A DNA stretch of 63,647 bases, filler included, from Collodictyon triciliatum (taxonomy: Eukaryota): the NCBI GenBank assembly GCA_043381765.1. It is 17 parts of 17 records of this genome, joined end to end, with 100 filler letters (N's around TTAATTAATTAA, not from the genome) between each part and the next. Parts side by side here need not be neighbours in the genome. Positions count along the whole stretch, not along the records: positions 49,385 to 53,076 come from JBHJMP010006988.1; positions 53,177 to 56,869 come from JBHJMP010006989.1; positions 56,970 to 60,657 come from JBHJMP010006990.1; 14 more parts are not named here. One strand, given 5' to 3'. Positions 1 to 63,647 of the stretch are shown in pieces (positions within the stretch are counted from its first letter, which is position 1; every line of letters starts with the position of its first letter). The position numbers and the translations under genes were made by a program. A model generated the notes under the pieces. The model saw only the letters and a list, made by a program, of their open reading frames with translations, searched no databases and was not told the origin of the DNA.

Positions 1-15506: not shown

Positions 15507-17262
15507 TTAGATGGTGGATTGGTAGCTTCCACCGCTGCCGCCGCCAGTCATGCGCCCAAAGAGCTCCTTGGTCTTGTTCCAGCTGTAGACGCAGCCGTCC
15601 TGGGGAAGGTGTTTGTGTCAGGAGAGAAAATATAAGATATATGTGGGATCCCAAGAGAAGAGCTGCATATGAACGTGAAGATGAAGATAAAGATAAAGAT
15701 CTTTGAATCGAATAAAGGAAAAAATGAAGCCAAAAATGAAGGCAAGACACCGACTTTGACGTAGCCAGGGAGGGTGCTCCAGAATTCGATGTTGGGGATG
15801 GACTCCTTCCCGCGGAGCTGCTTCTGGGTCATGTTGTAGGCAACACCGCCGCCGAGGTAGACGGCTCCGCCAACAAAGAAGCTGTATGTGGAGAAGCAGG
15901 GCTCCGGATCAGCCCTGGCACAAGGACGGGGACAGTGGAGAGCAGCTGGGAAAGAGGAAGAAGAAAGAGGAAGAAGAAAGAGGAAGAAGAAAGAGGAAGA
16001 AGAAAGAGGAAGAAGAAAGAAGAAGAAGAAAGAAGAAGAAAGAAGAAGAAAGAGGAAGAAAGAAGAAGAGGAAGAAAGAGGAAGAAAGAGGAAGAAGAAG
16101 GAGGAAGAAGGAGGAAGATGGCTGGCAGGGCACTTACATGATCAGGAAGACGGCTCCTCCACTGAGTCCTTCGTCGTCACCGTCATCGCCACCGCTTCCA
16201 CCGCCGCCACCACCACCACCACCACCACCGCCTGTCTTGCCGCACGCAGCGCTGGTCACCAGGCCAGTCACTTTGTAGGCTGCGCTGGTGTAGGCAACCT
16301 GCACAACAGCGTTACTTTGCGCTCTGCTGGTGTCTGGCTGCTGGCCTGGACAGGCACACAGAAAAAGAAAGAGGGAGAGGAAGAGAGGAAGAGAGGAAGA
16401 GAGGAAGAGAGGAAGAGAGGANNNNNNNNNNNNNNNNNNNNNNNNNNNNNNNNNNNNNNNNNNNNNNNNNNNNNNNNNNNNNNNNNNNNNNNNNNNNNNN
16501 NNNNNNNNNNNNNNNNNNNNNNNNNNNNNNNNNNNNNNNNNNNNNNNNNNNNNNNNNNNNNNNNNNNNNNNNNNNNNNNNNNNNNNNNNNNNNNNNNNNN
16601 NNNNNNNNNNNNNNNNNNNNNNNNNNNNNNNNNNNNNNNNNNNNNNNNNNNNNNNNNNNNNNNNNNNNNNNNNNNNNNNNNNNNNNNNNNNNNNNNNNNN
16701 NNNNNNNNNNNNNNNNNNNNNNNNNNNNNNNNNNNNNNNNNNNNNNNNNNNNAGGAAGGAAGGAAGGAAGGAAGGAAGGAAGGAAGGAAGGAAGGAAGGA
16801 AGCGCACCGTTCTTAAACTCAAAAGTAGGTGCGGCGGTCGAAGGGACCAAAGGAGCGCAGGTGCCACCGTTGGCCGGCTTCTCGAAGGACATGGAGCCAC
16901 TGTTGGACGGTGTTTGAGGAGGGGTCATAAGAAGCTTAAACTTAAATGGCTGAGAAGGGGCTGGAGTTGGGCTACCTGGCGCTGTTGCAGGTCGGGGTGA
17001 TGGCATCTGCGCAGAAGTTGAAGAAGTAGTCGTATAGGGAGCCTTCCTTCCCGTCGTAGAAGGATCTGAGGAGGTTGGGAGTGAGGTTGGGAGTGAGGTT
17101 GGGAGTCAGGGTCGCAGGCGGGACCTACCCGGTCTTCTTGAGGGGTGTGAGATCGTAGGTCTTGCCGTTGGGGGCGCTCCACGAGCACGACTGGCCTTGC
17201 ACGCTGCTCACGGCGAGGCACAGCAGGGCCACGAGGGCAAAGACGGACGTTGTGCGCGCCAT
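15507..17262 (-). CDS. ATG27 / cation-dependent mannose-6-phosphate receptor-like type I membrane protein; multi-exon, spans an N gap
   Basis: Signal peptide, then C.WSAPNGKTYDLTPL, YDYFFNFC, Gly linker, GLSGGAVFLI-FFVGGAVYLGGGVAYN..RGKESIPNIEFWSTLPGYVKDGC and a C-terminal YQSTI tail. Confidence 0.82.
15701..15724 (+). mobile_element. Ultra-short LINE 3'-end insertion in an intron; no clear TSD
   Basis: CTTTGAATCGAATAAAGGAAAAAA is identical to the terminus of the LINE copy at about 38438-38461. Confidence 0.65.
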
Positions 17263-18205
17263 CTGGGGGGGGAGGTCCTTGAGTGGCTTGTGGCTTGTGG
17301 TATGTCTGTGGGGCGGGGAGGCGTGGCGAGAGGGGTTGACAGGGGAGGGGGCTGGGGTTCTGGCTCTTGCGCAGAGTAGGCGCTCCTTGGCGTTGCCGTC
17401 TTGGTTGGGGCAGAGAGGGGAGGGGAAAGGGAAGGGAAAGGAGGCTGGAGGCTTGTGCCCGCGAGGTGGGCTGTCGCTGCCGAGCTGATTCATCTGTGGC
17501 AATCGCCACCCAAACACAACTCCTTCCCTTCGATCACAATCAGTGGCGCAGCCCACCCAAGTTAATCCTGTGCAACAGACTTTGACGGCTTAAGCTCTTG
17601 AATCATTGGGCAAATAACATGTCTGACTGTCCTATAAGAGGGCTTAGTTCGATTAAATAAGTTAGTTACAAAGATTCGTTGCTCTTGAAATATCGAGTTG
17701 ACATCTCGCCCACACGCGCTGTGACAATTGCTATGAGAAAAGACGATAGTAGACTTGCTGCTATCTAGTGCTAAGTTCAGGGCGCAGAACGAGTATATCC
17801 TATTTGTGGAAATTATATCACAAGAGTCCAAAAGACATAAAACTGCCTCATTTGCCCGAGTAAACTTATTTACTTATCTAACCTGTACCTCTATCTTACA
17901 TTGGATGGGCGCCAATGAGTTCGCTTGGCAGTACCTTCGACACTCCCCTCTAAATATTGTCGCACCTTACAAACGAACAAACTCACAAACAAACTCGGGA
18001 AATTTTTACTGTGTGCATATTAGAGTTCCAGGATGCATTTTGGCATTTGTTCCTCTTCATGATAAAAAAGATGTAAGGAGAGGCGCTTAAAGTTCGCCCC
18101 GAAATCTTTGATCTATCCTATACTTCGCGATGTGAATAAAATTTGGAGATCACACTTAAAGAGACAGACCGAGTAGAACAATAAATATATTCACAATATG
18201 AAGAC

Positions 18206-18478
18206 TTTTTTCCCTTTATTCGATTCAAAGTGCAGCGAGGTTATGCCATACAAAGGGGCGGGATGGGAGCGCATGGTAGAGAGCAAACGCGAGTAGGGGA
18301 AGACACTACTGTGGAGAGGCTAGCACTGGAAAGAATTCAGTGATAGCGAGCTGGTCAGGTGGGCGACCCAACTGGTTGATTGGTTGCGTGGGTAGCAGGG
18401 GTTGGATATGCAGTGGGAGATATCGCACGACACATTCCCACATCTCTCTTCGCTTGCGGTCAGAGTAGCGAAGAATGC
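18206..18478 (-). mobile_element. 5'-truncated L1/Tx1-like LINE copy (ORF2 C-terminus, 3' UTR, A-tail)
   Basis: About 270 bp with roughly 13 mismatches by eye to 38190-38460; CACAATATGAA on both flanks (18192-18202 and 18482-18492). Confidence 0.85.
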
Positions 18479-18828
18479 GGGCACAATATGAAAAAGATAA
18501 AGTCTCTTTTGATGAGAAACAATTAACACACTGGGTGAGAACAAAGACGCATTCTCTGAAAAATAATGTTATTACACAGAGGTTCCTTCCTTCTTCTCCC
18601 AACCCACCGCATTACGAAGCCGAAAATACAGAAAAAAACACGCAAGCGATCGGAAAGAGCTATCCCGAGAAGGACGAGACCGCCAACCCGGAGAGCAAAA
18701 AGGTCACTTGATCACATCCCTTTACAACACAGGTTATGGACAGAGACACGCCGACGATCAAGACACCAGCTACCACCAACCTGTGAGTACAACATCCTAC
18801 TAATAAAACGGAGAGAGCTCTTTGAAAC

Positions 18829-18922
<94 letters not shown>

Positions 18923-19948
18923 NNNNNNNNNNNNNNNNNNNNNNNNNNNNNNNNNNNNNNNNNNNNTTAATTAATTAANNNNNNNNNNNNNNNNNNNNNN
19001 NNNNNNNNNNNNNNNNNNNNNNTTTTTCTTTTCTTTTTCTTTTCTTTTTCTTTTCTTTTTCTTTTCTTTTTCTTTTCTTTTTCTTTTCTTTTTCTTTTTA
19101 TTTTCTTTGTCCTCTTCGTTCTTTCGTTATTCTCGTTTCCACCTCGCTGATGCTTATACCCCTCTGATTCTGAAGCAGTAGTACGTATTCGAGAGCATAA
19201 GCGAGACAGGATTGCGTCACTTGTTTTGTTTGTTGTTGTTTTTGGTTTGGAGGTTTCACTGAAAGTTTTGTGTGGTTAGCGCAACGCGATCATGTTGCAG
19301 GCGCTTATCGGCTTTGTCATCCCTAAAGTAGAATCTTGTATATTATATATGTGGAATATAATATTGTAAGGGAAGACACAGCCCCAACCAGAAAATATTG
19401 GATAGTACCTCTCCTTTGGCAGATTTTTTTTTTCACGACAAACTTAGCTGTTGGCGCCCGTGCCAACAATCTTGGCGGATTGGTTTCACTGCAATATTTT
19501 CTTTATTTTTGAGTTTTCGTGGTGGGCTGAGGGAAGATTGCTGTTGATGGATACAAACACCAGATATTGCCACAAAATAACAGACACTTATTAATTTGCT
19601 TTGCACCTCTGAAACAAGGTGGCCCGCTATACACCACAAGCACATCTACTTATTGTTTACCGGTTTTTCAGAAGGTGTCCTAGCAGGCTATCACTTTACA
19701 TTATTTCTTTGAGATTTCGGATGGATGATTGATAAGCAACCAGCAACTTAAAAAATGGATTAAGGGCAAGCCCGTTGGAGTGTTTATTGTCTCAATGCAG
19801 GATTTGGTTGTGATAATAAAAGTTAGAAAGGGAGAAAAAAAATTGGGCCCAGGACGAGTGAGTTTTCCCTGTCATCCAGAGAGAATGATTTCAGGAATGG
19901 GGTGGCCATGATTCGGCAATCGAGTGGTGGCGCGGTACTTCCTTATGT

Positions 19949-22442
19949 TTAAGTTGAAAACATCTGAATTCTGTTATTCCAATAATCACAAATGTATAAT
20001 TTCTGATTAGCTCCGAAGCATACTCCTGTTGGAAAGCTGAATTTTCCTTCATCGGCTGATTGAATAGAACCTAAAGTATGGGTAACACGCCCATTGGAAG
20101 AGTCGTAAGCACAAACCCTGTGGTTCCCATAGTCGCTGACGATGATGTTACCACACGGGCCCTCAGCTATGGAGACGTTCAAATTTACTTTCTGTATGGC
20201 CATGCTTTTGACAAATGCTCCATTTCTGTCATAAGTAGTAATCTTTTCTCCGCTCTGGCCAATAACCCATACTCGGTTGTCTGATGTCATACAGATTCCA
20301 TTAGGTTTTGATACTCCGTAATCACCTAATGACGATTGCCCAAACGAGCGTTCAAATTCAAAGAGATTGTTGAATTTATCTATTCGATGTTTACCGTTAT
20401 TGGCAACGTACAGGTTTCCCTCTGCATCAAAACAAAGTCGACTTGGGTTTGAAAATCCATCAAAATCCTTGGCATATTCACTATTTTCGCTCTTCTTTTG
20501 TCTACAATGAATGATAGAGACTAAGTATCCGGAATCATTTAGAATTACAACTCTGTTGGACAAAATTTCACTGACAGCAATAAGCCCGTTCGCAGATACT
20601 GATATCCCGTGTGGATAATCGAATATAACAGGATTAGGGTTGTTGGCACCCAAAAATTCAACATGTCCAAGGTTTTCATCCAAAACTTGAATGCGGTGAT
20701 TTTCATGCTCTGTTACATATATATGACCTGTCTTTGGGTGTGCTGCTATCCCGCTAGGGTGATTAAACTGCATTTTTCCTCTTCCTTTGGAACCAACTTT
20801 TTTTTGAAATTTGTAATCAATTATGTTAAACTTCCATGCTCTCTGGAACAAGTCCTTTCCCATCCTTGTTTTTTCGGCTTCTCTTTCTTTCTCCTGCTTC
20901 TCTCGTTCCTCAATCATCAATATTCTGGATTTCTCCTCCTCATACTCTAGCAAGTCTTTTTTCAAAATCGTAATTAAATCATTACTCTTCTGTAATTCGG
21001 TTTTCTTGAGCTGTAGTTTCTTCTGACACTCTGAATTTTGCTTCTTTAATTTCTCTTTCTCTTTCAATCCAAATTCATAATCAGACATCATATCCTTAAA
21101 GCTCTTATCCAAAACAGTTATATCACTCCCAGTGATAAGAATGTCTTTTTTTAACAAGGAACTGTAATCACAAGGTAAATGGTCCGCATCGTTCATTGAA
21201 TCCAACTTTAAGGAAATTAAATTATTTGCATAGCGTAAACTCTTCAAAAGAAATATATTAGTTCTCTCTTGATCATGTATTTCCTTGGATTCGCCTAACA
21301 AGTTAATTGCATGCTTTAGAGCGTTTTCGTGCATAGCTAATCTATGGTACCTATACTCGAGAGAGCTGCACCTCGGCTCAAGTTTTAATTTGACCTGGTT
21401 ACGTTTAAAAAAAAAAAAAAAAAGAGACTTTCACAACCTGAATAACTATATGAAAGGTTATAAAAACTGTTTCATCAATCAAACCCCCTCATACATCATT
21501 TGTAAGCTGAATCTTCAGCTCAAGTGCTTTTTGTAGGATGTGGTTGTAAAGATTTTCAATGGCAGTCACTTGATCTTCTTCGAGTTGTGTTATCTAAATA
21601 TATTTAAAAAAATTGGAAATATTACAGAGAAATGATAAATTGAATTATGAGCTCTTTTTTTTAAAAAAAAATAAATAAATCATTAGTATTATCTGTTAAC
21701 CTTTTTGAGTTCCTTTTCTACTTGAAATTTTGAATCAAGAATGACAGTAATATTATGTTGTAAAATATCAACAACGCTTTCCAGTTTGACAGAAGATGCT
21801 TGAATTTTTTCTATGGGAATGTGTTCATGTGTCGGATTTTTTTGAATATCATCACTTGCACAAACTTCGCATAACTCTGCTGCAGGCCAGCATTGATTAC
21901 ATAGCGAGAGGATAGGCATTCCATGTTCGACACATGATTGATGGTCTGTTTTGCCTTTGTGAATTCGTTCGAAAAGGGTCCTTGTAACGTTATTGGGTGA
22001 GTAGGTATGGACAAATATCAAACGATCCATTTGTAAATTATTTGTGACAGAGAATTCCTTATTTATATATGACATACGTGAGTCCGTTCTGTGCTGCTTC
22101 CCTTTCAGATGTATGCATCCGAAGGCATTCCTCGCATGACGTAACATGTCTATTCTGGTACACGTAAAACCCATCCCTTTGTAAGCAATAATCACATTTG
22201 GATCTCCTGGTGTTGATGAATCGTAGAAGTTTTTCGTGATAGACTGACGTTGGGCGAGGCTCTTTGGGTGAAGCAGACTTGAATTCATGGAGGCAGACTG
22301 GACACGAAGCTCTAGCATTTGCTTTTCCGGCTAGTTTTTCGGTTTGAAAGGTGCATTCGCTGCAGAAAACATGACCGCATGGAAGTGTGCTTGTATCCTT
22401 GAAGATTTTGCAACACATCGGACAATAGCACTCGCTCTCCAT
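19949..22442 (-). CDS. TRIM-NHL protein (RING, B-boxes, coiled coil, NHL beta-propeller); 4 exons
   Basis: RING CPMC..LPCGHVFCSEC..CPVC; B-box CVEHG..CNQC..CEVC..HEH; NHL repeats FNHPSGIA, FDYPHGIS, FSNPSRLC, FSFPTGVC and NNRIQMF. Spliced frames join in phase. Confidence 0.9.
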
Positions 22443-22980
22443 TCTTGGGCTGCGTGAGAGGACGGACGAGATGCCATTAACATAATAACGAAGTGAATCA
22501 ACACTCTACTTCACCCTTATATAACATGCTGATATACAGCCACTATAATACCTGGCCAATACAAGCATAATTATTGCTTTCATTTTTCCATTTATTCTTC
22601 TTCTTCTTCTTTTTCTTCTTTTTCTTCTTTTTCTTCTTCTTTTTCTTCTTCTTTTTCTTCTTCTTTTTCTTCTTCTTTTTCTTCTTCTTTTTCTTCTTCT
22701 TTTTCTTCTTCTTTTTCTTCTTNNNNNNNNNNNNNNNNNNNNNNNNNNNNNNNNNNNNNNNNNNNNTTAATTAATTAANNNNNNNNNNNNNNNNNNNNNN
22801 NNNNNNNNNNNNNNNNNNNNNNAAAACCAAAAAAAACCAAAAAAAACCAAAAAAAACCAAAAAAACCAAAAAAAAACCAAAAAAAACCAAAAAAACCAAA
22901 AAAAAACCAAAAAAAACCAAAAAAAACCACAAAAAAAAGGAACCAAGAAAATAAGAGACAGAAAACAAAAACACTTCTCA

Positions 22981-23929
22981 TCGCCATTCGAATTGAGCAG
23001 GTTGCTGATATTCCTCCAAGGGTTAGTAATCTTTCATCCCTCAATGTTTTAGATGTACGTGGAAATGGGGTAATGCTTCTTATCTTCCTTTATTTATTTA
23101 TTTTCACTTTATATACTGACAATATATTATGAACTGTAAAATTTTAACAGCTTTTTTTTCCATCCACGATTCGAATGTTCAATTATTGTGTTTGGTGATT
23201 CATTTACTTAATTTTTATTTTTAAAATAAACTCACTTAGCTCAGTGAACTCCCACAAGAGATGGGACTGCTAACTCTTTTGGTTCATCTCCGATTATCTT
23301 ACAATCGTGTAAAGACATTAGCCAACCCAATTCATTTTTAAAATAATATATATAGGGAAAATTCATCAATATTTAAAACAAAACCTCAAATTCAATAATG
23401 AAAAGAAGAAAAAGAAGAAAAAGAAGAAAAAGAAGAAAAAGAAGAAAAAGAAGAAAAAGAATCTATTTGTGTTTCGAATGACTGAGTTTAATACCAAGCA
23501 TCCCTTTTGAAGTTTACCCACTTCCCTGAGTGTACAAGCCGTTTAAAAGGACTAACTCACCTTGATATGTCACACAACGAAGTAAAGTTACCTTATTTAT
23601 CTTTTTGTTCATAAATGATCCATATTATCTTCCTCGGACATATTTGGTAACTCAAGTAAAATTGTTTCTTAATAGCACAAAGTATGCATATACTAAACGA
23701 TGAGACTGCCGCACCATTAATCAGTATATTACAATAGATCAAGGAAGTCCCTGGTTTTGTTCACATGATGACATCTTTGTATTCGCTTATATTGGACAAA
23801 AACCCTGTATTATTTCTTCACGCGTGATATTATAATTTTTTGAATTCACAATATACTAAACATTATATTACACTCTCTTCTGGCAGACGAATAGTTATCT
23901 AACGAAATCTAATTTAGCCCGTTTTATTT

Positions 23930-23976
<47 letters not shown>

Positions 23977-25319
23977 TTACAGTTACGGATACTCCCACCA
24001 CTTCTCGCAAATATGTCGCATCTTGTGAATCTCTCCTTTGACACACACAGCCTAACTGACAAAAGTCACCAATTTTGGAGCGCTATCTTGTCTCCGTCAC
24101 AGAAAATAGATATATCCTCATGCGATATAGTGGGCGTACCCTTGTTTGTGTGCAGATTCCTCCAAGTAAGGCGTCTACAAATGGAAAACAATCAAGTAAT
24201 TACATTTCATGGTGCATTCATCCTACCTTCCTACCTTCCTACCACCCTACCTTACAACCTACCTCTTAAGTATGTTTCACACTCCGAACCAATGTAAATC
24301 ACAGCTATTTGATAATTGCATAAAATCTGGATGTGCGGCTCCTCCTTGTCTTAAAAGAAATACATATTTTTGACTTCTCTTTCCTTAGATCACAGCTATA
24401 CCTGATTCATTTGTTCACTTAAAGAACTTGAAATGGATCAATTTGTCACACAATTTTGTGAGTCAGTTTCTTCGTTAAATATCATCGTGGCAAACAATAT
24501 TTTCAACTTTTTCTGTTTAGTTTGTTTGTGCTCTGTTAAATATCATGTGGACAATGTAGTCTCGCTTTATGTTTTCTTATTGTATTAACAAAATTTTAGA
24601 TTAACCACGTTCCTCTTTTTTTCTGGGACTTACCCAAACTTCAATGGGTTGACTTGAGTGAGAACGTAATCGTTCGGATTTTCCAGGAAACAAGAGCGCC
24701 AAATCATGTGGAAATGTACATGGATTCGTACGGAATTGACGACAAGTTCATGTCGCACATAGAAAACTCAGAATACATTCAAAGATTTGATAAAAACTTG
24801 GAATTTACCAGAGGAATCAAAAAAACAAAAGGGGTCAGAAACGAAGCCTTCAGAGAATATTACTATCCCATCGGGGAAATGCACCCAGAGAGCAGTGCAT
24901 ATTTGGATGTCAAGCCACACAACTTGTCGAAACTGATATATTTGGACCTTACAAACAACCTCATCAGCGATATTGGTCCAGGTGCATCTGAGTTAACTTC
25001 GCTTCGTGTGATACACTTGGGGGAAAATCCTATCGGCACGCTCCCTATGTCCTTCTCCTTGCTTCATAACCTGGAGATGATATCACTGGGCCAAACTGCT
25101 GCTGCGCTAACAAAGCACGGCTACGCAGATGAGCGCCCAGCCAAAAGGTTGCGGTACAAGTCCCAAACAAAATCAATGATGTTGGGAGGATACCGGCCTC
25201 TTGGGCGCAAGGCCATGGCAAAGGCTATGCTTGTATATTCTGCAACGCAAGCGGCGCCCCAGATACGTGAACTCAGTCTTTCAGGGATGGATTTGCGATG
25301 GCTCATGGATATGTTTTAG
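22981..25319 (+). CDS. Leucine-rich repeat protein; multi-exon, 5' partial
   Basis: Repeated LxxLxxLxLxxN exons (NLSSLNVLDVRGN, LVHLRLSYN, LTHLDMSHN, LKWINLSHN, LIYLDLTNN, LRVIHLGEN). Confidence 0.8.
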
Positions 25320-25657
25320 TATGCAGAAGATTTGTTTATTACTATCTGTACGTTTCAAATAACGGGTTCTTTATTTTTCATTCATTTTTTTTTAATTTTC
25401 ATTACTAGTATTTCTTTGTTGTTGTTGTTGTTGTTGTTGGGGATTATACATCCATCACAAATGGGACTGTCACAACATTTATTTCGCTGTGAAAATGAAT
25501 AAAATTGTTATCATCATTTAAAACGAATAACCTTCTCCACTTCGAAAGATAGCGTTACCATTCCTGCTATTTGATTACATAATCATTTTTTCCTTATATT
25601 TATTTATCTTTATTAGCATAGATGCCCAACTCCTATCCTTTCTTCCTTTAAGCTTAA

Positions 25658-25713
<56 letters not shown>

Positions 25714-25783
25714 GTAGAAAAAAATAGAGGCGCATATGCGTCGCAGAGACAAAGACGTATTGCCAGCTTAGTCCCTGAAGACC

Positions 25784-26311
25784 TCACGCCAGTGTGGGAC
25801 GCTTTTGCTGGATCACCTCGAGTTTTTCTTGGGCCTCTTGTATAACAAGGCCGATGCGAGCGAGTGTTTGGTCACGCGAGCGAACTTCTTCCCGAAGCCG
25901 TTCGACTTCCTTAGGGTCATGGGCAGGTTCTCCATTCTCCGCCAGTTGCCTCGTGGACTGAATAAGCTGCTGCTGGAAATAGAGACTGAGCCGATCAAGA
26001 CTTTCCAGCACCTTCTTGGCGTGTTCCTCGACCTTTCCGGCTGTGGATAAAGGTTGTCAAGTTGTGCACGTTTGACTCCTCCGGCGTGGTATTATGCTCT
26101 TGCGGCCGATTGGAGCAGCGACAGAGGGAAGTAGGTTTGAAGTAGGTTTGAAGTCGGAAGAGGAAAATAACTGAGCAAGTGAGAGAGAAAAAGGAAAGGA
26201 AAAATAGAGAAGAAAATAGGAATAAAACTTACGCTCAACCCTCTCTGCTGTCGGCTGCATCGAAGCGAAGCACGATTTGAACTCGATCTTTGCTTGGTTC
26301 AGGTCCTCCAT
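25784..26311 (-). CDS. MED28: Mediator subunit 28; 2 exons (26311-26233, 26040-25784)
   Basis: EFKSCFASM (cf. FEACFASL), VEEHAKKVLESLDRLSLYFQQQ and KEVERLREEVRSRDQTL match the Med28 helical pattern; phase-1 GT-AG intron joins in frame. Confidence 0.7.
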
Positions 26312-26620
26312 GGCGAGCAAGCGAGTGTCCAATCTTTCTCTCCGGCTACTTCCTTTTCTTCTTCTTCTGTATTTTCTGCGGCTTTTTGTTCTCTGCAATG
26401 ATAAGTGTTGTGTGATTGAAAATTGTATTCTAGTTATTCCTCTTTTTTATTAATTTTTTTTTTTTTTTATTTATTCTTGACTCATCGCTGCTGCGAACTA
26501 CTAACTCTAAAATAAATAAANNNNNNNNNNNNNNNNNNNNNNNNNNNNNNNNNNNNNNNNNNNNTTAATTAATTAANNNNNNNNNNNNNNNNNNNNNNNN
26601 NNNNNNNNNNNNNNNNNNNN

Positions 26621-26693
<73 letters not shown>

Positions 26694-26860
26694 AAAAAAA
26701 CAAAAAAAAAAAAAAAAAAAACAAAAAACAACAAAACAACAAAACAACAAAACACATAAAATACAAGAAATAATGGCTAAGAATGTCTATTGACCAAGCG
26801 ACCCAAAACACTAGCAGAAAAGAAGGGAGAAAGAAGACAAAGAAGAAACATCCAGTCTAC

Positions 26861-29800
26861 ATGGCGCACTCTGCATTATCTGCAGCTTCGGCAATCTCCC
26901 TCATCAGCCTCATCAGCCTCCTGATCGCCCTGCTTTCAACATCACAGGCTGCAAAGCGTAGCAACAGTCGCAGCTTCAGCGTTGCTTCACTCACACGCCG
27001 GGCATTCGATTCTGACGGCGTGATTCTGCCAGACTCGACAAACTTTACAAATTATGTTGGGTTCGGTTCGGCCATATCCATATCGTCCACCGGGCGCACG
27101 CTTGCTGTCGGTTCTCGCTTCGCGTATCGCCCAAACGGCGACGACTATGTGGACATCTGGGACAGCAGCACATATCCCGATGCAAGCGGGGCCGGGTTCA
27201 TCTACACTATAAACGGGCTTTCATGGCAGCTGGCACAGACACTGCGCCCTACTATCTACGCAAATGACACGAGGATGGGCGCCAGCGCTTCGACGACAAA
27301 CGAGCGTGTTGTCTTTGGCGCACCCACGGCATATCTGGATAAAGGCTCGGTCTACTACTTCACACGAAGCAATGGGCTGTGGAAGGAGCGCCAGATGCTG
27401 AACGGAACATTCAGCTCGGGGCTGTTTGGCTGGTCTGTCGCCATGGACTCTGGCATGCTTGTGGTTGGGCTGCCGGGCAAGAATGCGCTTAACGCATATA
27501 CTCTATCTAGCGGCCTGTGGGCTTTTTTGGTCGAGATCCGCGGCCAGAAATCAGACGGGAATATAGGAACATCGCTGAGTCTGAGTTCCAATCTGATCAT
27601 CTCCGGCTCTCCTCAAGAAAGCGAGTACGTCGGTGCTGCATATGCTTACACACGAAGCGGGAGCGTCATAGGTTCCATGAAGAATAATCGACTCTTTCTT
27701 GTTGACGTGTTTCCCTATTCAAGCTTTGGCAATGCAGTGGCTGAGTTATCCAAGACGAGAGTGGCAATAACATGTGCTGCGGCATGCAATAGTGTCTACC
27801 TTTTTTCCTATGGAAGCAAAGTTGGCTGGGTACTTAGTTCATTCATTTTTGTGGGATTTGGGCAGTCATTTGGCTCCTCTATCTTTTTCTCATCTCCGTA
27901 CCTATTCGTCGGGGATACAGACGCCAATATGGCCTTTGTCTATGTCCAAACAAGAGCGACTTGGTCCTATCCCGGAATACTGATACCAGACACATATTCT
28001 TACGTGCTTGGGACCTTTGGAAAAGCTGTGGTATATGCAAATGGAAACCTTCTTGTATCCGACCATACTGGAGGGGATGCATCTCGGGTAACAGGGGCCT
28101 TGTATCCTTTTCATCTTGCTGGTAAGCAACTGTTGAATAATTTGATTAAACATGCTTACATATTTTTGACTTTTTGATTAATTATTTTTTTTACATAAAT
28201 TCGGTTTGTAACGAAAAAGACTTCATATAGCTTCCCTCAGTAAATCAAGATCTCGAAGCCCGGGTCTCACAAGAAGCCAAGGAAAGACAGAGTCCAATAT
28301 TCCTACTGAAACGGATATTGTTAGCTTAAGTTTTTTACCGCTATATAGTCGAAGTAAGACAAGAACAAGAATTCCGTCCAGGAGCTGGACCAAAAGTCGG
28401 TCAAAAAGTCGTTCCAGGAGCCGCTCCAGGAGCCGTTCAAAGAGTCGTTCCAGAAGTCGTTCCAAAAGTCGTTCCAGAAGTCGCTCGAAAACCCGCTCAA
28501 AAAGCAGGTCCAGAAGTCGCTCGAAAACCCGCTCAAAAAGCAGGTCCAGAAGTCGCTCGAAAACTCGCTCTAAAAGCAAATCAAAGAGCCGCTCCAAAAC
28601 TCGAACGAAAACTCGCTCTAAAAGCAAATCAAAAAGCCGCTCAAAGACTCGAACGAAAACCCCTGCAAAAACGAAGAGTCCAACAAAGACAAAAACAAAG
28701 AGCCGCTCAAAGTCAAAAAGCCGCTCGAAAACTCGGACGAAAACCCCTGCGAAAACAAAGAGCCCAGCAAAAACGAAAAGTCCAACAAAGACAAAAACAA
28801 AGAGCCGCTCAAAGTCAAAAAGCCGTTCAAAGACTCGAACGAAAACCCCGGCAAAAACAAGGAGCCCAGCAAAAACGAAAAGTCCAACAAAGACAAAAAC
28901 AAAGAGCCGCTCAAAGTCAAAAAGCCGCTCAAAGACTCGAACGAAAACCCCAGCAAAAACAAGGAGCCCAGCAAAAACGAAAAGCCCAACAAAGACAAAA
29001 ACAAAGAGCCGCTCAAAGTCAAAAAGCCGTTCAAAGACTCGAACGAAAACCCCAGCAAAAACAAGGAGCCCAGCAAAAACGAAAAGTCCAACAAAGACAA
29101 AAACAAAGAGCCGCTCAAAGACTCGAACGAAAACCCCAGCAAAAACAAAGAGCCCAGCAAAGACAAAGAGCCCAACAAAAACAAGGAGTCCTACCAGGTC
29201 AAACCGGCCAACATGCCCTGCAATACCAAACAACGTTCCACACTATAAATTTACAAACAGGAACAAGAAAAACAAGTATTTTGGGTATCAAGTAGCTTTT
29301 TGCAATGATTTTGTTTTAATATCTGTACCATCGTGTGCAAATCCGTCACCTCCCAACATATGTGATGGAGGCAGAATTTTTGTTCTCAAGCAAGTACAAT
29401 CTGCATGGTCTGTATATATGACATTCAGGTTTCCTCTAGACTACCGGAATGTCATGTTCGGTTCGGTTCTGCACGTGAGTGAAAACAATGTCTTCATCGC
29501 GGCACCAGGAAGTAATTACAAGGGCTCGAATGTAGGTATAGTGCTCCCATTCACCCTGTCTGAAGAGAATCCTAAAAGGTTCTTGAAGGTTGGGTTCCTT
29601 CGTCCAAAAACCAAACAAGAAAATCAAATGTTTGGGATGTCCGTGGCTGCATTTTCTAAACTAGTCTGTGTTGGTGCTCCTGGGACAAATCTTGTTAACG
29701 ACCAAGCACCAGGCGCTGGAATGGTTTATGTATATGAGCGAAGGACGAACGGAAGATGGTCACATAAGAGTACAATCACATCCCCAACAAAGTCTGCTTT

Positions 29801-30207
29801 CGATAGATTTGGAAGTTTCCTATCCATGACGAACAGAACCATCGCCATAAGCAACCTCCCCAACAACAACGCTCCTCCCTCTGTGATGGTCTTCATCCTT
29901 TCAAACAACACCTGGCAACTGCAGACAAATATACAGAAGCCTAGTGAGATCTCTTTTGGCTCAAGTATCCAGCTTTATGAAAACCGGCTTTTTATTTCAT
30001 CTCCAGAGAGTAGCTTGCTGGCAATAAACTCTGGTGTCATTTTTGTCCTCAAGAAAAATGAAGCTGGTATCTTCGTGGACGACTACGTACTCGCTCCAAC
30101 AAATCCAGTACCCAACGAGCGCTTTGGGTTTGATATGGATGTGTTTGGTGGGATGATTGCGGTTGGGACGAATACTTGCAAATCAAACTCAAACTGTTCT
30201 CTTCGAG
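26861..30207 (+). CDS. Secreted or surface FG-GAP repeat protein with two beta-propeller regions and a K/R-S/T stalk; exons 26861-28121 and 28231-30207, 3' partial
   Basis: Signal peptide; FGSAISIS, VFGAP, FGWSVAM, ISGSP, FGMSVAA..VGAPG and FGFDMD repeats; the intron joins in phase to a long low-complexity exon. Confidence 0.85.
28395..29190 (+). repeat. Coding tandem repeat: SR dipeptides, then 102-bp (34 aa) units KSRSKSKSRSKTRTKTPAKTRSPAKTKSPTKTKT
   Basis: Unit recurs at 28701, 28803, 28905 and 29007. Confidence 0.9.
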
Positions 30208-30548
30208 GTATATATCTCTTCTTTTCTTTTCTTTTCTTTTCTTTTCTTTTCTTTTCTTTTCTTTTCTTTTCTTTTCTTTTCTTTTCTTTTCTTTTCTTTT
30301 CTTTTCTTTTCTTTTNNNNNNNNNNNNNNNNNNNNNNNNNNNNNNNNNNNNNNNNNNNNTTAATTAATTAANNNNNNNNNNNNNNNNNNNNNNNNNNNNN
30401 NNNNNNNNNNNNNNNATCTCGTTTGTTTTGTTTTGTTTTGTTTTGTTTTGTTTTGTTTTGTTTTGTTTTGTTTTGTTTTGTTTTGTTTTGTTTTGTTTTG
30501 TTTTGTTTTGTTTTGTTTTTAGCTTAGTTTTTTTATTCATTAGATATG

Positions 30549-30571
30549 TTTTCCTTTTATTCGATTCAAAA
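30549..30571 (-). mobile_element. Ultra-short LINE 3'-end insertion with 17-bp TSD
   Basis: Reverse complement of TTTGAATCGAATAAAAGGAAAA between TTTTATTCATTAGATAT (30531-30547) and TTTTATTCATTATATAT (30572-30588). Confidence 0.8.
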
Positions 30572-30624
30572 TTTTATTCATTATATATAATCTGAAAGAT
30601 GTATCTATTAAGTTGCATATTTAA

Positions 30625-33506
30625 CCTTGTGGAGATATACTGTCCCAAGGATCAGCCGGGAATTCCAGAGGATTATGAAGTATCGAATAAATCGTTTTTG
30701 AATCGCTTTCCTCTTGAAATGGATGGCAACCAGATAATCTATGTGCGAAAAACATAGAAAAAGAGTAGAAATAGAATAAACCGTCTCTTCACAGCGAAGG
30801 TTGGTATCTTGATTTATTTTTTCTTTTCTTTTTTCTTTTATAATATTTTTCGAAGAATGTGGGAAATGTATGTGTAAAACGTACAAGACATATAGAATAA
30901 TTCCAATCGACCATTCATCAACTTTTGGTGTGTATCCGCCTTTTTCTTGAGTTGACGTGATGATTTCTGGAGCTGGTAAATCCATATTAGTAGAATTTCA
31001 TTTTGCAATCAATTCAGAACTACTATATTTTAAATCAATACATAAATTATTCATAGACTGTTTCCTCGAATAAAGGAAAAAAATTCATAGACTGTTTCCA
31101 TCTTACACCAAGCTCTTGAAACTAACCTGTGTATAAAATGGAACCGCAACGTGTGTACATTCGGCGCTGATCCACAAGTAATCTGGACAGTCCGAAATCT
31201 CCAACTTTAATGTTTGCATCATTATGTTTATCCACTAAAAGAATGTTTTCTGGCTGTCATTAGATTAGTCAATTGAATAAATAATGCTATACAATACAAT
31301 ACAATACAATACAATACAATACAATACAATACAATACAATACAATACAATACAATACAATACAATACAATACAATACAATACAATACAATACAATACAAT
31401 ACACAGATAGATAAATGTGTTAAAATATAAATCGGTGATAATTTATTGCTCTTATCATGATGCCTAACCTTTAAATCTCTGTGTACGATATTTCTTTGGT
31501 GAAGATAGCTAACTGCGGTCAGTATTTGCCTGACGCATTCTCGGGCGTTTGATTGAGAATAAAACTGCCTCTCCATAATTCTGTCGAAGATATCCCCACC
31601 TGGGACACTATCCATAAAGTAAAATCGAATTTGTGACCATGTATATAAACGTCGACTAAATTCCTTATTGAGATTAGAGATAGAAAGAACGGCAATATAA
31701 TATAATGACCATGTAGCAAAATGAGCCGATGATGTACGTACTATTCCATAACAATCCAGTATGAGTCTGTCAGACAATAAATTCCTTTCAACTCTACAAT
31801 ATTGGGATGTCTCAGAGAACGAAGTATACCCACCTTTCAAGTATTTACTGTTTCTAAGTACCAGATAAATATTACAGGTTCGACATTTTCTTATACTTGC
31901 CTCAGATAATCCAAAAAAAATGTACAAAAATGGATACACATTCGAATGAAAGACAAGTATCTTGTATGAAAGGAATATGTGACTTTTTAAATTAAATTTA
32001 CTTCTCCAATGAGCTGGTTTTTTATTTTTGTAAGTCCGTCCGCTGATATTCTGGAATTAAGAGCAATTTTCTTGCCTGCATAAACCTGGTTTGTCTTTTT
32101 ATCAAAGACCTTACATACAACTCCGTAGCCTCCACTAATATGCATCATTCGAATTTATAAACTTTACATCATCTTAAACAATTTGGGTCACAACTGAAAT
32201 ATATCATACGATCCTATTTTGCCAACATCCCCACCATGCTGCACAAAATTGAAAGGAAGAATAAAAGAAAAATCATACGATCCTATTTCGTCGCCAACAA
32301 AGTAGTCCATTTCGATCGGTGTTTCCTGTAGAATATATGTATGTTAAAATTTATATACATTCACAACGACCATTTCTTTTGTTTAAATCCATTCATAACG
32401 AATAGAAAATAAGTCTATTCTTAAAAGAAATACTTTTGTCAGAGTTTCTGTCTTGTTTTCCTTGATTTCTTCGAATAAGTAGGCAAAGAAATCTAGGAAT
32501 TCATATAATTAATGCACTTTTTCTAATTACCATCGATGACTTACACTCAAATAACCTTCGGTCATTAAAACTAATTTAGGGATTTTGAACCAATATAATA
32601 AAAACTTACTTTCTGTGTATGTATCTGACAATTCAGTTAAATCACTCATCAGCAAGGTTATCAAGTCACCATCAATAAGGTTTTTTGAATTGTGTTTTCC
32701 AATTAAAACTCCGTTCAAATAAGTCCCATTTCTAACAATTTACAGAGCAACATCTTTAATGGCATAATTCATTTGTCATGATATGTATATCCCTTGCATA
32801 TTCTCTCCGACTTTGTCATGAAAATTGTAAGACGGTCGTGATACTTACGAACTTTGGTCCAGGATTGTCACATTAGTTCCTCGCCTTATTATTGAGAAGT
32901 GGTTTTTACTATATTGGGGAACATCTGGAAGTTTAATTATGTTGCTGCTATCCCTCCCGAAACTGTATTCCTGATGTATAAGAATTGGGTAGCTACGATT
33001 TAGAATTATTTCTTTCCGTAATCTTCTTTAACACAATCTGCAGTCATAAATGGGGTTAAGTAAATAAATAAATAAAGAAATAAATAAATAAGTAAATATA
33101 TAAAAATAAAAAAGCCCTACTATTCTGGACTTAGGGGGGACAGGGGTTAAAAACGAGATGAAAACACCCAATGCCATAATAATAAATAAATAAAAACATG
33201 ACGGAAAATAACACACTGTAAAAAAATGATAAATATCATTATATTTTGAAGGCAGCATAACGTCCACAAGAATAAGAGCGAGGAGTTAAGGCGGCGTTGT
33301 ATGATGACTGTTCATAGTAATCTACCCAAAAAAGTAAAAAACCGAACTACTTTGGTTCTTATATCCGTTTTTCTGAGAACTTGTTAACTCACATCGGCAA
33401 TCAAGTGCAAGTTCAAACGCTTCGGATTCTTCGACACCAAAAACCCCCAGGCGGCTGTGTCTCGATGGCTTTGTGCCCGTCGGAAAGTCGGCCTGCTGGA
33501 TGACAT
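30625..33506 (-). CDS. FHA-domain CAMK-group Ser/Thr kinase (Chk2/Rad53-like architecture); multi-exon, 3' partial
   Basis: AWGFLVS; FHA motifs YSFGR, SKNHFSI, DQSS-NGTYLNG; kinase motifs EIGSGGYGVV, YAGK, HRDLKPEN, DFG, CGSILY-APE and DEWSIGIILY. Confidence 0.88.
31066..31082 (+). mobile_element. 17-bp LINE 3'-end insertion with perfect 17-bp TSD, intronic
   Basis: ATTCATAGACTGTTTCC [TCGAATAAAGGAAAAAA] ATTCATAGACTGTTTCC. Confidence 0.88.
32220..32271 (+). mobile_element. 52-bp retroposed insertion of a second family, with perfect 17-bp TSD
   Basis: ATCATACGATCCTATTT at 32203-32219 and 32272-32288 flanks a segment ending in AATAAAAGAAAA. Confidence 0.7.
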
Positions 33507-35031
33507 GGTTCCAGTATCTAAAAAGGCCAAGACTGATAAAATCGCAAACGAGGGCAGCAAGTAACAACAACAAATACAGTGATTAATGAGGAAAAAGAAT
33601 AAAAGAAAAAGTCAAGGTTGATGAGCAAAAGCCTGTTGTCCTAGTCAAGACTTTGGTGGTGTGATCGATTTCTTGGCTTCGTGATGTGTGGTTCTGCCAC
33701 CTTCGCGCTATCTTTGATTTATATGTGGAATATAAATATGATTGTATAAAATTCAACTTATAGATGCCCTAATAGCGCTATGTAGTGTACTATAATCACC
33801 TATAATATAATTTGGCCACTTTACTGTTTCGTTCAAACCCCTGGAAAAATCTTGCGGAAGTTTTTTCGCATTAGCAGAAAATATGGTTTGCTCCTGTTCC
33901 CTTTGTAACGGAAACGTGGTTTCGGCCAGGTGTTCGGCAGTTTCAAGAAAGTCGAACAAAAGGGAAAACCAACTAGAGAGATCGGGAAATACCAAACACT
34001 GCGCACGCTTTGGTCTCTGCCCTTCGTTTCTTAAGCAAAGTGTCGAACAAGAAACAAAAAACAAAAAACAAAAAACAAAAAAACAAAAAAACAAAAAAAC
34101 AAAAAACAAANNNNNNNNNNNNNNNNNNNNNNNNNNNNNNNNNNNNNNNNNNNNTTAATTAATTAANNNNNNNNNNNNNNNNNNNNNNNNNNNNNNNNNN
34201 NNNNNNNNNNTTTTTTTTTTTTTTTTTTTTGTTGTTTTTTTGTTTTTGCAGTTTTTTTGTTTTTGCAGTTTTTTTGTTTTTGCAGTTTTTTTGTTTTTGC
34301 AGTTTTTCTGCAAGTATCGATAGGAAATATTATAAAAAATGCCTTCAACAGCCTCTCCATCAAAAAAGAAAAGGAGCTTAGGCTGAAGATAGTAGCTAAG
34401 AGACCTAGATGCGACTCAATCTTCCCGTCTCGTGTATTTTCTCAAACAATTTTATCGGACTGCTCATACTTAGGGTGTCCGTGGGAGAGAAACAAACCAC
34501 GCATATGCCGCCACTGAGTAATGAAATTAATTGGCATCGCCCGTGTGAATAATTACAATACGCACCCAGTGCTTCGGCTAGGTTAAGAATAAGCTTCTTA
34601 AAATCTAACATTTGCGCGCAATTGATTATGAATTGACTTTTCATGTGATACCCATACGTGTGCTCTGTCCTATTCATATTTTCTGATTCAGTATCTCCCC
34701 TGTTTCTGTGCGTTTTATACAAAGAGAAGGAATGCATCACCCACCGACCTAAAAAGGAAATAGACGGTTTCGATCGAATTTCCAAATGAATATGATTTCT
34801 TTGCATATCATAATTTCCTAACTTGATGACACACAACCGCGTGCGATATTTACTGAGCGGCACAAGGTTGAACCCATTATTTTACAGATTTCTCGGCCAA
34901 AGGCACAATCAATTGTTTTTTTTTAAAAAAAAAAATTCTCCTGATTACACACGTTTTTTTTATCTTGGACAGCATCAAGCCCACCCCCACAACTTAACAG
35001 AGGGAATCGCGTAGGGTTTCCAAGTCTCAAG

Positions 35032-36957
35032 ATGAAAGCAGATGTCTTGAGCGGAGCCGAAGCCAAACGACAACCTACCAAATGTGCCTGGGAAAACAGC
35101 GATCGCAGCCTCGAACATGGGGGCGGAGTTACCAACCCACAAGCTGTGGTGTCAGCTTCGGTCATCTGGAAGGGGAAAGAGCACCAAGAAGCCGCTTCCA
35201 GCTCTGAGAAGAAGGGCAACAAACAGCTAGAAATGAATGACAATCAAAAAAGTCAAAATGATCGATCAAAGTCTTTAGTTGCGCTTGTCCTTTCCAAAGC
35301 TACAAAACTTGTTGAGAGAAGGAAAACTATCATGTCTGTCTTGATTAGAGACGACCGGTTGTTAGAAAGCATCCGCTCTGTGTGCAAAAGCAGAGCTACG
35401 GCACCTGTCATTAGTTTGTCTTGGTTTGTTTTCAATACACTACACATTCTCTTATGCTTTGGAATATCCCTAGTTCCAAGCAAAATATACCTCTCCCTTC
35501 AGCTTTTTTATACAATATGCTTTTGTATTTATCATTCAGTTTTCATTCGTGTCGATATTGTCAAAGAATTGGCTCGGTCATTCAACTTTTGGTTTACCTT
35601 ATGGAGCACGATTTCGTATCATGTTTGCTTTGTTTTTTTATGGGGACTGAGACTGGATGTATTTGCAGCCGTGATACACTCGCTTTCGAGTATTACTTTG
35701 ATGATACTGTACGATGCCAATATTGCTAAAGGTGTAAGGCTTTCCCAGATTTCTTATTTCTTGGGTAGTGTATCTTATTTGCCAATTATCTCAATTATGG
35801 TCTTAGAGCTTACAGACTTTCGTTACCGTAATGTTTATGCAAAATCAATAGACGTGGAGGTATTGGATATTAGAATTCAAGCCATCGATAACATTTCAAC
35901 CGTGATTATATACTTACTACGCATAAGCTATACTCATTTATTTCTGAAAACTCCAAACGCCGTTGCCTTTTTATCTGAGTACTACACCTTTGATAACTAT
36001 GTAAGCACCCCAATAAATTACAGCAGCTCTTTGGAAGATAGAAATGCAGCGCCAAGTTCTCATTCTCAAGCAGATGGTGCAAATCAATTTAGTGAAATAA
36101 TTAATGAAGATAACAGCCTCATTTCTTCTCATCTGAATACTTCACCCATAATTAACCCGGTATCTCCAGTCATGGATTCTCCTGATGCAACAAAAAGAAA
36201 TATTGTACATTGTGAGAGATATCTTGAGATAGGCATCCACGTATCTAAAATTTTACATTACGATACACACCAGACTATCTTTCACAAGCTGATTATTCCT
36301 TACTTTCCCAGGGTGGCAAAACTGATGAAGTCAAAGTACTATAACATTGTAGGCACTGCTATATGTTCTTGCACCATTTACATATCTATTCCTTCAGCTC
36401 TTGGCATTGATTTACCTGGTGCATTTGATTACACTATGCTGCTATTGTCCTATCTATCTATTTTTATCATGGCAGTCCAGATTATTTCGGCCTCTAACTT
36501 TATCATGCTCAAGTACATGCTACATTCGTTTGACTTTTGGTTTGTAATGTATTTGATATTCAAAATTTTTCTGTCCTCTGGGATATTGTGTGGGTGGGAT
36601 GAACGCGTTGTATTTTGGACTATGTATATATTCGCTATTTACTGGTGCATCATGATTGAATCATTTACGTTAAGATCAAGAAATGCATCGTATTTGTCAA
36701 TGTTTGGGTTCGTATGGTGTTTGCTAATGGTTACCCTATGCAAACTAAACATAGGAAATACATTCAATCATGACAAATACATAGAATGGAACGGAACTCA
36801 TATATTCTCACCCAAAATTGTTTTATCCTCTTCGACCTTTTCAGTTGCAATTTTTACCGCCCGGTTTTTCTACAGCCACTTAAAAAACAGGAATCGGCTA
36901 CTCTTCATTACTGAAAACCAGCAAGTATTACCTCTTCGACGCCATCTTATTTCTTGA
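35032..36957 (+). CDS. Uncharacterised multi-pass membrane protein with an internal two-fold duplication; single exon
   Basis: 641 aa ORF with two hydrophobic blocks, each containing K.L..SF[ND]FWF, separated by a Ser-rich loop. Confidence 0.8.
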   Translation: MKADVLSGAEAKRQPTKCAWENSDRSLEHGGGVTNPQAVVSASVIWKGKEHQEAASSSEKKGNKQLEMNDNQKSQNDRSKSLVALVLSKATKLVERRKTIMSVLIRDDRLLESIRSVCKSRATAPVISLSWFVFNTLHILLCFGISLVPSKIYLSLQLFYTICFCIYHSVFIRVDIVKELARSFNFWFTLWSTISYHVCFVFLWGLRLDVFAAVIHSLSSITLMILYDANIAKGVRLSQISYFLGSVSYLPIISIMVLELTDFRYRNVYAKSIDVEVLDIRIQAIDNISTVIIYLLRISYTHLFLKTPNAVAFLSEYYTFDNYVSTPINYSSSLEDRNAAPSSHSQADGANQFSEIINEDNSLISSHLNTSPIINPVSPVMDSPDATKRNIVHCERYLEIGIHVSKILHYDTHQTIFHKLIIPYFPRVAKLMKSKYYNIVGTAICSCTIYISIPSALGIDLPGAFDYTMLLLSYLSIFIMAVQIISASNFIMLKYMLHSFDFWFVMYLIFKIFLSSGILCGWDERVVFWTMYIFAIYWCIMIESFTLRSRNASYLSMFGFVWCLLMVTLCKLNIGNTFNHDKYIEWNGTHIFSPKIVLSSSTFSVAIFTARFFYSHLKNRNRLLFITENQQVLPLRRHLIS

Positions 36958-38007
36958 TGGCCATCTTATTTACATTCTTTCTTTTGTTCTCCGTGAACTT
37001 AATATATTGGCCATGAATATATTCATAATCCTGCATTTTGAATTTAATAAAAGAAAAAAACAATCAAAATCTTGCGCTGCGTAAATCAATGCATACACTT
37101 TGAATATATTTAGAGCGCGATTTTGTCTCTGAATGTAAATCGATTGGTACATTTTTTTTTGTTTTTATTTTTTCTTTCTTCACTTCAAAAAAAATGTGAT
37201 GAATTGTTTAACAAATTTTTCACACGACCATCAAACTTGTCATCATATTACCTCTTGTTCGGCGCATTGAGCACAGCGACCCAACACACCTCGACGGAAT
37301 TATCCTTCCCTGCGAGATTTCTGTGTTGAATTCGTCAAGATTGCTGGATGATGGTGTTTCCACCCTTCATCCCAATCGCACCAAATCTGGACCGCATCCC
37401 TACGAACACAATCCTACGGAAGCCGCCTACAATTGCCACATTTGGAAATGGAGAAAGCACAAGCAGCCTGGCGTTTTTTTTTGCGTTCTGAAACGCGTTT
37501 TCTAGGGAACAATGCGCGTGTGTGGTTGGGGTATAAATGTAAACATACCTATTTTGAGTGTCTGGAGGGACTGTTGACTGGCGAGCATCTACAGTGGCCG
37601 GGCGACGATTCGTGTCATCTGTCACGGCATGCAGAACAGAACGGCACAGACAAAGCGAGGCGAGGAAAAAGCGAGAGGCGGTCGATCGGCTTGGAAGTGA
37701 GAAAGGGAGAAAGGGAGAAAGAGAGTGGAAAAAAGAAGAGAGTGGAAGATTAATGCCGTTTCGTAGTCGCTGCAGAATCATGTTGACTCGCGCTTCGGTT
37801 TCTTGCTGATTTCTCTTCTCTTCTCTTCTCTTCTCTTCTCTTCTCTTCTCTTCTCTTCTCTTCTCTTCTCTTCTCTTCTCTTCTCTTCTCTTCTCTTCTC
37901 TTCTCTTNNNNNNNNNNNNNNNNNNNNNNNNNNNNNNNNNNNNNNNNNNNNTTAATTAATTAANNNNNNNNNNNNNNNNNNNNNNNNNNNNNNNNNNNNN
38001 NNNNNNN

Positions 38008-38464
38008 ATACCAAATGACCCACGACTCTAGAATACTCTGGACAGTCACAAGGGGACATATGCTGTGGTTCTTATGGAGTGTGCGTGCATTCTCTCGCTC
38101 CAATGATTCACCCGAACGAGAAATCAGTGTATCCAAGCTTGAGAGCCTTGTGCAGTACAGCTTCCTGAACAGCCTGCTGAAACACGCTGGCATTCTTCGC
38201 TACTCTGACCGCAAGCGAAGAGAGATGTGGGAATGTGTCGTGCGATATCTCCCACAGCATATCCAACCTCTGCTACCCACGCAGCCAATCAACCAGTTGG
38301 GCCGCTCACCTGACCAGCTCGCTATCACTGATTTCTTTCCAGTGCTACCCTCTCCACGGTAGTGTTTTCCCCTACTCGTGTTTGCTCTCTCCCATGCGCT
38401 CCCATCCCGCCCCTTTGTATGGCATAACCTCGCTACACTTTGAATCGAATAAAGGAAAAAAAAA
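38008..38464 (+). mobile_element. 3' end of an L1/Tx1-like LINE (ORF2 C-terminus to stop at 38362, 3' UTR, AATAAA and A-tail); 5' part runs off the contig
   Basis: HMLWFLWSVRAFSR resembles the W.IW..RN motif ending L1-clade ORF2; second copy at 18206-18478; ends in TTTGAATCGAATAAAGGAAAAAAAAA. Confidence 0.8.
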
Positions 38465-40837
38465 GAATAGCTAGAAACTCTATCATGGGGAAATATAAAT
38501 GTAAAAATGTCATCATATGGAATGAAGGCACTTTGACAAAAAAGCGATTGAGTATTTGGAGAAGCATTAAAAAAATAGAAGGAAAACACCAAATATACGA
38601 ATGAGTGGAATTACGTTCTCCTTCGCCAGAGATTTCAGACAAACTCTAACAGTGGCACCTAGAAGCACAAAGGAAGAACAATCGTATGCTCTGAAAATTC
38701 CGCTTTTCGGTATCCTTTTGAAATACTTATAATAAAATTAAATATGAGGGCATGACATCGATAATTTCAGACCGTCAATTATTTACTGAAAAATTATTAC
38801 AAATCGGCGAAGGAAAAGATGCCTCTCATCAAGGACATAAATCGGCACCAACTAGCCAGCGGTGTCGCGGTAAGTAACTTGAATGAGTTAAAAAAGTATT
38901 TCAAATGCAAACATATCTTATCTGAGCATTATTCATTCCGACTTTTCCTTATTTTTTAAATCACATAAAACAAATCCTCTACAAGTGAATAGGATGTCAA
39001 AGCGCCATTCATCATTTTGCACAAGGTTAATGGTGTGGTTTTAAATGTAAGTAACGAGTGAGAATGGTAAAGTTGTAAAGACGCGAGCCAGTATTATTGA
39101 AGAAAGTGCTTTATTCACTTTCTTGTGAGTTCTCCGAATAAAAACGAGTAATATGTTTTCAAGGATTCTTCATCGAATTACATTGATTCTGAACGTGTGT
39201 TGAAGAAGGAATACTTACATACTTAATTATGAGCAATAATTCCTAGTATCTTAAATATCAATTATTATTCTATTTATGATGCCGCTTTTGAATAATATAT
39301 GATTTATTTGATTTATTGCATATATGTTAACAGTTATTCTGTTTATCAGGCAGAGTCAGAAGAGCCGGAGTTAAAATGCTAGTATTTTTTATTTTTAGTT
39401 TACCAATCACGATACTTTTAGCTTAATATATCATCCATTCTTAATAAACATTTGGAACCTAACACTACATTCATTTATATATATGTGATGCCGGTTTGGG
39501 GTCATTATGTCGCTTTTCTTATTCTTATAGGTGTATCCAAATAGTTTCAGACATATTGGTCGAAAATTGAAGGATGTAGTGCATAAGTGAGAGATGCCAT
39601 ACACTATTATTTGGAATTGCCCAAACAAACATAAAATAGTGTCTAAAATGTTTCTCACCTTCGTATTCTTCTATCGACCAAAACCAAAAAAAACCAAAAA
39701 AACCAAAAAAACCAAAAACCCACGCACGAAAATTTTAACCCATATTTGTGTACAAAAGAAATATTGGTGTCATATTTGCTGGTCTTTTTTTTTTTTGACT
39801 CGTGTGGTCCACTTTCTGCATGATACCCCTTGCATATACGAACAATCACCTGTTCCTAATTGAGTTTATTTGCTCTGTGGAGCCGTTCTTGCGCGAGTAA
39901 ATTCAAAACAGTCTAGATTCCGCATTGCTCCTAGTTTGACGTAGTTATTTCGTATATCATCACCGGCTAAACTATATCACTTATGGTTGTTTTGTACTCT
40001 CTAACCGAATATATATTGGTAGCCGCCTGATATCACCATTTTCTTTCTCTTTTTCTACAGTGGAGCTTTTGGTTGTCTGATACTGTCCTATCAAATCAGT
40101 TGCTTTGGGCCTAGTGAATCCAAATTGCTCAACTCGTCTCATAGTCTAGTTGCTGAGCCGGTGCCAGTTTCATATTTATAATATTGCTCTTAACATTCTC
40201 TTTATAACTTTCTTTCTGTATTAATTTCTTTTACTAGAGATAAAGAAAGAAGATAATAATCGATTGATGAAAAGGTAATGGGTGTCAATATTCAATAAAT
40301 AAAATTTGGTCCGTAAAATTGCAGAAGAGACCAGAGCAGACAAAGCTAATTCAAGGATTGCGTGCACCTTTATGCCGCTTTGAAAGGTGTTCCATAAATC
40401 ATATGAATACACGGGCAATGAACGAAAACAACCCCATGAAACATAGATGAAAGTACGAGTCAGGTATATTGACACTTTCATCGGACAATTTACCAAATTA
40501 CAGGATATCAGGTTATTTTATTTTGAGCATGTGATTGTACTTCAGTCTCCCTTGACACATAACCCTAACGTACCTATTGAAAAAAAGAGAGACAAAAAAA
40601 AAAGGAGAAAAAAAGAAAGGCAAGCACGGAAGTACATTCCCCGTTAACTGGCAACTGCTGTAGCATTCCTGGCATGAACTTTGATTGTCTCGATTATCAC
40701 ATAGGCACTTGCGCACATTTAACACATAATAATCTTAGATATAGAAGCTGCATATCCTTGTGGTTCTGTGTCTGAAGTTTTGTATTTACACTAGAAATAT
40801 TAATATCAAGGTGTTAGTCTCCACTGGATTCAAGGGG

Positions 40838-41690
40838 TCATTTTGGAAAACCATCACTGTTGAATGACTCGCACCACCCTTTGATTGGAATACAGTTTGC
40901 GAATCGGCACCAGTCACACAATGGTTTTTTACTGGTATATACCCACACAAAGGAGGCTGTCAATAGCGCCAGATATAATATGATACCAGCCAGTCGAGCC
41001 AATTTGCGGATGAATAAGCAATTTCTAGGGATGTCCAAAACAACAAAGAGGGAAATGAAGAAGCCTCCTGCAAAACCGCCGATGTGTGAAAAGTTGTCTA
41101 TCTATCAAAAAAAAAATCGGAAGATTATCTTTTCGCATATATAATGTTAACGGATATACATAGAAAAAAAGCACTGGTGGAAAAATATTTCAATTTATAA
41201 ATGATATGTTTTTAAAACATTAACGCATAGTACCAAAGGAAGAAGCCCGGCAGCAAACGAAAATCCTACACAAATCGTATAAATAACGATAGTTCTGGTC
41301 GGTTGGACAATAATCTCCCAGTTCTTTATCAAATCAACCGGTATGAGAGCCAAAGTTGCAAACATAGCACCGCTGGAGCCATAGCTAACCTCCAAGGGCT
41401 GAAAAAGTGCTAAGTAAAGTGCATATTTGTTAAAGCTCTGGCTCAAATGCAGACATAGTTTCATTAGCACGGTAGCGTGTTTTCTATTTCTCGTTGATGA
41501 GGAACAAATATATATATATATATCATAGATGCGAACATTATTTCGGATCCCCTCAAATGTTCAAATATATTACCAGAAAAAAGTGTTCCCATTATCCCGC
41601 CTCCTATGTAGACAACTCCCACTGGGAAAGTTCCGTACTTTCTCTCGATGTGTTGGCAAACGCACCAATGCCCAAATAGTATACATAACA
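40838..41690 (-). CDS. Rhomboid intramembrane serine protease; multi-exon, 5' partial
   Basis: IERKYG..VYIGGGIMG, SYGSSGAMF (catalytic Ser), GLLPLIDNFSHIGGF (catalytic His) and a C-terminal CDWC..CIP..WC motif. Confidence 0.88.
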
Positions 41691-41965
41691 TATGAAAGAT
41701 NNNNNNNNNNNNNNNNNNNNNNNNNNNNNNNNNNNNNNNNNNNNTTAATTAATTAANNNNNNNNNNNNNNNNNNNNNNNNNNNNNNNNNNNNNNNNNNNN
41801 AAAAAGAGAGAGAAAAAAAGAGAGAGAAAAAAAAAGAGAGAAAAAAAAAGAGAGAAAAAAAAAGAGAGAAAAAAAAAGAGAGAAAAAAAAAGAGAGAAAA
41901 AAAAAGAGAGAAAAAAAAGAGAGAAAAAAAAAGAGAGAAAAAAAAAGAGAGAAAAAAAAAGAGAG

Positions 41966-42040
<75 letters not shown>

Positions 42041-42077
42041 AGAAAATAAAAAAGAGAGAAAAAAAAAAGGAGAAAAC

Positions 42078-45000
42078 CTTCTCTGACGATGAGTCTCTGC
42101 GTGGATGCAGGGTGTCCATCCATTTCGAACGTGGTGATACTTTTGTTGCGATTGATTTCAAACGAGTGCGTGCAGCGTGCAGTTTCCATGCTTTGGATGA
42201 ATCGTTTGCAATTATCCACAGAGTCGCTGATGTACAGGGAATCGTCGATATATCGAATCAGGATACTTGTTCCCTTTTTGAACCATATTTTACATTTTAT
42301 TTTATTTGCATTATGCCTGTGAGGTGAAAAAATGAAAAATGAAAAATGAAAAATGAAAAATGAAAAATGAAAAATGAAAAATGAAAAATGAAAAATGAAA
42401 AATGAAAAAGTGAAAAAATGAAAAAGAAAATGAAACATGAAAATAAAAATCGGATTTTAAAAAAATAATGATAGTTCAACTTAACCGGTTTTTTCTTGTT
42501 ATTATCATGACTGTCAACGTAGACTATGTTTGAAATAAAAACGAGAGGACAAATAAATAACACACACTTACGGTTTTGATTTCATCAGGGATGCTTGATA
42601 TCTCGTGGTCAGCAAGAAAGAAAGAGCATAGAAGAGATGACAAGACGCTTCCTTGTGGAATTCCTGCCTTTTGCCGGAAGTAGTTTGAACGGAACTAAGT
42701 TTCATAGAAAAATTGGTTAGTTTGTGGCAGGATTTAATAGGTTTATACAGATTAAAAAAAACGGCTATTAACTGAGAAGGTATTTTATTAAAAGAATATC
42801 GATCACCTTGAAAAAAATGGATAACTGAGGGTTAAAATAATATGAAAAATGAGATAAAAATCCGCATCGAATGATGCTTCTGGTCAGTTCCATATACCTT
42901 TATGATATTGCGACAAATGTGATTAACCAGCCGCTTTTTCAAAGAGGGCCTGTCGGCTATGGAATATGTTACCTTGCGGCCATTTACATATTTTAAATTC
43001 GCTCTAACACAGCGATAAGGACAATATGCAAGAAAAAACATTTTTATGGCGATATGAAGACCACAGCAGCTTGGTAATTGTGGTTGTTTACAAAAGGACC
43101 GGCATAGTTTTTTTTAAATTGAAAGAAAAATTGATTGCTTTCCTTTAGTTAAAGTATACATTGTCAATAAATATCTTTCCTGGCGCTGTTTTCCCGGCTG
43201 TTTCATTGGCAATCTCTTGAAAGTCAGGATATTGTTCCAGAGGGCTTACTCGTTTCCGAGTTTTCAAACATGTTCGGCCTTGAATGACACCAAGCTCCTT
43301 AACTTTTTGAATTATATAATACTCCTGTTCAACCATAGTGTACATAATAAGAATACATCGAATGACGATTTAGTAACAATTCAGATTTGCTAATTCGATG
43401 TAAATGCCTTTGTGGCTGATTGGTGGGTTGACTAATTTCTAAGCATTCAATATATTGAAACGCGACATATAAATCACATTATTCCTAGAAACTCATTCCA
43501 TATGATAAAATTTATTGTTTCTATTTCCTATTTACTGGATATATGAAATGTATCCATACTGCAGAAAAAATCTTTTCGACAACTTGGACCAATCTTTCAT
43601 GCGGGATAGAATCATATGCCCCTTTGATATCTAACGAGACGAAGTGCATAGCTTTTCCAGTCTAGCGTCAAGCGAAAAGGAGAAATAGTGGATACCATGC
43701 GGATAAACGTAAAACCAGCAAAGAAATGGAAATAAAGAAAAAGACGATGACTATTTTCATGAAAAATATCCATTTCTTAGATTATCAATATTGATAAAAT
43801 ACTGCAGCCAACCTGAAAATTATTTGACAGAAAAGCTGATAGCTTTGTATAGACTTCATCCATTCCCACAACAGAGGAGCCAAAAAGCATTGATGACTGA
43901 GACTTTCATTTAAAGTTACTCTTTAATTTTTAAGCAAAAATCGGTGACATTCTCATATTTTCAGATAAATATACATGTTGAAAAAAAGAAACCCTTTCAT
44001 ATCCTACAACGTTAAACACATCGTATATCGATTGATTAGCAGAGTAGCCCTGGACACCCCGCAAATTCACTATTGGTCTAAGTCAAGTAAAAATCAAAAC
44101 TCTATTGAGTCCTCTTTGTATAATTCTTTTTTTATTTTATAAATAATGCATGAAAAAATAATTGTAAGTTTGGTAGATGATAAGCAAAATTCCACCTCAC
44201 ATTTGACGCTTTTGGCAGCAGCCTCAAATTCGTTTTTAAAGGTATAACAGCTCCTAACCTTTCATATTCTCCCAAGTCTTTCTGTTCATGACAAGAAAAA
44301 AATTCCAGGGAATTTTTGTTTTACCTTGTTTTACCTTGGTTCACATATACTAGTTGTGTATAAGTATGAACCTTACCTTCGATACTTTTTGAAACAGCCG
44401 CGGCCCAATTACTTGAAAAATTATCTTGTCAATTTTTTGCCAAACGTCGAATCTAATGGTAGATTTGATAGGTATATTTGGATTGGAAAAAAAAGAGGAA
44501 GGAGTTCCTTTTCACAAATCCATACACACAAACCCTAAAAAATAAAATAAAAAAGCAAGCAAAATAAAGTGTAAAAATTTCAGGCTAATTGAAACCAGAA
44601 TGTAATATGAGTTGGAGCGAACCTGTAGTAGTGTAGTTTATTCTTTGAGGTGGCACTCTCCGTACAATAAAAGTATGTTGAAACGAGTTGTATGACAAAT
44701 TGGTCGTATACGTAAAAAAGAAACTGCTCTAAAAGCTTGACCTGGAATTGGTGGTCGCTGCAAATATGGGTATGCCACATATCCGAATGAGAAGAAAGAA
44801 AGTCTTCACTTTTCATCATTTCCCACCATCAATGTAGATTAGCATCGATACACCAGTCTTAAATATATATACAATTTTTACGACATACGAAGCAGATACG
44901 CGGGATTTGACTTTTGGGTTTATTAACCAAGGTATTTCTGTAACCTGGAGGAACATAACTAATTTGTTCAGAAGTTCATATTCGTTTACTTTTCTATCAA

Positions 45001-45281
45001 TATTTACCTTCATTCCATTCATGAAAAGCTTGCTGGATATTTTCTCTCCTTTTCTCAAACTGATTATATTAATAACATCTTTCCAAATTAAAAAGAAGTT
45101 TTTTTAAAAAATGCATAAGCAGGTAATTAAGCAATTAAGATATAGAAAGATTGATATTAAAATCATCAATAAAAGATTGGTAAATTTCCTTACTCTTCTT
45201 CACAATGCTCCAGTTGTGTTCTGATCCGAAAGCAAACTTTGGAAGTACGCTTTTCAGGCATACAAAAATGAATCGTCCAAC
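42078..45281 (-). CDS. TERT: Telomerase reverse transcriptase; internal multi-exon fragment
   Basis: LKSVLPKFAFGSEHN (QFP region), T motif YFYCTESATSKNKLHYYR, motif A FVSLDIKGAYDSIPH, motif B' YFRQKAGIPQGSVLSSLLC, motif C LIRYIDDSLYIS and motif D EINRNKS. Confidence 0.93.
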
Positions 45282-45592
45282 CTGGCACAATCCCATAAAA
45301 TCATCGCATCAATTTAAAAGAAAGCCTAACATATATTTTGGGTTTATATATAAATCAAAACAAAAATCTAAAAAATCAAAAACACAAAAACACAAAACAA
45401 CATAAAAAAACAACATAAAAAAACAACATAAAAAAACAACATAAAAAAACAACATAAAAAAACAACATAAAAAAACAACATAAAAAAACAACNNNNNNNN
45501 NNNNNNNNNNNNNNNNNNNNNNNNNNNNNNNNNNNNTTAATTAATTAANNNNNNNNNNNNNNNNNNNNNNNNNNNNNNNNNNNNNNNNNNNN

Positions 45593-45688
<96 letters not shown>

Positions 45689-45695
45689 AATAAAG

Positions 45696-47729
45696 ATATG
45701 CGTGAGAAATTATCAGAGGGGAAAAGCGGAGGTTTCCTTTATTTTACTGAGGATGGACAATACGTAGTGAAAACTATAGTAATTTAAATTCAATTTTTCC
45801 TTCTCTTGTTATATGTCATTTGGTTTATTTTTGCCTTTCGTAATTAATCTTCATTTTGGATTTTACTTATCACAAATTTGATGTGCATCGCATAGACTCA
45901 AGAGGAAAAAAACTCGTTGATTAAGATGCTCCCATACTACTATGACCACATTATAAAGAATAAGCACTCTCGTTTGGTGAAAGTATATCATCATAATCCA
46001 ACTTTCTTTTTGATAATTCTATCATATTTTCAAAATCACACACACTTACCACAGGCTATTTCTCAATTGATCGATTTATTAATATTTAGTATTTTGGTGT
46101 GCATGCCATGTCCATGTACGGTCCGACAACCTATCTAGTTGTTATGAACAACGTCTTGGTATACCATATTGCCTGAAGAATTTATACATGTCACATAGTA
46201 CACTTTTATGTGTTTACTTATTCAAATCAAATCAATTCACAGCCCAGCGCGAGGGTTCGAAAGTACGATCTTAAGGGATCAATCGCTGGAAGGAGTTTAA
46301 GCGTTGATAGGTAATATGCACGCCCCTTTTTGAATGCTACTTGTCTCTAGAGTCCCACAATTACAAAGAATCGTATTATTAACTCTAGTATGGGGTTGTT
46401 GCATACTTCTATAGTGATCTAGGGATAGTTTCGAGGAGGATTTGGTCTTCTGGAAAGGACCGAATGAAAAGTGAGAATATATAGCCCTCTTTTTTTTATA
46501 ATCGTATTTTCAATTTAATGATGCTTGAGTCTATAATATACCACAAGAAATGTTTGGTTCTCTGGGTATCAAATCATCTCACTGTATATATTTTTGTTCC
46601 AGAGTCGCAGAACACAAAAAAAGATGCAGAGTTTCTGGACAGCAAAGAGAAAATCGTTCTCGCACACGGCGAAGCAAACCAATTTATTGAATCCGTAAAC
46701 TTTTTTTTCTCTCAATTTAAGCAAATCAATATTGAGACGAAGGAAAGCTTTTTTTTTTCTGTCCCTCTCACTATTTAATGCTCTTTTTTTTAATTTTTTT
46801 TCATTCTCTCAATATGTTCAAACAAAGAAATAATACAATTCAGCTTAACTACGTATAAGGATTTGTTTTCGATTTTTACCGGAACCTATGAGTTGAACCT
46901 GATAAAAAGATTATAGCTACAAACAGATGTAAAATTTCTGAAGGAGCGCGGTGTGATGGATTACAGCCTTCTTGTTGGGATTGTAGATTATGGACTGGAA
47001 TATAGGTTAGTTGTGTTTTGTAATATTTTACTTTTGTGGTACTGTCACATTCTTACTGAGTGCAACTAATCATCTCGGAAAATAAATCAAAAGTGTTTCC
47101 AAGACCGCGGGCCGTGTTGCGAGCTCTAGTGCAGTTGAAAGAGTGAGCGTATCTTCTGCGGCGAGCATAGATGTTGGAACGAGAGGTTTTCTTTTTCTTT
47201 TTCTTTTTCTTTTTCTTTTTCTTTTTCTTTTTCTTTTTTTCTTTTACTTTTCTTTTTCTTTTTCTTTTTCTTTTTCTTTTTCTTTTTCTTTTTCTTTTCT
47301 TTTTCTTTTTCTTTTTCTTTTTCTTTCTGTTTCTTTAACTCTTCCTTAATCCACGATAATCTATGACGTCCATGTCTTTAATCTCAATGTTGTTGAATCA
47401 ATTCCCTTTAAAGAATATGAGTGAATCATTCGTATCATCAGACAATCCCCGAGTTCCTGCGGGCATCATTGATATTCTTCAGGAGTATAACTACCGGAAA
47501 AAACTCGAGCATTTCCTCAAAACAAGGTTTTTTTTTATTTGGTTTATAGTACAACAATATATGCAATCAAACATTTGAGGGGTGTATTTATCTATAACTG
47601 ACCAGAACGCTATGTTAAAGGATTTTAAGATGGGATGCATCTGCCATATCATGCGTAGACCCGGATGCATATAGCGTTCGGTTCCTTACGTTTATTAAGG
47701 CTCACACTCAAACCATACCAACGCAGTGA
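45696..47729 (+). CDS. Phosphatidylinositol phosphate kinase (PIP5K family); multi-exon, 5' partial
   Basis: SEGKSGGFLYFTEDGQYVVKTI, VVMNNV, KYDLKGS, DVKFLKERGVMDYSLLVG, GIIDILQEY..KKLEH and AISCVDPDAYSVRF. Confidence 0.92.
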
Positions 47730-49384
47730 TTTGTTTGAATTATCACGTTTCCCATAGAACTTGAAGGAAACCAATGGAAAGGAAGGGAAAGGAAAAAAAA
47801 AAAAACAAGGAAAATGGGAGAGATACCCAAATTGTTGAGTTCAGAAACTCGCGTCATAGATTTGCAAAACATTAATAAATGAAAAATAAAGAAACATACT
47901 CAAACATAATGTGCGTGATCCTCTTCTTTTTTTTTTTTCTCCTGAACTGTTAATGGTAATCAAGATAATCCTTTTCATATCATAATCTGATAAGGGAATA
48001 TATTTGAAACCACTCGGGGGATTGCAAGATGTTTTGAACGATTGTAGCTCAAGGAAGACCGCCCCTTTTTTCATTACGTGAGTCTAGAAATGAAGAAAGT
48101 GAATGAAGATAGAAGCGAAGTATTCGAGGCCACCAGCGGACGCTATCAGGTTATATGCCATATTCTCCCCTATAAATGATTAATTGACACGGATACGATG
48201 ATGTTACTTCAAACTATAGCCCTTTCTCTGGCAAAGCAAATAATTATGCACAATATATCTGCTTAAACAAAGAGAACGCGAAGCCCAGTATCATACGCGT
48301 AAAGCAGAGACCAGTTGCTGGATTCAGAACCTAGTCGTTACAATCAAATCCAGCAGTAGCCGAGATTGCACACCCAGCGTAAGTCTGTCTGGTATTGCAA
48401 AATCTTGTGAGGCAATGCCTTAGCTGTCGCATTTTGCCAACCAGTAGTCCAAGCGAGCGCAAAGACAGAACAAAGTGGGAGTCGATGCAAGACTAAAGCA
48501 CCAACAACGAAAATGCCACCTTCCAACAACATCGAAAGATTTTGCAGGCCTCACCCTTTGGCCAGGGATTCCATTTGCATGAAGGGCACCTAGTTGGCGG
48601 TACTATTATTCAAACAGGGCGAGTTTGGTTGAGTTTCGGTGATGTAATTCACACATCACAAGAATTAACCAACCCGGACGCGCGCCTGGATTCAGCGCGA
48701 CAACAGCAAAGCGGAAAGGCGCCTTGGTGGAAAGGAAGGGGAGAATGTCTATTGTGGAAATGATAGCAGTAACTTAATTCCAATTTCAAATCACCAAGAG
48801 AATGAATAAAATATAGTGAATATGACAGTCCAGTAGATCAGTGTTATTAATATGGTGATCTTACGGCATATCTTAGTAGGGAAGGTCCAATAAGCAAATG
48901 CGGACAGAATCTATAGAAATGCAATTATGGAACAGAACACTAACTAACTGTGGAATTCTGTTTTAGGCCCTCATTGTGGCGAGCAACAGGCTGTCCCAAT
49001 CCCCTTCTTGGCTTATCTTTTCATTACGTAATAAATGCCCGAAGTCGGGGCACTGTGGCCCGCTCGCGCAACAACATAGGCCCGATCAGATGGACAATAG
49101 ACACAAAAGCGAAATTGGTCCCGATCACGACACACGGCACACAGACACACAGACACACAAGACACAAGACACAAGACACAAGACACAAGACACAAGACAC
49201 AAGACACAAGACACAAGACACAAGACACAAGACACAAGACACAAGACACAAGACACAAGACACAACACACAAGACACAAGACACNNNNNNNNNNNNNNNN
49301 NNNNNNNNNNNNNNNNNNNNNNNNNNNNTTAATTAATTAANNNNNNNNNNNNNNNNNNNNNNNNNNNNNNNNNNNNNNNNNNNN

Positions 49385-50733
49385 AATTGGACACGAATGT
49401 CCCCATGCTTTTCAATTAAATACCCTTGGAAAGTATTGTAAGTGTTGGGATATTTAATTGGGTCTAACTCTCGTGGCAAGTCAGGGCGCATAATTATATC
49501 TTTGACGTATCTTTTCTTTTCATCAGCAAACCAGTTTATTAAGAAACTTTTTCCATCAGGAACACGTAAGTGCGAATATCTCATATTAGCATCCTGGTGG
49601 TTCCATTGATGAAGAGTAAAATCGTCTTTAATCATCATACATCGACCCATGAATTCAAAATGAGTCTTTTCAAATGACTCTTTTGTTATATTATACCATT
49701 GTTCCCAAACCCTGTCCCTATAAGCAATATACACCATAGTAAACAAGAATTTAAAATCTTTTTCCGACAATACTTGTTTGAGCATTGTAAGTAGCGTTCT
49801 AAATGTAACTGGGTGTTTAGACTTTGGGGCCTTTTGTAACTGGCTTAATTTTTCAAGTCGTTCTTTGGTACTTGACTCTTGAGAATCTGGCAACTGGGCA
49901 CAAACTTTTAACCAGGTCTCTTGCAAATTATCAACATTTGCATTGACTAAAATAAACCCATACTTGACCCAACTATCGTAATCTTGTGGAAGTTTTTTAA
50001 AATATTCTTGTTGCAACATTTTATCAAAAAGCTCCTCAGTAAAAATTCTTTCTTGTAAAGAAGTAGTAGTGGTTTTTACTTTGTCTGCAATCATAGGACA
50101 AATAGTAGACTCAACATTTTCAGGTAACGTTTGTTCAATGGTGCGTTTCTTTGACTTTACCAAATGTGAAATGCTGGAAAAATCAAAGTCAGATATTTTG
50201 TTTTTAAACATTTTATCTTCACGCTCCCAGATGTTCTTTGTATACTTTATGATATCAACATCTGGCATTCCTTCACCAAACACCTTGGTACCTTCCATTG
50301 ACTTTTGAAAATCTTTAATTTTTACATAGATATGAAAGCCCTTGTTGTTACCTCGTGTCCAGCACATCGAATTGTTGATTGTTGGGACATTTAAAATTTG
50401 CCCAAGTTGATTAGGGTCATTTATCTCTTCAGAATCACAATCAATACAAACAAGGTCGGGAACATACTTTAGATAAAGTGACGCAACTCTAAAACACTTA
50501 TCTTTCTTTTCCTCTCGATTTACTCTTCGTTTAAGATATGTACACCAAGTCGTATACATAGTTTTACTCTTTTCTTTATACGCTTCTAACTCATTTAATG
50601 GGCAGTCGTTCTTCTCAATGATAGTATGCTTTTTACCATTTTCTAAATAGTAATGAGCATAGGCATATGGGATTTGATTTGATACTATGAATTCAATAGT
50701 TTGCATTTTTTCTTCCATTATCTGATCGTTCAT
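49385..50733 (-). CDS. Viral AEP primase(-polymerase) with PriCT-2 and the start of a D5/SF3 helicase region; 3' partial
   Basis: AEP motifs LVCIDCD, GNNKGFHIYV and VDII; PriCT-2-like YDSWVKYGFILVN; then FEKTHF..FLINWFADEKKRY..RP..TYNTFQGY, typical of the region preceding D5-like helicases. Confidence 0.75.
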
Positions 50734-50933
50734 ACTCTACCTTAGAAATTTGTTTTTAACTTAGCAATTATACTATATTATCTATTATATTATATATATT
50801 ATCTTATTAGATAGGTTAAAAATGTAAATTGCTATGGAAAGAGGAAGATTTTTAATACAGTGTATTGAAGTTATAATTCCTATAGGAACCTAGTTTTGGG
50901 TAGCAAGCGACCCGGGACCCAGCGAAAATCAAT

Positions 50934-51137
50934 TCAATCAAATGTTAGAGTCAACTTGTTGGTACCATTCTCAACTAGCATTCTAAACAGATACTTTAAC
51001 TTTTTTCTTTTTGCGTATTTCTCGAGGTAATAAATATGGTTGAGCATGTCGTCGTAGTCTGAAAAGTGTTCCTTGGAAAAAAACAACTGCTCTCCTACAG
51101 TGTTATCATTCAAAGTGTAAATGAGCAGAGTGTACAT
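50934..51137 (-). CDS. Small conserved viral protein (67 aa, C-terminus KLTLTFD)
   Basis: Resembles 58801-58965 in element B; ATG at 51137 is preceded by TTTTCT-N10. Confidence 0.6.
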   Translation of the reverse strand: MYTLLIYTLNDNTVGEQLFFSKEHFSDYDDMLNHIYYLEKYAKRKKLKYLFRMLVENGTNKLTLTFD

Positions 51138-51158
51138 AAATTTTCTGAGAAAATATAT
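51138..51158. promoter_or_regulatory. Putative bidirectional viral promoter ATTTTCT-G-AGAAAAT between divergent ATGs
   Basis: Quasi-palindrome supplying TTTTCT to both the small ORF (10 nt spacer) and the ATPase (12 nt spacer). Confidence 0.55.
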
Positions 51159-51881
51159 ATGCAAAGCAAACGAGTGTCCAACATTAAAATAAAACCACTG
51201 ACTCAGCCTCCTAAGGGTAAAAATTTTGGGATTCCGTTTCCATTGCCGGATATTTCCACGCGAAACTTTATAATGGGAGTGCTCGGACCCACAGGCTCAA
51301 GTAAAACCACATTGTACGCAAATTTAATTCGCAAGCACTACTTTGAAGTTTTCAATAAAATATATTTCTGTTCACCCAATGTCACGGATGAAGGGAAAGT
51401 GTATGATCGGTCGCTGGATTCAATAGAGTTTGCCGAGGAACGAGTTTTTCCAACAATTAATAACGAGGTTGCAAATTATATCAAAGAAGATTGCGAGAAC
51501 GACGAGGACTTTAAAAAAGAAGATTTTCGTGCGTTGCTTATAATAGATGATTTGGCAAATGAGCTCAAAGCGGTTAAGCATACTGAACTAACGAAATTAA
51601 TTCTAAAGTCCAGGCACTTGCATTTGTCAATCATTATGATATCGCACAAGTTTACATATTTCCAACGAATCCATCGCACCAACTTTACGCATTTTATCAT
51701 GTACCGGTCAAAGTCGAAAGCCGAGATAAAAACAATATATGACGATATCATTGACCTGTCTGAGGAGAAGTTCCAGGAGCTTTATGAATATGCAACCGCA
51801 GAAAAATACAATTTTCTTTATGTGATTTGCAATTCCAACCCCCAACAATACTTTAAAAATTTTGAAGAGGAGTTAACTTAG
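51159..51881 (+). CDS. A32-like (FtsK/HerA) DNA packaging ATPase
   Basis: FIMGVLGPTGSSKTT (Walker A variant), FNKIYFCSP, LLIIDD (Walker B), SRH arginine finger, RTN and C-terminal YNFLYV..YFKNF. Confidence 0.9.
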   Translation: MQSKRVSNIKIKPLTQPPKGKNFGIPFPLPDISTRNFIMGVLGPTGSSKTTLYANLIRKHYFEVFNKIYFCSPNVTDEGKVYDRSLDSIEFAEERVFPTINNEVANYIKEDCENDEDFKKEDFRALLIIDDLANELKAVKHTELTKLILKSRHLHLSIIMISHKFTYFQRIHRTNFTHFIMYRSKSKAEIKTIYDDIIDLSEEKFQELYEYATAEKYNFLYVICNSNPQQYFKNFEEELT

Positions 51882-51901
51882 AATTTTTTATTTGTAATGA
51901 T

Positions 51902-52312
51902 ATGGTATTCACACGTAGAAGCTTGAAGAAATTTTTCAAAGGTGCAGTTAAAGTCGTACGGAAGGGAATGAATGTCGGAGAAAAAGTTGTTAATGCCGTC
52001 GATAAAGCCACCGGGGGCGGGCTGCGGGACCTCGCTCGGACGGCAACGGGCGGACTGTCAGAACAGGCGCTGAAGGTGTACAATGCAAACAAAGGGCACG
52101 TGAAAAAGGGACTCGACTTGGCTGAAGGCAAAAAGGGTGCTACTGTTGCAGGTCTAGTCGAAGGCACTAAATTCCAAAAGCCATTTGAAAAAGGTGCTGA
52201 ACAATTGAGAAAATACGACCCTGTAATTCGAAAAGCTGGTCAACAAAACGAATCCCTGGGAAAAGTAATTAATACGCACGGGGACAACATTCGAAATAAA
52301 ATAGGTTACTAA
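51902..52312 (+). CDS. Basic Gly/Lys-rich viral protein with N-terminal amphipathic helix; candidate core or membrane-lytic protein
   Basis: SLKKFFKGAVKVVRKG and ATGGG; lies between the ATPase and the major capsid gene. Confidence 0.65.
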   Translation: MVFTRRSLKKFFKGAVKVVRKGMNVGEKVVNAVDKATGGGLRDLARTATGGLSEQALKVYNANKGHVKKGLDLAEGKKGATVAGLVEGTKFQKPFEKGAEQLRKYDPVIRKAGQQNESLGKVINTHGDNIRNKIGY

Positions 52313-52338
52313 GCGAAAATTATTTTCTTTTTAAAAAT

Positions 52339-53076
52339 ATGGATTCACTACCCGAAGAACTGCAATTTAGAAATATCTCATCCAAGAAAAAAACAATCCT
52401 TGAAAAGCAACAGCGCCAGGTCCTGCCCAGCAATGGAACTGAGCAGACTGCCAATTTTTCGTCAGGGCCGCAGATCGTGTTTAGAGTGCCTATAGACAAC
52501 GAGTGGAGTATTCAAATGGACTCAGCTCATATCATAGCGGATTTGACTGTTAAGGGGTTGTCTAATGAAGACTCATATAATAATCTTAAAAGAACACAAA
52601 TAGATATAGATGCGGGTGTTAAACTTCCAATTCTTGCTCCCTGTGAGAGTTATGAAAGTTTTATTTATCGTATTGCCGTTTATCTCAATGGTAGTGAGCT
52701 TGAGCGTATAGATAATTACAGTTACCTTGAGACTTTTAAACATAACTGGTGTAATAATCAGAATTGGGTCAATCTTATGTCAGGTGGAATGGGATTGGGT
52801 CAATCTATTTTAGAAAAATCCAAATTACTGTTAGGTGGACTGGCTACTGATGCAACCAGTTCAAATACTATTCAAATAGGATTTCCACTTCGTTACTTGG
52901 GGTTGATGAATATAAAGACACTTTTGCCGGCTTACTTACTGGGTCCCAATTCTCTTGAAATTCGTATTTGGTTGGCACCAGCCTCTGAATGTTTTACATA
53001 TGGTTCTATAACCAATACTGCAAATAATAATTATCGATACATAAATTGGACACCTAACACAGCCAACGCTATTAGC
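52339..53076 (+). CDS. PLV-type double jelly-roll major capsid protein; 3' partial
   Basis: LPEELQF..RQVLPSNG..F.SGPQIVFRVP, ESFIYRIAVYLNGSELERIDNYSYL and FPL..LGLMN..TLLPAYLL..LEIRIWLAP follow the pattern of the first jelly roll of PLV capsids; adjacent to an A32 ATPase. Confidence 0.82.
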
Positions 53077-54296
53077 NNNNNNNNNNNNNNNNNNNNNNNN
53101 NNNNNNNNNNNNNNNNNNNNTTAATTAATTAANNNNNNNNNNNNNNNNNNNNNNNNNNNNNNNNNNNNNNNNNNNNACATACATACATACATACATACAT
53201 ACATACATACATACATACATACATACATACATACATACATACATACATACATACATACATACATACATACATACATACATACATACATACATAAAAAACA
53301 GAGAAAATAAGAATAAAAAAGCAAAAATAGATAATGAAAAATGAAAACAAAGAAAATAAGCAAAATCAAAACAACCATGGGACAAAATCAACTCTAGCAC
53401 CTTAATAGCTGTATATTTATTACACTGCAGGAATCTTAAGCTGATTTCACATCCCACCATATCGCCAGATCGAGTAAGCCGCCGAAAACCTGTTGAAATG
53501 GGTATTTGAGCTGCATCTTCCATTTTATGATACATTCATCATTTACCATATTGTCGCTATTCAATTGGTGCGCCGATGGTAAATCACTTCCCACTGCGCA
53601 GAATCGAAGCCATTACCAAAGCCGATATACGGACGTCGTATGGTTGATGAAAGCAAACAGTTTATGAGAAAGTCAAACGAGTCTCAATTCTCATTCGCAG
53701 AAATGTTTTCGTAATCCACCACACGATTGTCGATCTTTTCTAATATATCTACCCTCATGAGTAGCGAGAATGACATTGAAATGATTTTGAAGCATCTATT
53801 CGCTCCCTTTTTTTTTTCCATTATATGTTTCTCCGTTTACCCCTTTTTCTTTCCCAGTGCCACCTAATTAGCTTGATTTTGATCCCAACGAATGATATGC
53901 CGTCTATCTGATTCAGAGGAAAGACCTTAATCAAGATATTGTGTGTCTATGGGAGAGTAAATTGATCAAAGGAGGCTTTACTAAAGCCAAAGTGCATCAG
54001 GAAAATGATTAAACCAAAGAAAAACAACATCTTTGGATTCTCTTACATGTTCCTCAGGTCGAAGATACTCAAACTAGAAATGAATAAAGAAAAATAGCTA
54101 TACCGAAGGAGGCCATTTCGAATTCACTCAACAGAGGGGTATATGTGAATGACTGAAACATAAAGAACCCAGACACCCGATGCACATCTTTTGATTTGGT
54201 TCATTTTTAATTTTAACTCGTCATCGCCAAGCAAGATAGGCCTCTGAGTGGCCAAGCATCTTTCGACAAAACTGTGATTGAAACAGGCCATCCGAC

Positions 54297-56730
54297 TCAC
54301 TGAGAATCGTTTGTTCCTTGGCTCGACGGTGGAGTCTCACTGTCGCTGGGTTTCGTCTTTGAGAAAAAGTGATTCATGGACTTCATTCCCCGTTTATCCA
54401 CTTTGGCTAGTTTCCGTTGGGACACACTGAGGCCCGGTGCCTTCTTTTCAGCCTTTTTGGAACGATCAAAGTCTGCATCATAATCGCTCTGACTTGATTG
54501 CGAGTGGTCGGAGGCTGCAGACGGCTGAAATGCGAAATCTATTTCATGGCCATTTTCAGCAAATTGAAAACAAAGTAATAGGCTAAATAGGTGTATTGTA
54601 ATGAAAAAGCCTCAAGGTAAACAGTGTGATATTTTTATGTGCATAGACCGGATATGAGTAGAGGTGTTATAGTGAGAGAACAAGGAGTGTCTCGAATATG
54701 ACTCTTTACCAGAGAGTTTCTTGGTCACTAAATGCTCCCTAATTGGTACGTTTGGGGATAAGGGCATGAGTGGTAGGCGATAAAGCAATATCGGAATCAT
54801 CGTACACATCATAAATGTATGAAAAACTGCTTGATTAAGGATAGGTACAATTCATATCGAATAAAGGAAAAAAAAAAAGAAAAAGAAAAGGATAGATACA
54901 ATTCATAATTTTACTCCAAAATTCAATTGAATAACCTGTATGTTTCTTCAATTATGGAGTATACGTCTTTTGGTAAATATTCCTTCAAAATCGACGCGCA
55001 GAATCGTGTGAGTGTGGCTGCATCATGAAGTACTTTAAGTTAATGCCGAAATGCATTTCATGGAAAAATTACGAGTATTCTTATTTTCTAATATGTATAT
55101 ATTCATTCACCAGCATCTTCACCCATCATGCACAATATTGAAAGGAATAAAAAAAAAAAGAGGAGTATATGTTCATTCGGTATGACTCTAGAAAAAGAAG
55201 CCTTACATTCATCACATTCTGGGTTAGCTCTTGAAGTGGCAAAGGACGAGGACCNNNNNNNNNNNNNNNNNNNNNNNNNNNNNNNNNNNNNNNNNNNNNN
55301 NNNNNNNNNNNNNNNNNNNNNNNNNNNNNNNNNNNNNNNNNNNNNNNNNNNNNNNNNNNNNNNNNNNNNNNNNNNNNNNNNNNNNNNNNNNNNNNNNNNN
55401 NNNNNNNNNNNNNNNNNNNNNNNNNNNNNNNNNNNNNNNNNNNNNNNNNNNNNNNNNNNNNNNNNNNNNNNNNNNNNNNNNNNNNNNNNNNNNNNNNNNN
55501 NNNNNNNNNNNNNNNNNNNNNNNNNNNNNNNNNNNNNNNNNNNNNNNNNNNNNNNNNNNNNNNNNNNNNNNNNNNNNNNNNNNNNNNNNNNNNNNNNNNN
55601 NNNNNNNNNNNNNNNNNNNNNNNNNNNNNNNNNNNNNNNNNNNNNNNNNNNNNNNNNNNNNNNNNNNNNNNNNNNNNNNNNNNNNNNNNNNNNNNNNNNN
55701 NNNNNNNNNNNNNNNNNNNNNNNNNNNNNNNNNNNNNNNNNNNNNNNNNNNNNNNNNNNNNNNNNNNNNNACACGTCTCGATAATGAATGGAAAATGAAA
55801 TTGAATTAACAACTTTTCACATCACAAATAAGTTCCAGGCGCAAATCTTTGCATTCTTTCAGTTTGTGCAATTTAGGTTCCTCAGAGGATGTCAAAATCT
55901 GCTCCATATCAATAAAAGCACCACCTTCACCTCTCTAGAAAGGATGTAAGTAGGTATAAAAGTTGCAAAAGAGTGGGTAAAGTAATAAAAGGAAACGAAA
56001 GTGCTGAGTACATCAACAAGCAGTCTTTATGCGGCATTACAACGAATACATGGTTAATATCACATACTCTTCCTTTACAAGAGTCAACCAATTTTGGTAT
56101 TATAAGAAAAAGCGGATCTATTTGTGATGCAAGATAAAGTGAACCATCTGCATGATAAAGAGGTTAGAATATCGCTTATCTGCTCATCACAGCTATAAGA
56201 GGTATTTCTAATGCCTGTAATTCACATCCTCAGATGACCTGGGTGTTAATTATGGGACATATAATATATGTTATTACAATTTTATTAGCATTAATAAAAT
56301 TATGATGGCAATATACAATACCTGCTATTGCGCTGTCATCGACGAACCATGATCGGTGTGGCTCTTTGGTAACCTGAATCTCATAGCAGAGACCCCCTTG
56401 AACAAGAAATTTTGCAGGTGACCCTGAGTATATTTTAATATCGAATACATAAGCATGTGTCTCCAAGTTTAAAAGTTAGTATAGAATGTTTGGCAGATTT
56501 AAGGAATCGGGTTAAAAAATTAGAATAAAGACAAAATAAAACAGAATTAAAATTAAAATTAAACAAAAATAAAAACATAATTAAAACAAAATAAAACCAG
56601 ATTATTTTTCTAAAAAAAGAAAAAAAAAGGAAGCTATAAACCTGTGCGTGGGTGCAACAAAGAAAGGAACTCAATGTGCTCTTCACCGTCTGCTGTTCCT
56701 TAACGTCCAAAACGAAGGTAGGTTCGTTCG
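54297..56730 (-). CDS. RNASEH2B: Ribonuclease H2 subunit B; multi-exon, spans an N gap, 5' end uncertain
   Basis: YEIQ..PHRSWFVDD, DGSLYLASQIDPLFLIIPKL and the C-terminal PIP box LAKVDKRGMKSMNHFF. Confidence 0.85.
54857..54887 (+). mobile_element. Ultra-short LINE 3'-end insertion with 20-bp TSD, intronic
   Basis: AAGGATAGGTACAATTCATA [TCGAATAAAGG plus A-rich tail] AAGGATAGATACAATTCATA (1 mismatch). Confidence 0.85.
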
Positions 56731-56771
56731 TTTTATATATATTAAGAGTACATGTAAAAAACACACACAAA

Positions 56772-56869
<98 letters not shown>

Positions 56870-56969
56870 NNNNNNNNNNNNNNNNNNNNNNNNNNNNNNN
56901 NNNNNNNNNNNNNTTAATTAATTAANNNNNNNNNNNNNNNNNNNNNNNNNNNNNNNNNNNNNNNNNNNN

Positions 56970-58457
56970 CTTCTCACCAAATACCTCATTTAGAGATGAG
57001 TGTGTGCCGCCGTATTGCTTGCCCAGAACACCCTGGATATACAGCTTATGAAAAAAAGATGTCTTACCAGTGCCTCCTTTGTTGTTTCGGAATATCATCA
57101 TCTTGCCAATTCGATAATGCGGATGGAATATGATTTTGGCTAAATACTGCATCACATATTTCAGTGACGCAGGATTGCCAGCGCACAGATACTGGGACAA
57201 CTGCTTATAGTTCATACTCTGTTTCCAGATAGCATAATCATCTGCTGTCACTGAGCTGCGAATTTGATTACAATACCCCCACCAGTCAGTTTTTTGTATC
57301 GCATTTAACTCTGGAAAATACTTTTCGAACTTGAACCCTTTAAAATAATTGTAAGCTCGTGGATTGTAATAGTTGGTAAACATGTTGTATGGCATAAAGT
57401 CGAAATACTTGTAGCGCCGTTCGGGACATAAATTTCTCTGTACATGTTTCCAGTACTTGTCTCCAAACTCCTCACAATAAGAACCTGGATTGTCTATGGG
57501 TTCGGCCTTGCGAGAGTTGTCTTCATGTTCATAAAACAACTTTCCAAGTATCATAAAGTGTTCAAGAGCAAACTTTGTGATACACAGGCCATCTTATTCT
57601 TTTTCTTTATCAGGCTCTGGCTCGAAAGTCGATTGAATAGCTTTACTCTCAAATTCTAGGGCGTACCCGGTATGCTCACGTATGTATTCAGACAACTTGA
57701 CATTCAGTTCTGTTCTGTATTGACTTTTGTTGACATACAGTCCGTCAAACACATAGACACTAACATGAACACTGTTTTGTCGCAAAAAATCGATAGCCAG
57801 TTGCATCACTTTTAATTCCTCTGTCTGCAAATAGTAACTCAACGTGCTATAAATGCGATTGCTGTGTTCGTATAGAGCGTTGGTGTCTTTTTTAAACTTT
57901 ACGTTGTGCCACTCCTTACACTTTTCGTATACGTTACCGGCTAGGACTAGCATCTCTTCTCCAAGGGTTTTAGTAAACTCGTCGCCCTGAACCCATTTGT
58001 TGCCATATGCAATGCTCAAATACAGCTTCTTGGCTTCTTTGTGTGACATGTTAAAATCCTTCATCGTTTTATGGATGATCTGCTCACGGTCCTCAACATA
58101 TGTCTTTATCGCAGTGTGGGGCAGATCCCACTTCCTGGCCAAATCCAAGCTTAAGCAATAGTGGCAATTCTTGATGTCCAGGTTAATGTGTGTGTCACAC
58201 AACAAGAATTGACGCACGGGTTTTGGAAGCTTTAACACTGAAACTGATTTATGATACACCCTTCCAATTCCAATCTTTTGCAAGTACTCGGTGTGCTCAT
58301 ATTTCACAGTCAAACGATACGTATCGTCGTCTGGTGCTGATAAGCTCATCTTGCGTATAACGCCTAATATGCCTTTGGTCGGCTTATCAATCTTATCACG
58401 CGGTTGCTTCATGAGAAGCGCCACTTTCTTGACGTCGATGTGCTCAACTAGTTCCAT
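56970..58457 (-). pseudogene. TVpol (PolA-like primase/polymerase) fused to SF3 helicase, split by one in-frame TAA at 57594-57596; 3' partial
   Basis: GRVY, LPKPVR, motif A LDIKNCH, motif B AKKLYLSIAYG and motif C VFDGLYV; the same frame continues EKE*DGLC into YLAKIIFHP..GKMMIF..GGTGKTSF (Walker A). Confidence 0.8.
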
Positions 58458-58513
58458 TGTAGTACTAAGATACACTCTTATTACGAAATGTCTTTAACTG
58501 TGTATTTTGTGCA

Positions 58514-58761
58514 CTCCAGAAGAAAATGGGCATTCGGGTGTTCCCTTGCAAATGTCCCTTGCAAATGTCCCCTTTTAGGGCCCTTCCAAAACTATTTTTA
58601 ATTTGACCCTACCCTAGAATATTTGGGTAGGGTAGGGTCTATTTTTCCATCTACTTTCTATATTTTGGGGGTTGAACAAGTAAGGATGAACATAGGATAA
58701 ACATAGAGGTACAAGACTGAAAGAAGTAAGGAGACATGCCAGTGCCCATTTTCTTCTGGAG
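58514..58761. repeat. 19-bp perfect inverted repeat enclosing a tandem 13-mer and a hairpin
   Basis: CTCCAGAAGAAAATGGGCA (58514-58532) and TGCCCATTTTCTTCTGGAG (58743-58761); CCCTTGCAAATGT twice; GACCCTACCCT..AGGGTAGGGTC (58605-58639). Confidence 0.85.
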
Positions 58762-58800
58762 GATGAACAGGACTTAAACAGGGGTTGTGCAGTTCTCCCG

Positions 58801-58965
58801 TTAATCAAAAATGACCTTGACCGGCCCTTCTATGATACCGTACATATGCGGCCCCTTCTTCTTTCTGCTCTTTTTCCTCAATGCCTCCAGCTTATCAAAG
58901 TATTCTTTCAGTTCCTCAAAAGTAGAAAAGAGCAGTTCACCGTCCGTGGTATATAGTCGTAGCAT
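58801..58965 (-). CDS. Small conserved viral protein (54 aa, C-terminus VKVIFD)
   Basis: Resembles 50934-51137; ATG is preceded by TATCT-N10. Confidence 0.6.
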   Translation of the reverse strand: MLRLYTTDGELLFSTFEELKEYFDKLEALRKKSRKKKGPHMYGIIEGPVKVIFD

Positions 58966-58981
58966 ATCTAAGACTAGATAT

Positions 58982-59703
58982 TTAAAAAAGGATCTCTTCC
59001 GCAAAGTTCTTGTAAGCTTTGATTCTGCGGGGTACCATCAAGTTGACGTAGAGAAAGCAATAGGGGTCTGCGGTGGCAAAATCAAATACCTGGTCAAAGA
59101 GTTTCTGATCGAGGTTTGTCATTTCATTGAGGGCTTCCCGTTCGTGTTTGTTGTCGGTATAGAAAGCAACGAGGTGGGAGGCGTTTTGCCGTACCTTGGG
59201 GTTGAACAATCGAATGGCGTGACCCACTACGATCATAGAAAGTCTGAAATGACGGTGCTGCAACATTTTCTTGAGCAGGGTCTTACTAGGGCGCTCGAAA
59301 GCGGTTCCCAGGTCGTCTACCACGAGAAGGTAAGCATTGTCCTTGAACTCGGGGTCACCGGTTATGTCTTTTGTGACTTGTTCAAAGATTTCCTCGTTAA
59401 AGTCCTCATACATGCGGCTCTTGTGAAATTTGACACCCTCGTATGAAGAATCGTGTATTTCTCCTCCGGAAATATTACTGGAGCAAAAATATACCTTGTC
59501 GAATATCTGGTGGTACATTTCTCGCTTACCCAGCAAATTACTGATCAGCGTCGTTTTACCGCTAGCGACTTCTGCAGAGATCAACATTCAGAAGGGTCTA
59601 TCACTCTTTGCGTCCGGCAATATCTCCAATATCACTTCGCGCTTGTTTTTTTGACGGTTTTTAGTGGGGCAACCTCAACGTTACTTACTTTCTTGCTTTC
59701 CAT
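58982..59703 (-). pseudogene. A32-like packaging ATPase with a frameshift (A7 run, 59646-59652) and an in-frame TGA (59588-59590)
   Basis: N-terminus MESKKVSN aligns with MQSKRVSN of element A; LPD..RPF*MLISAEVASGKTT, LLVVDD, HRH, RQN and YCFLYV..YKNF. Confidence 0.85.
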
Positions 59704-59709
59704 ACAGTA

Positions 59710-60036
59710 TTAACGAAATAAAAGATCATTGTCGTACGAGAGTTCCCGCACCTGGGCCTTGTCTACTGTTTCCTTAATTCTGCGCTTCTCGATTTTTCTA
59801 GCCTCTTCCTTTGTGAGATATTGTTTGATCAAGGACACGTCGTGCTGTAACGAAGAATAGTCGTGAATGGGTTTTTTGACAGCCTCGTATTGCTTGACCG
59901 TTTGAACGATTTCCTTGTTCTTCTTTTTTGCTTCTGTTGCTTTAGGTTGAATTTTGGCGAGGTGGGCTCTCTGCTTTTCTGATGCTACGCGTTTCTTTTT
60001 TGGTTTCTCAATGGTATTTATTTCCGAATCACTCAT
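59710..60036 (-). CDS. Basic coiled-coil viral protein
   Basis: 108 aa ORF with KPKKKRVASEKQRAHLAK; preceded by TTTTCT-N10-ATG; packed between ATPase and penton. Confidence 0.65.
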   Translation of the reverse strand: MSDSEINTIEKPKKKRVASEKQRAHLAKIQPKATEAKKKNKEIVQTVKQYEAVKKPIHDYSSLQHDVSLIKQYLTKEEARKIEKRRIKETVDKAQVRELSYDNDLLFR

Positions 60037-60069
60037 ATGAATCCATAGAAAATAATTTCTGGCAAGAGT
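60037..60069. promoter_or_regulatory. Putative bidirectional viral promoter AGAAA-ATAA-TTTCT between divergent ATGs
   Basis: TTTCT lies 10 nt before the ATG at 60036 (minus) and 9 nt before the ATG at 60070 (plus). Confidence 0.55.
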
Positions 60070-60657
60070 ATGGACAAAGCGTTTTACATTTATGTTGATT
60101 CCGAAAACCGAGAAAGCGGAAGTATCGCAGACTTTAATTTCGCAACGACACAGAACAGGTACGTGTCGAGTAAAGCAAAAATCGGATTAGAGAGCATCCA
60201 GATACCGAATGCCGTACACAATGTCACATCCGCCAACAACGAGTTATCCTTCCTTTGCCAAGTCGGAGCAGACAGCCCCGTTTCATACAATGTGTCACTT
60301 GAAACTGGATTACAAACCATCAATGAAATAGTCAGTGACATTAGAACAAAGATGAACGCAGCCACGGCATCCCAGTCAGCTAATGCGGTTGTTTCAGTTT
60401 CATTTCTTACCGGCAAACAGAAGATTGCTATCAAAGGAGACGGAGCATCAATCTCATATCAATTGTTTGTGAATTCGTCGACGTGCCGGGACCTAATTGG
60501 GCTGACGGCCAATCTATCATTCAATACGTCTTTTGTGGAGCTACAGAATACAGTCAATATTCGACCTTTTGATTATGTGTACCTGGTCAGCCCGAACATT
60601 CAGAGTTCGAGCTTTGCCAGCAACATAGGCGGCAATGGCATCATCGCAAAAATACCG
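60070..60657 (+). CDS. Minor capsid protein (penton, single jelly roll); 3' partial
   Basis: IYVDSENRESGSIADF, IGLESIQIPNAVHNVTSANN, DLIGL, VNIRPFDYVYL and IIAKIP match the PLV/virophage penton pattern. Confidence 0.85.
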
Positions 60658-60992
60658 NNNNNNNNNNNNNNNNNNNNNNNNNNNNNNNNNNNNNNNNNNN
60701 NTTAATTAATTAANNNNNNNNNNNNNNNNNNNNNNNNNNNNNNNNNNNNNNNNNNNNTTGTCTTTTTCTTTGTCTTTGTCTTTGTCTTTGTCTTTGTCTT
60801 TGTCTTTGTCTTTGTCTTTGTCTTTGTCTTTGTCTTTGTCTTTGTCTTTGTCTTCTTTTATTGCCGAATCCACAACAACTAGGAGCCATGTTGCAAAACC
60901 AAGTTGGGTCGCACAGCCATCTCCAGTGCTTCTAGCACGGATCAGTGCTATACAAGAGTAGTCATGCGAAAACATTTCTAGGTTCCGGGTGA

Positions 60993-63577
60993 ATGGATCC
61001 GCCCCAACTCTCAAGTATCGGTCATGTTTCCTCTTTTCTGGAGAGCTTCGACTATGCCAAAAGGCCAACCCTCGACTTGAGTGATCCGATCCCTTTATCT
61101 TGGTTGGAAAATTCAGGAAGCTTGTCAACTGAAGAAACAAAGTGCATGTTTGACCTTCTTCGAGTAGCTGAGGTTTCTTATTTTCTTTTTCATTTCTTTT
61201 TCTTTTTTATGTTTGTTCTATTTCTCATATTTTTTAATCACTCTTCAAACAAGAGCCACAATCAGATTGTAGTAATTTCTTCCTTATCCAAAGCTGATAA
61301 ATGCTTNNNNNNNNNNNNNNNNNNNNNNNNNNNNNNNNNNNNNNNNNNNNNNNNNNNNNNNNNNNNNNNNNNNNNNNNNNNNNNNNNNNNNNNNNNNNNN
61401 NNNNNNNNNNNNNNNNNNNNNNNNNNNNNNNNNNNNNNNNNNNNNNNNNNNNNNCTGTGTGTTTGTTTTCCTATTGTTCCATCATACTCCCAGTTTTCCT
61501 CCCTTATTTCTATGTGTTTTTTCACTAATGCAATGACATCTATCTGTGTGAATATGTTAGTCGTAGATGACACTCTTTTAATAATTCGCTGGAAATTAAG
61601 ATATACTGGGTTTCGAATATTTGTAGCATTTTGTAAATACAGTATATTTATTGATGCATATCATATCCAACATTCCATTCACAGGAGTTAGTATCTGTCT
61701 TACCCGATGATTTGATGAGGAAGTATGTTTATGTCAAAGGGTTGATTATTGGCAAACTTTCCAAACTCAGGACAGGTTGATTTATTGATTCATATATATG
61801 TATATATATTGATACCGAAATTAAGCAGTCCTTTTTTTTTATTCTAGATGATACGCATACCCCTGATTTAGATTCCATCAGAGAGGCCGTAATTACCTAC
61901 ATATCATGATACTCATATGCGATGTGTAAAAGAAGCCATACCGTTTGCAATCAATTCTATACATTACTTAATTATTTGAAAACAAAGGATAGACAGGTTC
62001 TTACTCAAGATCCAATGTCTTTAATATCCCTGTCAGAGGATATGTACCAGAGTATACAATTACTTCAATCTGAACTTTCAGCTGTCTGTACGTTCCAGTT
62101 GAATATTCATTAGATCTTAGTCACTCAAATGAGACCCTATTTCTTTCTTTTTTTTTTGTATCAGAAATTAGTAGATACATTTTTATGTATTATCGGTATT
62201 TGTTTTTTAAAATATGTGAATGCTATTAATTTCATAAACTTATCATTTTTGTGCATTTGCCAAGATATTCAAGATAGAACGACCCAAAGCACAATCTCTT
62301 CTCCAAATTCTGACATGAGCACAAAAAGGCAATCAATCAAGCTGGAAGCTGTGAAGAAAATTACAGAAAGGTTATCCTGTGCTTTTCTACTATTCATTTT
62401 GGTTCAACCCGAAGTTTTTTTCTTGATGAAAATCTCGTTTTATATTACAAACCAACCATCATACCCTGTCCCAATATTACCACCCATACCAATCATCGGC
62501 GAATAGGTGTTTCTCTGTGTCGAGTAAATTAAGGGGCTCCTTGAGGTCTTTTGCGAGCAATCTAAACGCTAATCATGAATCAATCGCAAGATACAAAGAT
62601 GCTTATGAAAAACTCATGAAAGAAAAGTATTTTCAATCATACTTCCATTAAGGAAAACTCTTTTAAAAATATTTCTGATAAAATTAAAAATAAATGTATA
62701 AAATTATGTAGGAAAGATCTAGAGAAACAATTAGAGTTGAATCGTTCGGAAATGATAGCACAACGGGACTATCAACTCTCAGAGATTGGCCGAGTTAAAC
62801 AAGAATTTCAATCTGATGTCGAGCAGTAGGAGCCCTCCTTTTATTTCAATTGATGTTTTTTTTTAATGGCTTATATTGTACTCGTAACGTTTTTTTTTGT
62901 TTTGGTTATTTTTGTATTGTTTATTCCCAACATCACACAACAAGCGACTTTTTATCCGATTCTTTGCATCGCAGTTCTATTGCGATGATTGAAGAACTTC
63001 ACAGACAAATTCAAATTCTTGAACATGAAAAAGAAAATGTGATTTTACGGTACGAAAAGTTATATAGCGAGTTGGTTATGCTTCAACAAAAGCAAAAAGC
63101 TACCGCTGAACAGAACTCTGGTAGCTTTACTATTTGATTAAATCTAGAAAGGATATAACCGAGATCGAATTATATGCAGTTGCATTTGAAGTATTTTTTT
63201 CGGGATTTTTTTCACATAACCTTGAAATATGACATAGCTGCGGTGACTGAGATGATGAGGAACGAAACGGATATGCTCACTAAGCGATATGATGCTCTCC
63301 TTTACCAAGAAAAGGAAATGTAATAGATTTCTAAAAATAATAATCATACGCTAAATACCAACATGTTGCATCGAAAATTTATTGTTCGTTTGAATGAGGC
63401 TTCTAAAGTGCTTCTCTTTTCACATAGGTATGACCGCTCAAGGATTGAAATGGATGCAAAGTACACACAAATTCACTTAAAAATATCCAATATATCTGCA
63501 GAAGCGAAGGATGTTTTGTGGCATGTAAATGAAATAGACTCAAAATATAGCACAGTTTTACAGACCATCATCGCGGT
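60993..63577 (+). CDS. Uncharacterised multi-exon protein with C-terminal coiled coil; boundaries approximate
   Basis: Short open exons with GT-AG boundaries; heptad-rich segments such as IEELHRQIQILEHEKENVILRYEKLYSEL. No family recognised. Confidence 0.5.
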
Positions 63578-63647
63578 AATTACATTTCTAATATTTCACA
63601 CATATCACTGGGATGTAAATGTGATCGCCCTCCCCCCGCACCCCCCC

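Follow-up and report, generated by a model that had tools for sequence, protein, structure and literature searches.

Two virus-like fragments from Collodictyon triciliatum, A and B, carry replicases with one helicase module in common and unrelated N-terminal heads, and their neighbouring genes point to two exchanges of different age rather than to one recent swap of the head. A and B would come from two small dsDNA viruses that are related to each other and belong to the polinton-like-virus / virophage type, each with a primase-helicase replicase in which the N-terminal nucleotidyl-transferase head would make, and perhaps extend, primers and the C-terminal DUF5906/D5-like SF3 helicase would unwind the template. 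The head of A would be an AEP-like prim-pol with a PriCT-2-like domain and that of B a minimal family-A polymerase (TVpol), these enzymatic roles being predicted ones. In an old event, one head may have displaced the other, in either direction, on a single helicase lineage, in the interval flanked by the small upstream ORF and by the pre-helicase segment with FExxHF, giving the sister AEP-S3H and TVpol-S3H families. In a recent event a whole replicase gene, head and helicase together, would have been exchanged at one and the same site downstream of the ATPase, inside an ATPase-defined clade formed by A, B and the metagenomic viruses L004 and L006, leaving TVpol-S3H in B where its closest relatives have AEP-S3H. 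This explanation as a whole, built on the observed domain boundaries, homologies, trees and synteny, is given a probability of about 0.7.

The window, meaning the whole stretch of 63,647 nucleotides that was analysed, is a pseudomolecule of 17 size-sorted draft contigs of about 3.7 kb each with artificial linkers (N44-TTAATTAATTAA-N44) between them. The span 49385-58457 named in the original prediction is not a single locus, as A and B lie on contigs 14 (c14) and 16 (c16) with an unrelated contig (53177-56869) in between. The shared strand and adjacency of A and B are therefore without meaning. The features of the two contigs are as follows.

49385..53076, no strand: c14, virus-like fragment A, bounded by the linkers
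49385..50733, minus strand: replicase A, N-terminal 449 residues with AEP-like head, PriCT-2-like helical domain and pre-helicase segment, by translation, cut by the contig end
49385..49686, minus strand: pre-helicase segment common to A and B, residues 350-449, FEKTHF to TYNTFQGY, where the hhalign match of A1 to A3 begins
49774..50064, minus strand: PriCT-2-like helical domain, about residues 224-320, by sub-threshold Pfam PriCT_2 and model
50209..50481, minus strand: AEP-like catalytic core, about residues 85-175, with IDCD (D98, D100), GFH (H134) and VDII (D160), by motif columns
50934..51137, minus strand: small ORF upstream of replicase A and on its strand, 67 aa from the first Met
51159..51881, plus strand: A32-type packaging ATPase of c14, divergent from the replicase, Pfam Pox_A32 E 8.7e-14
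51902..52312, plus strand: ORF of 136 aa, no family found in Pfam
52339..53076, plus strand: ORF of 246 aa, cut by the contig end, no Pfam match, 22% identical to the terminal ORF of L006 (E 5e-8)
56970..60657, no strand: c16, virus-like fragment B, decayed copy, bounded by linkers, its arrangement backed by spanning metagenome contigs
56970..57593, minus strand: pre-helicase segment of B and start of the SF3 helicase (FALEHF, AYNYFKGF, Walker A GGTGKT), cut by the contig end
57594..57596, minus strand: TAA stop in frame, within the acidic linker that joins head and pre-helicase segment, from the sequence
57597..58457, minus strand: TVpol head (minimal family-A polymerase) of replicase B, 287 aa, by model, Foldseek and motifs
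58801..58965, minus strand: small ORF between the ATPase and replicase B, 54 aa from the first Met, with a same-position ORF in L006
58982..59703, minus strand: A32-type ATPase of c16, open only from 59587, Pfam Pox_A32 E 8.6e-7
59710..60036, minus strand: ORF108, conserved in L004 and L006 (54-55% identity)
60070..60657, plus strand: ORF of 196 aa, cut by the contig end, 80.6% identical to L004 6912-7676(-) and 33% to L006

The motifs quoted in the original prediction are all present on the minus strand: FEKTHF at 49657-49674, TYNTFQGY at 49420-49443, FALEHF at 57555-57572, AYNYFKGF at 57333-57356 and DIKNCH at 58161-58178. In BLASTP the window pieces of A and B alone match weakly (best HSP 15 aa, E 0.047), and it was the full-length relatives that settled the pre-helicase segment as truly homologous. 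The A family (alignment A1) and the B family (A3) match in hhalign with a probability of 99.94% and E 5.8e-37; the 409 aligned columns begin at A residue 350 (TKESFEKTHF) and reach the C-terminus, and the heads stay unaligned. From these profiles, A-type and B-type replicases share one module of pre-helicase segment, DUF5906 SF3 helicase and C-terminal region. That the heads are unrelated is borne out by sequence, the TVpol-head HMM matching 151 proteins of the set and 0/10 A-family rows. PF19263 is above gathering in 9/10 A1 members and also in P0012, P0013, P0014 and P0016. The proposed homologous helicase module is thus found at the level of the families, but in the window B has only the start of PF19263, with GGTGKT, and A has none of it. 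Replicase A is truncated by the end of c14 12 residues past TYNTFQGY, so it is without its helicase in the window. Its full-length relatives P0002-P0010 are 684-786 aa long and carry PF19263. P0011 shares 35 identical residues of overlap with A and differs from the tail of P0002 at 1/363 positions; the helicase of A outside the window was taken from P0011, which could belong to either variant, A or P0002.

AEP prim-pols are characterised by motifs I (DxD), II (sGxH) and III (hD), and all three are present in the head of A. D98, D100, H134 and D160 are invariant in 10/10 rows of A1 and in 6/6 rows of A5, L008 included, and the model places these catalytic residues on strands E94-99, E133-138 and E159-163 of a low-confidence head. 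The pLDDT of the A model is 62.7 overall and about 42-66 in the head. The model shows an RRM-like fold at Z 5.6 and has no significant structural match, and Foldseek gives weak matches to NrS-1 prim-pol (E 0.67) and pRN1 (E 1.2). No Pfam AEP family matched the 10 A-family members at E<=1, and a head-only profile of A found nothing in PDB at E<=10. For the head of the homologue P0006, 26/30 atlas neighbours are clusters with PF09250 Prim-Pol (score 0.96), which is taken as a lead only. In the region following the core, Pfam PriCT_2 (PF08707) gives E 0.031 and 15.1 bits on window A, under the gathering score; 9/10 family members match at E<=1, the best at 0.0014 and 19.4 bits against a cutoff of 22, all below gathering. 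The PriCT-2-like domain is modelled at pLDDT 77-93, and ASFV PrimPol 8wvz matches the model at Z 4.7 across 233-342. The description of this head as a DxD/GxH AEP with PriCT-2 has the invariant motifs behind it and domain matches that are all sub-threshold; together these suggest an AEP-like head. In L008 an A-like head is joined to a different, P4-type helicase (TIGR01613, 3.2e-16), and the A family matches L008 in hhalign (96.2%, E 2.7e-9) within columns 83-292 only, so head and helicase have separate histories.

The head of replicase B was modelled with a pLDDT of 95.3 and a pTM of 0.91. Foldseek placed Klenow, Bst, Taq, T7 and M. smegmatis Pol1 at the top with probability 1.0 and E 2e-6 to 1e-5, at a TM (query) of 0.42-0.60 and with 159 matches at E<=0.001. 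The PolA-like character proposed for this head is thereby confirmed by fold, and the predicted structure is that of a family-A polymerase core. R66, D94, K143 and D238 are invariant across 64/64 TVpol rows, window copy included. The description of TV-Pol in PMC2579912, with an absolutely conserved Arg of a beta-hairpin and two palm Asp, maps onto R66, D94 and D238, and by this description and a reading of the model these would be the hairpin Arg and the palm Asp. Two positions that are R and D in at least 90% of rows are H139 and N92 in the window copy; in the RxxxK fingers motif K143 is kept, with H139 against R in the other 9/10 A3 rows.

Replicase B is homologous to P0012 (E 5.5e-125), a protein of 762 aa to which it is 46% identical and which aligns through the TAA of B in one stretch, 1-496 to 1-488. 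Head and helicase parts of B are in the same frame with the TAA between them, and the contig stops about 30 residues beyond the Walker A. Read through the stop, B is matched by 1353 proteins at E<=1e-3, and its relatives with PF19263 are single proteins of about 760-810 aa. The 40 N-terminal codons of the c16 ATPase are interrupted twice, by a frameshift within the A-run 59646-59652 and by a TGA in frame at 59588-59590, and the three frame pieces match the L004 ATPase. The window copy of B thus has three separate breaks and two substitutions at near-invariant catalytic positions; with its stops and frameshift it is decaying and probably inactive. In c14, by contrast, 4/4 long ORFs are open. 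Neither contig contains host flanks; the viruses would presumably be integrated in a host.

The possibility that the arrangement of B or its stops are artefacts of fragmented short-read assembly is suggested by the short contigs and by one break that comes down to the length of a 7-base homopolymer run. Among the sequencing runs screened for source reads, none contained half or more of the words sampled from the stretch. An 8403-base metagenome contig (run X3) covers 56970-60380 and 60490-60645 at about 91% identity, and c16 is also covered by metagenome contigs of X1 and X4. With these independent contigs spanning all of c16 and repeating its order of replicase, ATPase, ORF108 and penton-like gene, c16 is no chimera. 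The metagenome contigs differ from c16 at both ATPase break sites. Three breaks with two near-invariant catalytic substitutions resemble decay and not one error, and we consider an artefact quite improbable.

Pox_A32 is above gathering in the ATPases of both c14 and c16. L004 and L006, which carry A-type replicases, have the same gene order and orientation as c16. Identities of c16 to L004 and L006 are 53.7 and 61.5% for the ATPase, 53.6 and 55.2% for ORF108, and 80.6 and 33.0% for the ORF at 60070..60657, which may be penton-like from the similarity of N-termini; with L004 there is 74% nucleotide identity across 768 bp. The c16 helicase is 25.2 and 25.8% identical to theirs, and the helicases of c14, L004 and L006 are 46-49% identical among themselves. 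The ORF at 52339..53076 is possibly a capsid-module gene; the candidate capsid and penton ORFs gave no Pfam or PDB sequence match, and no capsid protein was identified by these searches. Polinton-like viruses and virophages have genomes of about 14-40 kb, and many carry terminal repeats or an integrase. Related metagenome contigs are 12.9 and 16.4 kb against 3.7 kb for the window contigs, and L006 has a sub-threshold rve_3 match (E 0.0024). Polinton-like virus is the probable label, going by the ATPase, the types of replicase and synteny with these 13-16 kb contigs.

In a helicase tree of 103 rows the A and B families group together (SH-aLRT 96), and in one of 54 rows under LG+C20 they are sister clades (100/98), with the A family monophyletic (100/100) and B outside it. 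These trees are drawn from the best 150 matches to a query that included the TVpol head of B, to which the A family and two phage proteins were added, a biased sampling from which other AEP-headed helicases near A or B may be missing. A word-based search with the helicase of A found nothing beyond the A family and two proteins with TVpol heads; P0162 is TVpol-headed. Scans of viral contigs for close relatives of A or B gave none in 3/4 scans. Of the heads, 11/11 B-family TVpol rows fall within one 19-row clade (SH-aLRT 96), together with 6 rows that adjoin A and B in the helicase tree and 2 that are distant there. A tree with the phage outgroup L002 beside the A family was not rejected (AU p 0.111, lnL difference 15.6), so that either head may have come first. 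The ATPase tree is (c14,(L004,(c16,L006))), with 97/97 and 97/95, against 8 TVpol-bearing IMG/VR loci and L008.

The ATPases of A and B are hence in one clade and their helicases in sister clades, and not in the distant clades that were to indicate unrelated viruses. Two unrelated viruses with replicases alike only in generic primase-helicase architecture are very improbable; identity between A-type and B-type helicases is low (22-26%), and AEP-S3H and TVpol-S3H fusions are described as common, with multiple origins possible (PMC3671162, PMC4642659), but both clades (100/98 in 54 rows, 97/97 against the IMG/VR loci and L008) and c16 flanks that are syntenic with A-type carriers at 54-80% identity speak against it. 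The expected congruence of ATPase and helicase trees was not found. The ATPase of B goes with L004 and L006 and its helicase lies outside the whole A family, so the trees are incongruent and the helicase travels with the head. A recent displacement of the priming domain alone, in one virus lineage and one host with the helicase otherwise inherited vertically, is therefore not supported as originally predicted, and we regard it as unlikely. It agrees with a shared module that begins exactly at the head boundary, a small ORF conserved upstream of both heads, sister helicase clades and ATPases of one clade, and the helicase may conceivably have evolved faster afterwards. Yet the flanks of B group with L004 and L006 while its helicase is only 25% identical to theirs beside an adjoining ATPase at 54-61.5%, and the helicases of the A family (46-49%) have diverged no further than its ATPases (35-59%). 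Moreover, B is excluded from the monophyletic A family, the c14 and c16 ATPases share only 31% identity, and the genes are arranged differently, divergent in c14 and co-oriented in c16. Neighbours at 54-80% with a helicase at 25% make the recent event in the two-exchange explanation a whole-gene exchange and the head swap older.

The argument from the swap to a primase role for TVpol is not new, since the same displacement argument was made by Iyer et al. 2008 (PMC2579912). Head and gene exchange of this kind is already known for polinton-like viruses and virophages, and what is new here is a further example. A preprint on 'polisuviruses' (bioRxiv 10.64898/2026.10.13.758929) describes both full replicase gene transfer and swapped PolA/AEP heads and helicase domains, the two levels of exchange also seen in c14, c16, L004 and L006; here both are resolved in one syntenic set with identities, and the same viruses may be in the data of the preprint. 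As far as these accounts go, with replicase mosaicism in papers from 2013 to 2026 and the displacement argument from 2008, no new question is opened. B resembles the TVpol-S3H of virophages and polinton-like viruses (Sputnik V13, OLV25, PgVV, PLV-YSL1; Iyer et al. 2008, Yutin et al. 2013, 2015) in its minimal PolA-like head (about 290 aa, with an Arg, a Lys and two Asp conserved), the A32-type ATPase alongside and, in its relatives, the fusion to a D5-like/DUF5906 SF3 helicase; it differs in the stop inside and the H for R of RxxxK, and its identity to the TVpol loci from IMG/VR is just 21-27%. A has the order of AEP-like core, PriCT-2-like domain, pre-helicase segment and SF3 helicase of PLV AEP-S3H (Guillardia theta elements, cryptophyte PLVs; architecture described in PMC4642659 and PMC12220804) and of Nucleocytoviricota D5, but its head is without a Pfam AEP match and its helicase is of DUF5906 type, sister to the TVpol-linked clade, and not Pox_D5/P4. 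The NrS-1 primase-polymerase (PDB 6k9c, 6k9e, 6a9w) is like A and B in its DUF5906 helicase, chains 6k9c/6k9e being matched by the profiles of both families (A1 2.4e-8, A2 1.1e-41), but the relationship is distant; hhalign of the A family with an NrS-1-like Rhizobium phage protein covers the helicase only (96.1%).

Primase activity has been shown for one TV-Pol family member, CCPol-MP of SCCmec (PMC7581432, eLife 2020), and the same paper refers to the other proposed members as biochemically uncharacterised as of 2020. Like B, CCPol-MP belongs to the TV-Pol family and works with a D5-family helicase; unlike B, it is bacterial, stand-alone and requires the small partner MP (PMC7581432). The c14, c16, L004 and L006 set offers a clean natural comparison, with near-identical packaging-side genes and AEP- or TVpol-helicase at the same locus, and well-matched proteins, such as P0002 or P0009 set against P0012, with which to test DNA priming by TVpol heads of eukaryotic viruses.

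The small ORFs said to be the same upstream of both replicases agree in position and strand, but the similarity between those of A and B is weak (29% over 51 aa, E 0.036, a score reached by 1/200 shuffles). By analogy with MP, the small partner required by the TV-Pol relative CCPol, the small basic ORF might form a mobile two-gene cassette with the replicase and its protein might be a priming accessory for either head. This is quite doubtful; if true, it would explain the replacement of AEP-S3H and TVpol-S3H at one locus in closely related freshwater viruses. The ORF at 50934-51137 shows weak but recurrent similarity to the same-position ORFs in c16, L004 and L006, and the small ORF of B matches its L006 counterpart with E 1.5e-8.

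The original prediction, which set an AEP head on replicase A against a PolA-like TVpol head (a minimal family-A polymerase) on replicase B, spans three contigs: c14 (49385-53076) with A, contig 15 (53177-56869), and c16 (56970-60657) with B. Sixteen spacers of the form N44-TTAATTAATTAA-N44 leave 17 pieces in the 63,647-base window, their lengths falling from 3,710 to 3,688 bases and the final one being truncated at the window end; the window is thus a size-sorted concatenation of draft contigs (a pseudomolecule) and no continuous locus. Because separate contigs were joined, neither the strand of A relative to B nor their adjacency is informative, and the argument drawn from them is void, the more so as contig 15, lying between the two, is unrelated to both. 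All the motifs quoted in the prediction were found where it had placed them. The genes of c14 and c16 are listed below.

49385-50733, minus strand: N-terminal fragment of replicase A, 449 residues, truncated where the contig stops, 12 residues past TYNTFQGY
c14, divergent from replicase A: Pox_A32-type ATPase (Pfam E 8.7e-14)
c14, after the ATPase: 136-aa ORF
c14, last in order: 246-aa ORF, truncated at the opposite contig end
57597-58457, minus strand: TVpol-head ORF of c16, 287 aa
57594-57596, minus strand: in-frame TAA of replicase B, directly after the 287-aa ORF
c16, past the TAA to the contig end: replicase B frame, 207 residues with FALEHF, AYNYFKGF and the Walker A motif GGTGKT
c16, upstream of replicase B on the same strand: A32-type ATPase (E 8.6e-7)
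c16, upstream of replicase B on the same strand: 108-aa ORF (ORF108)
c16, beyond ORF108, divergent: 196-aa ORF (putatively penton-like)

The four long ORFs of c14 are all open. Only the ATPase is clearly common to both contigs, and in c14 it is on the opposite strand.

A common segment on differing heads was borne out by comparison of the two protein families. The window pieces of A and B alone gave a marginal match (a 15-aa HSP, E 0.047), and the full-length relatives P0002 (A family) and P0012 (the best match of B) were 22% identical over 307 aa from the YNxFxG motif on (E 2e-14). The profile of the A family matched that of the B family with a probability of 99.94% (E 5.8e-37) over 409 columns, beginning at residue 350 of A (TKESFEKTHF) and at the residue after the acidic linker of B, and ending at the C-terminus; within the heads this comparison gave no aligned stretch. 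At the level of motifs the prediction is thus correct, with a sharp domain boundary. Both modules are PF19263 (DUF5906) helicases and both profiles match NrS-1 helicase chains, while alignment of the A family with an NrS-1-like phage protein by hhalign covered the helicase region only.

The head of B is PolA-like by predicted fold. An exhaustive HMMER search with B, its stop read as X, returned 1353 proteins at E<=1e-3, and the best match, P0012 (762 aa, 46% identity), aligned in one stretch through the stop position; the relatives of B are therefore unbroken head-helicase fusions. The head predicted from a 64-row alignment reached a pLDDT of 95.3, and the top Foldseek matches to the model were Klenow, Bst, Taq, T7 and mycobacterial Pol I with probability 1.0 and E of about 2e-6. 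By sequence B gave chance-level matches only in the PDB (E 0.47-0.97). Residues R66, D94, K143 and D238-G239 are invariant in the alignment. For TV-Pol, Iyer et al. describe a conserved Arg, a pair of Asp in the palm and a Lys within RxxxK (PMC2579912), to which R66, D94 with D238, and K143 appear to correspond. A viral-contig scan with the B-family alignment found distant TVpol loci only, 21-41% identical over the best segment.

The head of A is harder to place, and the predicted AEP domain with PriCT-2 stands in part. Nine relatives (P0002-P0010) are 37-81% identical to A and 684-786 aa long; IDCD, GFH and a later Asp are invariant in all of them and kept in the more distant L008, a metagenome element. 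Evidence for an AEP is nonetheless indirect. The PriCT_2 match is sub-threshold in 9 of the 10 A-family members, and Pfam AEP models matched none of the 10. The model of A (pLDDT 62.7) gave RRM-like matches (Z 5.6) and weak matches to the NrS-1 and pRN1 prim-pols, none of them significant by Foldseek or VIA-align. By sequence A had no match in the PDB, and A5, a profile of A-type heads alone including that of L008, had none at E<=10. Among the language-model neighbours of the P0006 head, 26 of 30 were Prim-Pol clusters, and we consider the head of A to be an AEP prim-pol with a confidence of roughly four in five (about 80%). An NCBIfam search with A, P0006, P0009 and P0012 gave no match. The PHROG 'DNA primase' matches of the A family map to the helicase half, since the helicase-less window fragment of A had none. 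A homologue search with A restricted to longer proteins found none, and at least three of the four viral-contig scans (queried with A, the B head and the alignments of the A family and of the helicase) gave no relatives.

Helicase domains for the trees came from the A family, from the proteins matched by B and from two phage proteins. A quick tree with 103 rows has the A and B families (10 rows each) as sisters (SH-aLRT 96), and A+B is nested in a 32-row clade whose remaining members are all TVpol-headed, in a sample biased towards such heads by a query that itself contained one. Under LG+C20 with 54 rows, A+B was supported at 100/98, the next set at 95/89 and the one after at 97/94, and the A family was monophyletic at 100/100. 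In the head tree a single 19-row clade (SH-aLRT 96) takes in all 11 B-family TVpol rows, along with the same six neighbours of A+B and with P0033 and P0102, which lie far off in the helicase tree; the agreement between head and helicase trees is only rough. In L008 (2712-4769, plus strand) an AEP head resembling that of A (hhalign E 2.7e-9) is fused to D5_N and a P4-type helicase, not to DUF5906. Taken together, the helicase trees, the head tree and the L008 fusion show separate histories for head and helicase, and the replacement of one head by the other along the A/B helicase lineage. As to the direction of this replacement, the AU test, in which P0162 was grouped according to its TVpol head, did not reject a root beside the A family (p 0.111). 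L008, a third head-helicase combination, adjoins a distant A32 ATPase.

Scanning metagenomes with the A-family alignment gave seven loci. The A-type replicases of two virus loci, L004 (12.9 kb) and L006 (15.3 kb), are identical to P0007 and P0009, yet the genes beside them match c16, not c14. P0011 in the list below is a 363-aa A-type helicase piece.

Identity of flanking genes and helicases
ATPase: c16 vs L004 53.7%; c16 vs L006 61.5%; c14 vs c16, L004 and L006 31-36%
ORF108: c16 vs L004 53.6%; c16 vs L006 55.2%
Penton-like ORF: c16 vs L004 80.6%; c16 vs L006 33.0%
Helicase: c16 vs L004 25.2%; c16 vs L006 25.8%; c14/P0011, L004 and L006 among themselves 46-49%

Order and orientation are common to c16, L004 and L006 (penton-like ORF, ORF108, ATPase, small ORF, replicase), and over 768 bases c16 is 74% identical to L004 at the nucleotide level. 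The 13-row ATPase tree is (c14,(L004,(c16,L006))) with supports of 97/97 and 97/95, this clade being apart from eight TVpol-bearing IMG/VR loci and L008. The ATPases of A and B thus fall in one clade and so do their helicases, not in distant ones, as two unrelated viruses would imply. On this point the prediction withstands its own refuting condition, but within the clade the helicase tracks the head and not the ATPase, and the two trees are therefore not congruent.

The simplest reading of these gene relationships is that the whole replicase gene would have been exchanged at the replicase locus in the c16 lineage or, in equivalent wording, that replication and morphogenetic modules recombined. 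A swap of the head only, followed by fast divergence of the helicase, is disfavoured by the 100/100 monophyly of the A family. Whole-gene exchange would then be the recent event, and the head displacement, real as predicted, would be older, dating from when the two replicase families diverged. The observation is thus borne out in part, and its interpretation is likewise supported in part. Such displacement is a correct rediscovery with a new, well-resolved example and no new kind of system, since earlier papers precede it: TVpol-S3H and AEP-S3H with discordant domain trees in virophages and PLVs (Yutin et al. 2013, 2015; PMC3671162, PMC4642659), both fusions as frequent in cryptophyte PLVs (a 2025 paper, PMC12220804), and primase activity of CCPol, a relative of TV-Pol, together with its partner MP (PMC7581432). 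The primase role of TVpol inferred from the head swap is likewise not new.

In all four elements, regardless of head type, the replicase is preceded on its own strand by a lysine/arginine-rich ORF of 54-67 codons ending in FD or FE.

c14, 50934-51137, minus strand: small ORF
c16, 58801-58965, minus strand: small ORF
L004, about 8807-8983: small ORF
L006, about 9393-9644: small ORF

That the small ORFs of A and B are one and the same gene, as predicted, is plausible but weakly supported: these ORFs are 29% identical over 51 aa (E 0.036, matched by 1 of 200 shuffles). The ORFs of B and L006 matched at E 1.5e-8 with none of 200 shuffles as good. Overall, 4 of the 6 pairs beat all 200 shuffles, A vs B was equalled once, and A vs L006 gave no match.

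In addition to the in-frame TAA of the replicase, the c16 ATPase (58982-59703, minus strand) is broken twice in its first 40 codons, shortly before Walker A: a 7-base run of A (59646-59652) holds a frameshift, and a TGA lies in frame at 59588-59590. Contigs from freshwater metagenomes, 90-94% identical to c16 and one of them 8,403 bases long, span it fully and differ from it at both break sites. The TVpol copy of the window has H139, within RxxxK, and N92 (58041-58043 and 58182-58184, minus strand) in place of the R and D seen in at least 90% of rows, which is consistent with relaxed selection. Judged by the TAA, the ATPase breaks and these two residues, B looks like a decaying copy and is probably endogenous. 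An alternative genetic code for the in-frame TGA and TAA is unlikely because three of the four long host-contig ORFs stop at TGA, and TAA or TAG closes the viral genes.

A search of sequencing runs found none with half or more of the sampled words of the stretch and listed no RNA run; the runs with smaller shares (0.05-0.13) were mostly freshwater or lake metagenomes. P0011 overlaps exactly with the last 35 residues of A, continues through a full helicase, and differs from the tail of P0002 at 1 of 363 positions. A and P0002 form a mosaic, with 56-96% identity per 50-residue window of the head and full identity from about residue 415. The c14 contig probably broke where the two variants converge, and P0011 may belong to either. 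The position of the break, just where identity becomes complete, suggests several recombining copies in the source data.

In other contigs of the window, long ORFs have eukaryote-type domains (protein kinase, LRR, NHL, FG-GAP and GT92 glycosyltransferase), and many contigs end in microsatellites. Longer N blocks occur at 16422-16752, 55255-55770 and 61307-61454. Long ORFs in several frames of both strands at 11364-13055 and 15888-17000, where G+C is raised (0.45-0.53), are probably low-complexity repeat and not genes. Contigs 5 and 11 (18194-18611 and 38009-38610) have a common repeated element with overlapping frames 89-94% identical, probably a host repeat or transposon fragment. PDB searches with the 803-aa and 254-aa ORFs of L004 gave no match. 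Candidate capsid genes lie at 4482-6896 and 6912-7676 in L004 and at 52339-53076 and 60070-60657 in the window. Downstream of the replicase in L006 lies a 655-aa ORF (12652-14619, plus strand) with sub-threshold matches to rve_3 (E 0.0024) and Peptidase_C15 (E 0.0028), which could be an integrase or protease of the element.

Follow-up and report, generated by a model that had tools for sequence, protein, structure and literature searches.

A TCT-core element at a nearly fixed distance from the start codons of freshwater polinton-like viruses: a probable promoter and its possible reader

The two viral contigs and their genes

The window (the whole stretch of DNA analysed, 63,647 nucleotides) consists of unplaced contigs that were joined artificially by N/TTAATTAATTAA linkers, and the interval 50731-60072, in which the motif described below had been noticed, is not one locus but two independent contigs, here called A and B (Table 1). 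Contig A is flanked by N44-TTAATTAATTAA-N44 linkers, and an unrelated contig (53177-56869) with further synthetic linkers separates it from contig B. Both are about 3.7 kb long, viral over their whole length and not neighbours, and neither holds a junction between virus and host DNA, both beginning and ending inside viral genes; this correction bears on whatever may be proposed about integration or a defence of the host. When the window was searched by tblastn with proteins of polinton-like viruses (PLVs), matches were found in contigs A and B only, and an Rfam search of 49385-60657 gave no match. Contig B is 89% identical in DNA to the metagenome locus L020.

Table 1. Genes and motif copies of the two viral contigs, in window coordinates
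Feature	Position	Strand	Remarks
Contig A, PLV fragment	49385..53076	.	both ends cut inside genes
Replication protein, N-terminal part, truncated at contig end	49385..50733	-	weak PriCT_2 match only
TTTCT, N10 before ATG 50733	50744..50748	-	read in sequence
orf67, small gene	50934..51137	-	kept in L001 (55% aa)
Palindrome TTTCTGAGAAA in 21-nt divergent intergenic gap	51142..51152	.	serves ATGs 51159 and 51137
A32-type DNA-packaging ATPase, contig A	51159..51881	+	Pfam Pox_A32, E 8.7e-14
TTTAT variant, N10 before ATG 51902	51887..51891	+	T-run/TAT variant also in L001, L009
orf136, small conserved protein between ATPase and capsid gene	51902..52312	+	10 related loci
AAAATTATTTTCT, full form of the element, ends 10 nt before capsid-gene ATG 52339	52316..52328	+	
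Major capsid protein (MCP), first 246 aa, truncated at contig end	52339..53076	+	37% identical to L006 MCP
Contig B, fragment of a second, divergent PLV	56970..60657	.	gene-breaking lesions
Primase-helicase, N-terminal part	56970..58457	-	in-frame TAA at 57594-57596; L020 reads through
TATCT, N10 before ATG 58457	58468..58472	-	
orf54, doubtful gene	58801..58965	-	78% aa vs 89% nt identity to L020
TATCT, N10 before ATG 58965 (doubtful orf54)	58976..58980	-	
A32-type ATPase, contig B, broken	58982..59703	-	Pfam Pox_A32, E 8.6e-7
orf108, small basic protein	59710..60036	-	conserved in L019, L020, L021, L023
TTTCG variant, N10 before ATG 59703 (broken ATPase gene)	59714..59718	-	identical in L020
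AGAAAATAATTTCT, near-palindromic element common to divergent gene pair	60047..60060	.	
Penton (minor capsid) protein, first 196 aa, truncated at contig end	60070..60657	+	91% identical to L020 protein

Each contig is a fragment of a different PLV, and the two viruses are divergent. Their gene set comprises a double-jelly-roll MCP, a single-jelly-roll penton protein and A32-type packaging ATPases, the proteins by which PLVs are recognised, together with replication proteins; the ATPases of the two contigs are 31% identical to each other. The MCP was identified by fold search only: its sequence profile found no match in the PDB, and the model of the L006 MCP (pLDDT 77, pTM 0.80) has a double-jelly-roll fold that matched the capsid proteins of PBCV-1, an iridovirus, Sputnik and mavirus (E down to 6e-16). 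For the L020 penton protein, the model (pLDDT only 72) gave as best matches the mavirus penton 6g41 (E 2e-8), the Sputnik penton and the adenovirus penton base. A search of the contig ATPase against a phage collection gave no match. The L020 orthologue of the contig B primase-helicase carries DUF5906/VapE-like helicase domains, and the contig A replication protein is dissimilar to the primase-helicase of its closest relatives, a difference read as a module swap. PLVs have small genomes (about 15-25 kb) in which the replication module varies (primase/helicase or pPolB) and an integrase may or may not be present. Relatives encode a helicase protein of the DUF5906 type and, in the close relative L004, an rve integrase. 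Homologous proteins are found on contigs whose length reaches about 18-25 kb, the window itself containing 3.7-kb fragments only. Among the PLV fragments seen, there was no complete genome, no terminal repeat and no RNA polymerase gene.

No gene break was seen in contig A. In contig B, the ATPase gene lacks one base relative to L020 near 59653 and contains an in-frame TGA (59588-59590); these lesions and the break in the primase-helicase gene are absent from L020, and the single-base loss may be an assembly error. In IMG/VR, relatives were retrieved at three loci by the ATPase and at one by the MCP. A 12.9-kb PLV contig filed there under a giant-virus MAG name (one locus per scan) was not counted as evidence of association.

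A position-fixed motif upstream of the start codons

The sequence-only reading had proposed a WWTCT-N10-ATG motif before nearly all viral genes, and all ten of its positions and spacings were confirmed: WWTCT lies exactly at N10 before six of the ten starts and at N9 or N12 before two more, and nine of the ten have a T at position -1. Two copies serve divergent pairs. Within TTTCTGAGAAA, TTTCT on the plus strand (51142-51146) ends 12 nt before ATG 51159 and TTTCT on the minus strand (51148-51152) 10 nt before ATG 51137; within AGAAAATAATTTCT, the minus-strand copy (60047-60051) ends 10 nt before ATG 60036 and the plus-strand copy (60056-60060) 9 nt before ATG 60070.

Against the six of ten viral starts, WWTCT-N10 precedes 1 of the 236 other ATGs of the same two contigs. 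The non-viral contigs showed no equal enrichment, with 15 of 1921 ATGs (0.8%) in the remaining window contigs and none of 17 readable long-ORF starts, the latter a weak control since true host starts and leaders are uncertain. An unbiased scan, in which every k-mer at every spacing in the ten 45-nt upstreams was compared with dinucleotide-preserving shuffles, gave TTTCT at spacing 10 as the best 5-mer (4/10 upstreams, a count reached in 0/2000 shuffles) and TTTC at spacing 11 as the best 4-mer (5/10 upstreams, 1/2000 shuffles). The intergenic DNA of the viral contigs is 80-85% A+T.

The same peak was found in related freshwater metagenome contigs (loci L001-L027), where 12 of 123 unique upstreams have TTCT at spacing 10 and no other spacing accounts for more than two, a count of 12 at any spacing being reached in none of 1000 shuffles; non-start ATGs of these loci have TTCT at spacing 10 in 19 of 4060 cases. 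The ORF calls behind these counts were mechanical (first ATG, ORFs of at least 70 aa), and several starts are wrong, for example those of orf136 in L003 and L004. In unrelated AT-rich IMG/VR contigs the TTCT profile was flat over 1062 gene starts, with three instances at spacing 10. The motif is a real, position-fixed, promoter-like signal, common to two elements with strongly diverged ATPases and kept in their metagenomic relatives, and the observed positional peaks stand clear of the shuffled controls in both sets.

The full element is about 12 nt long, AAAWTATTTTCT, and is followed by T-ATG; its end lies 10 nt (range 9-12) from the start codon, and 17 of the 19 N10 instances have a T at -1. 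It precedes at least eight different gene families, and its best-kept copies lie before capsid-module genes. The claim that nearly all viral genes carry it holds for most starts in the window; in the relatives it is mainly the capsid/packaging module that does. Seven aligned capsid-gene upstreams have only AAAWTAWTTT[C/G]T and T-ATG as invariant positions, and the distance from the element to the upstream stop codon varies among them. There is one element per gene or per divergent pair, placed in an intergenic gap of 20-33 nt, and tandem genes are 20-26 nt apart. In a sister subclade (L010-L012, L016, L017), a different, AAAAATAATATATAA-type element occupies the same place. A terminator or poly(A) signal of the upstream gene was rejected, as the distance is kept to the downstream ATG and not to the upstream stop, and divergent pairs have the element.

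The likeness to the TCTA motif of mavirus, which had also been proposed, is loose: the TCT core and the AT-rich flanks agree, whereas the next base in 25 instances (one of them an internal ATG of a broken gene, and TCT itself being fixed by selection of the instances) is A in only 9 and otherwise T (12), C (2) or G (2), and the element is the longer AAAWTATTTTCT. No earlier report of the motif was found in the literature passages covered; the occurrences of TTTCT inspected in virophage papers were primers. The Punuivirus late motif AAANAACATAAG is unrelated.

Related sequences upstream of giant-virus genes

An exact-pattern scan of IMG/VR (AAATTATTTTCT, N9-12, ATG) matched at least 119 stretches, with one match each; among the matches listed, only ten coincide with a predicted gene start, and none of the contigs contains more than one. 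The exact 12-mer matches include the starts of orthologous zinc-finger-like genes on two giant-virus MAG contigs, and 36 mimivirus-like loci holding this gene (556 genes) were analysed. TTCT was found 11-16 nt upstream of 38 of the 556 genes, versus about 1.9 per position elsewhere, and the 12-mer with at most two mismatches occurs 13 times at 11-16 nt versus six times in all of 17-48 nt. In L148, AAATTTTTTTTCT stands 16 nt before the ATG of the NCLDV capsid gene, as it does before the 86%-identical counterpart of that gene in L156, while the other capsid paralogue type, in L154 and L166, and the orthologues of the L148 A32-like gene are without the motif. The highest share was that of L148 (6/16 genes), a locus itself chosen via the motif, and none of the loci examined carries the motif upstream of a large proportion of its genes. 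What bears on the suggested link is an enrichment of TTCT and one capsid gene type; it concerns few of the giant-virus genes, and no helper of the PLVs was found in the IMG/VR scans or the 36 loci. The early motif AAATTGA (AAAATTGA-like early core) is present in 62 of the 556 giant-virus upstreams; none of the 123 PLV upstreams has it, nor does contig A or contig B.

The element as a promoter and its reader

The element is very probably a promoter, and one not simply inherited as sequence, since the ATPases are so diverged, at least eight gene families carry it and the conserved footprint is limited to the element. Granting this, it seems just on the probable side that a giant virus reads it. 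The whole reading that we prefer, namely a clade-specific promoter core of freshwater PLVs read by the late machinery of a co-infecting mimivirus-order giant virus, is plausible, and we stop short of calling it probable. The conserved motif core would belong to the promoter of one freshwater PLV clade, and each gene or divergent pair would be transcribed from its own element. Because each gene or pair has its element inside a 20-33-nt gap, transcription would start within or just after it, giving leaders of about 10 nt or less. The element would most likely be read by a co-infecting mimivirus-order virus through its late transcription machinery, as for mavirus with CroV; a counterpoint is the loose spacing of TTCT in the giant viruses (11-16 nt, not a fixed 10). 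RNA-library contigs from two studies match within the capsid gene (52368-53076), and a few shorter ones match elsewhere, DNA carry-over being possible, and on contig A none extends to a transcript 5' end.

A possible but rather unlikely alternative is that host RNA polymerase II reads the promoter in the nucleus, perhaps aided by a PLV-encoded DNA-binding factor on the near-palindromic AGAAA..TTTCT, and that these PLVs replicate without a giant virus. Replication of PLVs without a giant virus has been described in published passages, the rve integrase of L004 makes a nuclear phase possible, and the strict N10, the missing early motif and the failure to find a helper in the scans and loci above all fit this view. 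However, gaps of 20-33 nt would be too small for the usual layout from TATA to initiator, and for scanning ribosomes a leader of about 10 nt or less would be out of the ordinary; the motif also resembles the giant-virus capsid-gene upstream, and its absence from the 17 non-viral long-ORF starts points, weakly, the same way. It is improbable that the element works on the transcript and not as a promoter, as a signal in the 5' leader by which translation starts or restarts on RNAs of several genes: the fixed distance to the ATG, as in ribosome-positioning signals, the T at -1 and the closeness of tandem genes would suit such a role, but both sides of the divergent pairs 51137/51159 and 60036/60070 have the element where upstream RNA is impossible, and eukaryotic translation is not known to use a pyrimidine signal of this kind. 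That the pattern has no function and reflects AT-rich composition, common ancestry or a motif picked after looking is hardly credible and close to refuted, for even with contig B and L020 near-identical and hence not independent, the family-wise shuffles, the flat control profile, the footprint in the capsid-gene upstreams and the divergence of the A and B ATPases all stand against it.

Returning to a giant-virus reader, one may speculate further, and doubtfully, that the 12-nt element copies the late promoter of some freshwater mimivirus-order virus, that the TATATA-type sister clade pairs with another helper and that the decayed copy in a eukaryote assembly is a relic of a provirophage-like, giant-virus-inducible element. 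If the copying were true, the element could be used as a sequence probe to match to its helper a PLV clade that is widespread, near-identical DNA being present in the metagenomes of 13 studies.

The general idea of promoter motifs common to giant viruses and their small, capsid-bearing parasites is already established, so the present case, which adds one example, leaves the general picture unchanged. Most PLVs are known from sequence only, and a sharply defined probable promoter (AAAWTATTTTCT, N10, T-ATG) in an abundant freshwater clade could aid in calling gene starts, could serve as a marker telling apart sister clades with different expression signals, and offers a concrete probe for seeking, in the same samples, a giant virus that matches.

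The comparisons with published systems draw on passages of the papers concerned. These agree with the premise that CroV late genes and mavirus/EMALE04 have an AT-flanked TCTA motif in common. As there, a short AT-flanked TCT-core element lies just before the start codons of most genes, and as in the mavirus system a small capsid-bearing virus lacks an RNA polymerase and the element is common to otherwise divergent elements. The PLV core is nevertheless TCTW, inside the longer element and at a nearly fixed spacing of 10 to the ATG, and its carriers are PLVs with a primase-helicase and not mavirus-type virophages. EMALE types are reported to differ in promoter motif, which was read as specificity for different giant viruses; the sister PLV groups, TTTCT-type and AAAAATAATATATAA-type, likewise each have their own upstream motif, in another virus class and habitat (freshwater metagenomes). 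Gezel-14T (PgVV-14T) is a PLV reported to use AAAATTGA, the early promoter (mimivirus-type) of its helper PgV-14T; promoters of the helper type lie in its AT-rich intergenic gaps, and from them the genes are expressed singly. In our PLVs this early motif is absent, and the present motif looks late-type, since it marks the capsid module. With poxviruses, for which a review gives TAAATG at the start codon, the likeness is one of layout only (T-rich core, degenerate spacer and a conserved base beside the ATG, within about 25 nt): the sequences differ, and only T at -1 is conserved, without a TAAAT-type initiator. In the L148 and L156 capsid-gene upstreams, AAATTTTTTTTCT compares with AAATTATTTTCT of the PLVs, T-rich or AT-rich DNA being followed by the ATG of a capsid gene within 10-16 nt; the spacing there is 16 and not 10, and the two loci represent one pair of closely related giant viruses (capsid proteins 86% identical).

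The WWTCT-N10-ATG element before the viral genes

Contigs A and B, the two viral pieces within the window, carry ten viral start codons, and when each was read in the sequence, every motif position listed in the sequence-only reading proved correct, as did its claim that a T precedes the ATG, which holds for nine of the ten. The full pattern WWTCT-N10-ATG, with the motif ending 10 nt before the ATG (spacing 10), is found at 6/10 of these starts vs 1/236 of the other ATGs of the two contigs. It precedes 15 of the 1921 ATGs in the window's other contigs and none of the 17 readable long-ORF starts of the non-viral contigs. Scores were also computed for each k-mer and spacing across the ten upstream regions, with dinucleotide-preserving shuffles (n = 2000) as controls. 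First among the 5-mers came TTTCT at spacing 10 (4/10), which was equalled in 0/2000 shuffles, so the enrichment holds against shuffled controls; among the 4-mers TTTC led, at spacing 11 (5/10), and was equalled in 1/2000. The pattern is far above chance. In each of the two contigs, a divergent gene pair shares one near-palindromic copy.

Coordinates of the features discussed (positions along the window unless a locus is named)
Feature	Position	Remark
Viral contig A	49385-53076	intact over its length
Contig unrelated to the viral ones	53177-56869	sits between A and B
Viral contig B	56970-60657	damaged
TTTCT or TATCT, end 10 nt before ATG	starts 50733, 51137, 52339, 58457, 58965, 60036
TTTCT, end 9 nt before ATG	start 60070
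TTTCT, end 12 nt before ATG	start 51159
TTTCG at 10 nt	start 59703
TTTAT at 10 nt	start 51902
Shared copy, divergent pair, contig A	51142-51152	TTTCTGAGAAA
Shared copy, divergent pair, contig B	60047-60060	AGAAAATAATTTCT
Replication gene, contig A	49385-50733
Non-coding region, contig A	50734-50933	200 nt
Part not aligned by run X8 contig	50764-50921
In-frame TAA		contig B primase-helicase
Missing base		contig B ATPase
In-frame TGA		contig B ATPase
Non-coding region, contig B	58458-58800	340 nt
Inverted repeat, contig B	58514-58547 / 58728-58761	34 nt, 82% complementary
Hairpin, contig B	58600-58644	17 nt, inside the inverted repeat
G+C-rich region	11000-13000	53-60% G+C
Zinc-finger-like orthologues	L148:10001-10906, L154:8838-9731	exact 12-mer AAATTATTTTCT 11-12 nt before ATG
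Giant-virus capsid genes	L148:17672-18619 / L156:12801-14441

The element in related polinton-like viruses

Relatives of the ATPase are present in public assemblies at 74-90% identity, and a set of 24 metagenome loci and 3 IMG/VR loci of related polinton-like viruses (PLVs), from which the window was excluded, was assembled with mechanical ORF calls (first ATG, at least 70 aa, non-overlapping). Among the 123 unique upstream regions of these relatives, TTCT lies at spacing 10 in 12 and at any other spacing in at most 2; a count of 12 at any spacing was reached in 0/1000 shuffles. At the non-start ATGs of the same loci TTCT-N10 occurs in 19/4060 cases, and a control of unrelated AT-rich IMG/VR contigs (1062 gene starts) gave a flat profile with 3 instances at spacing 10. 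The observation made in the window is confirmed and extended.

Alignment of the instances leads to a longer element, AAAWTATTTTCT. In the instance table (n = 25, including one internal ATG of the broken gene of contig B), the spacing is 10 in 17 instances, 9 in two (both before pentons), 11 in two (both before capsid genes) and 12 in four, three of them before ATPase genes. The N10 instances (n = 19) have T at -1 in 17 and A/T at -10 in 18, the other spacer positions being free. Conservation is strongest at the capsid gene (6/9 lineages, with TTTTGT instead in one more), and the element also stands upstream of the 136-aa, 108-aa and penton genes; neither the replication genes in L002-L004 nor the L004 integrase gene has it. 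When seven capsid-gene upstream regions were aligned, only AAAWTAWTTT[C/G]T and T-ATG were invariant, and the distance from the element to the preceding stop codon varied. This variable distance, together with the copies shared in divergent pairs, argues that the element belongs to the start codon that follows it and does not mark where the preceding gene ends.

Before the primase-helicase genes of L002, L003 and L004, close relatives of contig A, the TTTCT element is replaced by a palindrome, ATCCTGGAWAA, about 11 nt from the ATG, which may be a separate, possibly early, signal. A sister group (L010-L012, L016 and L017; ATPases 40-51% identical) carries another element, of the AAAAATAATATATAA type, in the same place; in these five loci TATAT often lies directly 5' of the ATG, and one contig of the group (12.9 kb) bears a giant-virus MAG name in IMG/VR.

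A probable core promoter and its possible reader

Promoter motifs common to the genes of virophage-like viruses are already known as a general type; no prior description of the present motif was found in the literature passages covered. We propose that the element is very probably a core promoter, since it is short, strictly placed and clade-specific before each gene, since the intergenic gaps measure only 20-33 nt, and since no RNA polymerase is encoded in any of the viral fragments. Such a promoter would set the transcription start within or just past itself, giving leaders of about 10 nt or shorter. RNA-library contigs from two studies map to the capsid gene of contig A; none reaches a 5' end, and DNA carry-over is possible.

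The promoter reading is well supported; who reads the element we infer. A giant virus is our best single guess, a tentative one, ranked above the host polymerase II, which is a less likely reader. Published accounts describe virophages using the promoters of their helpers, EMALE types that differ in motif, with a response to CroV confined to the type matching it, and the PLV Gezel-14T, in which the early motif of its helper, AAAATTGA, is in use; PLVs replicating alone are described as well. Unlike in Gezel-14T, the early motif is missing here, AAATTGA being present in 0/123 PLV upstream regions and nowhere in contigs A and B. The resemblance to the TCTA late motif proposed earlier is loose, the core here being TCTW, with A next in 9/25 instances and T in 12/25.

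An exact IMG/VR scan for the 12-mer followed by ATG gave at least 119 matches, one per contig, and only 10 of those listed are at predicted gene starts. Among these 10 is a pair of orthologous zinc-finger-like genes with 48% identity; both of their contigs are filed as giant-virus MAGs, and one of the two also carries an NCLDV capsid gene. With the zinc-finger-like gene as query, 36 giant-virus loci with 556 predicted genes were obtained; the early motif AAATTGA stands upstream of 62/556 genes, which indicates that these are viruses of the mimivirus order. Many of the 36 orthologues have in common a GGATTTAGG..ATTTTT element about 35 nt upstream. In the 36 loci, TTCT is over-represented at 11-16 nt before the ATG (in 38 genes, vs about 1.9 per position further upstream), and the 12-mer with at most 2 mismatches occurs 13 times at 11-16 nt vs 6 in the whole 17-48 nt range. 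Upstream of the NCLDV major capsid gene in L148 (Capsid_N, E 1.7e-55), and of the one 86% identical to it in L156, AAATTTTTTTTCT lies 16 nt before the ATG; in these two related giant viruses the 30 nt upstream of the gene are conserved as GAAATTTTTTTTCTTTAGC.AT..TATAAA-ATG, and the DNA beyond differs.

Against a giant-virus counterpart, this TTCT class at 11-16 nt, which includes one capsid type, comprises only about 7% of genes and has loose spacing. The other capsid paralogue type in L154 and L166 and the orthologues of the A32-like gene of L148 are without the motif, and L148 and L154 were themselves picked via it. This amounts to a genuine resemblance between the PLV element and a class of giant-virus promoters, and not to a matched helper. 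In practice the element would serve mainly as a probe by which this common clade of freshwater PLVs could be paired with a giant virus. Runs of 13 studies contain DNA nearly identical to contig A, and the 17 runs with at least half of its sampled words all carry freshwater, aquatic, drinking-water or aquaculture metagenome labels.

Identity of the contigs and make-up of the window

The interval 50731-60072 named earlier spans contig A, an unrelated contig and contig B. The window contains 16 pairs of 44-N runs with 12 bases between the members of each pair (N44-TTAATTAATTAA-N44 in the two pairs read). Since these linkers split it into pieces of about 3.7 kb each, the window consists of unplaced contigs strung together by a synthetic linker with stops in all six frames and is not one continuous chromosome piece, and the adjacency of features across linkers is artificial. 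Contigs A and B are non-neighbours, each begins and ends within viral genes, and neither holds a host-virus junction; elsewhere in the window nothing matches proteins of related viruses. Integration, and the antiviral defence suggested earlier, are speculative readings.

Both contigs are PLV fragments, from two viruses whose ATPases are 31% identical. On contig A lie the genes for a replication protein (N-terminal part; weak PriCT_2 match, E 0.03), a packaging ATPase of the A32 type (Pox_A32, E 8.7e-14), two small proteins of 67 and 136 aa and a capsid protein, of which the first 246 aa are present. Contig B has genes for a primase-helicase (N-terminal part), an A32 ATPase, a basic protein of 108 aa and another capsid protein, represented by its first 196 aa; its 54-aa ORF is a doubtful gene. 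A double-jelly-roll fold characterises the capsid gene family: the L006 protein, a full-length relative 37% identical to the contig A fragment, has a model (pLDDT 77, pTM 0.80) that matches the major capsid proteins of PBCV-1, iridovirus, Sputnik and mavirus. The product of the gene starting at 60070 is a penton, as the model of a 91% identical L020 protein (modest pLDDT 72) finds matches in the pentons of mavirus and Sputnik and in the penton base of adenovirus. The relatives encode a DUF5906 helicase protein, and L004 also an rve integrase. Homologous proteins are also encoded on Logan contigs 13-18 kb long. At the DNA level contig B is 89% identical to the metagenome locus L020.

The match of contig A to its closest relatives starts only at the ATPase, the replication gene being unrelated; compared with L003/L004, this is a replication-module swap between close relatives, and such swaps have been described as common among PLVs. 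The ATPase-to-capsid module is common to contig A and L003/L004 (about 75% nt identity), and the replication genes give a BLASTP E of 1.9. The non-coding region of contig A is AT-rich with TATA-type palindromes, and since one DNA contig (run X8) fails to align to most of it, that stretch differs between strains. The non-coding region of contig B, with its inverted repeat and hairpin, aligns to L020 at the same identity as all of contig B and may be a replication origin or a small inserted element. Elsewhere in the window, the G+C-rich region has long overlapping ORFs in several frames, the other pieces having 30-40% G+C, and its contig may be another organism's DNA or a repeat-rich region. ORFs ending in '...LIN' or containing X runs are linker artefacts.

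Follow-up and report, generated by a model that had tools for sequence, protein, structure and literature searches.

The fusion of a TVpol-type polymerase to an SF3 helicase, which the initial annotation of this locus had already cited, is well documented in virophages and polinton-like viruses in the published accounts drawn on here. The TVpol-S3H replicases named in these accounts include Sputnik V13, OLV25, YSLV1, PgVV, PLV-YSL1 as well as PLV-RED1, together with those that endogenous polinton-like viruses carry in Rhodomonas, Tetraselmis and Bathycoccus; more broadly, endogenous forms carrying TVpol-S3H are reported there from cryptophytes, Tetraselmis and prasinophytes. The TVpol family is predicted in published work to act as a primase-polymerase, and the integrases found with TVpol-S3H are described as tyrosine recombinases, DDE transposases or none.

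Compared by description with these systems, the element examined here shares the fusion layout, its mini family A polymerase lying N-terminal and its D5-type SF3 helicase C-terminal, and it also has an A32-type ATPase and a penton. It differs in that its replicase is interrupted by a stop codon and that its nearest replicase relatives in IMG/VR are 21-27% identical, none being closer. In addition, a relative with a 52%-identical replicase (L023) pairs the fusion with an rve integrase, unlike the integrases given in those accounts. With this contig, the polinton-like viruses whose mini family A polymerase is fused to a helicase gain one member and one uncharacterised clade, and the records of this clade that have a named source are all annotated 'hypothetical protein'. 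For the specialist nothing here is unexpected, since such fusions and endogenous copies have been described by the thousands. On balance, the contig is probably an internal 3.7-kb fragment of a recently disabled, and probably endogenous, copy of a polinton-like virus of roughly 17 kb, a small double-stranded DNA virus with a microbial eukaryote as its host. Its assignment to the polinton-like virus/virophage assemblage is suggested by three genes and by its relatives.

Setting and gene content

The window, that is, the whole stretch of DNA that was analysed (63,647 nt), is a chain of 17 small contigs with spacers of the form N44-TTAATTAATTAA-N44 between them. The element, positions 56970-60657, is exactly contig 16 in its entirety (3688 nt, GC 0.42). 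Its nearest relative, the metagenome contig L021, matches it colinearly along the full 3688 nt (88.9% identity), with every gene intact. Read on the minus strand, the gene order is penton (divergent), basic 108-aa protein, packaging ATPase, 54-aa ORF, a 343-nt putative control region and replicase. The similarities are far above chance, the replicase having 10 homologues at E <= 2.5e-142. No gene for a major capsid protein, protease or integrase was found among the ORFs of the contig. The features are as follows.

56970..57593, minus strand: D5-type SF3 helicase region, N-terminal 208 aa, truncated by the contig end; aligns to fused homologues
57597..58457, minus strand: predicted minimal family A polymerase domain of the TVpol type (287 aa), spanning the ATG at 58457 to the codon preceding the TAA; structure model
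58458..58800, no strand: intergenic region 5' of the replicase gene, with a 34-nt inverted repeat, a hairpin and a 13-nt tandem duplication
58801..58965, minus strand: small ORF, 54 aa, 3' of the ATPase, 78% identical to L021 ORF 1895-2059
58982..59587, minus strand: A32-type (FtsK-HerA) packaging ATPase core, 201 aa plus TAA stop; Pfam Pox_A32
59635..59703, minus strand: orphaned first 23 codons of the ATPase in another frame, starting at ATG 59703
59710..60036, minus strand: lysine-rich 108-aa protein, 92% identical to L021 820-1149
60070..60657, plus strand: predicted penton (vertex, single jelly-roll) protein, N-terminal 196 aa, truncated by the contig end; L021 homologue

The replicase

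The replicase frame (58457..56970, minus strand) is 496 codons long and is interrupted once, by a TAA in frame at codon 288 (57596-57594); the contig end truncates it 3' of the Walker A motif GGTGKT. The N-terminal domain of 287 aa is modelled by AF2 with high confidence (pLDDT 94.9, pTM 0.91), and on this model it folds as a family A polymerase. Family A polymerases occupied every row among the matches listed in a Foldseek search against the PDB (best E 3e-6) and all 50 rows listed in a VIA structure comparison. In the latter, the domain aligned with Pol theta at Z 15.8 (rmsd 3.9, 260 of 287 residues) and with Klenow at Z 13.9, spanning chain residues 537-926. The core fold is shared with Pol theta, Klenow, Bst, Taq and T7 DNA polymerase (Z 13-16, 250-262 of 287 residues aligned), but the region that takes up about 390 residues or more in those polymerases has about 290 here, the exonuclease domain is absent and sequence identity is 9-14%. 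Pfam DNA_pol_A gave no match to the domain. A total of 1428 cluster representatives carry the polymerase domain at E <= 0.001.

Seven residues of the N-terminal domain are invariant in a 56-row alignment (G65, R66, D94, K143, E214, D238 and G239), and all seven are retained in the window copy. In the model, D94 lies at a strand end, K143 inside a helix and D238-G239 on a hairpin turn, a layout shared with family A polymerases. We infer that D94, K143 and D238 occupy the positions of motifs A, B and C, a placement that fits the PolA motifs reported in the initial annotation. That annotation had also named in advance a missing PolA palm fold as the observation that would speak against it, and a palm and fingers core was found in the model, with the Pol theta match cited above. 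At the third motif the domain has FDG, where two acidic residues are typical of family A polymerases. The high-confidence model of this 287-residue core offers a suitable target for tests of how small a part of the fold can serve priming and synthesis.

The 208 aa of the helicase region (D5 type, DUF5906/VapE-like) align along their entire length with fused homologues of 732-782 aa. The Walker A motif (57077-57060; residues 461-466 when the TAA is read through) comes after a D5_N-like stretch and does not vary among the family members. A PHROG search with the replicase gave a weak match to DNA primase (E 0.0045). The L021 counterpart, which is 94% identical, matches PF19263 at 47 bits and a VapE-like domain at 29 bits, and profile A2 matches primase-helicases in the PDB (6k9c at 1.8e-29, ASFV C962R and 7ola). 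The rest of the helicase core, with Walker B and motif C, falls past the contig end here and is present in the L021 protein. Together with the family A fold, these profile matches bear out the TVpol-type polymerase and SF3 helicase that had been proposed for this element.

A fused polymerase-helicase is the norm in the relatives. Every one of the 10 homologues is a single protein of 732-782 aa at 100% query cover, and the nearest 90% cluster has three members, all of 760-762 aa. Among the best 150 of the 1428 polymerase-domain representatives, 127 are at least 674 aa long and 23 are shorter than 550 aa. The window copy itself does not encode one polymerase-helicase polypeptide, as the TAA at codon 288 splits the frame. 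In the intact relatives, a single replicase of roughly 760 aa would combine a TVpol domain that primes and/or extends DNA with a D5-type SF3 helicase that unwinds it.

Packaging ATPase, penton and remaining genes

The 201-aa ATPase core matches Pox_A32 in Pfam at 29.1 bits against a cut-off of 22.8, as anticipated by the earlier assignment of an A32 ATPase. It has a Walker A motif ending in SGKT and a Walker B motif LLVVDD, and is 94% identical to the intact 240-aa ATPase of L021, which itself scores 35.5 bits with Pox_A32. The gene is not intact in the window copy, a point missed in the initial annotation: it is broken by a frameshift at an A7 run and by a TGA ahead of the core. The first 19 residues of the orphaned upstream segment are identical to the N-terminus of the L021 ATPase, and the segment (59635..59703) is also similar to the N-terminus of the ATPase of a second element in the window, element A. 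In intact relatives the genome would be packaged by this A32-type ATPase, and the penton would form the five-fold vertices of the capsid that receives it.

The 196-aa ORF at the other end of the contig matched no family in Pfam or PHROG, and it is 91% identical to a 256-aa protein of L021. The structure of this L021 homologue, rather than of the truncated window copy, was modelled with middling confidence (pLDDT 80.9, pTM 0.56). Heading its PDB matches were 6g42, the penton of mavirus (E 4.8e-9), and 3j26_N of Sputnik, along with penton bases of adenoviruses and the penton of PBCV-1; in BFVD, it matched minor capsid proteins of Tetraselmis viridis virus S1, mavirus and Qinghai Lake virophage. 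Among the solved structures, the best matches were those of mavirus and Sputnik (6g42, 6g41 and 3j26 chain N), at E 4.8e-9 to 1.2e-7 and probability 1.00, but with a TM-score of just 0.44-0.52, an identity of 7-16% and an rmsd of 7-10 A. The model thereby supports a penton with a single jelly-roll fold, in agreement with the penton-like ORF of the first description.

The lysine-rich 108-aa protein also occurs in L023 (89 bits) and has no Pfam family above the cut-off; as a guess, it could be a DNA-binding or core protein. No Pfam family was matched by the 54-aa ORF (58801..58965). The 343-nt intergenic region contains the inverted-repeat arms at 58514-58547 and 58728-58761, the hairpin at 58600-58644 and the tandem duplication at 58542-58567. 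L021 shares the arms and the hairpin despite an identity of just 79% across this stretch, which is a presumed control region.

Relatives

L023 has the same gene order as the contig and carries the rve integrase noted above (PF00665, 42 bits). Because of this integrase, the lineage can probably integrate into host chromosomes. A double jelly-roll major capsid protein was not seen on the contig, L021 or L023, nor was a protease seen by Pfam in L021 or L023. Of the two marks of a virophage in the strict sense (mavirus/Sputnik type), a cysteine protease and a virophage-type capsid protein, the contig carries neither. A distant relative, L008, has a 471-aa ORF between the penton and the ATPase. The contigs on which the relatives' proteins lie are repeatedly 16.9-17.2 kb long.

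Sequencing runs X1, X4 and X5, labelled as freshwater or lake-water metagenomes and stemming from three studies, yielded assembled contigs of close relatives (about 90-94% alike). Run X2 yielded three short pieces (206, 83 and 151 nt) that match the window without difference; X2 may be the source sample, and hence no independent support. The largest share of the contig's words in any sequencing run examined was 0.13.

Element A and element B

The initial annotation had presented this contig as element B, a distinct member of the same lineage as element A (contig 49385-53076 of the same window). The first part of this proposal stood. The replicase N-terminal region of element A is unrelated to that of B (best BLASTP E 0.11 over 15 residues) and has a weak match to PriCT_2 (15 bits, below cut-off). 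The 246-aa ORF of A has no similarity to the B penton (E 0.15), A's gene order is unlike B's, and A's genes are intact. L021 and L023 repeat B's own gene order, and none of their genes is of the A type. These comparisons, with an identity of 31% between the two ATPases, support element B as an element separate from A.

The second part, a common lineage, is suggested by one gene, the ATPase. Alignment of the A and B proteins gives 31% identity (E 2e-34), and the N-terminal extension is common to both. The A ATPase scores 131 bits against L021 and L023 and 35 bits or less against the ATPases of the IMG/VR loci, and the A-type and B-type proteins are each other's best match among the loci compared. 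The two elements may have been inserted side by side in one host genome.

Disabling changes and the state of the copy

Three lesions interrupt the coding sequence.

57594..57596, minus strand: TAA stop in frame (codon 288), within the polymerase-helicase linker; TAT (Tyr) in L021
59588..59590, minus strand: in-frame TGA immediately 5' of the Met that opens the ATPase core; TGG (Trp) in L021
59646..59652, minus strand: A7 run (T7 on the plus strand), A8 in relatives, a 1-nt deletion that frameshifts the ATPase; from pairwise alignment with L021

All three sites were checked in L021, and the TAA site and the A run also in X1, X4 and X5. The base giving TAT at 57594 is read in contigs of X1, X4 and X5, and the extra T of the longer run is present in X4, X5 and one of the two contigs of X1. 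At the TGA site (59588..59590), L023 has Leu and element A has Ile. Among the sequences compared, the three lesions are private to the window copy. The replicase had originally been taken as a read-through frame, which does not hold, the TAA being a private nonsense change and not a family feature. Because the ATPase is both frameshifted and stopped and the replicase TAA is private, the window copy is, to judge from its reading frames, defective: the nonsense codon parts polymerase from helicase, and the ATPase would lack its conserved N-terminal 39 residues.

Eight indels separate the contig from L021, of which three are coding, two of 3 nt and the 1-nt deletion in the A run. Against L021, the replicase has a dN/dS of 0.15-0.20, the ATPase core one of 0.055, the basic 108-aa protein one of 0.06 and the penton one of 0.08. 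Since the rest of the sequence is under such strong purifying selection relative to its nearest relative, the damage appears to be recent. Low dN/dS is equally consistent with a free, replicating virus.

The reading that we favour is that the contig represents a recently endogenised, decaying copy within a fragmented eukaryotic assembly. The setting is consistent with this, as a GT92 gene on other contigs of the window has nearest Atlas clusters that are 100% eukaryotic, and a protein-kinase match on one contig is confined to profile positions 74-126 and looks like a single exon. The contig contains no host-virus junction, all 3688 nt aligning to the viral L021.

That the contig is entirely viral would also be expected of a free polinton-like virus or virophage, episomal or particle-borne, that was co-sequenced or binned with the organism, the lesions then being errors or a minority defective genome taken as consensus. 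This is possible but rather unlikely. It gains from the dN/dS of 0.05-0.20, from the relatives about 90-94% alike assembled in three freshwater or lake-water runs of three studies, from the recurrence of relatives' contigs at 16.9-17.2 kb, as complete virus genomes do, and from the identical pieces in X2, possibly the source sample and so not independent. One lesion, moreover, alters the length of a homopolymer, as errors of sequencing or assembly classically do. The other two are substitutions to stop codons, which short-read consensus seldom invents. N gaps in the scaffolds point to an assembly scaffolded from short reads, and such a consensus has few base errors. For error, three independent disabling changes would be many within 3.3 kb of coding sequence, and the relatives covering the lesion sites are intact there in four of four cases (L021, X1, X4 and X5; for the TGA site, L021).

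The position of the lesions raises a different alternative, that the variant is still active. All three avoid the catalytic cores, falling in the domain linker or in the N-terminal extension of the ATPase, and each core frame stays open with an ATG. Random decay would spare the cores in this way with a probability of about 2e-4, a figure for zones that were defined after the lesions had been seen. The replicase might then be split into a stand-alone 287-aa TVpol and a helicase restarting at Met 302, with the ATPase made as the 201-aa core from the ATG after the TGA; we regard this as improbable. It is just as improbable that the lesions are a tolerated, selected state, with replication perhaps helped by intact sister copies or a giant virus. 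The invariant polymerase residues are all kept and dN/dS is low (0.05-0.20), and the 23 of 150 representatives shorter than 550 aa may mean that stand-alone forms exist, though these short forms may be products of contig ends. Against continued activity, a split replicase occurs in none of the 10 homologues, and the N-terminal extension of the ATPase is conserved even between A and B, whose ATPases are 31% identical, and so is arguably important.

Reading of the stops as sense, through a deviant genetic code (TAA and/or TGA) or programmed recoding, is very improbable. In its favour, the TAA stands opposite Tyr and the TGA opposite Trp in the nearest relative, and an A7 run is of a slippage-prone type. 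Yet one ordinary nonsense step suffices to turn a Tyr codon into TAA or a Trp codon into TGA, the relatives have no need of recoding, and the standard code leaves host-like ORFs of 605 and 461 aa open. The proposal is largely refuted by genuine stops: on the contig itself the ATPase gene, the gene of the basic protein and the 54-aa ORF all terminate in TAA, and in L021 and L023 both TAA and TGA terminate genes.

If the copy is instead endogenous, as favoured here, it would show that a virus of about 17 kb with an integrase has recently invaded a eukaryotic genome, and would provide a dated instance of how decay begins. Of the amino-acid changes in the replicase, 10 are private to the window copy and 3 to L021, with 17 ambiguous (two-sided binomial p 0.09), and this excess is a hint of relaxed constraint in the window copy.

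Gene layout of element B

Element B is a fragment of an ordinary polinton-like virus that had previously carried no name but is of a type already known, and the genes present on it do not separate it from virophages in the strict sense. It is exactly the sixteenth contig of the window (56970-60657; 3688 nt, GC 0.42) and carries the following genes.

58457 to 56970, minus strand: replicase frame, from its ATG to the contig end; 496 codons with a single in-frame TAA at codon 288
58965 to 58801, minus strand: open reading frame of 54 aa
59587 to 58982, minus strand: ATPase core of 201 aa, Pox_A32
60036 to 59710, minus strand: lysine-rich open reading frame of 108 aa (basic protein)
60070 to 60657, plus strand: putative penton open reading frame of 196 aa, cut by the contig end

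A capsid gene, a protease and an integrase are all absent from the contig. The ATPase was the only one of the five open reading frames to exceed a Pfam cut-off (Pox_A32, 29.1 bits against 22.8), in agreement with the A32 ATPase of the initial annotation. Among the PHROGs, the ATPase matched the terminase large subunit (E 7.9e-9) and the helicase part of the replicase weakly matched a DNA primase (E 0.0045), while a search of six proteins against NCBIfam returned no family.

Just upstream of the replicase gene lie a 34-nt inverted repeat (58514-58547 and 58728-58761, arms 180 nt apart) and a hairpin with 17-nt arms (58600-58644). Both are present in the metagenome relative L021 despite 79% identity across the region, which may function as a promoter or an origin. 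When the two are compared, the window copy alone also has a tandem duplication of 13 nt (58542-58567).

The replicase combines a family A polymerase with a helicase

The replicase had been proposed to join a PolA-type polymerase in frame to an SF3 helicase, and its relatives bear this out. Among 5.8 billion proteins searched by word index, 2514 were candidates and 10 matched the replicase at E <= 0.001. All 10 homologues are 732-782 aa long and align over 100% of the query at 48-94% identity, and their alignment places the polymerase-like and helicase parts in a single fused protein. The 94%-identical homologue, P0003, has a Tyr opposite the TAA of the window copy. An IMG/VR scan with the single replicase sequence gave no pattern matches, a PDB sequence search with the 10-row replicase profile gave chance-level matches only, and the polymerase domain had no tblastn match among phage records.

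The polymerase domain comprises the N-terminal 287 aa. HMMER was run exhaustively with this region against 1.84 billion cluster representatives and returned 1428 proteins at E <= 0.001, of which 148 reached <= 1e-10 and one <= 1e-30; among the best 150 of the 1428, 127 were at least 674 aa long and 23 were shorter than 550 aa. An alignment of the window sequence with 55 of about 160 homologues, selected by rank and with short forms included, shows G65, R66, D94, K143, E214, D238 and G239 to be invariant. An AlphaFold2 model of the domain (pLDDT 94.9, pTM 0.91) places D94 at a strand end, K143 in a helix and D238-G239 at a hairpin turn.

The predicted fold is that of a family A polymerase palm, as had been claimed for the N-terminal domain. 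Foldseek returned 152 PDB matches at E <= 0.001 (best E 3e-6), and all of the matches listed were family A DNA polymerases. When Foldseek's own top 995 chains were re-examined with VIA-align, the polymerase domain of human Pol theta aligned over 260 residues (Z 15.8, rmsd 3.9 A), followed by T7 DNA polymerase (Z 14.3) and Klenow (Z 13.9 over chain residues 537-926), and family A polymerases filled all of the best 50 rows. In the Protein Atlas, the clusters nearest to the domain are viral proteins without names; the nearest cluster having a family, DNA_pol_A at 0.82, serves as a lead.

The helicase is represented in the window by its first 208 residues, including the Walker A motif GGTGKT, before the contig ends. 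The 56-row profile matched primase-helicases in the PDB, with E values of 1.8e-29 for 6k9c and about 1e-17 for ASFV C962R and 7ola, and the homologue in L021 matched PF19263 (47 bits) and a VapE-like domain (29 bits).

The penton

The truncated 196-aa penton open reading frame matched no family, and homologue searches returned first 10 and then 29 proteins, all without names. Its counterpart in L021 is complete, at 256 aa and 91% identity, and the fold was examined on this full-length homologue. The model, built from a 28-row alignment, is of middling confidence (pLDDT 80.9, pTM 0.56). It had 43 PDB matches at E <= 0.001, the best being the mavirus penton (6g42, E 4.8e-9, six rows); other top matches were Sputnik (3j26_N, 1.2e-7), adenovirus penton bases and the PBCV-1 penton. 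Among 57 BFVD matches at the same threshold were two proteins of Tetraselmis viridis virus S1, minor capsid proteins of mavirus, Qinghai Lake virophage and giant viruses, and adomavirus LO5. The modelled fold thus supports the assignment of 60070-60657 as a penton gene, as initially annotated. IMG/VR scans with the penton alignment and with the L021 ATPase found no relatives.

Elements A and B are distinct

The contig at 49385-53076 (element A) had been regarded as a separate genome of the same lineage as element B. The A32-type ATPase of element A is intact (54 bits) and shares 31% identity with that of element B; element A also encodes a cut replicase of 449 aa, a cut open reading frame of 246 aa without similarity to the penton of element B, and an open reading frame of 136 aa, and its gene order differs from that of element B. 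The N-terminal region of its replicase is unrelated to that of element B and lacks the TVpol domain; it has a sub-threshold match to PriCT_2, and a PDB sequence search with this replicase gave no hits. The presence of two packaging ATPases and two replicases argues for two elements, as had been proposed. A common lineage is supported only by the two ATPases, which are mutual best matches among the loci compared. Searches of the rest of the window by tblastn and blastn found no further copies of the genes of either element.

Probable recent damage to this copy

One scan of JGI metagenome contigs gave four loci. The nearest, L021 (4807 nt), spans all 3688 nt of element B at 88.9% identity, and its genes are intact (penton 256 aa, basic protein 109 aa, ATPase 240 aa, the small open reading frame, replicase 762 aa). 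Their global alignment contains eight indels, of which five are intergenic, two are in-frame 3-nt changes in coding sequence and one is a single-nucleotide deletion. This deletion, an A7 run at 59646-59652 where L021 has A8, shifts the ATPase frame after codon 19. Codon comparison revealed two further lesions: where L021 has TGG, the codon immediately preceding the first Met of the ATPase core reads TGA (59588-59590), and where L021 has TAT, a codon in the linker of the replicase reads TAA (57594-57596). The first 23 codons of the ATPase gene, now orphaned, can still be recognised and resemble the N-terminus of the ATPase of element A.

The lesions appear to be private to the window copy, since L021 is intact, all three members of the 90% cluster of P0003 are 760-762 aa long, and contigs from three sequencing runs (X1, X4 and X5; three studies, freshwater or lake-water metagenome), which cover element B at about 90-94% likeness, match L021 at the TAA site and the A run, these being the sites among the rows listed. 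Pieces from a fourth run (X2) that are identical to the window fall outside all three lesion sites. In the word search of sequencing runs, the largest fraction of the words of element B in any run was 0.13, and no RNA run was listed.

dN/dS of element B against L021
Polymerase domain: 0.15
Helicase part: 0.20
ATPase core: 0.055
Basic protein: 0.06
Penton: 0.08

Purifying selection acted during almost all of the divergence between element B and L021, which indicates that the damage is recent, or else an error. As judged from its sequence, this copy of element B is defective. When eight more distant outgroup homologues were used, the replicase of the window had 10 private amino-acid changes and P0003 had three, with 17 ambiguous (binomial p 0.09 for 10 against three), a weak hint that constraint on the window replicase may have relaxed. 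None of the three lesions falls within a catalytic core, and each core retains a start codon; the probability of such placement by chance is about 2e-4, with zones set after the fact. Because the lesions avoid the cores and leave start codons in place, a tolerated state rather than simple decay is an alternative, though less likely, reading of the copy. A deviant genetic code is rejected, because TAA ends the ATPase gene, the basic-protein gene and the 54-aa open reading frame on element B, and both TAA and TGA terminate genes in L021 and in a second metagenome relative, L023.

Divergence from L021 is also mosaic. At synonymous sites the replicase has diverged by 0.18, against 0.58-0.86 for the ATPase, the basic protein and the penton (Fisher's p 5e-16 on synonymous differences), and nucleotide identity rises from 0.77 to 0.93 at about 58466. 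This mosaic, with its break near that position, suggests that the replicase module was exchanged recently.

Wider relatives and significance

In L023 (6179 nt) the replicase is 52% identical to that of element B, and the order of basic protein, ATPase and replicase is conserved. Near the replicase, on the opposite strand, it encodes an rve integrase with a C-terminal AT-hook (4784-6037, minus strand; PF00665, 42.4 bits). IMG/VR contained distant relatives only (20 loci, 21-27% identity, contigs of 5-27 kb). One of these, L008 (1-18048), has a replicase, a penton (33 bits to the profile), a 471-aa open reading frame and an ATPase consecutively, together with two proteins that have collagen repeats, a GT61 glycosyltransferase and a methyltransferase. 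In the clade at 50-55%, replicase and penton proteins (P0007, P0192, P0208 and P0209) lie on contigs from several sources that recur at 16,905-17,215 nt, and this recurrence points to about 17 kb as the size of the complete genome.

In the literature, the TVpol-helicase fusion is described as occurring widely among the endogenous polinton-like viruses of cryptophytes (PMC12220804), as one of three replication genes that replace one another in Tetraselmis elements (PMC9356565) and as present in prasinophyte elements with tyrosine recombinases or DDE transposases (PMC10675990); a 2026 preprint describes fusions of PolA with SF3 as especially common. The interest of element B is modest and lies in an unnamed clade without a close IMG/VR relative, in an rve integrase that accompanies the fusion in one relative (L023) and in the freshly broken copy in the window.

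Other contigs of the window

The 63,647 bases of the window consist of 17 small contigs, whose lengths descend from 3710 to 3688 nt before a final piece of 2890 nt, separated by spacers of the form N44-TTAATTAATTAA-N44. Several of the other contigs look eukaryotic in their coding content. One encodes a 605-aa GT92 glycosyltransferase whose nearest Atlas clusters are 100% eukaryotic, there is a single-exon-like protein-kinase match covering profile positions 74-126 only, and NHL, FG-GAP and LRR repeat proteins are also encoded. Rfam gave no matches across the whole window.

An open frame of 641 aa at 35032-36957 (plus strand) had no match in Pfam, NCBIfam or a PDB sequence search. At 11420-13100, a stretch of about 1 kb is 74% GC, against 30% in the remainder of the same contig, and has long overlapping open frames on both strands without Pfam families. 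Two runs of exactly 72 A occur at 26621-26692 and 41966-42037, one opening a contig and the other 166 nt inside the next-but-three contig, and these may be an assembly artefact.
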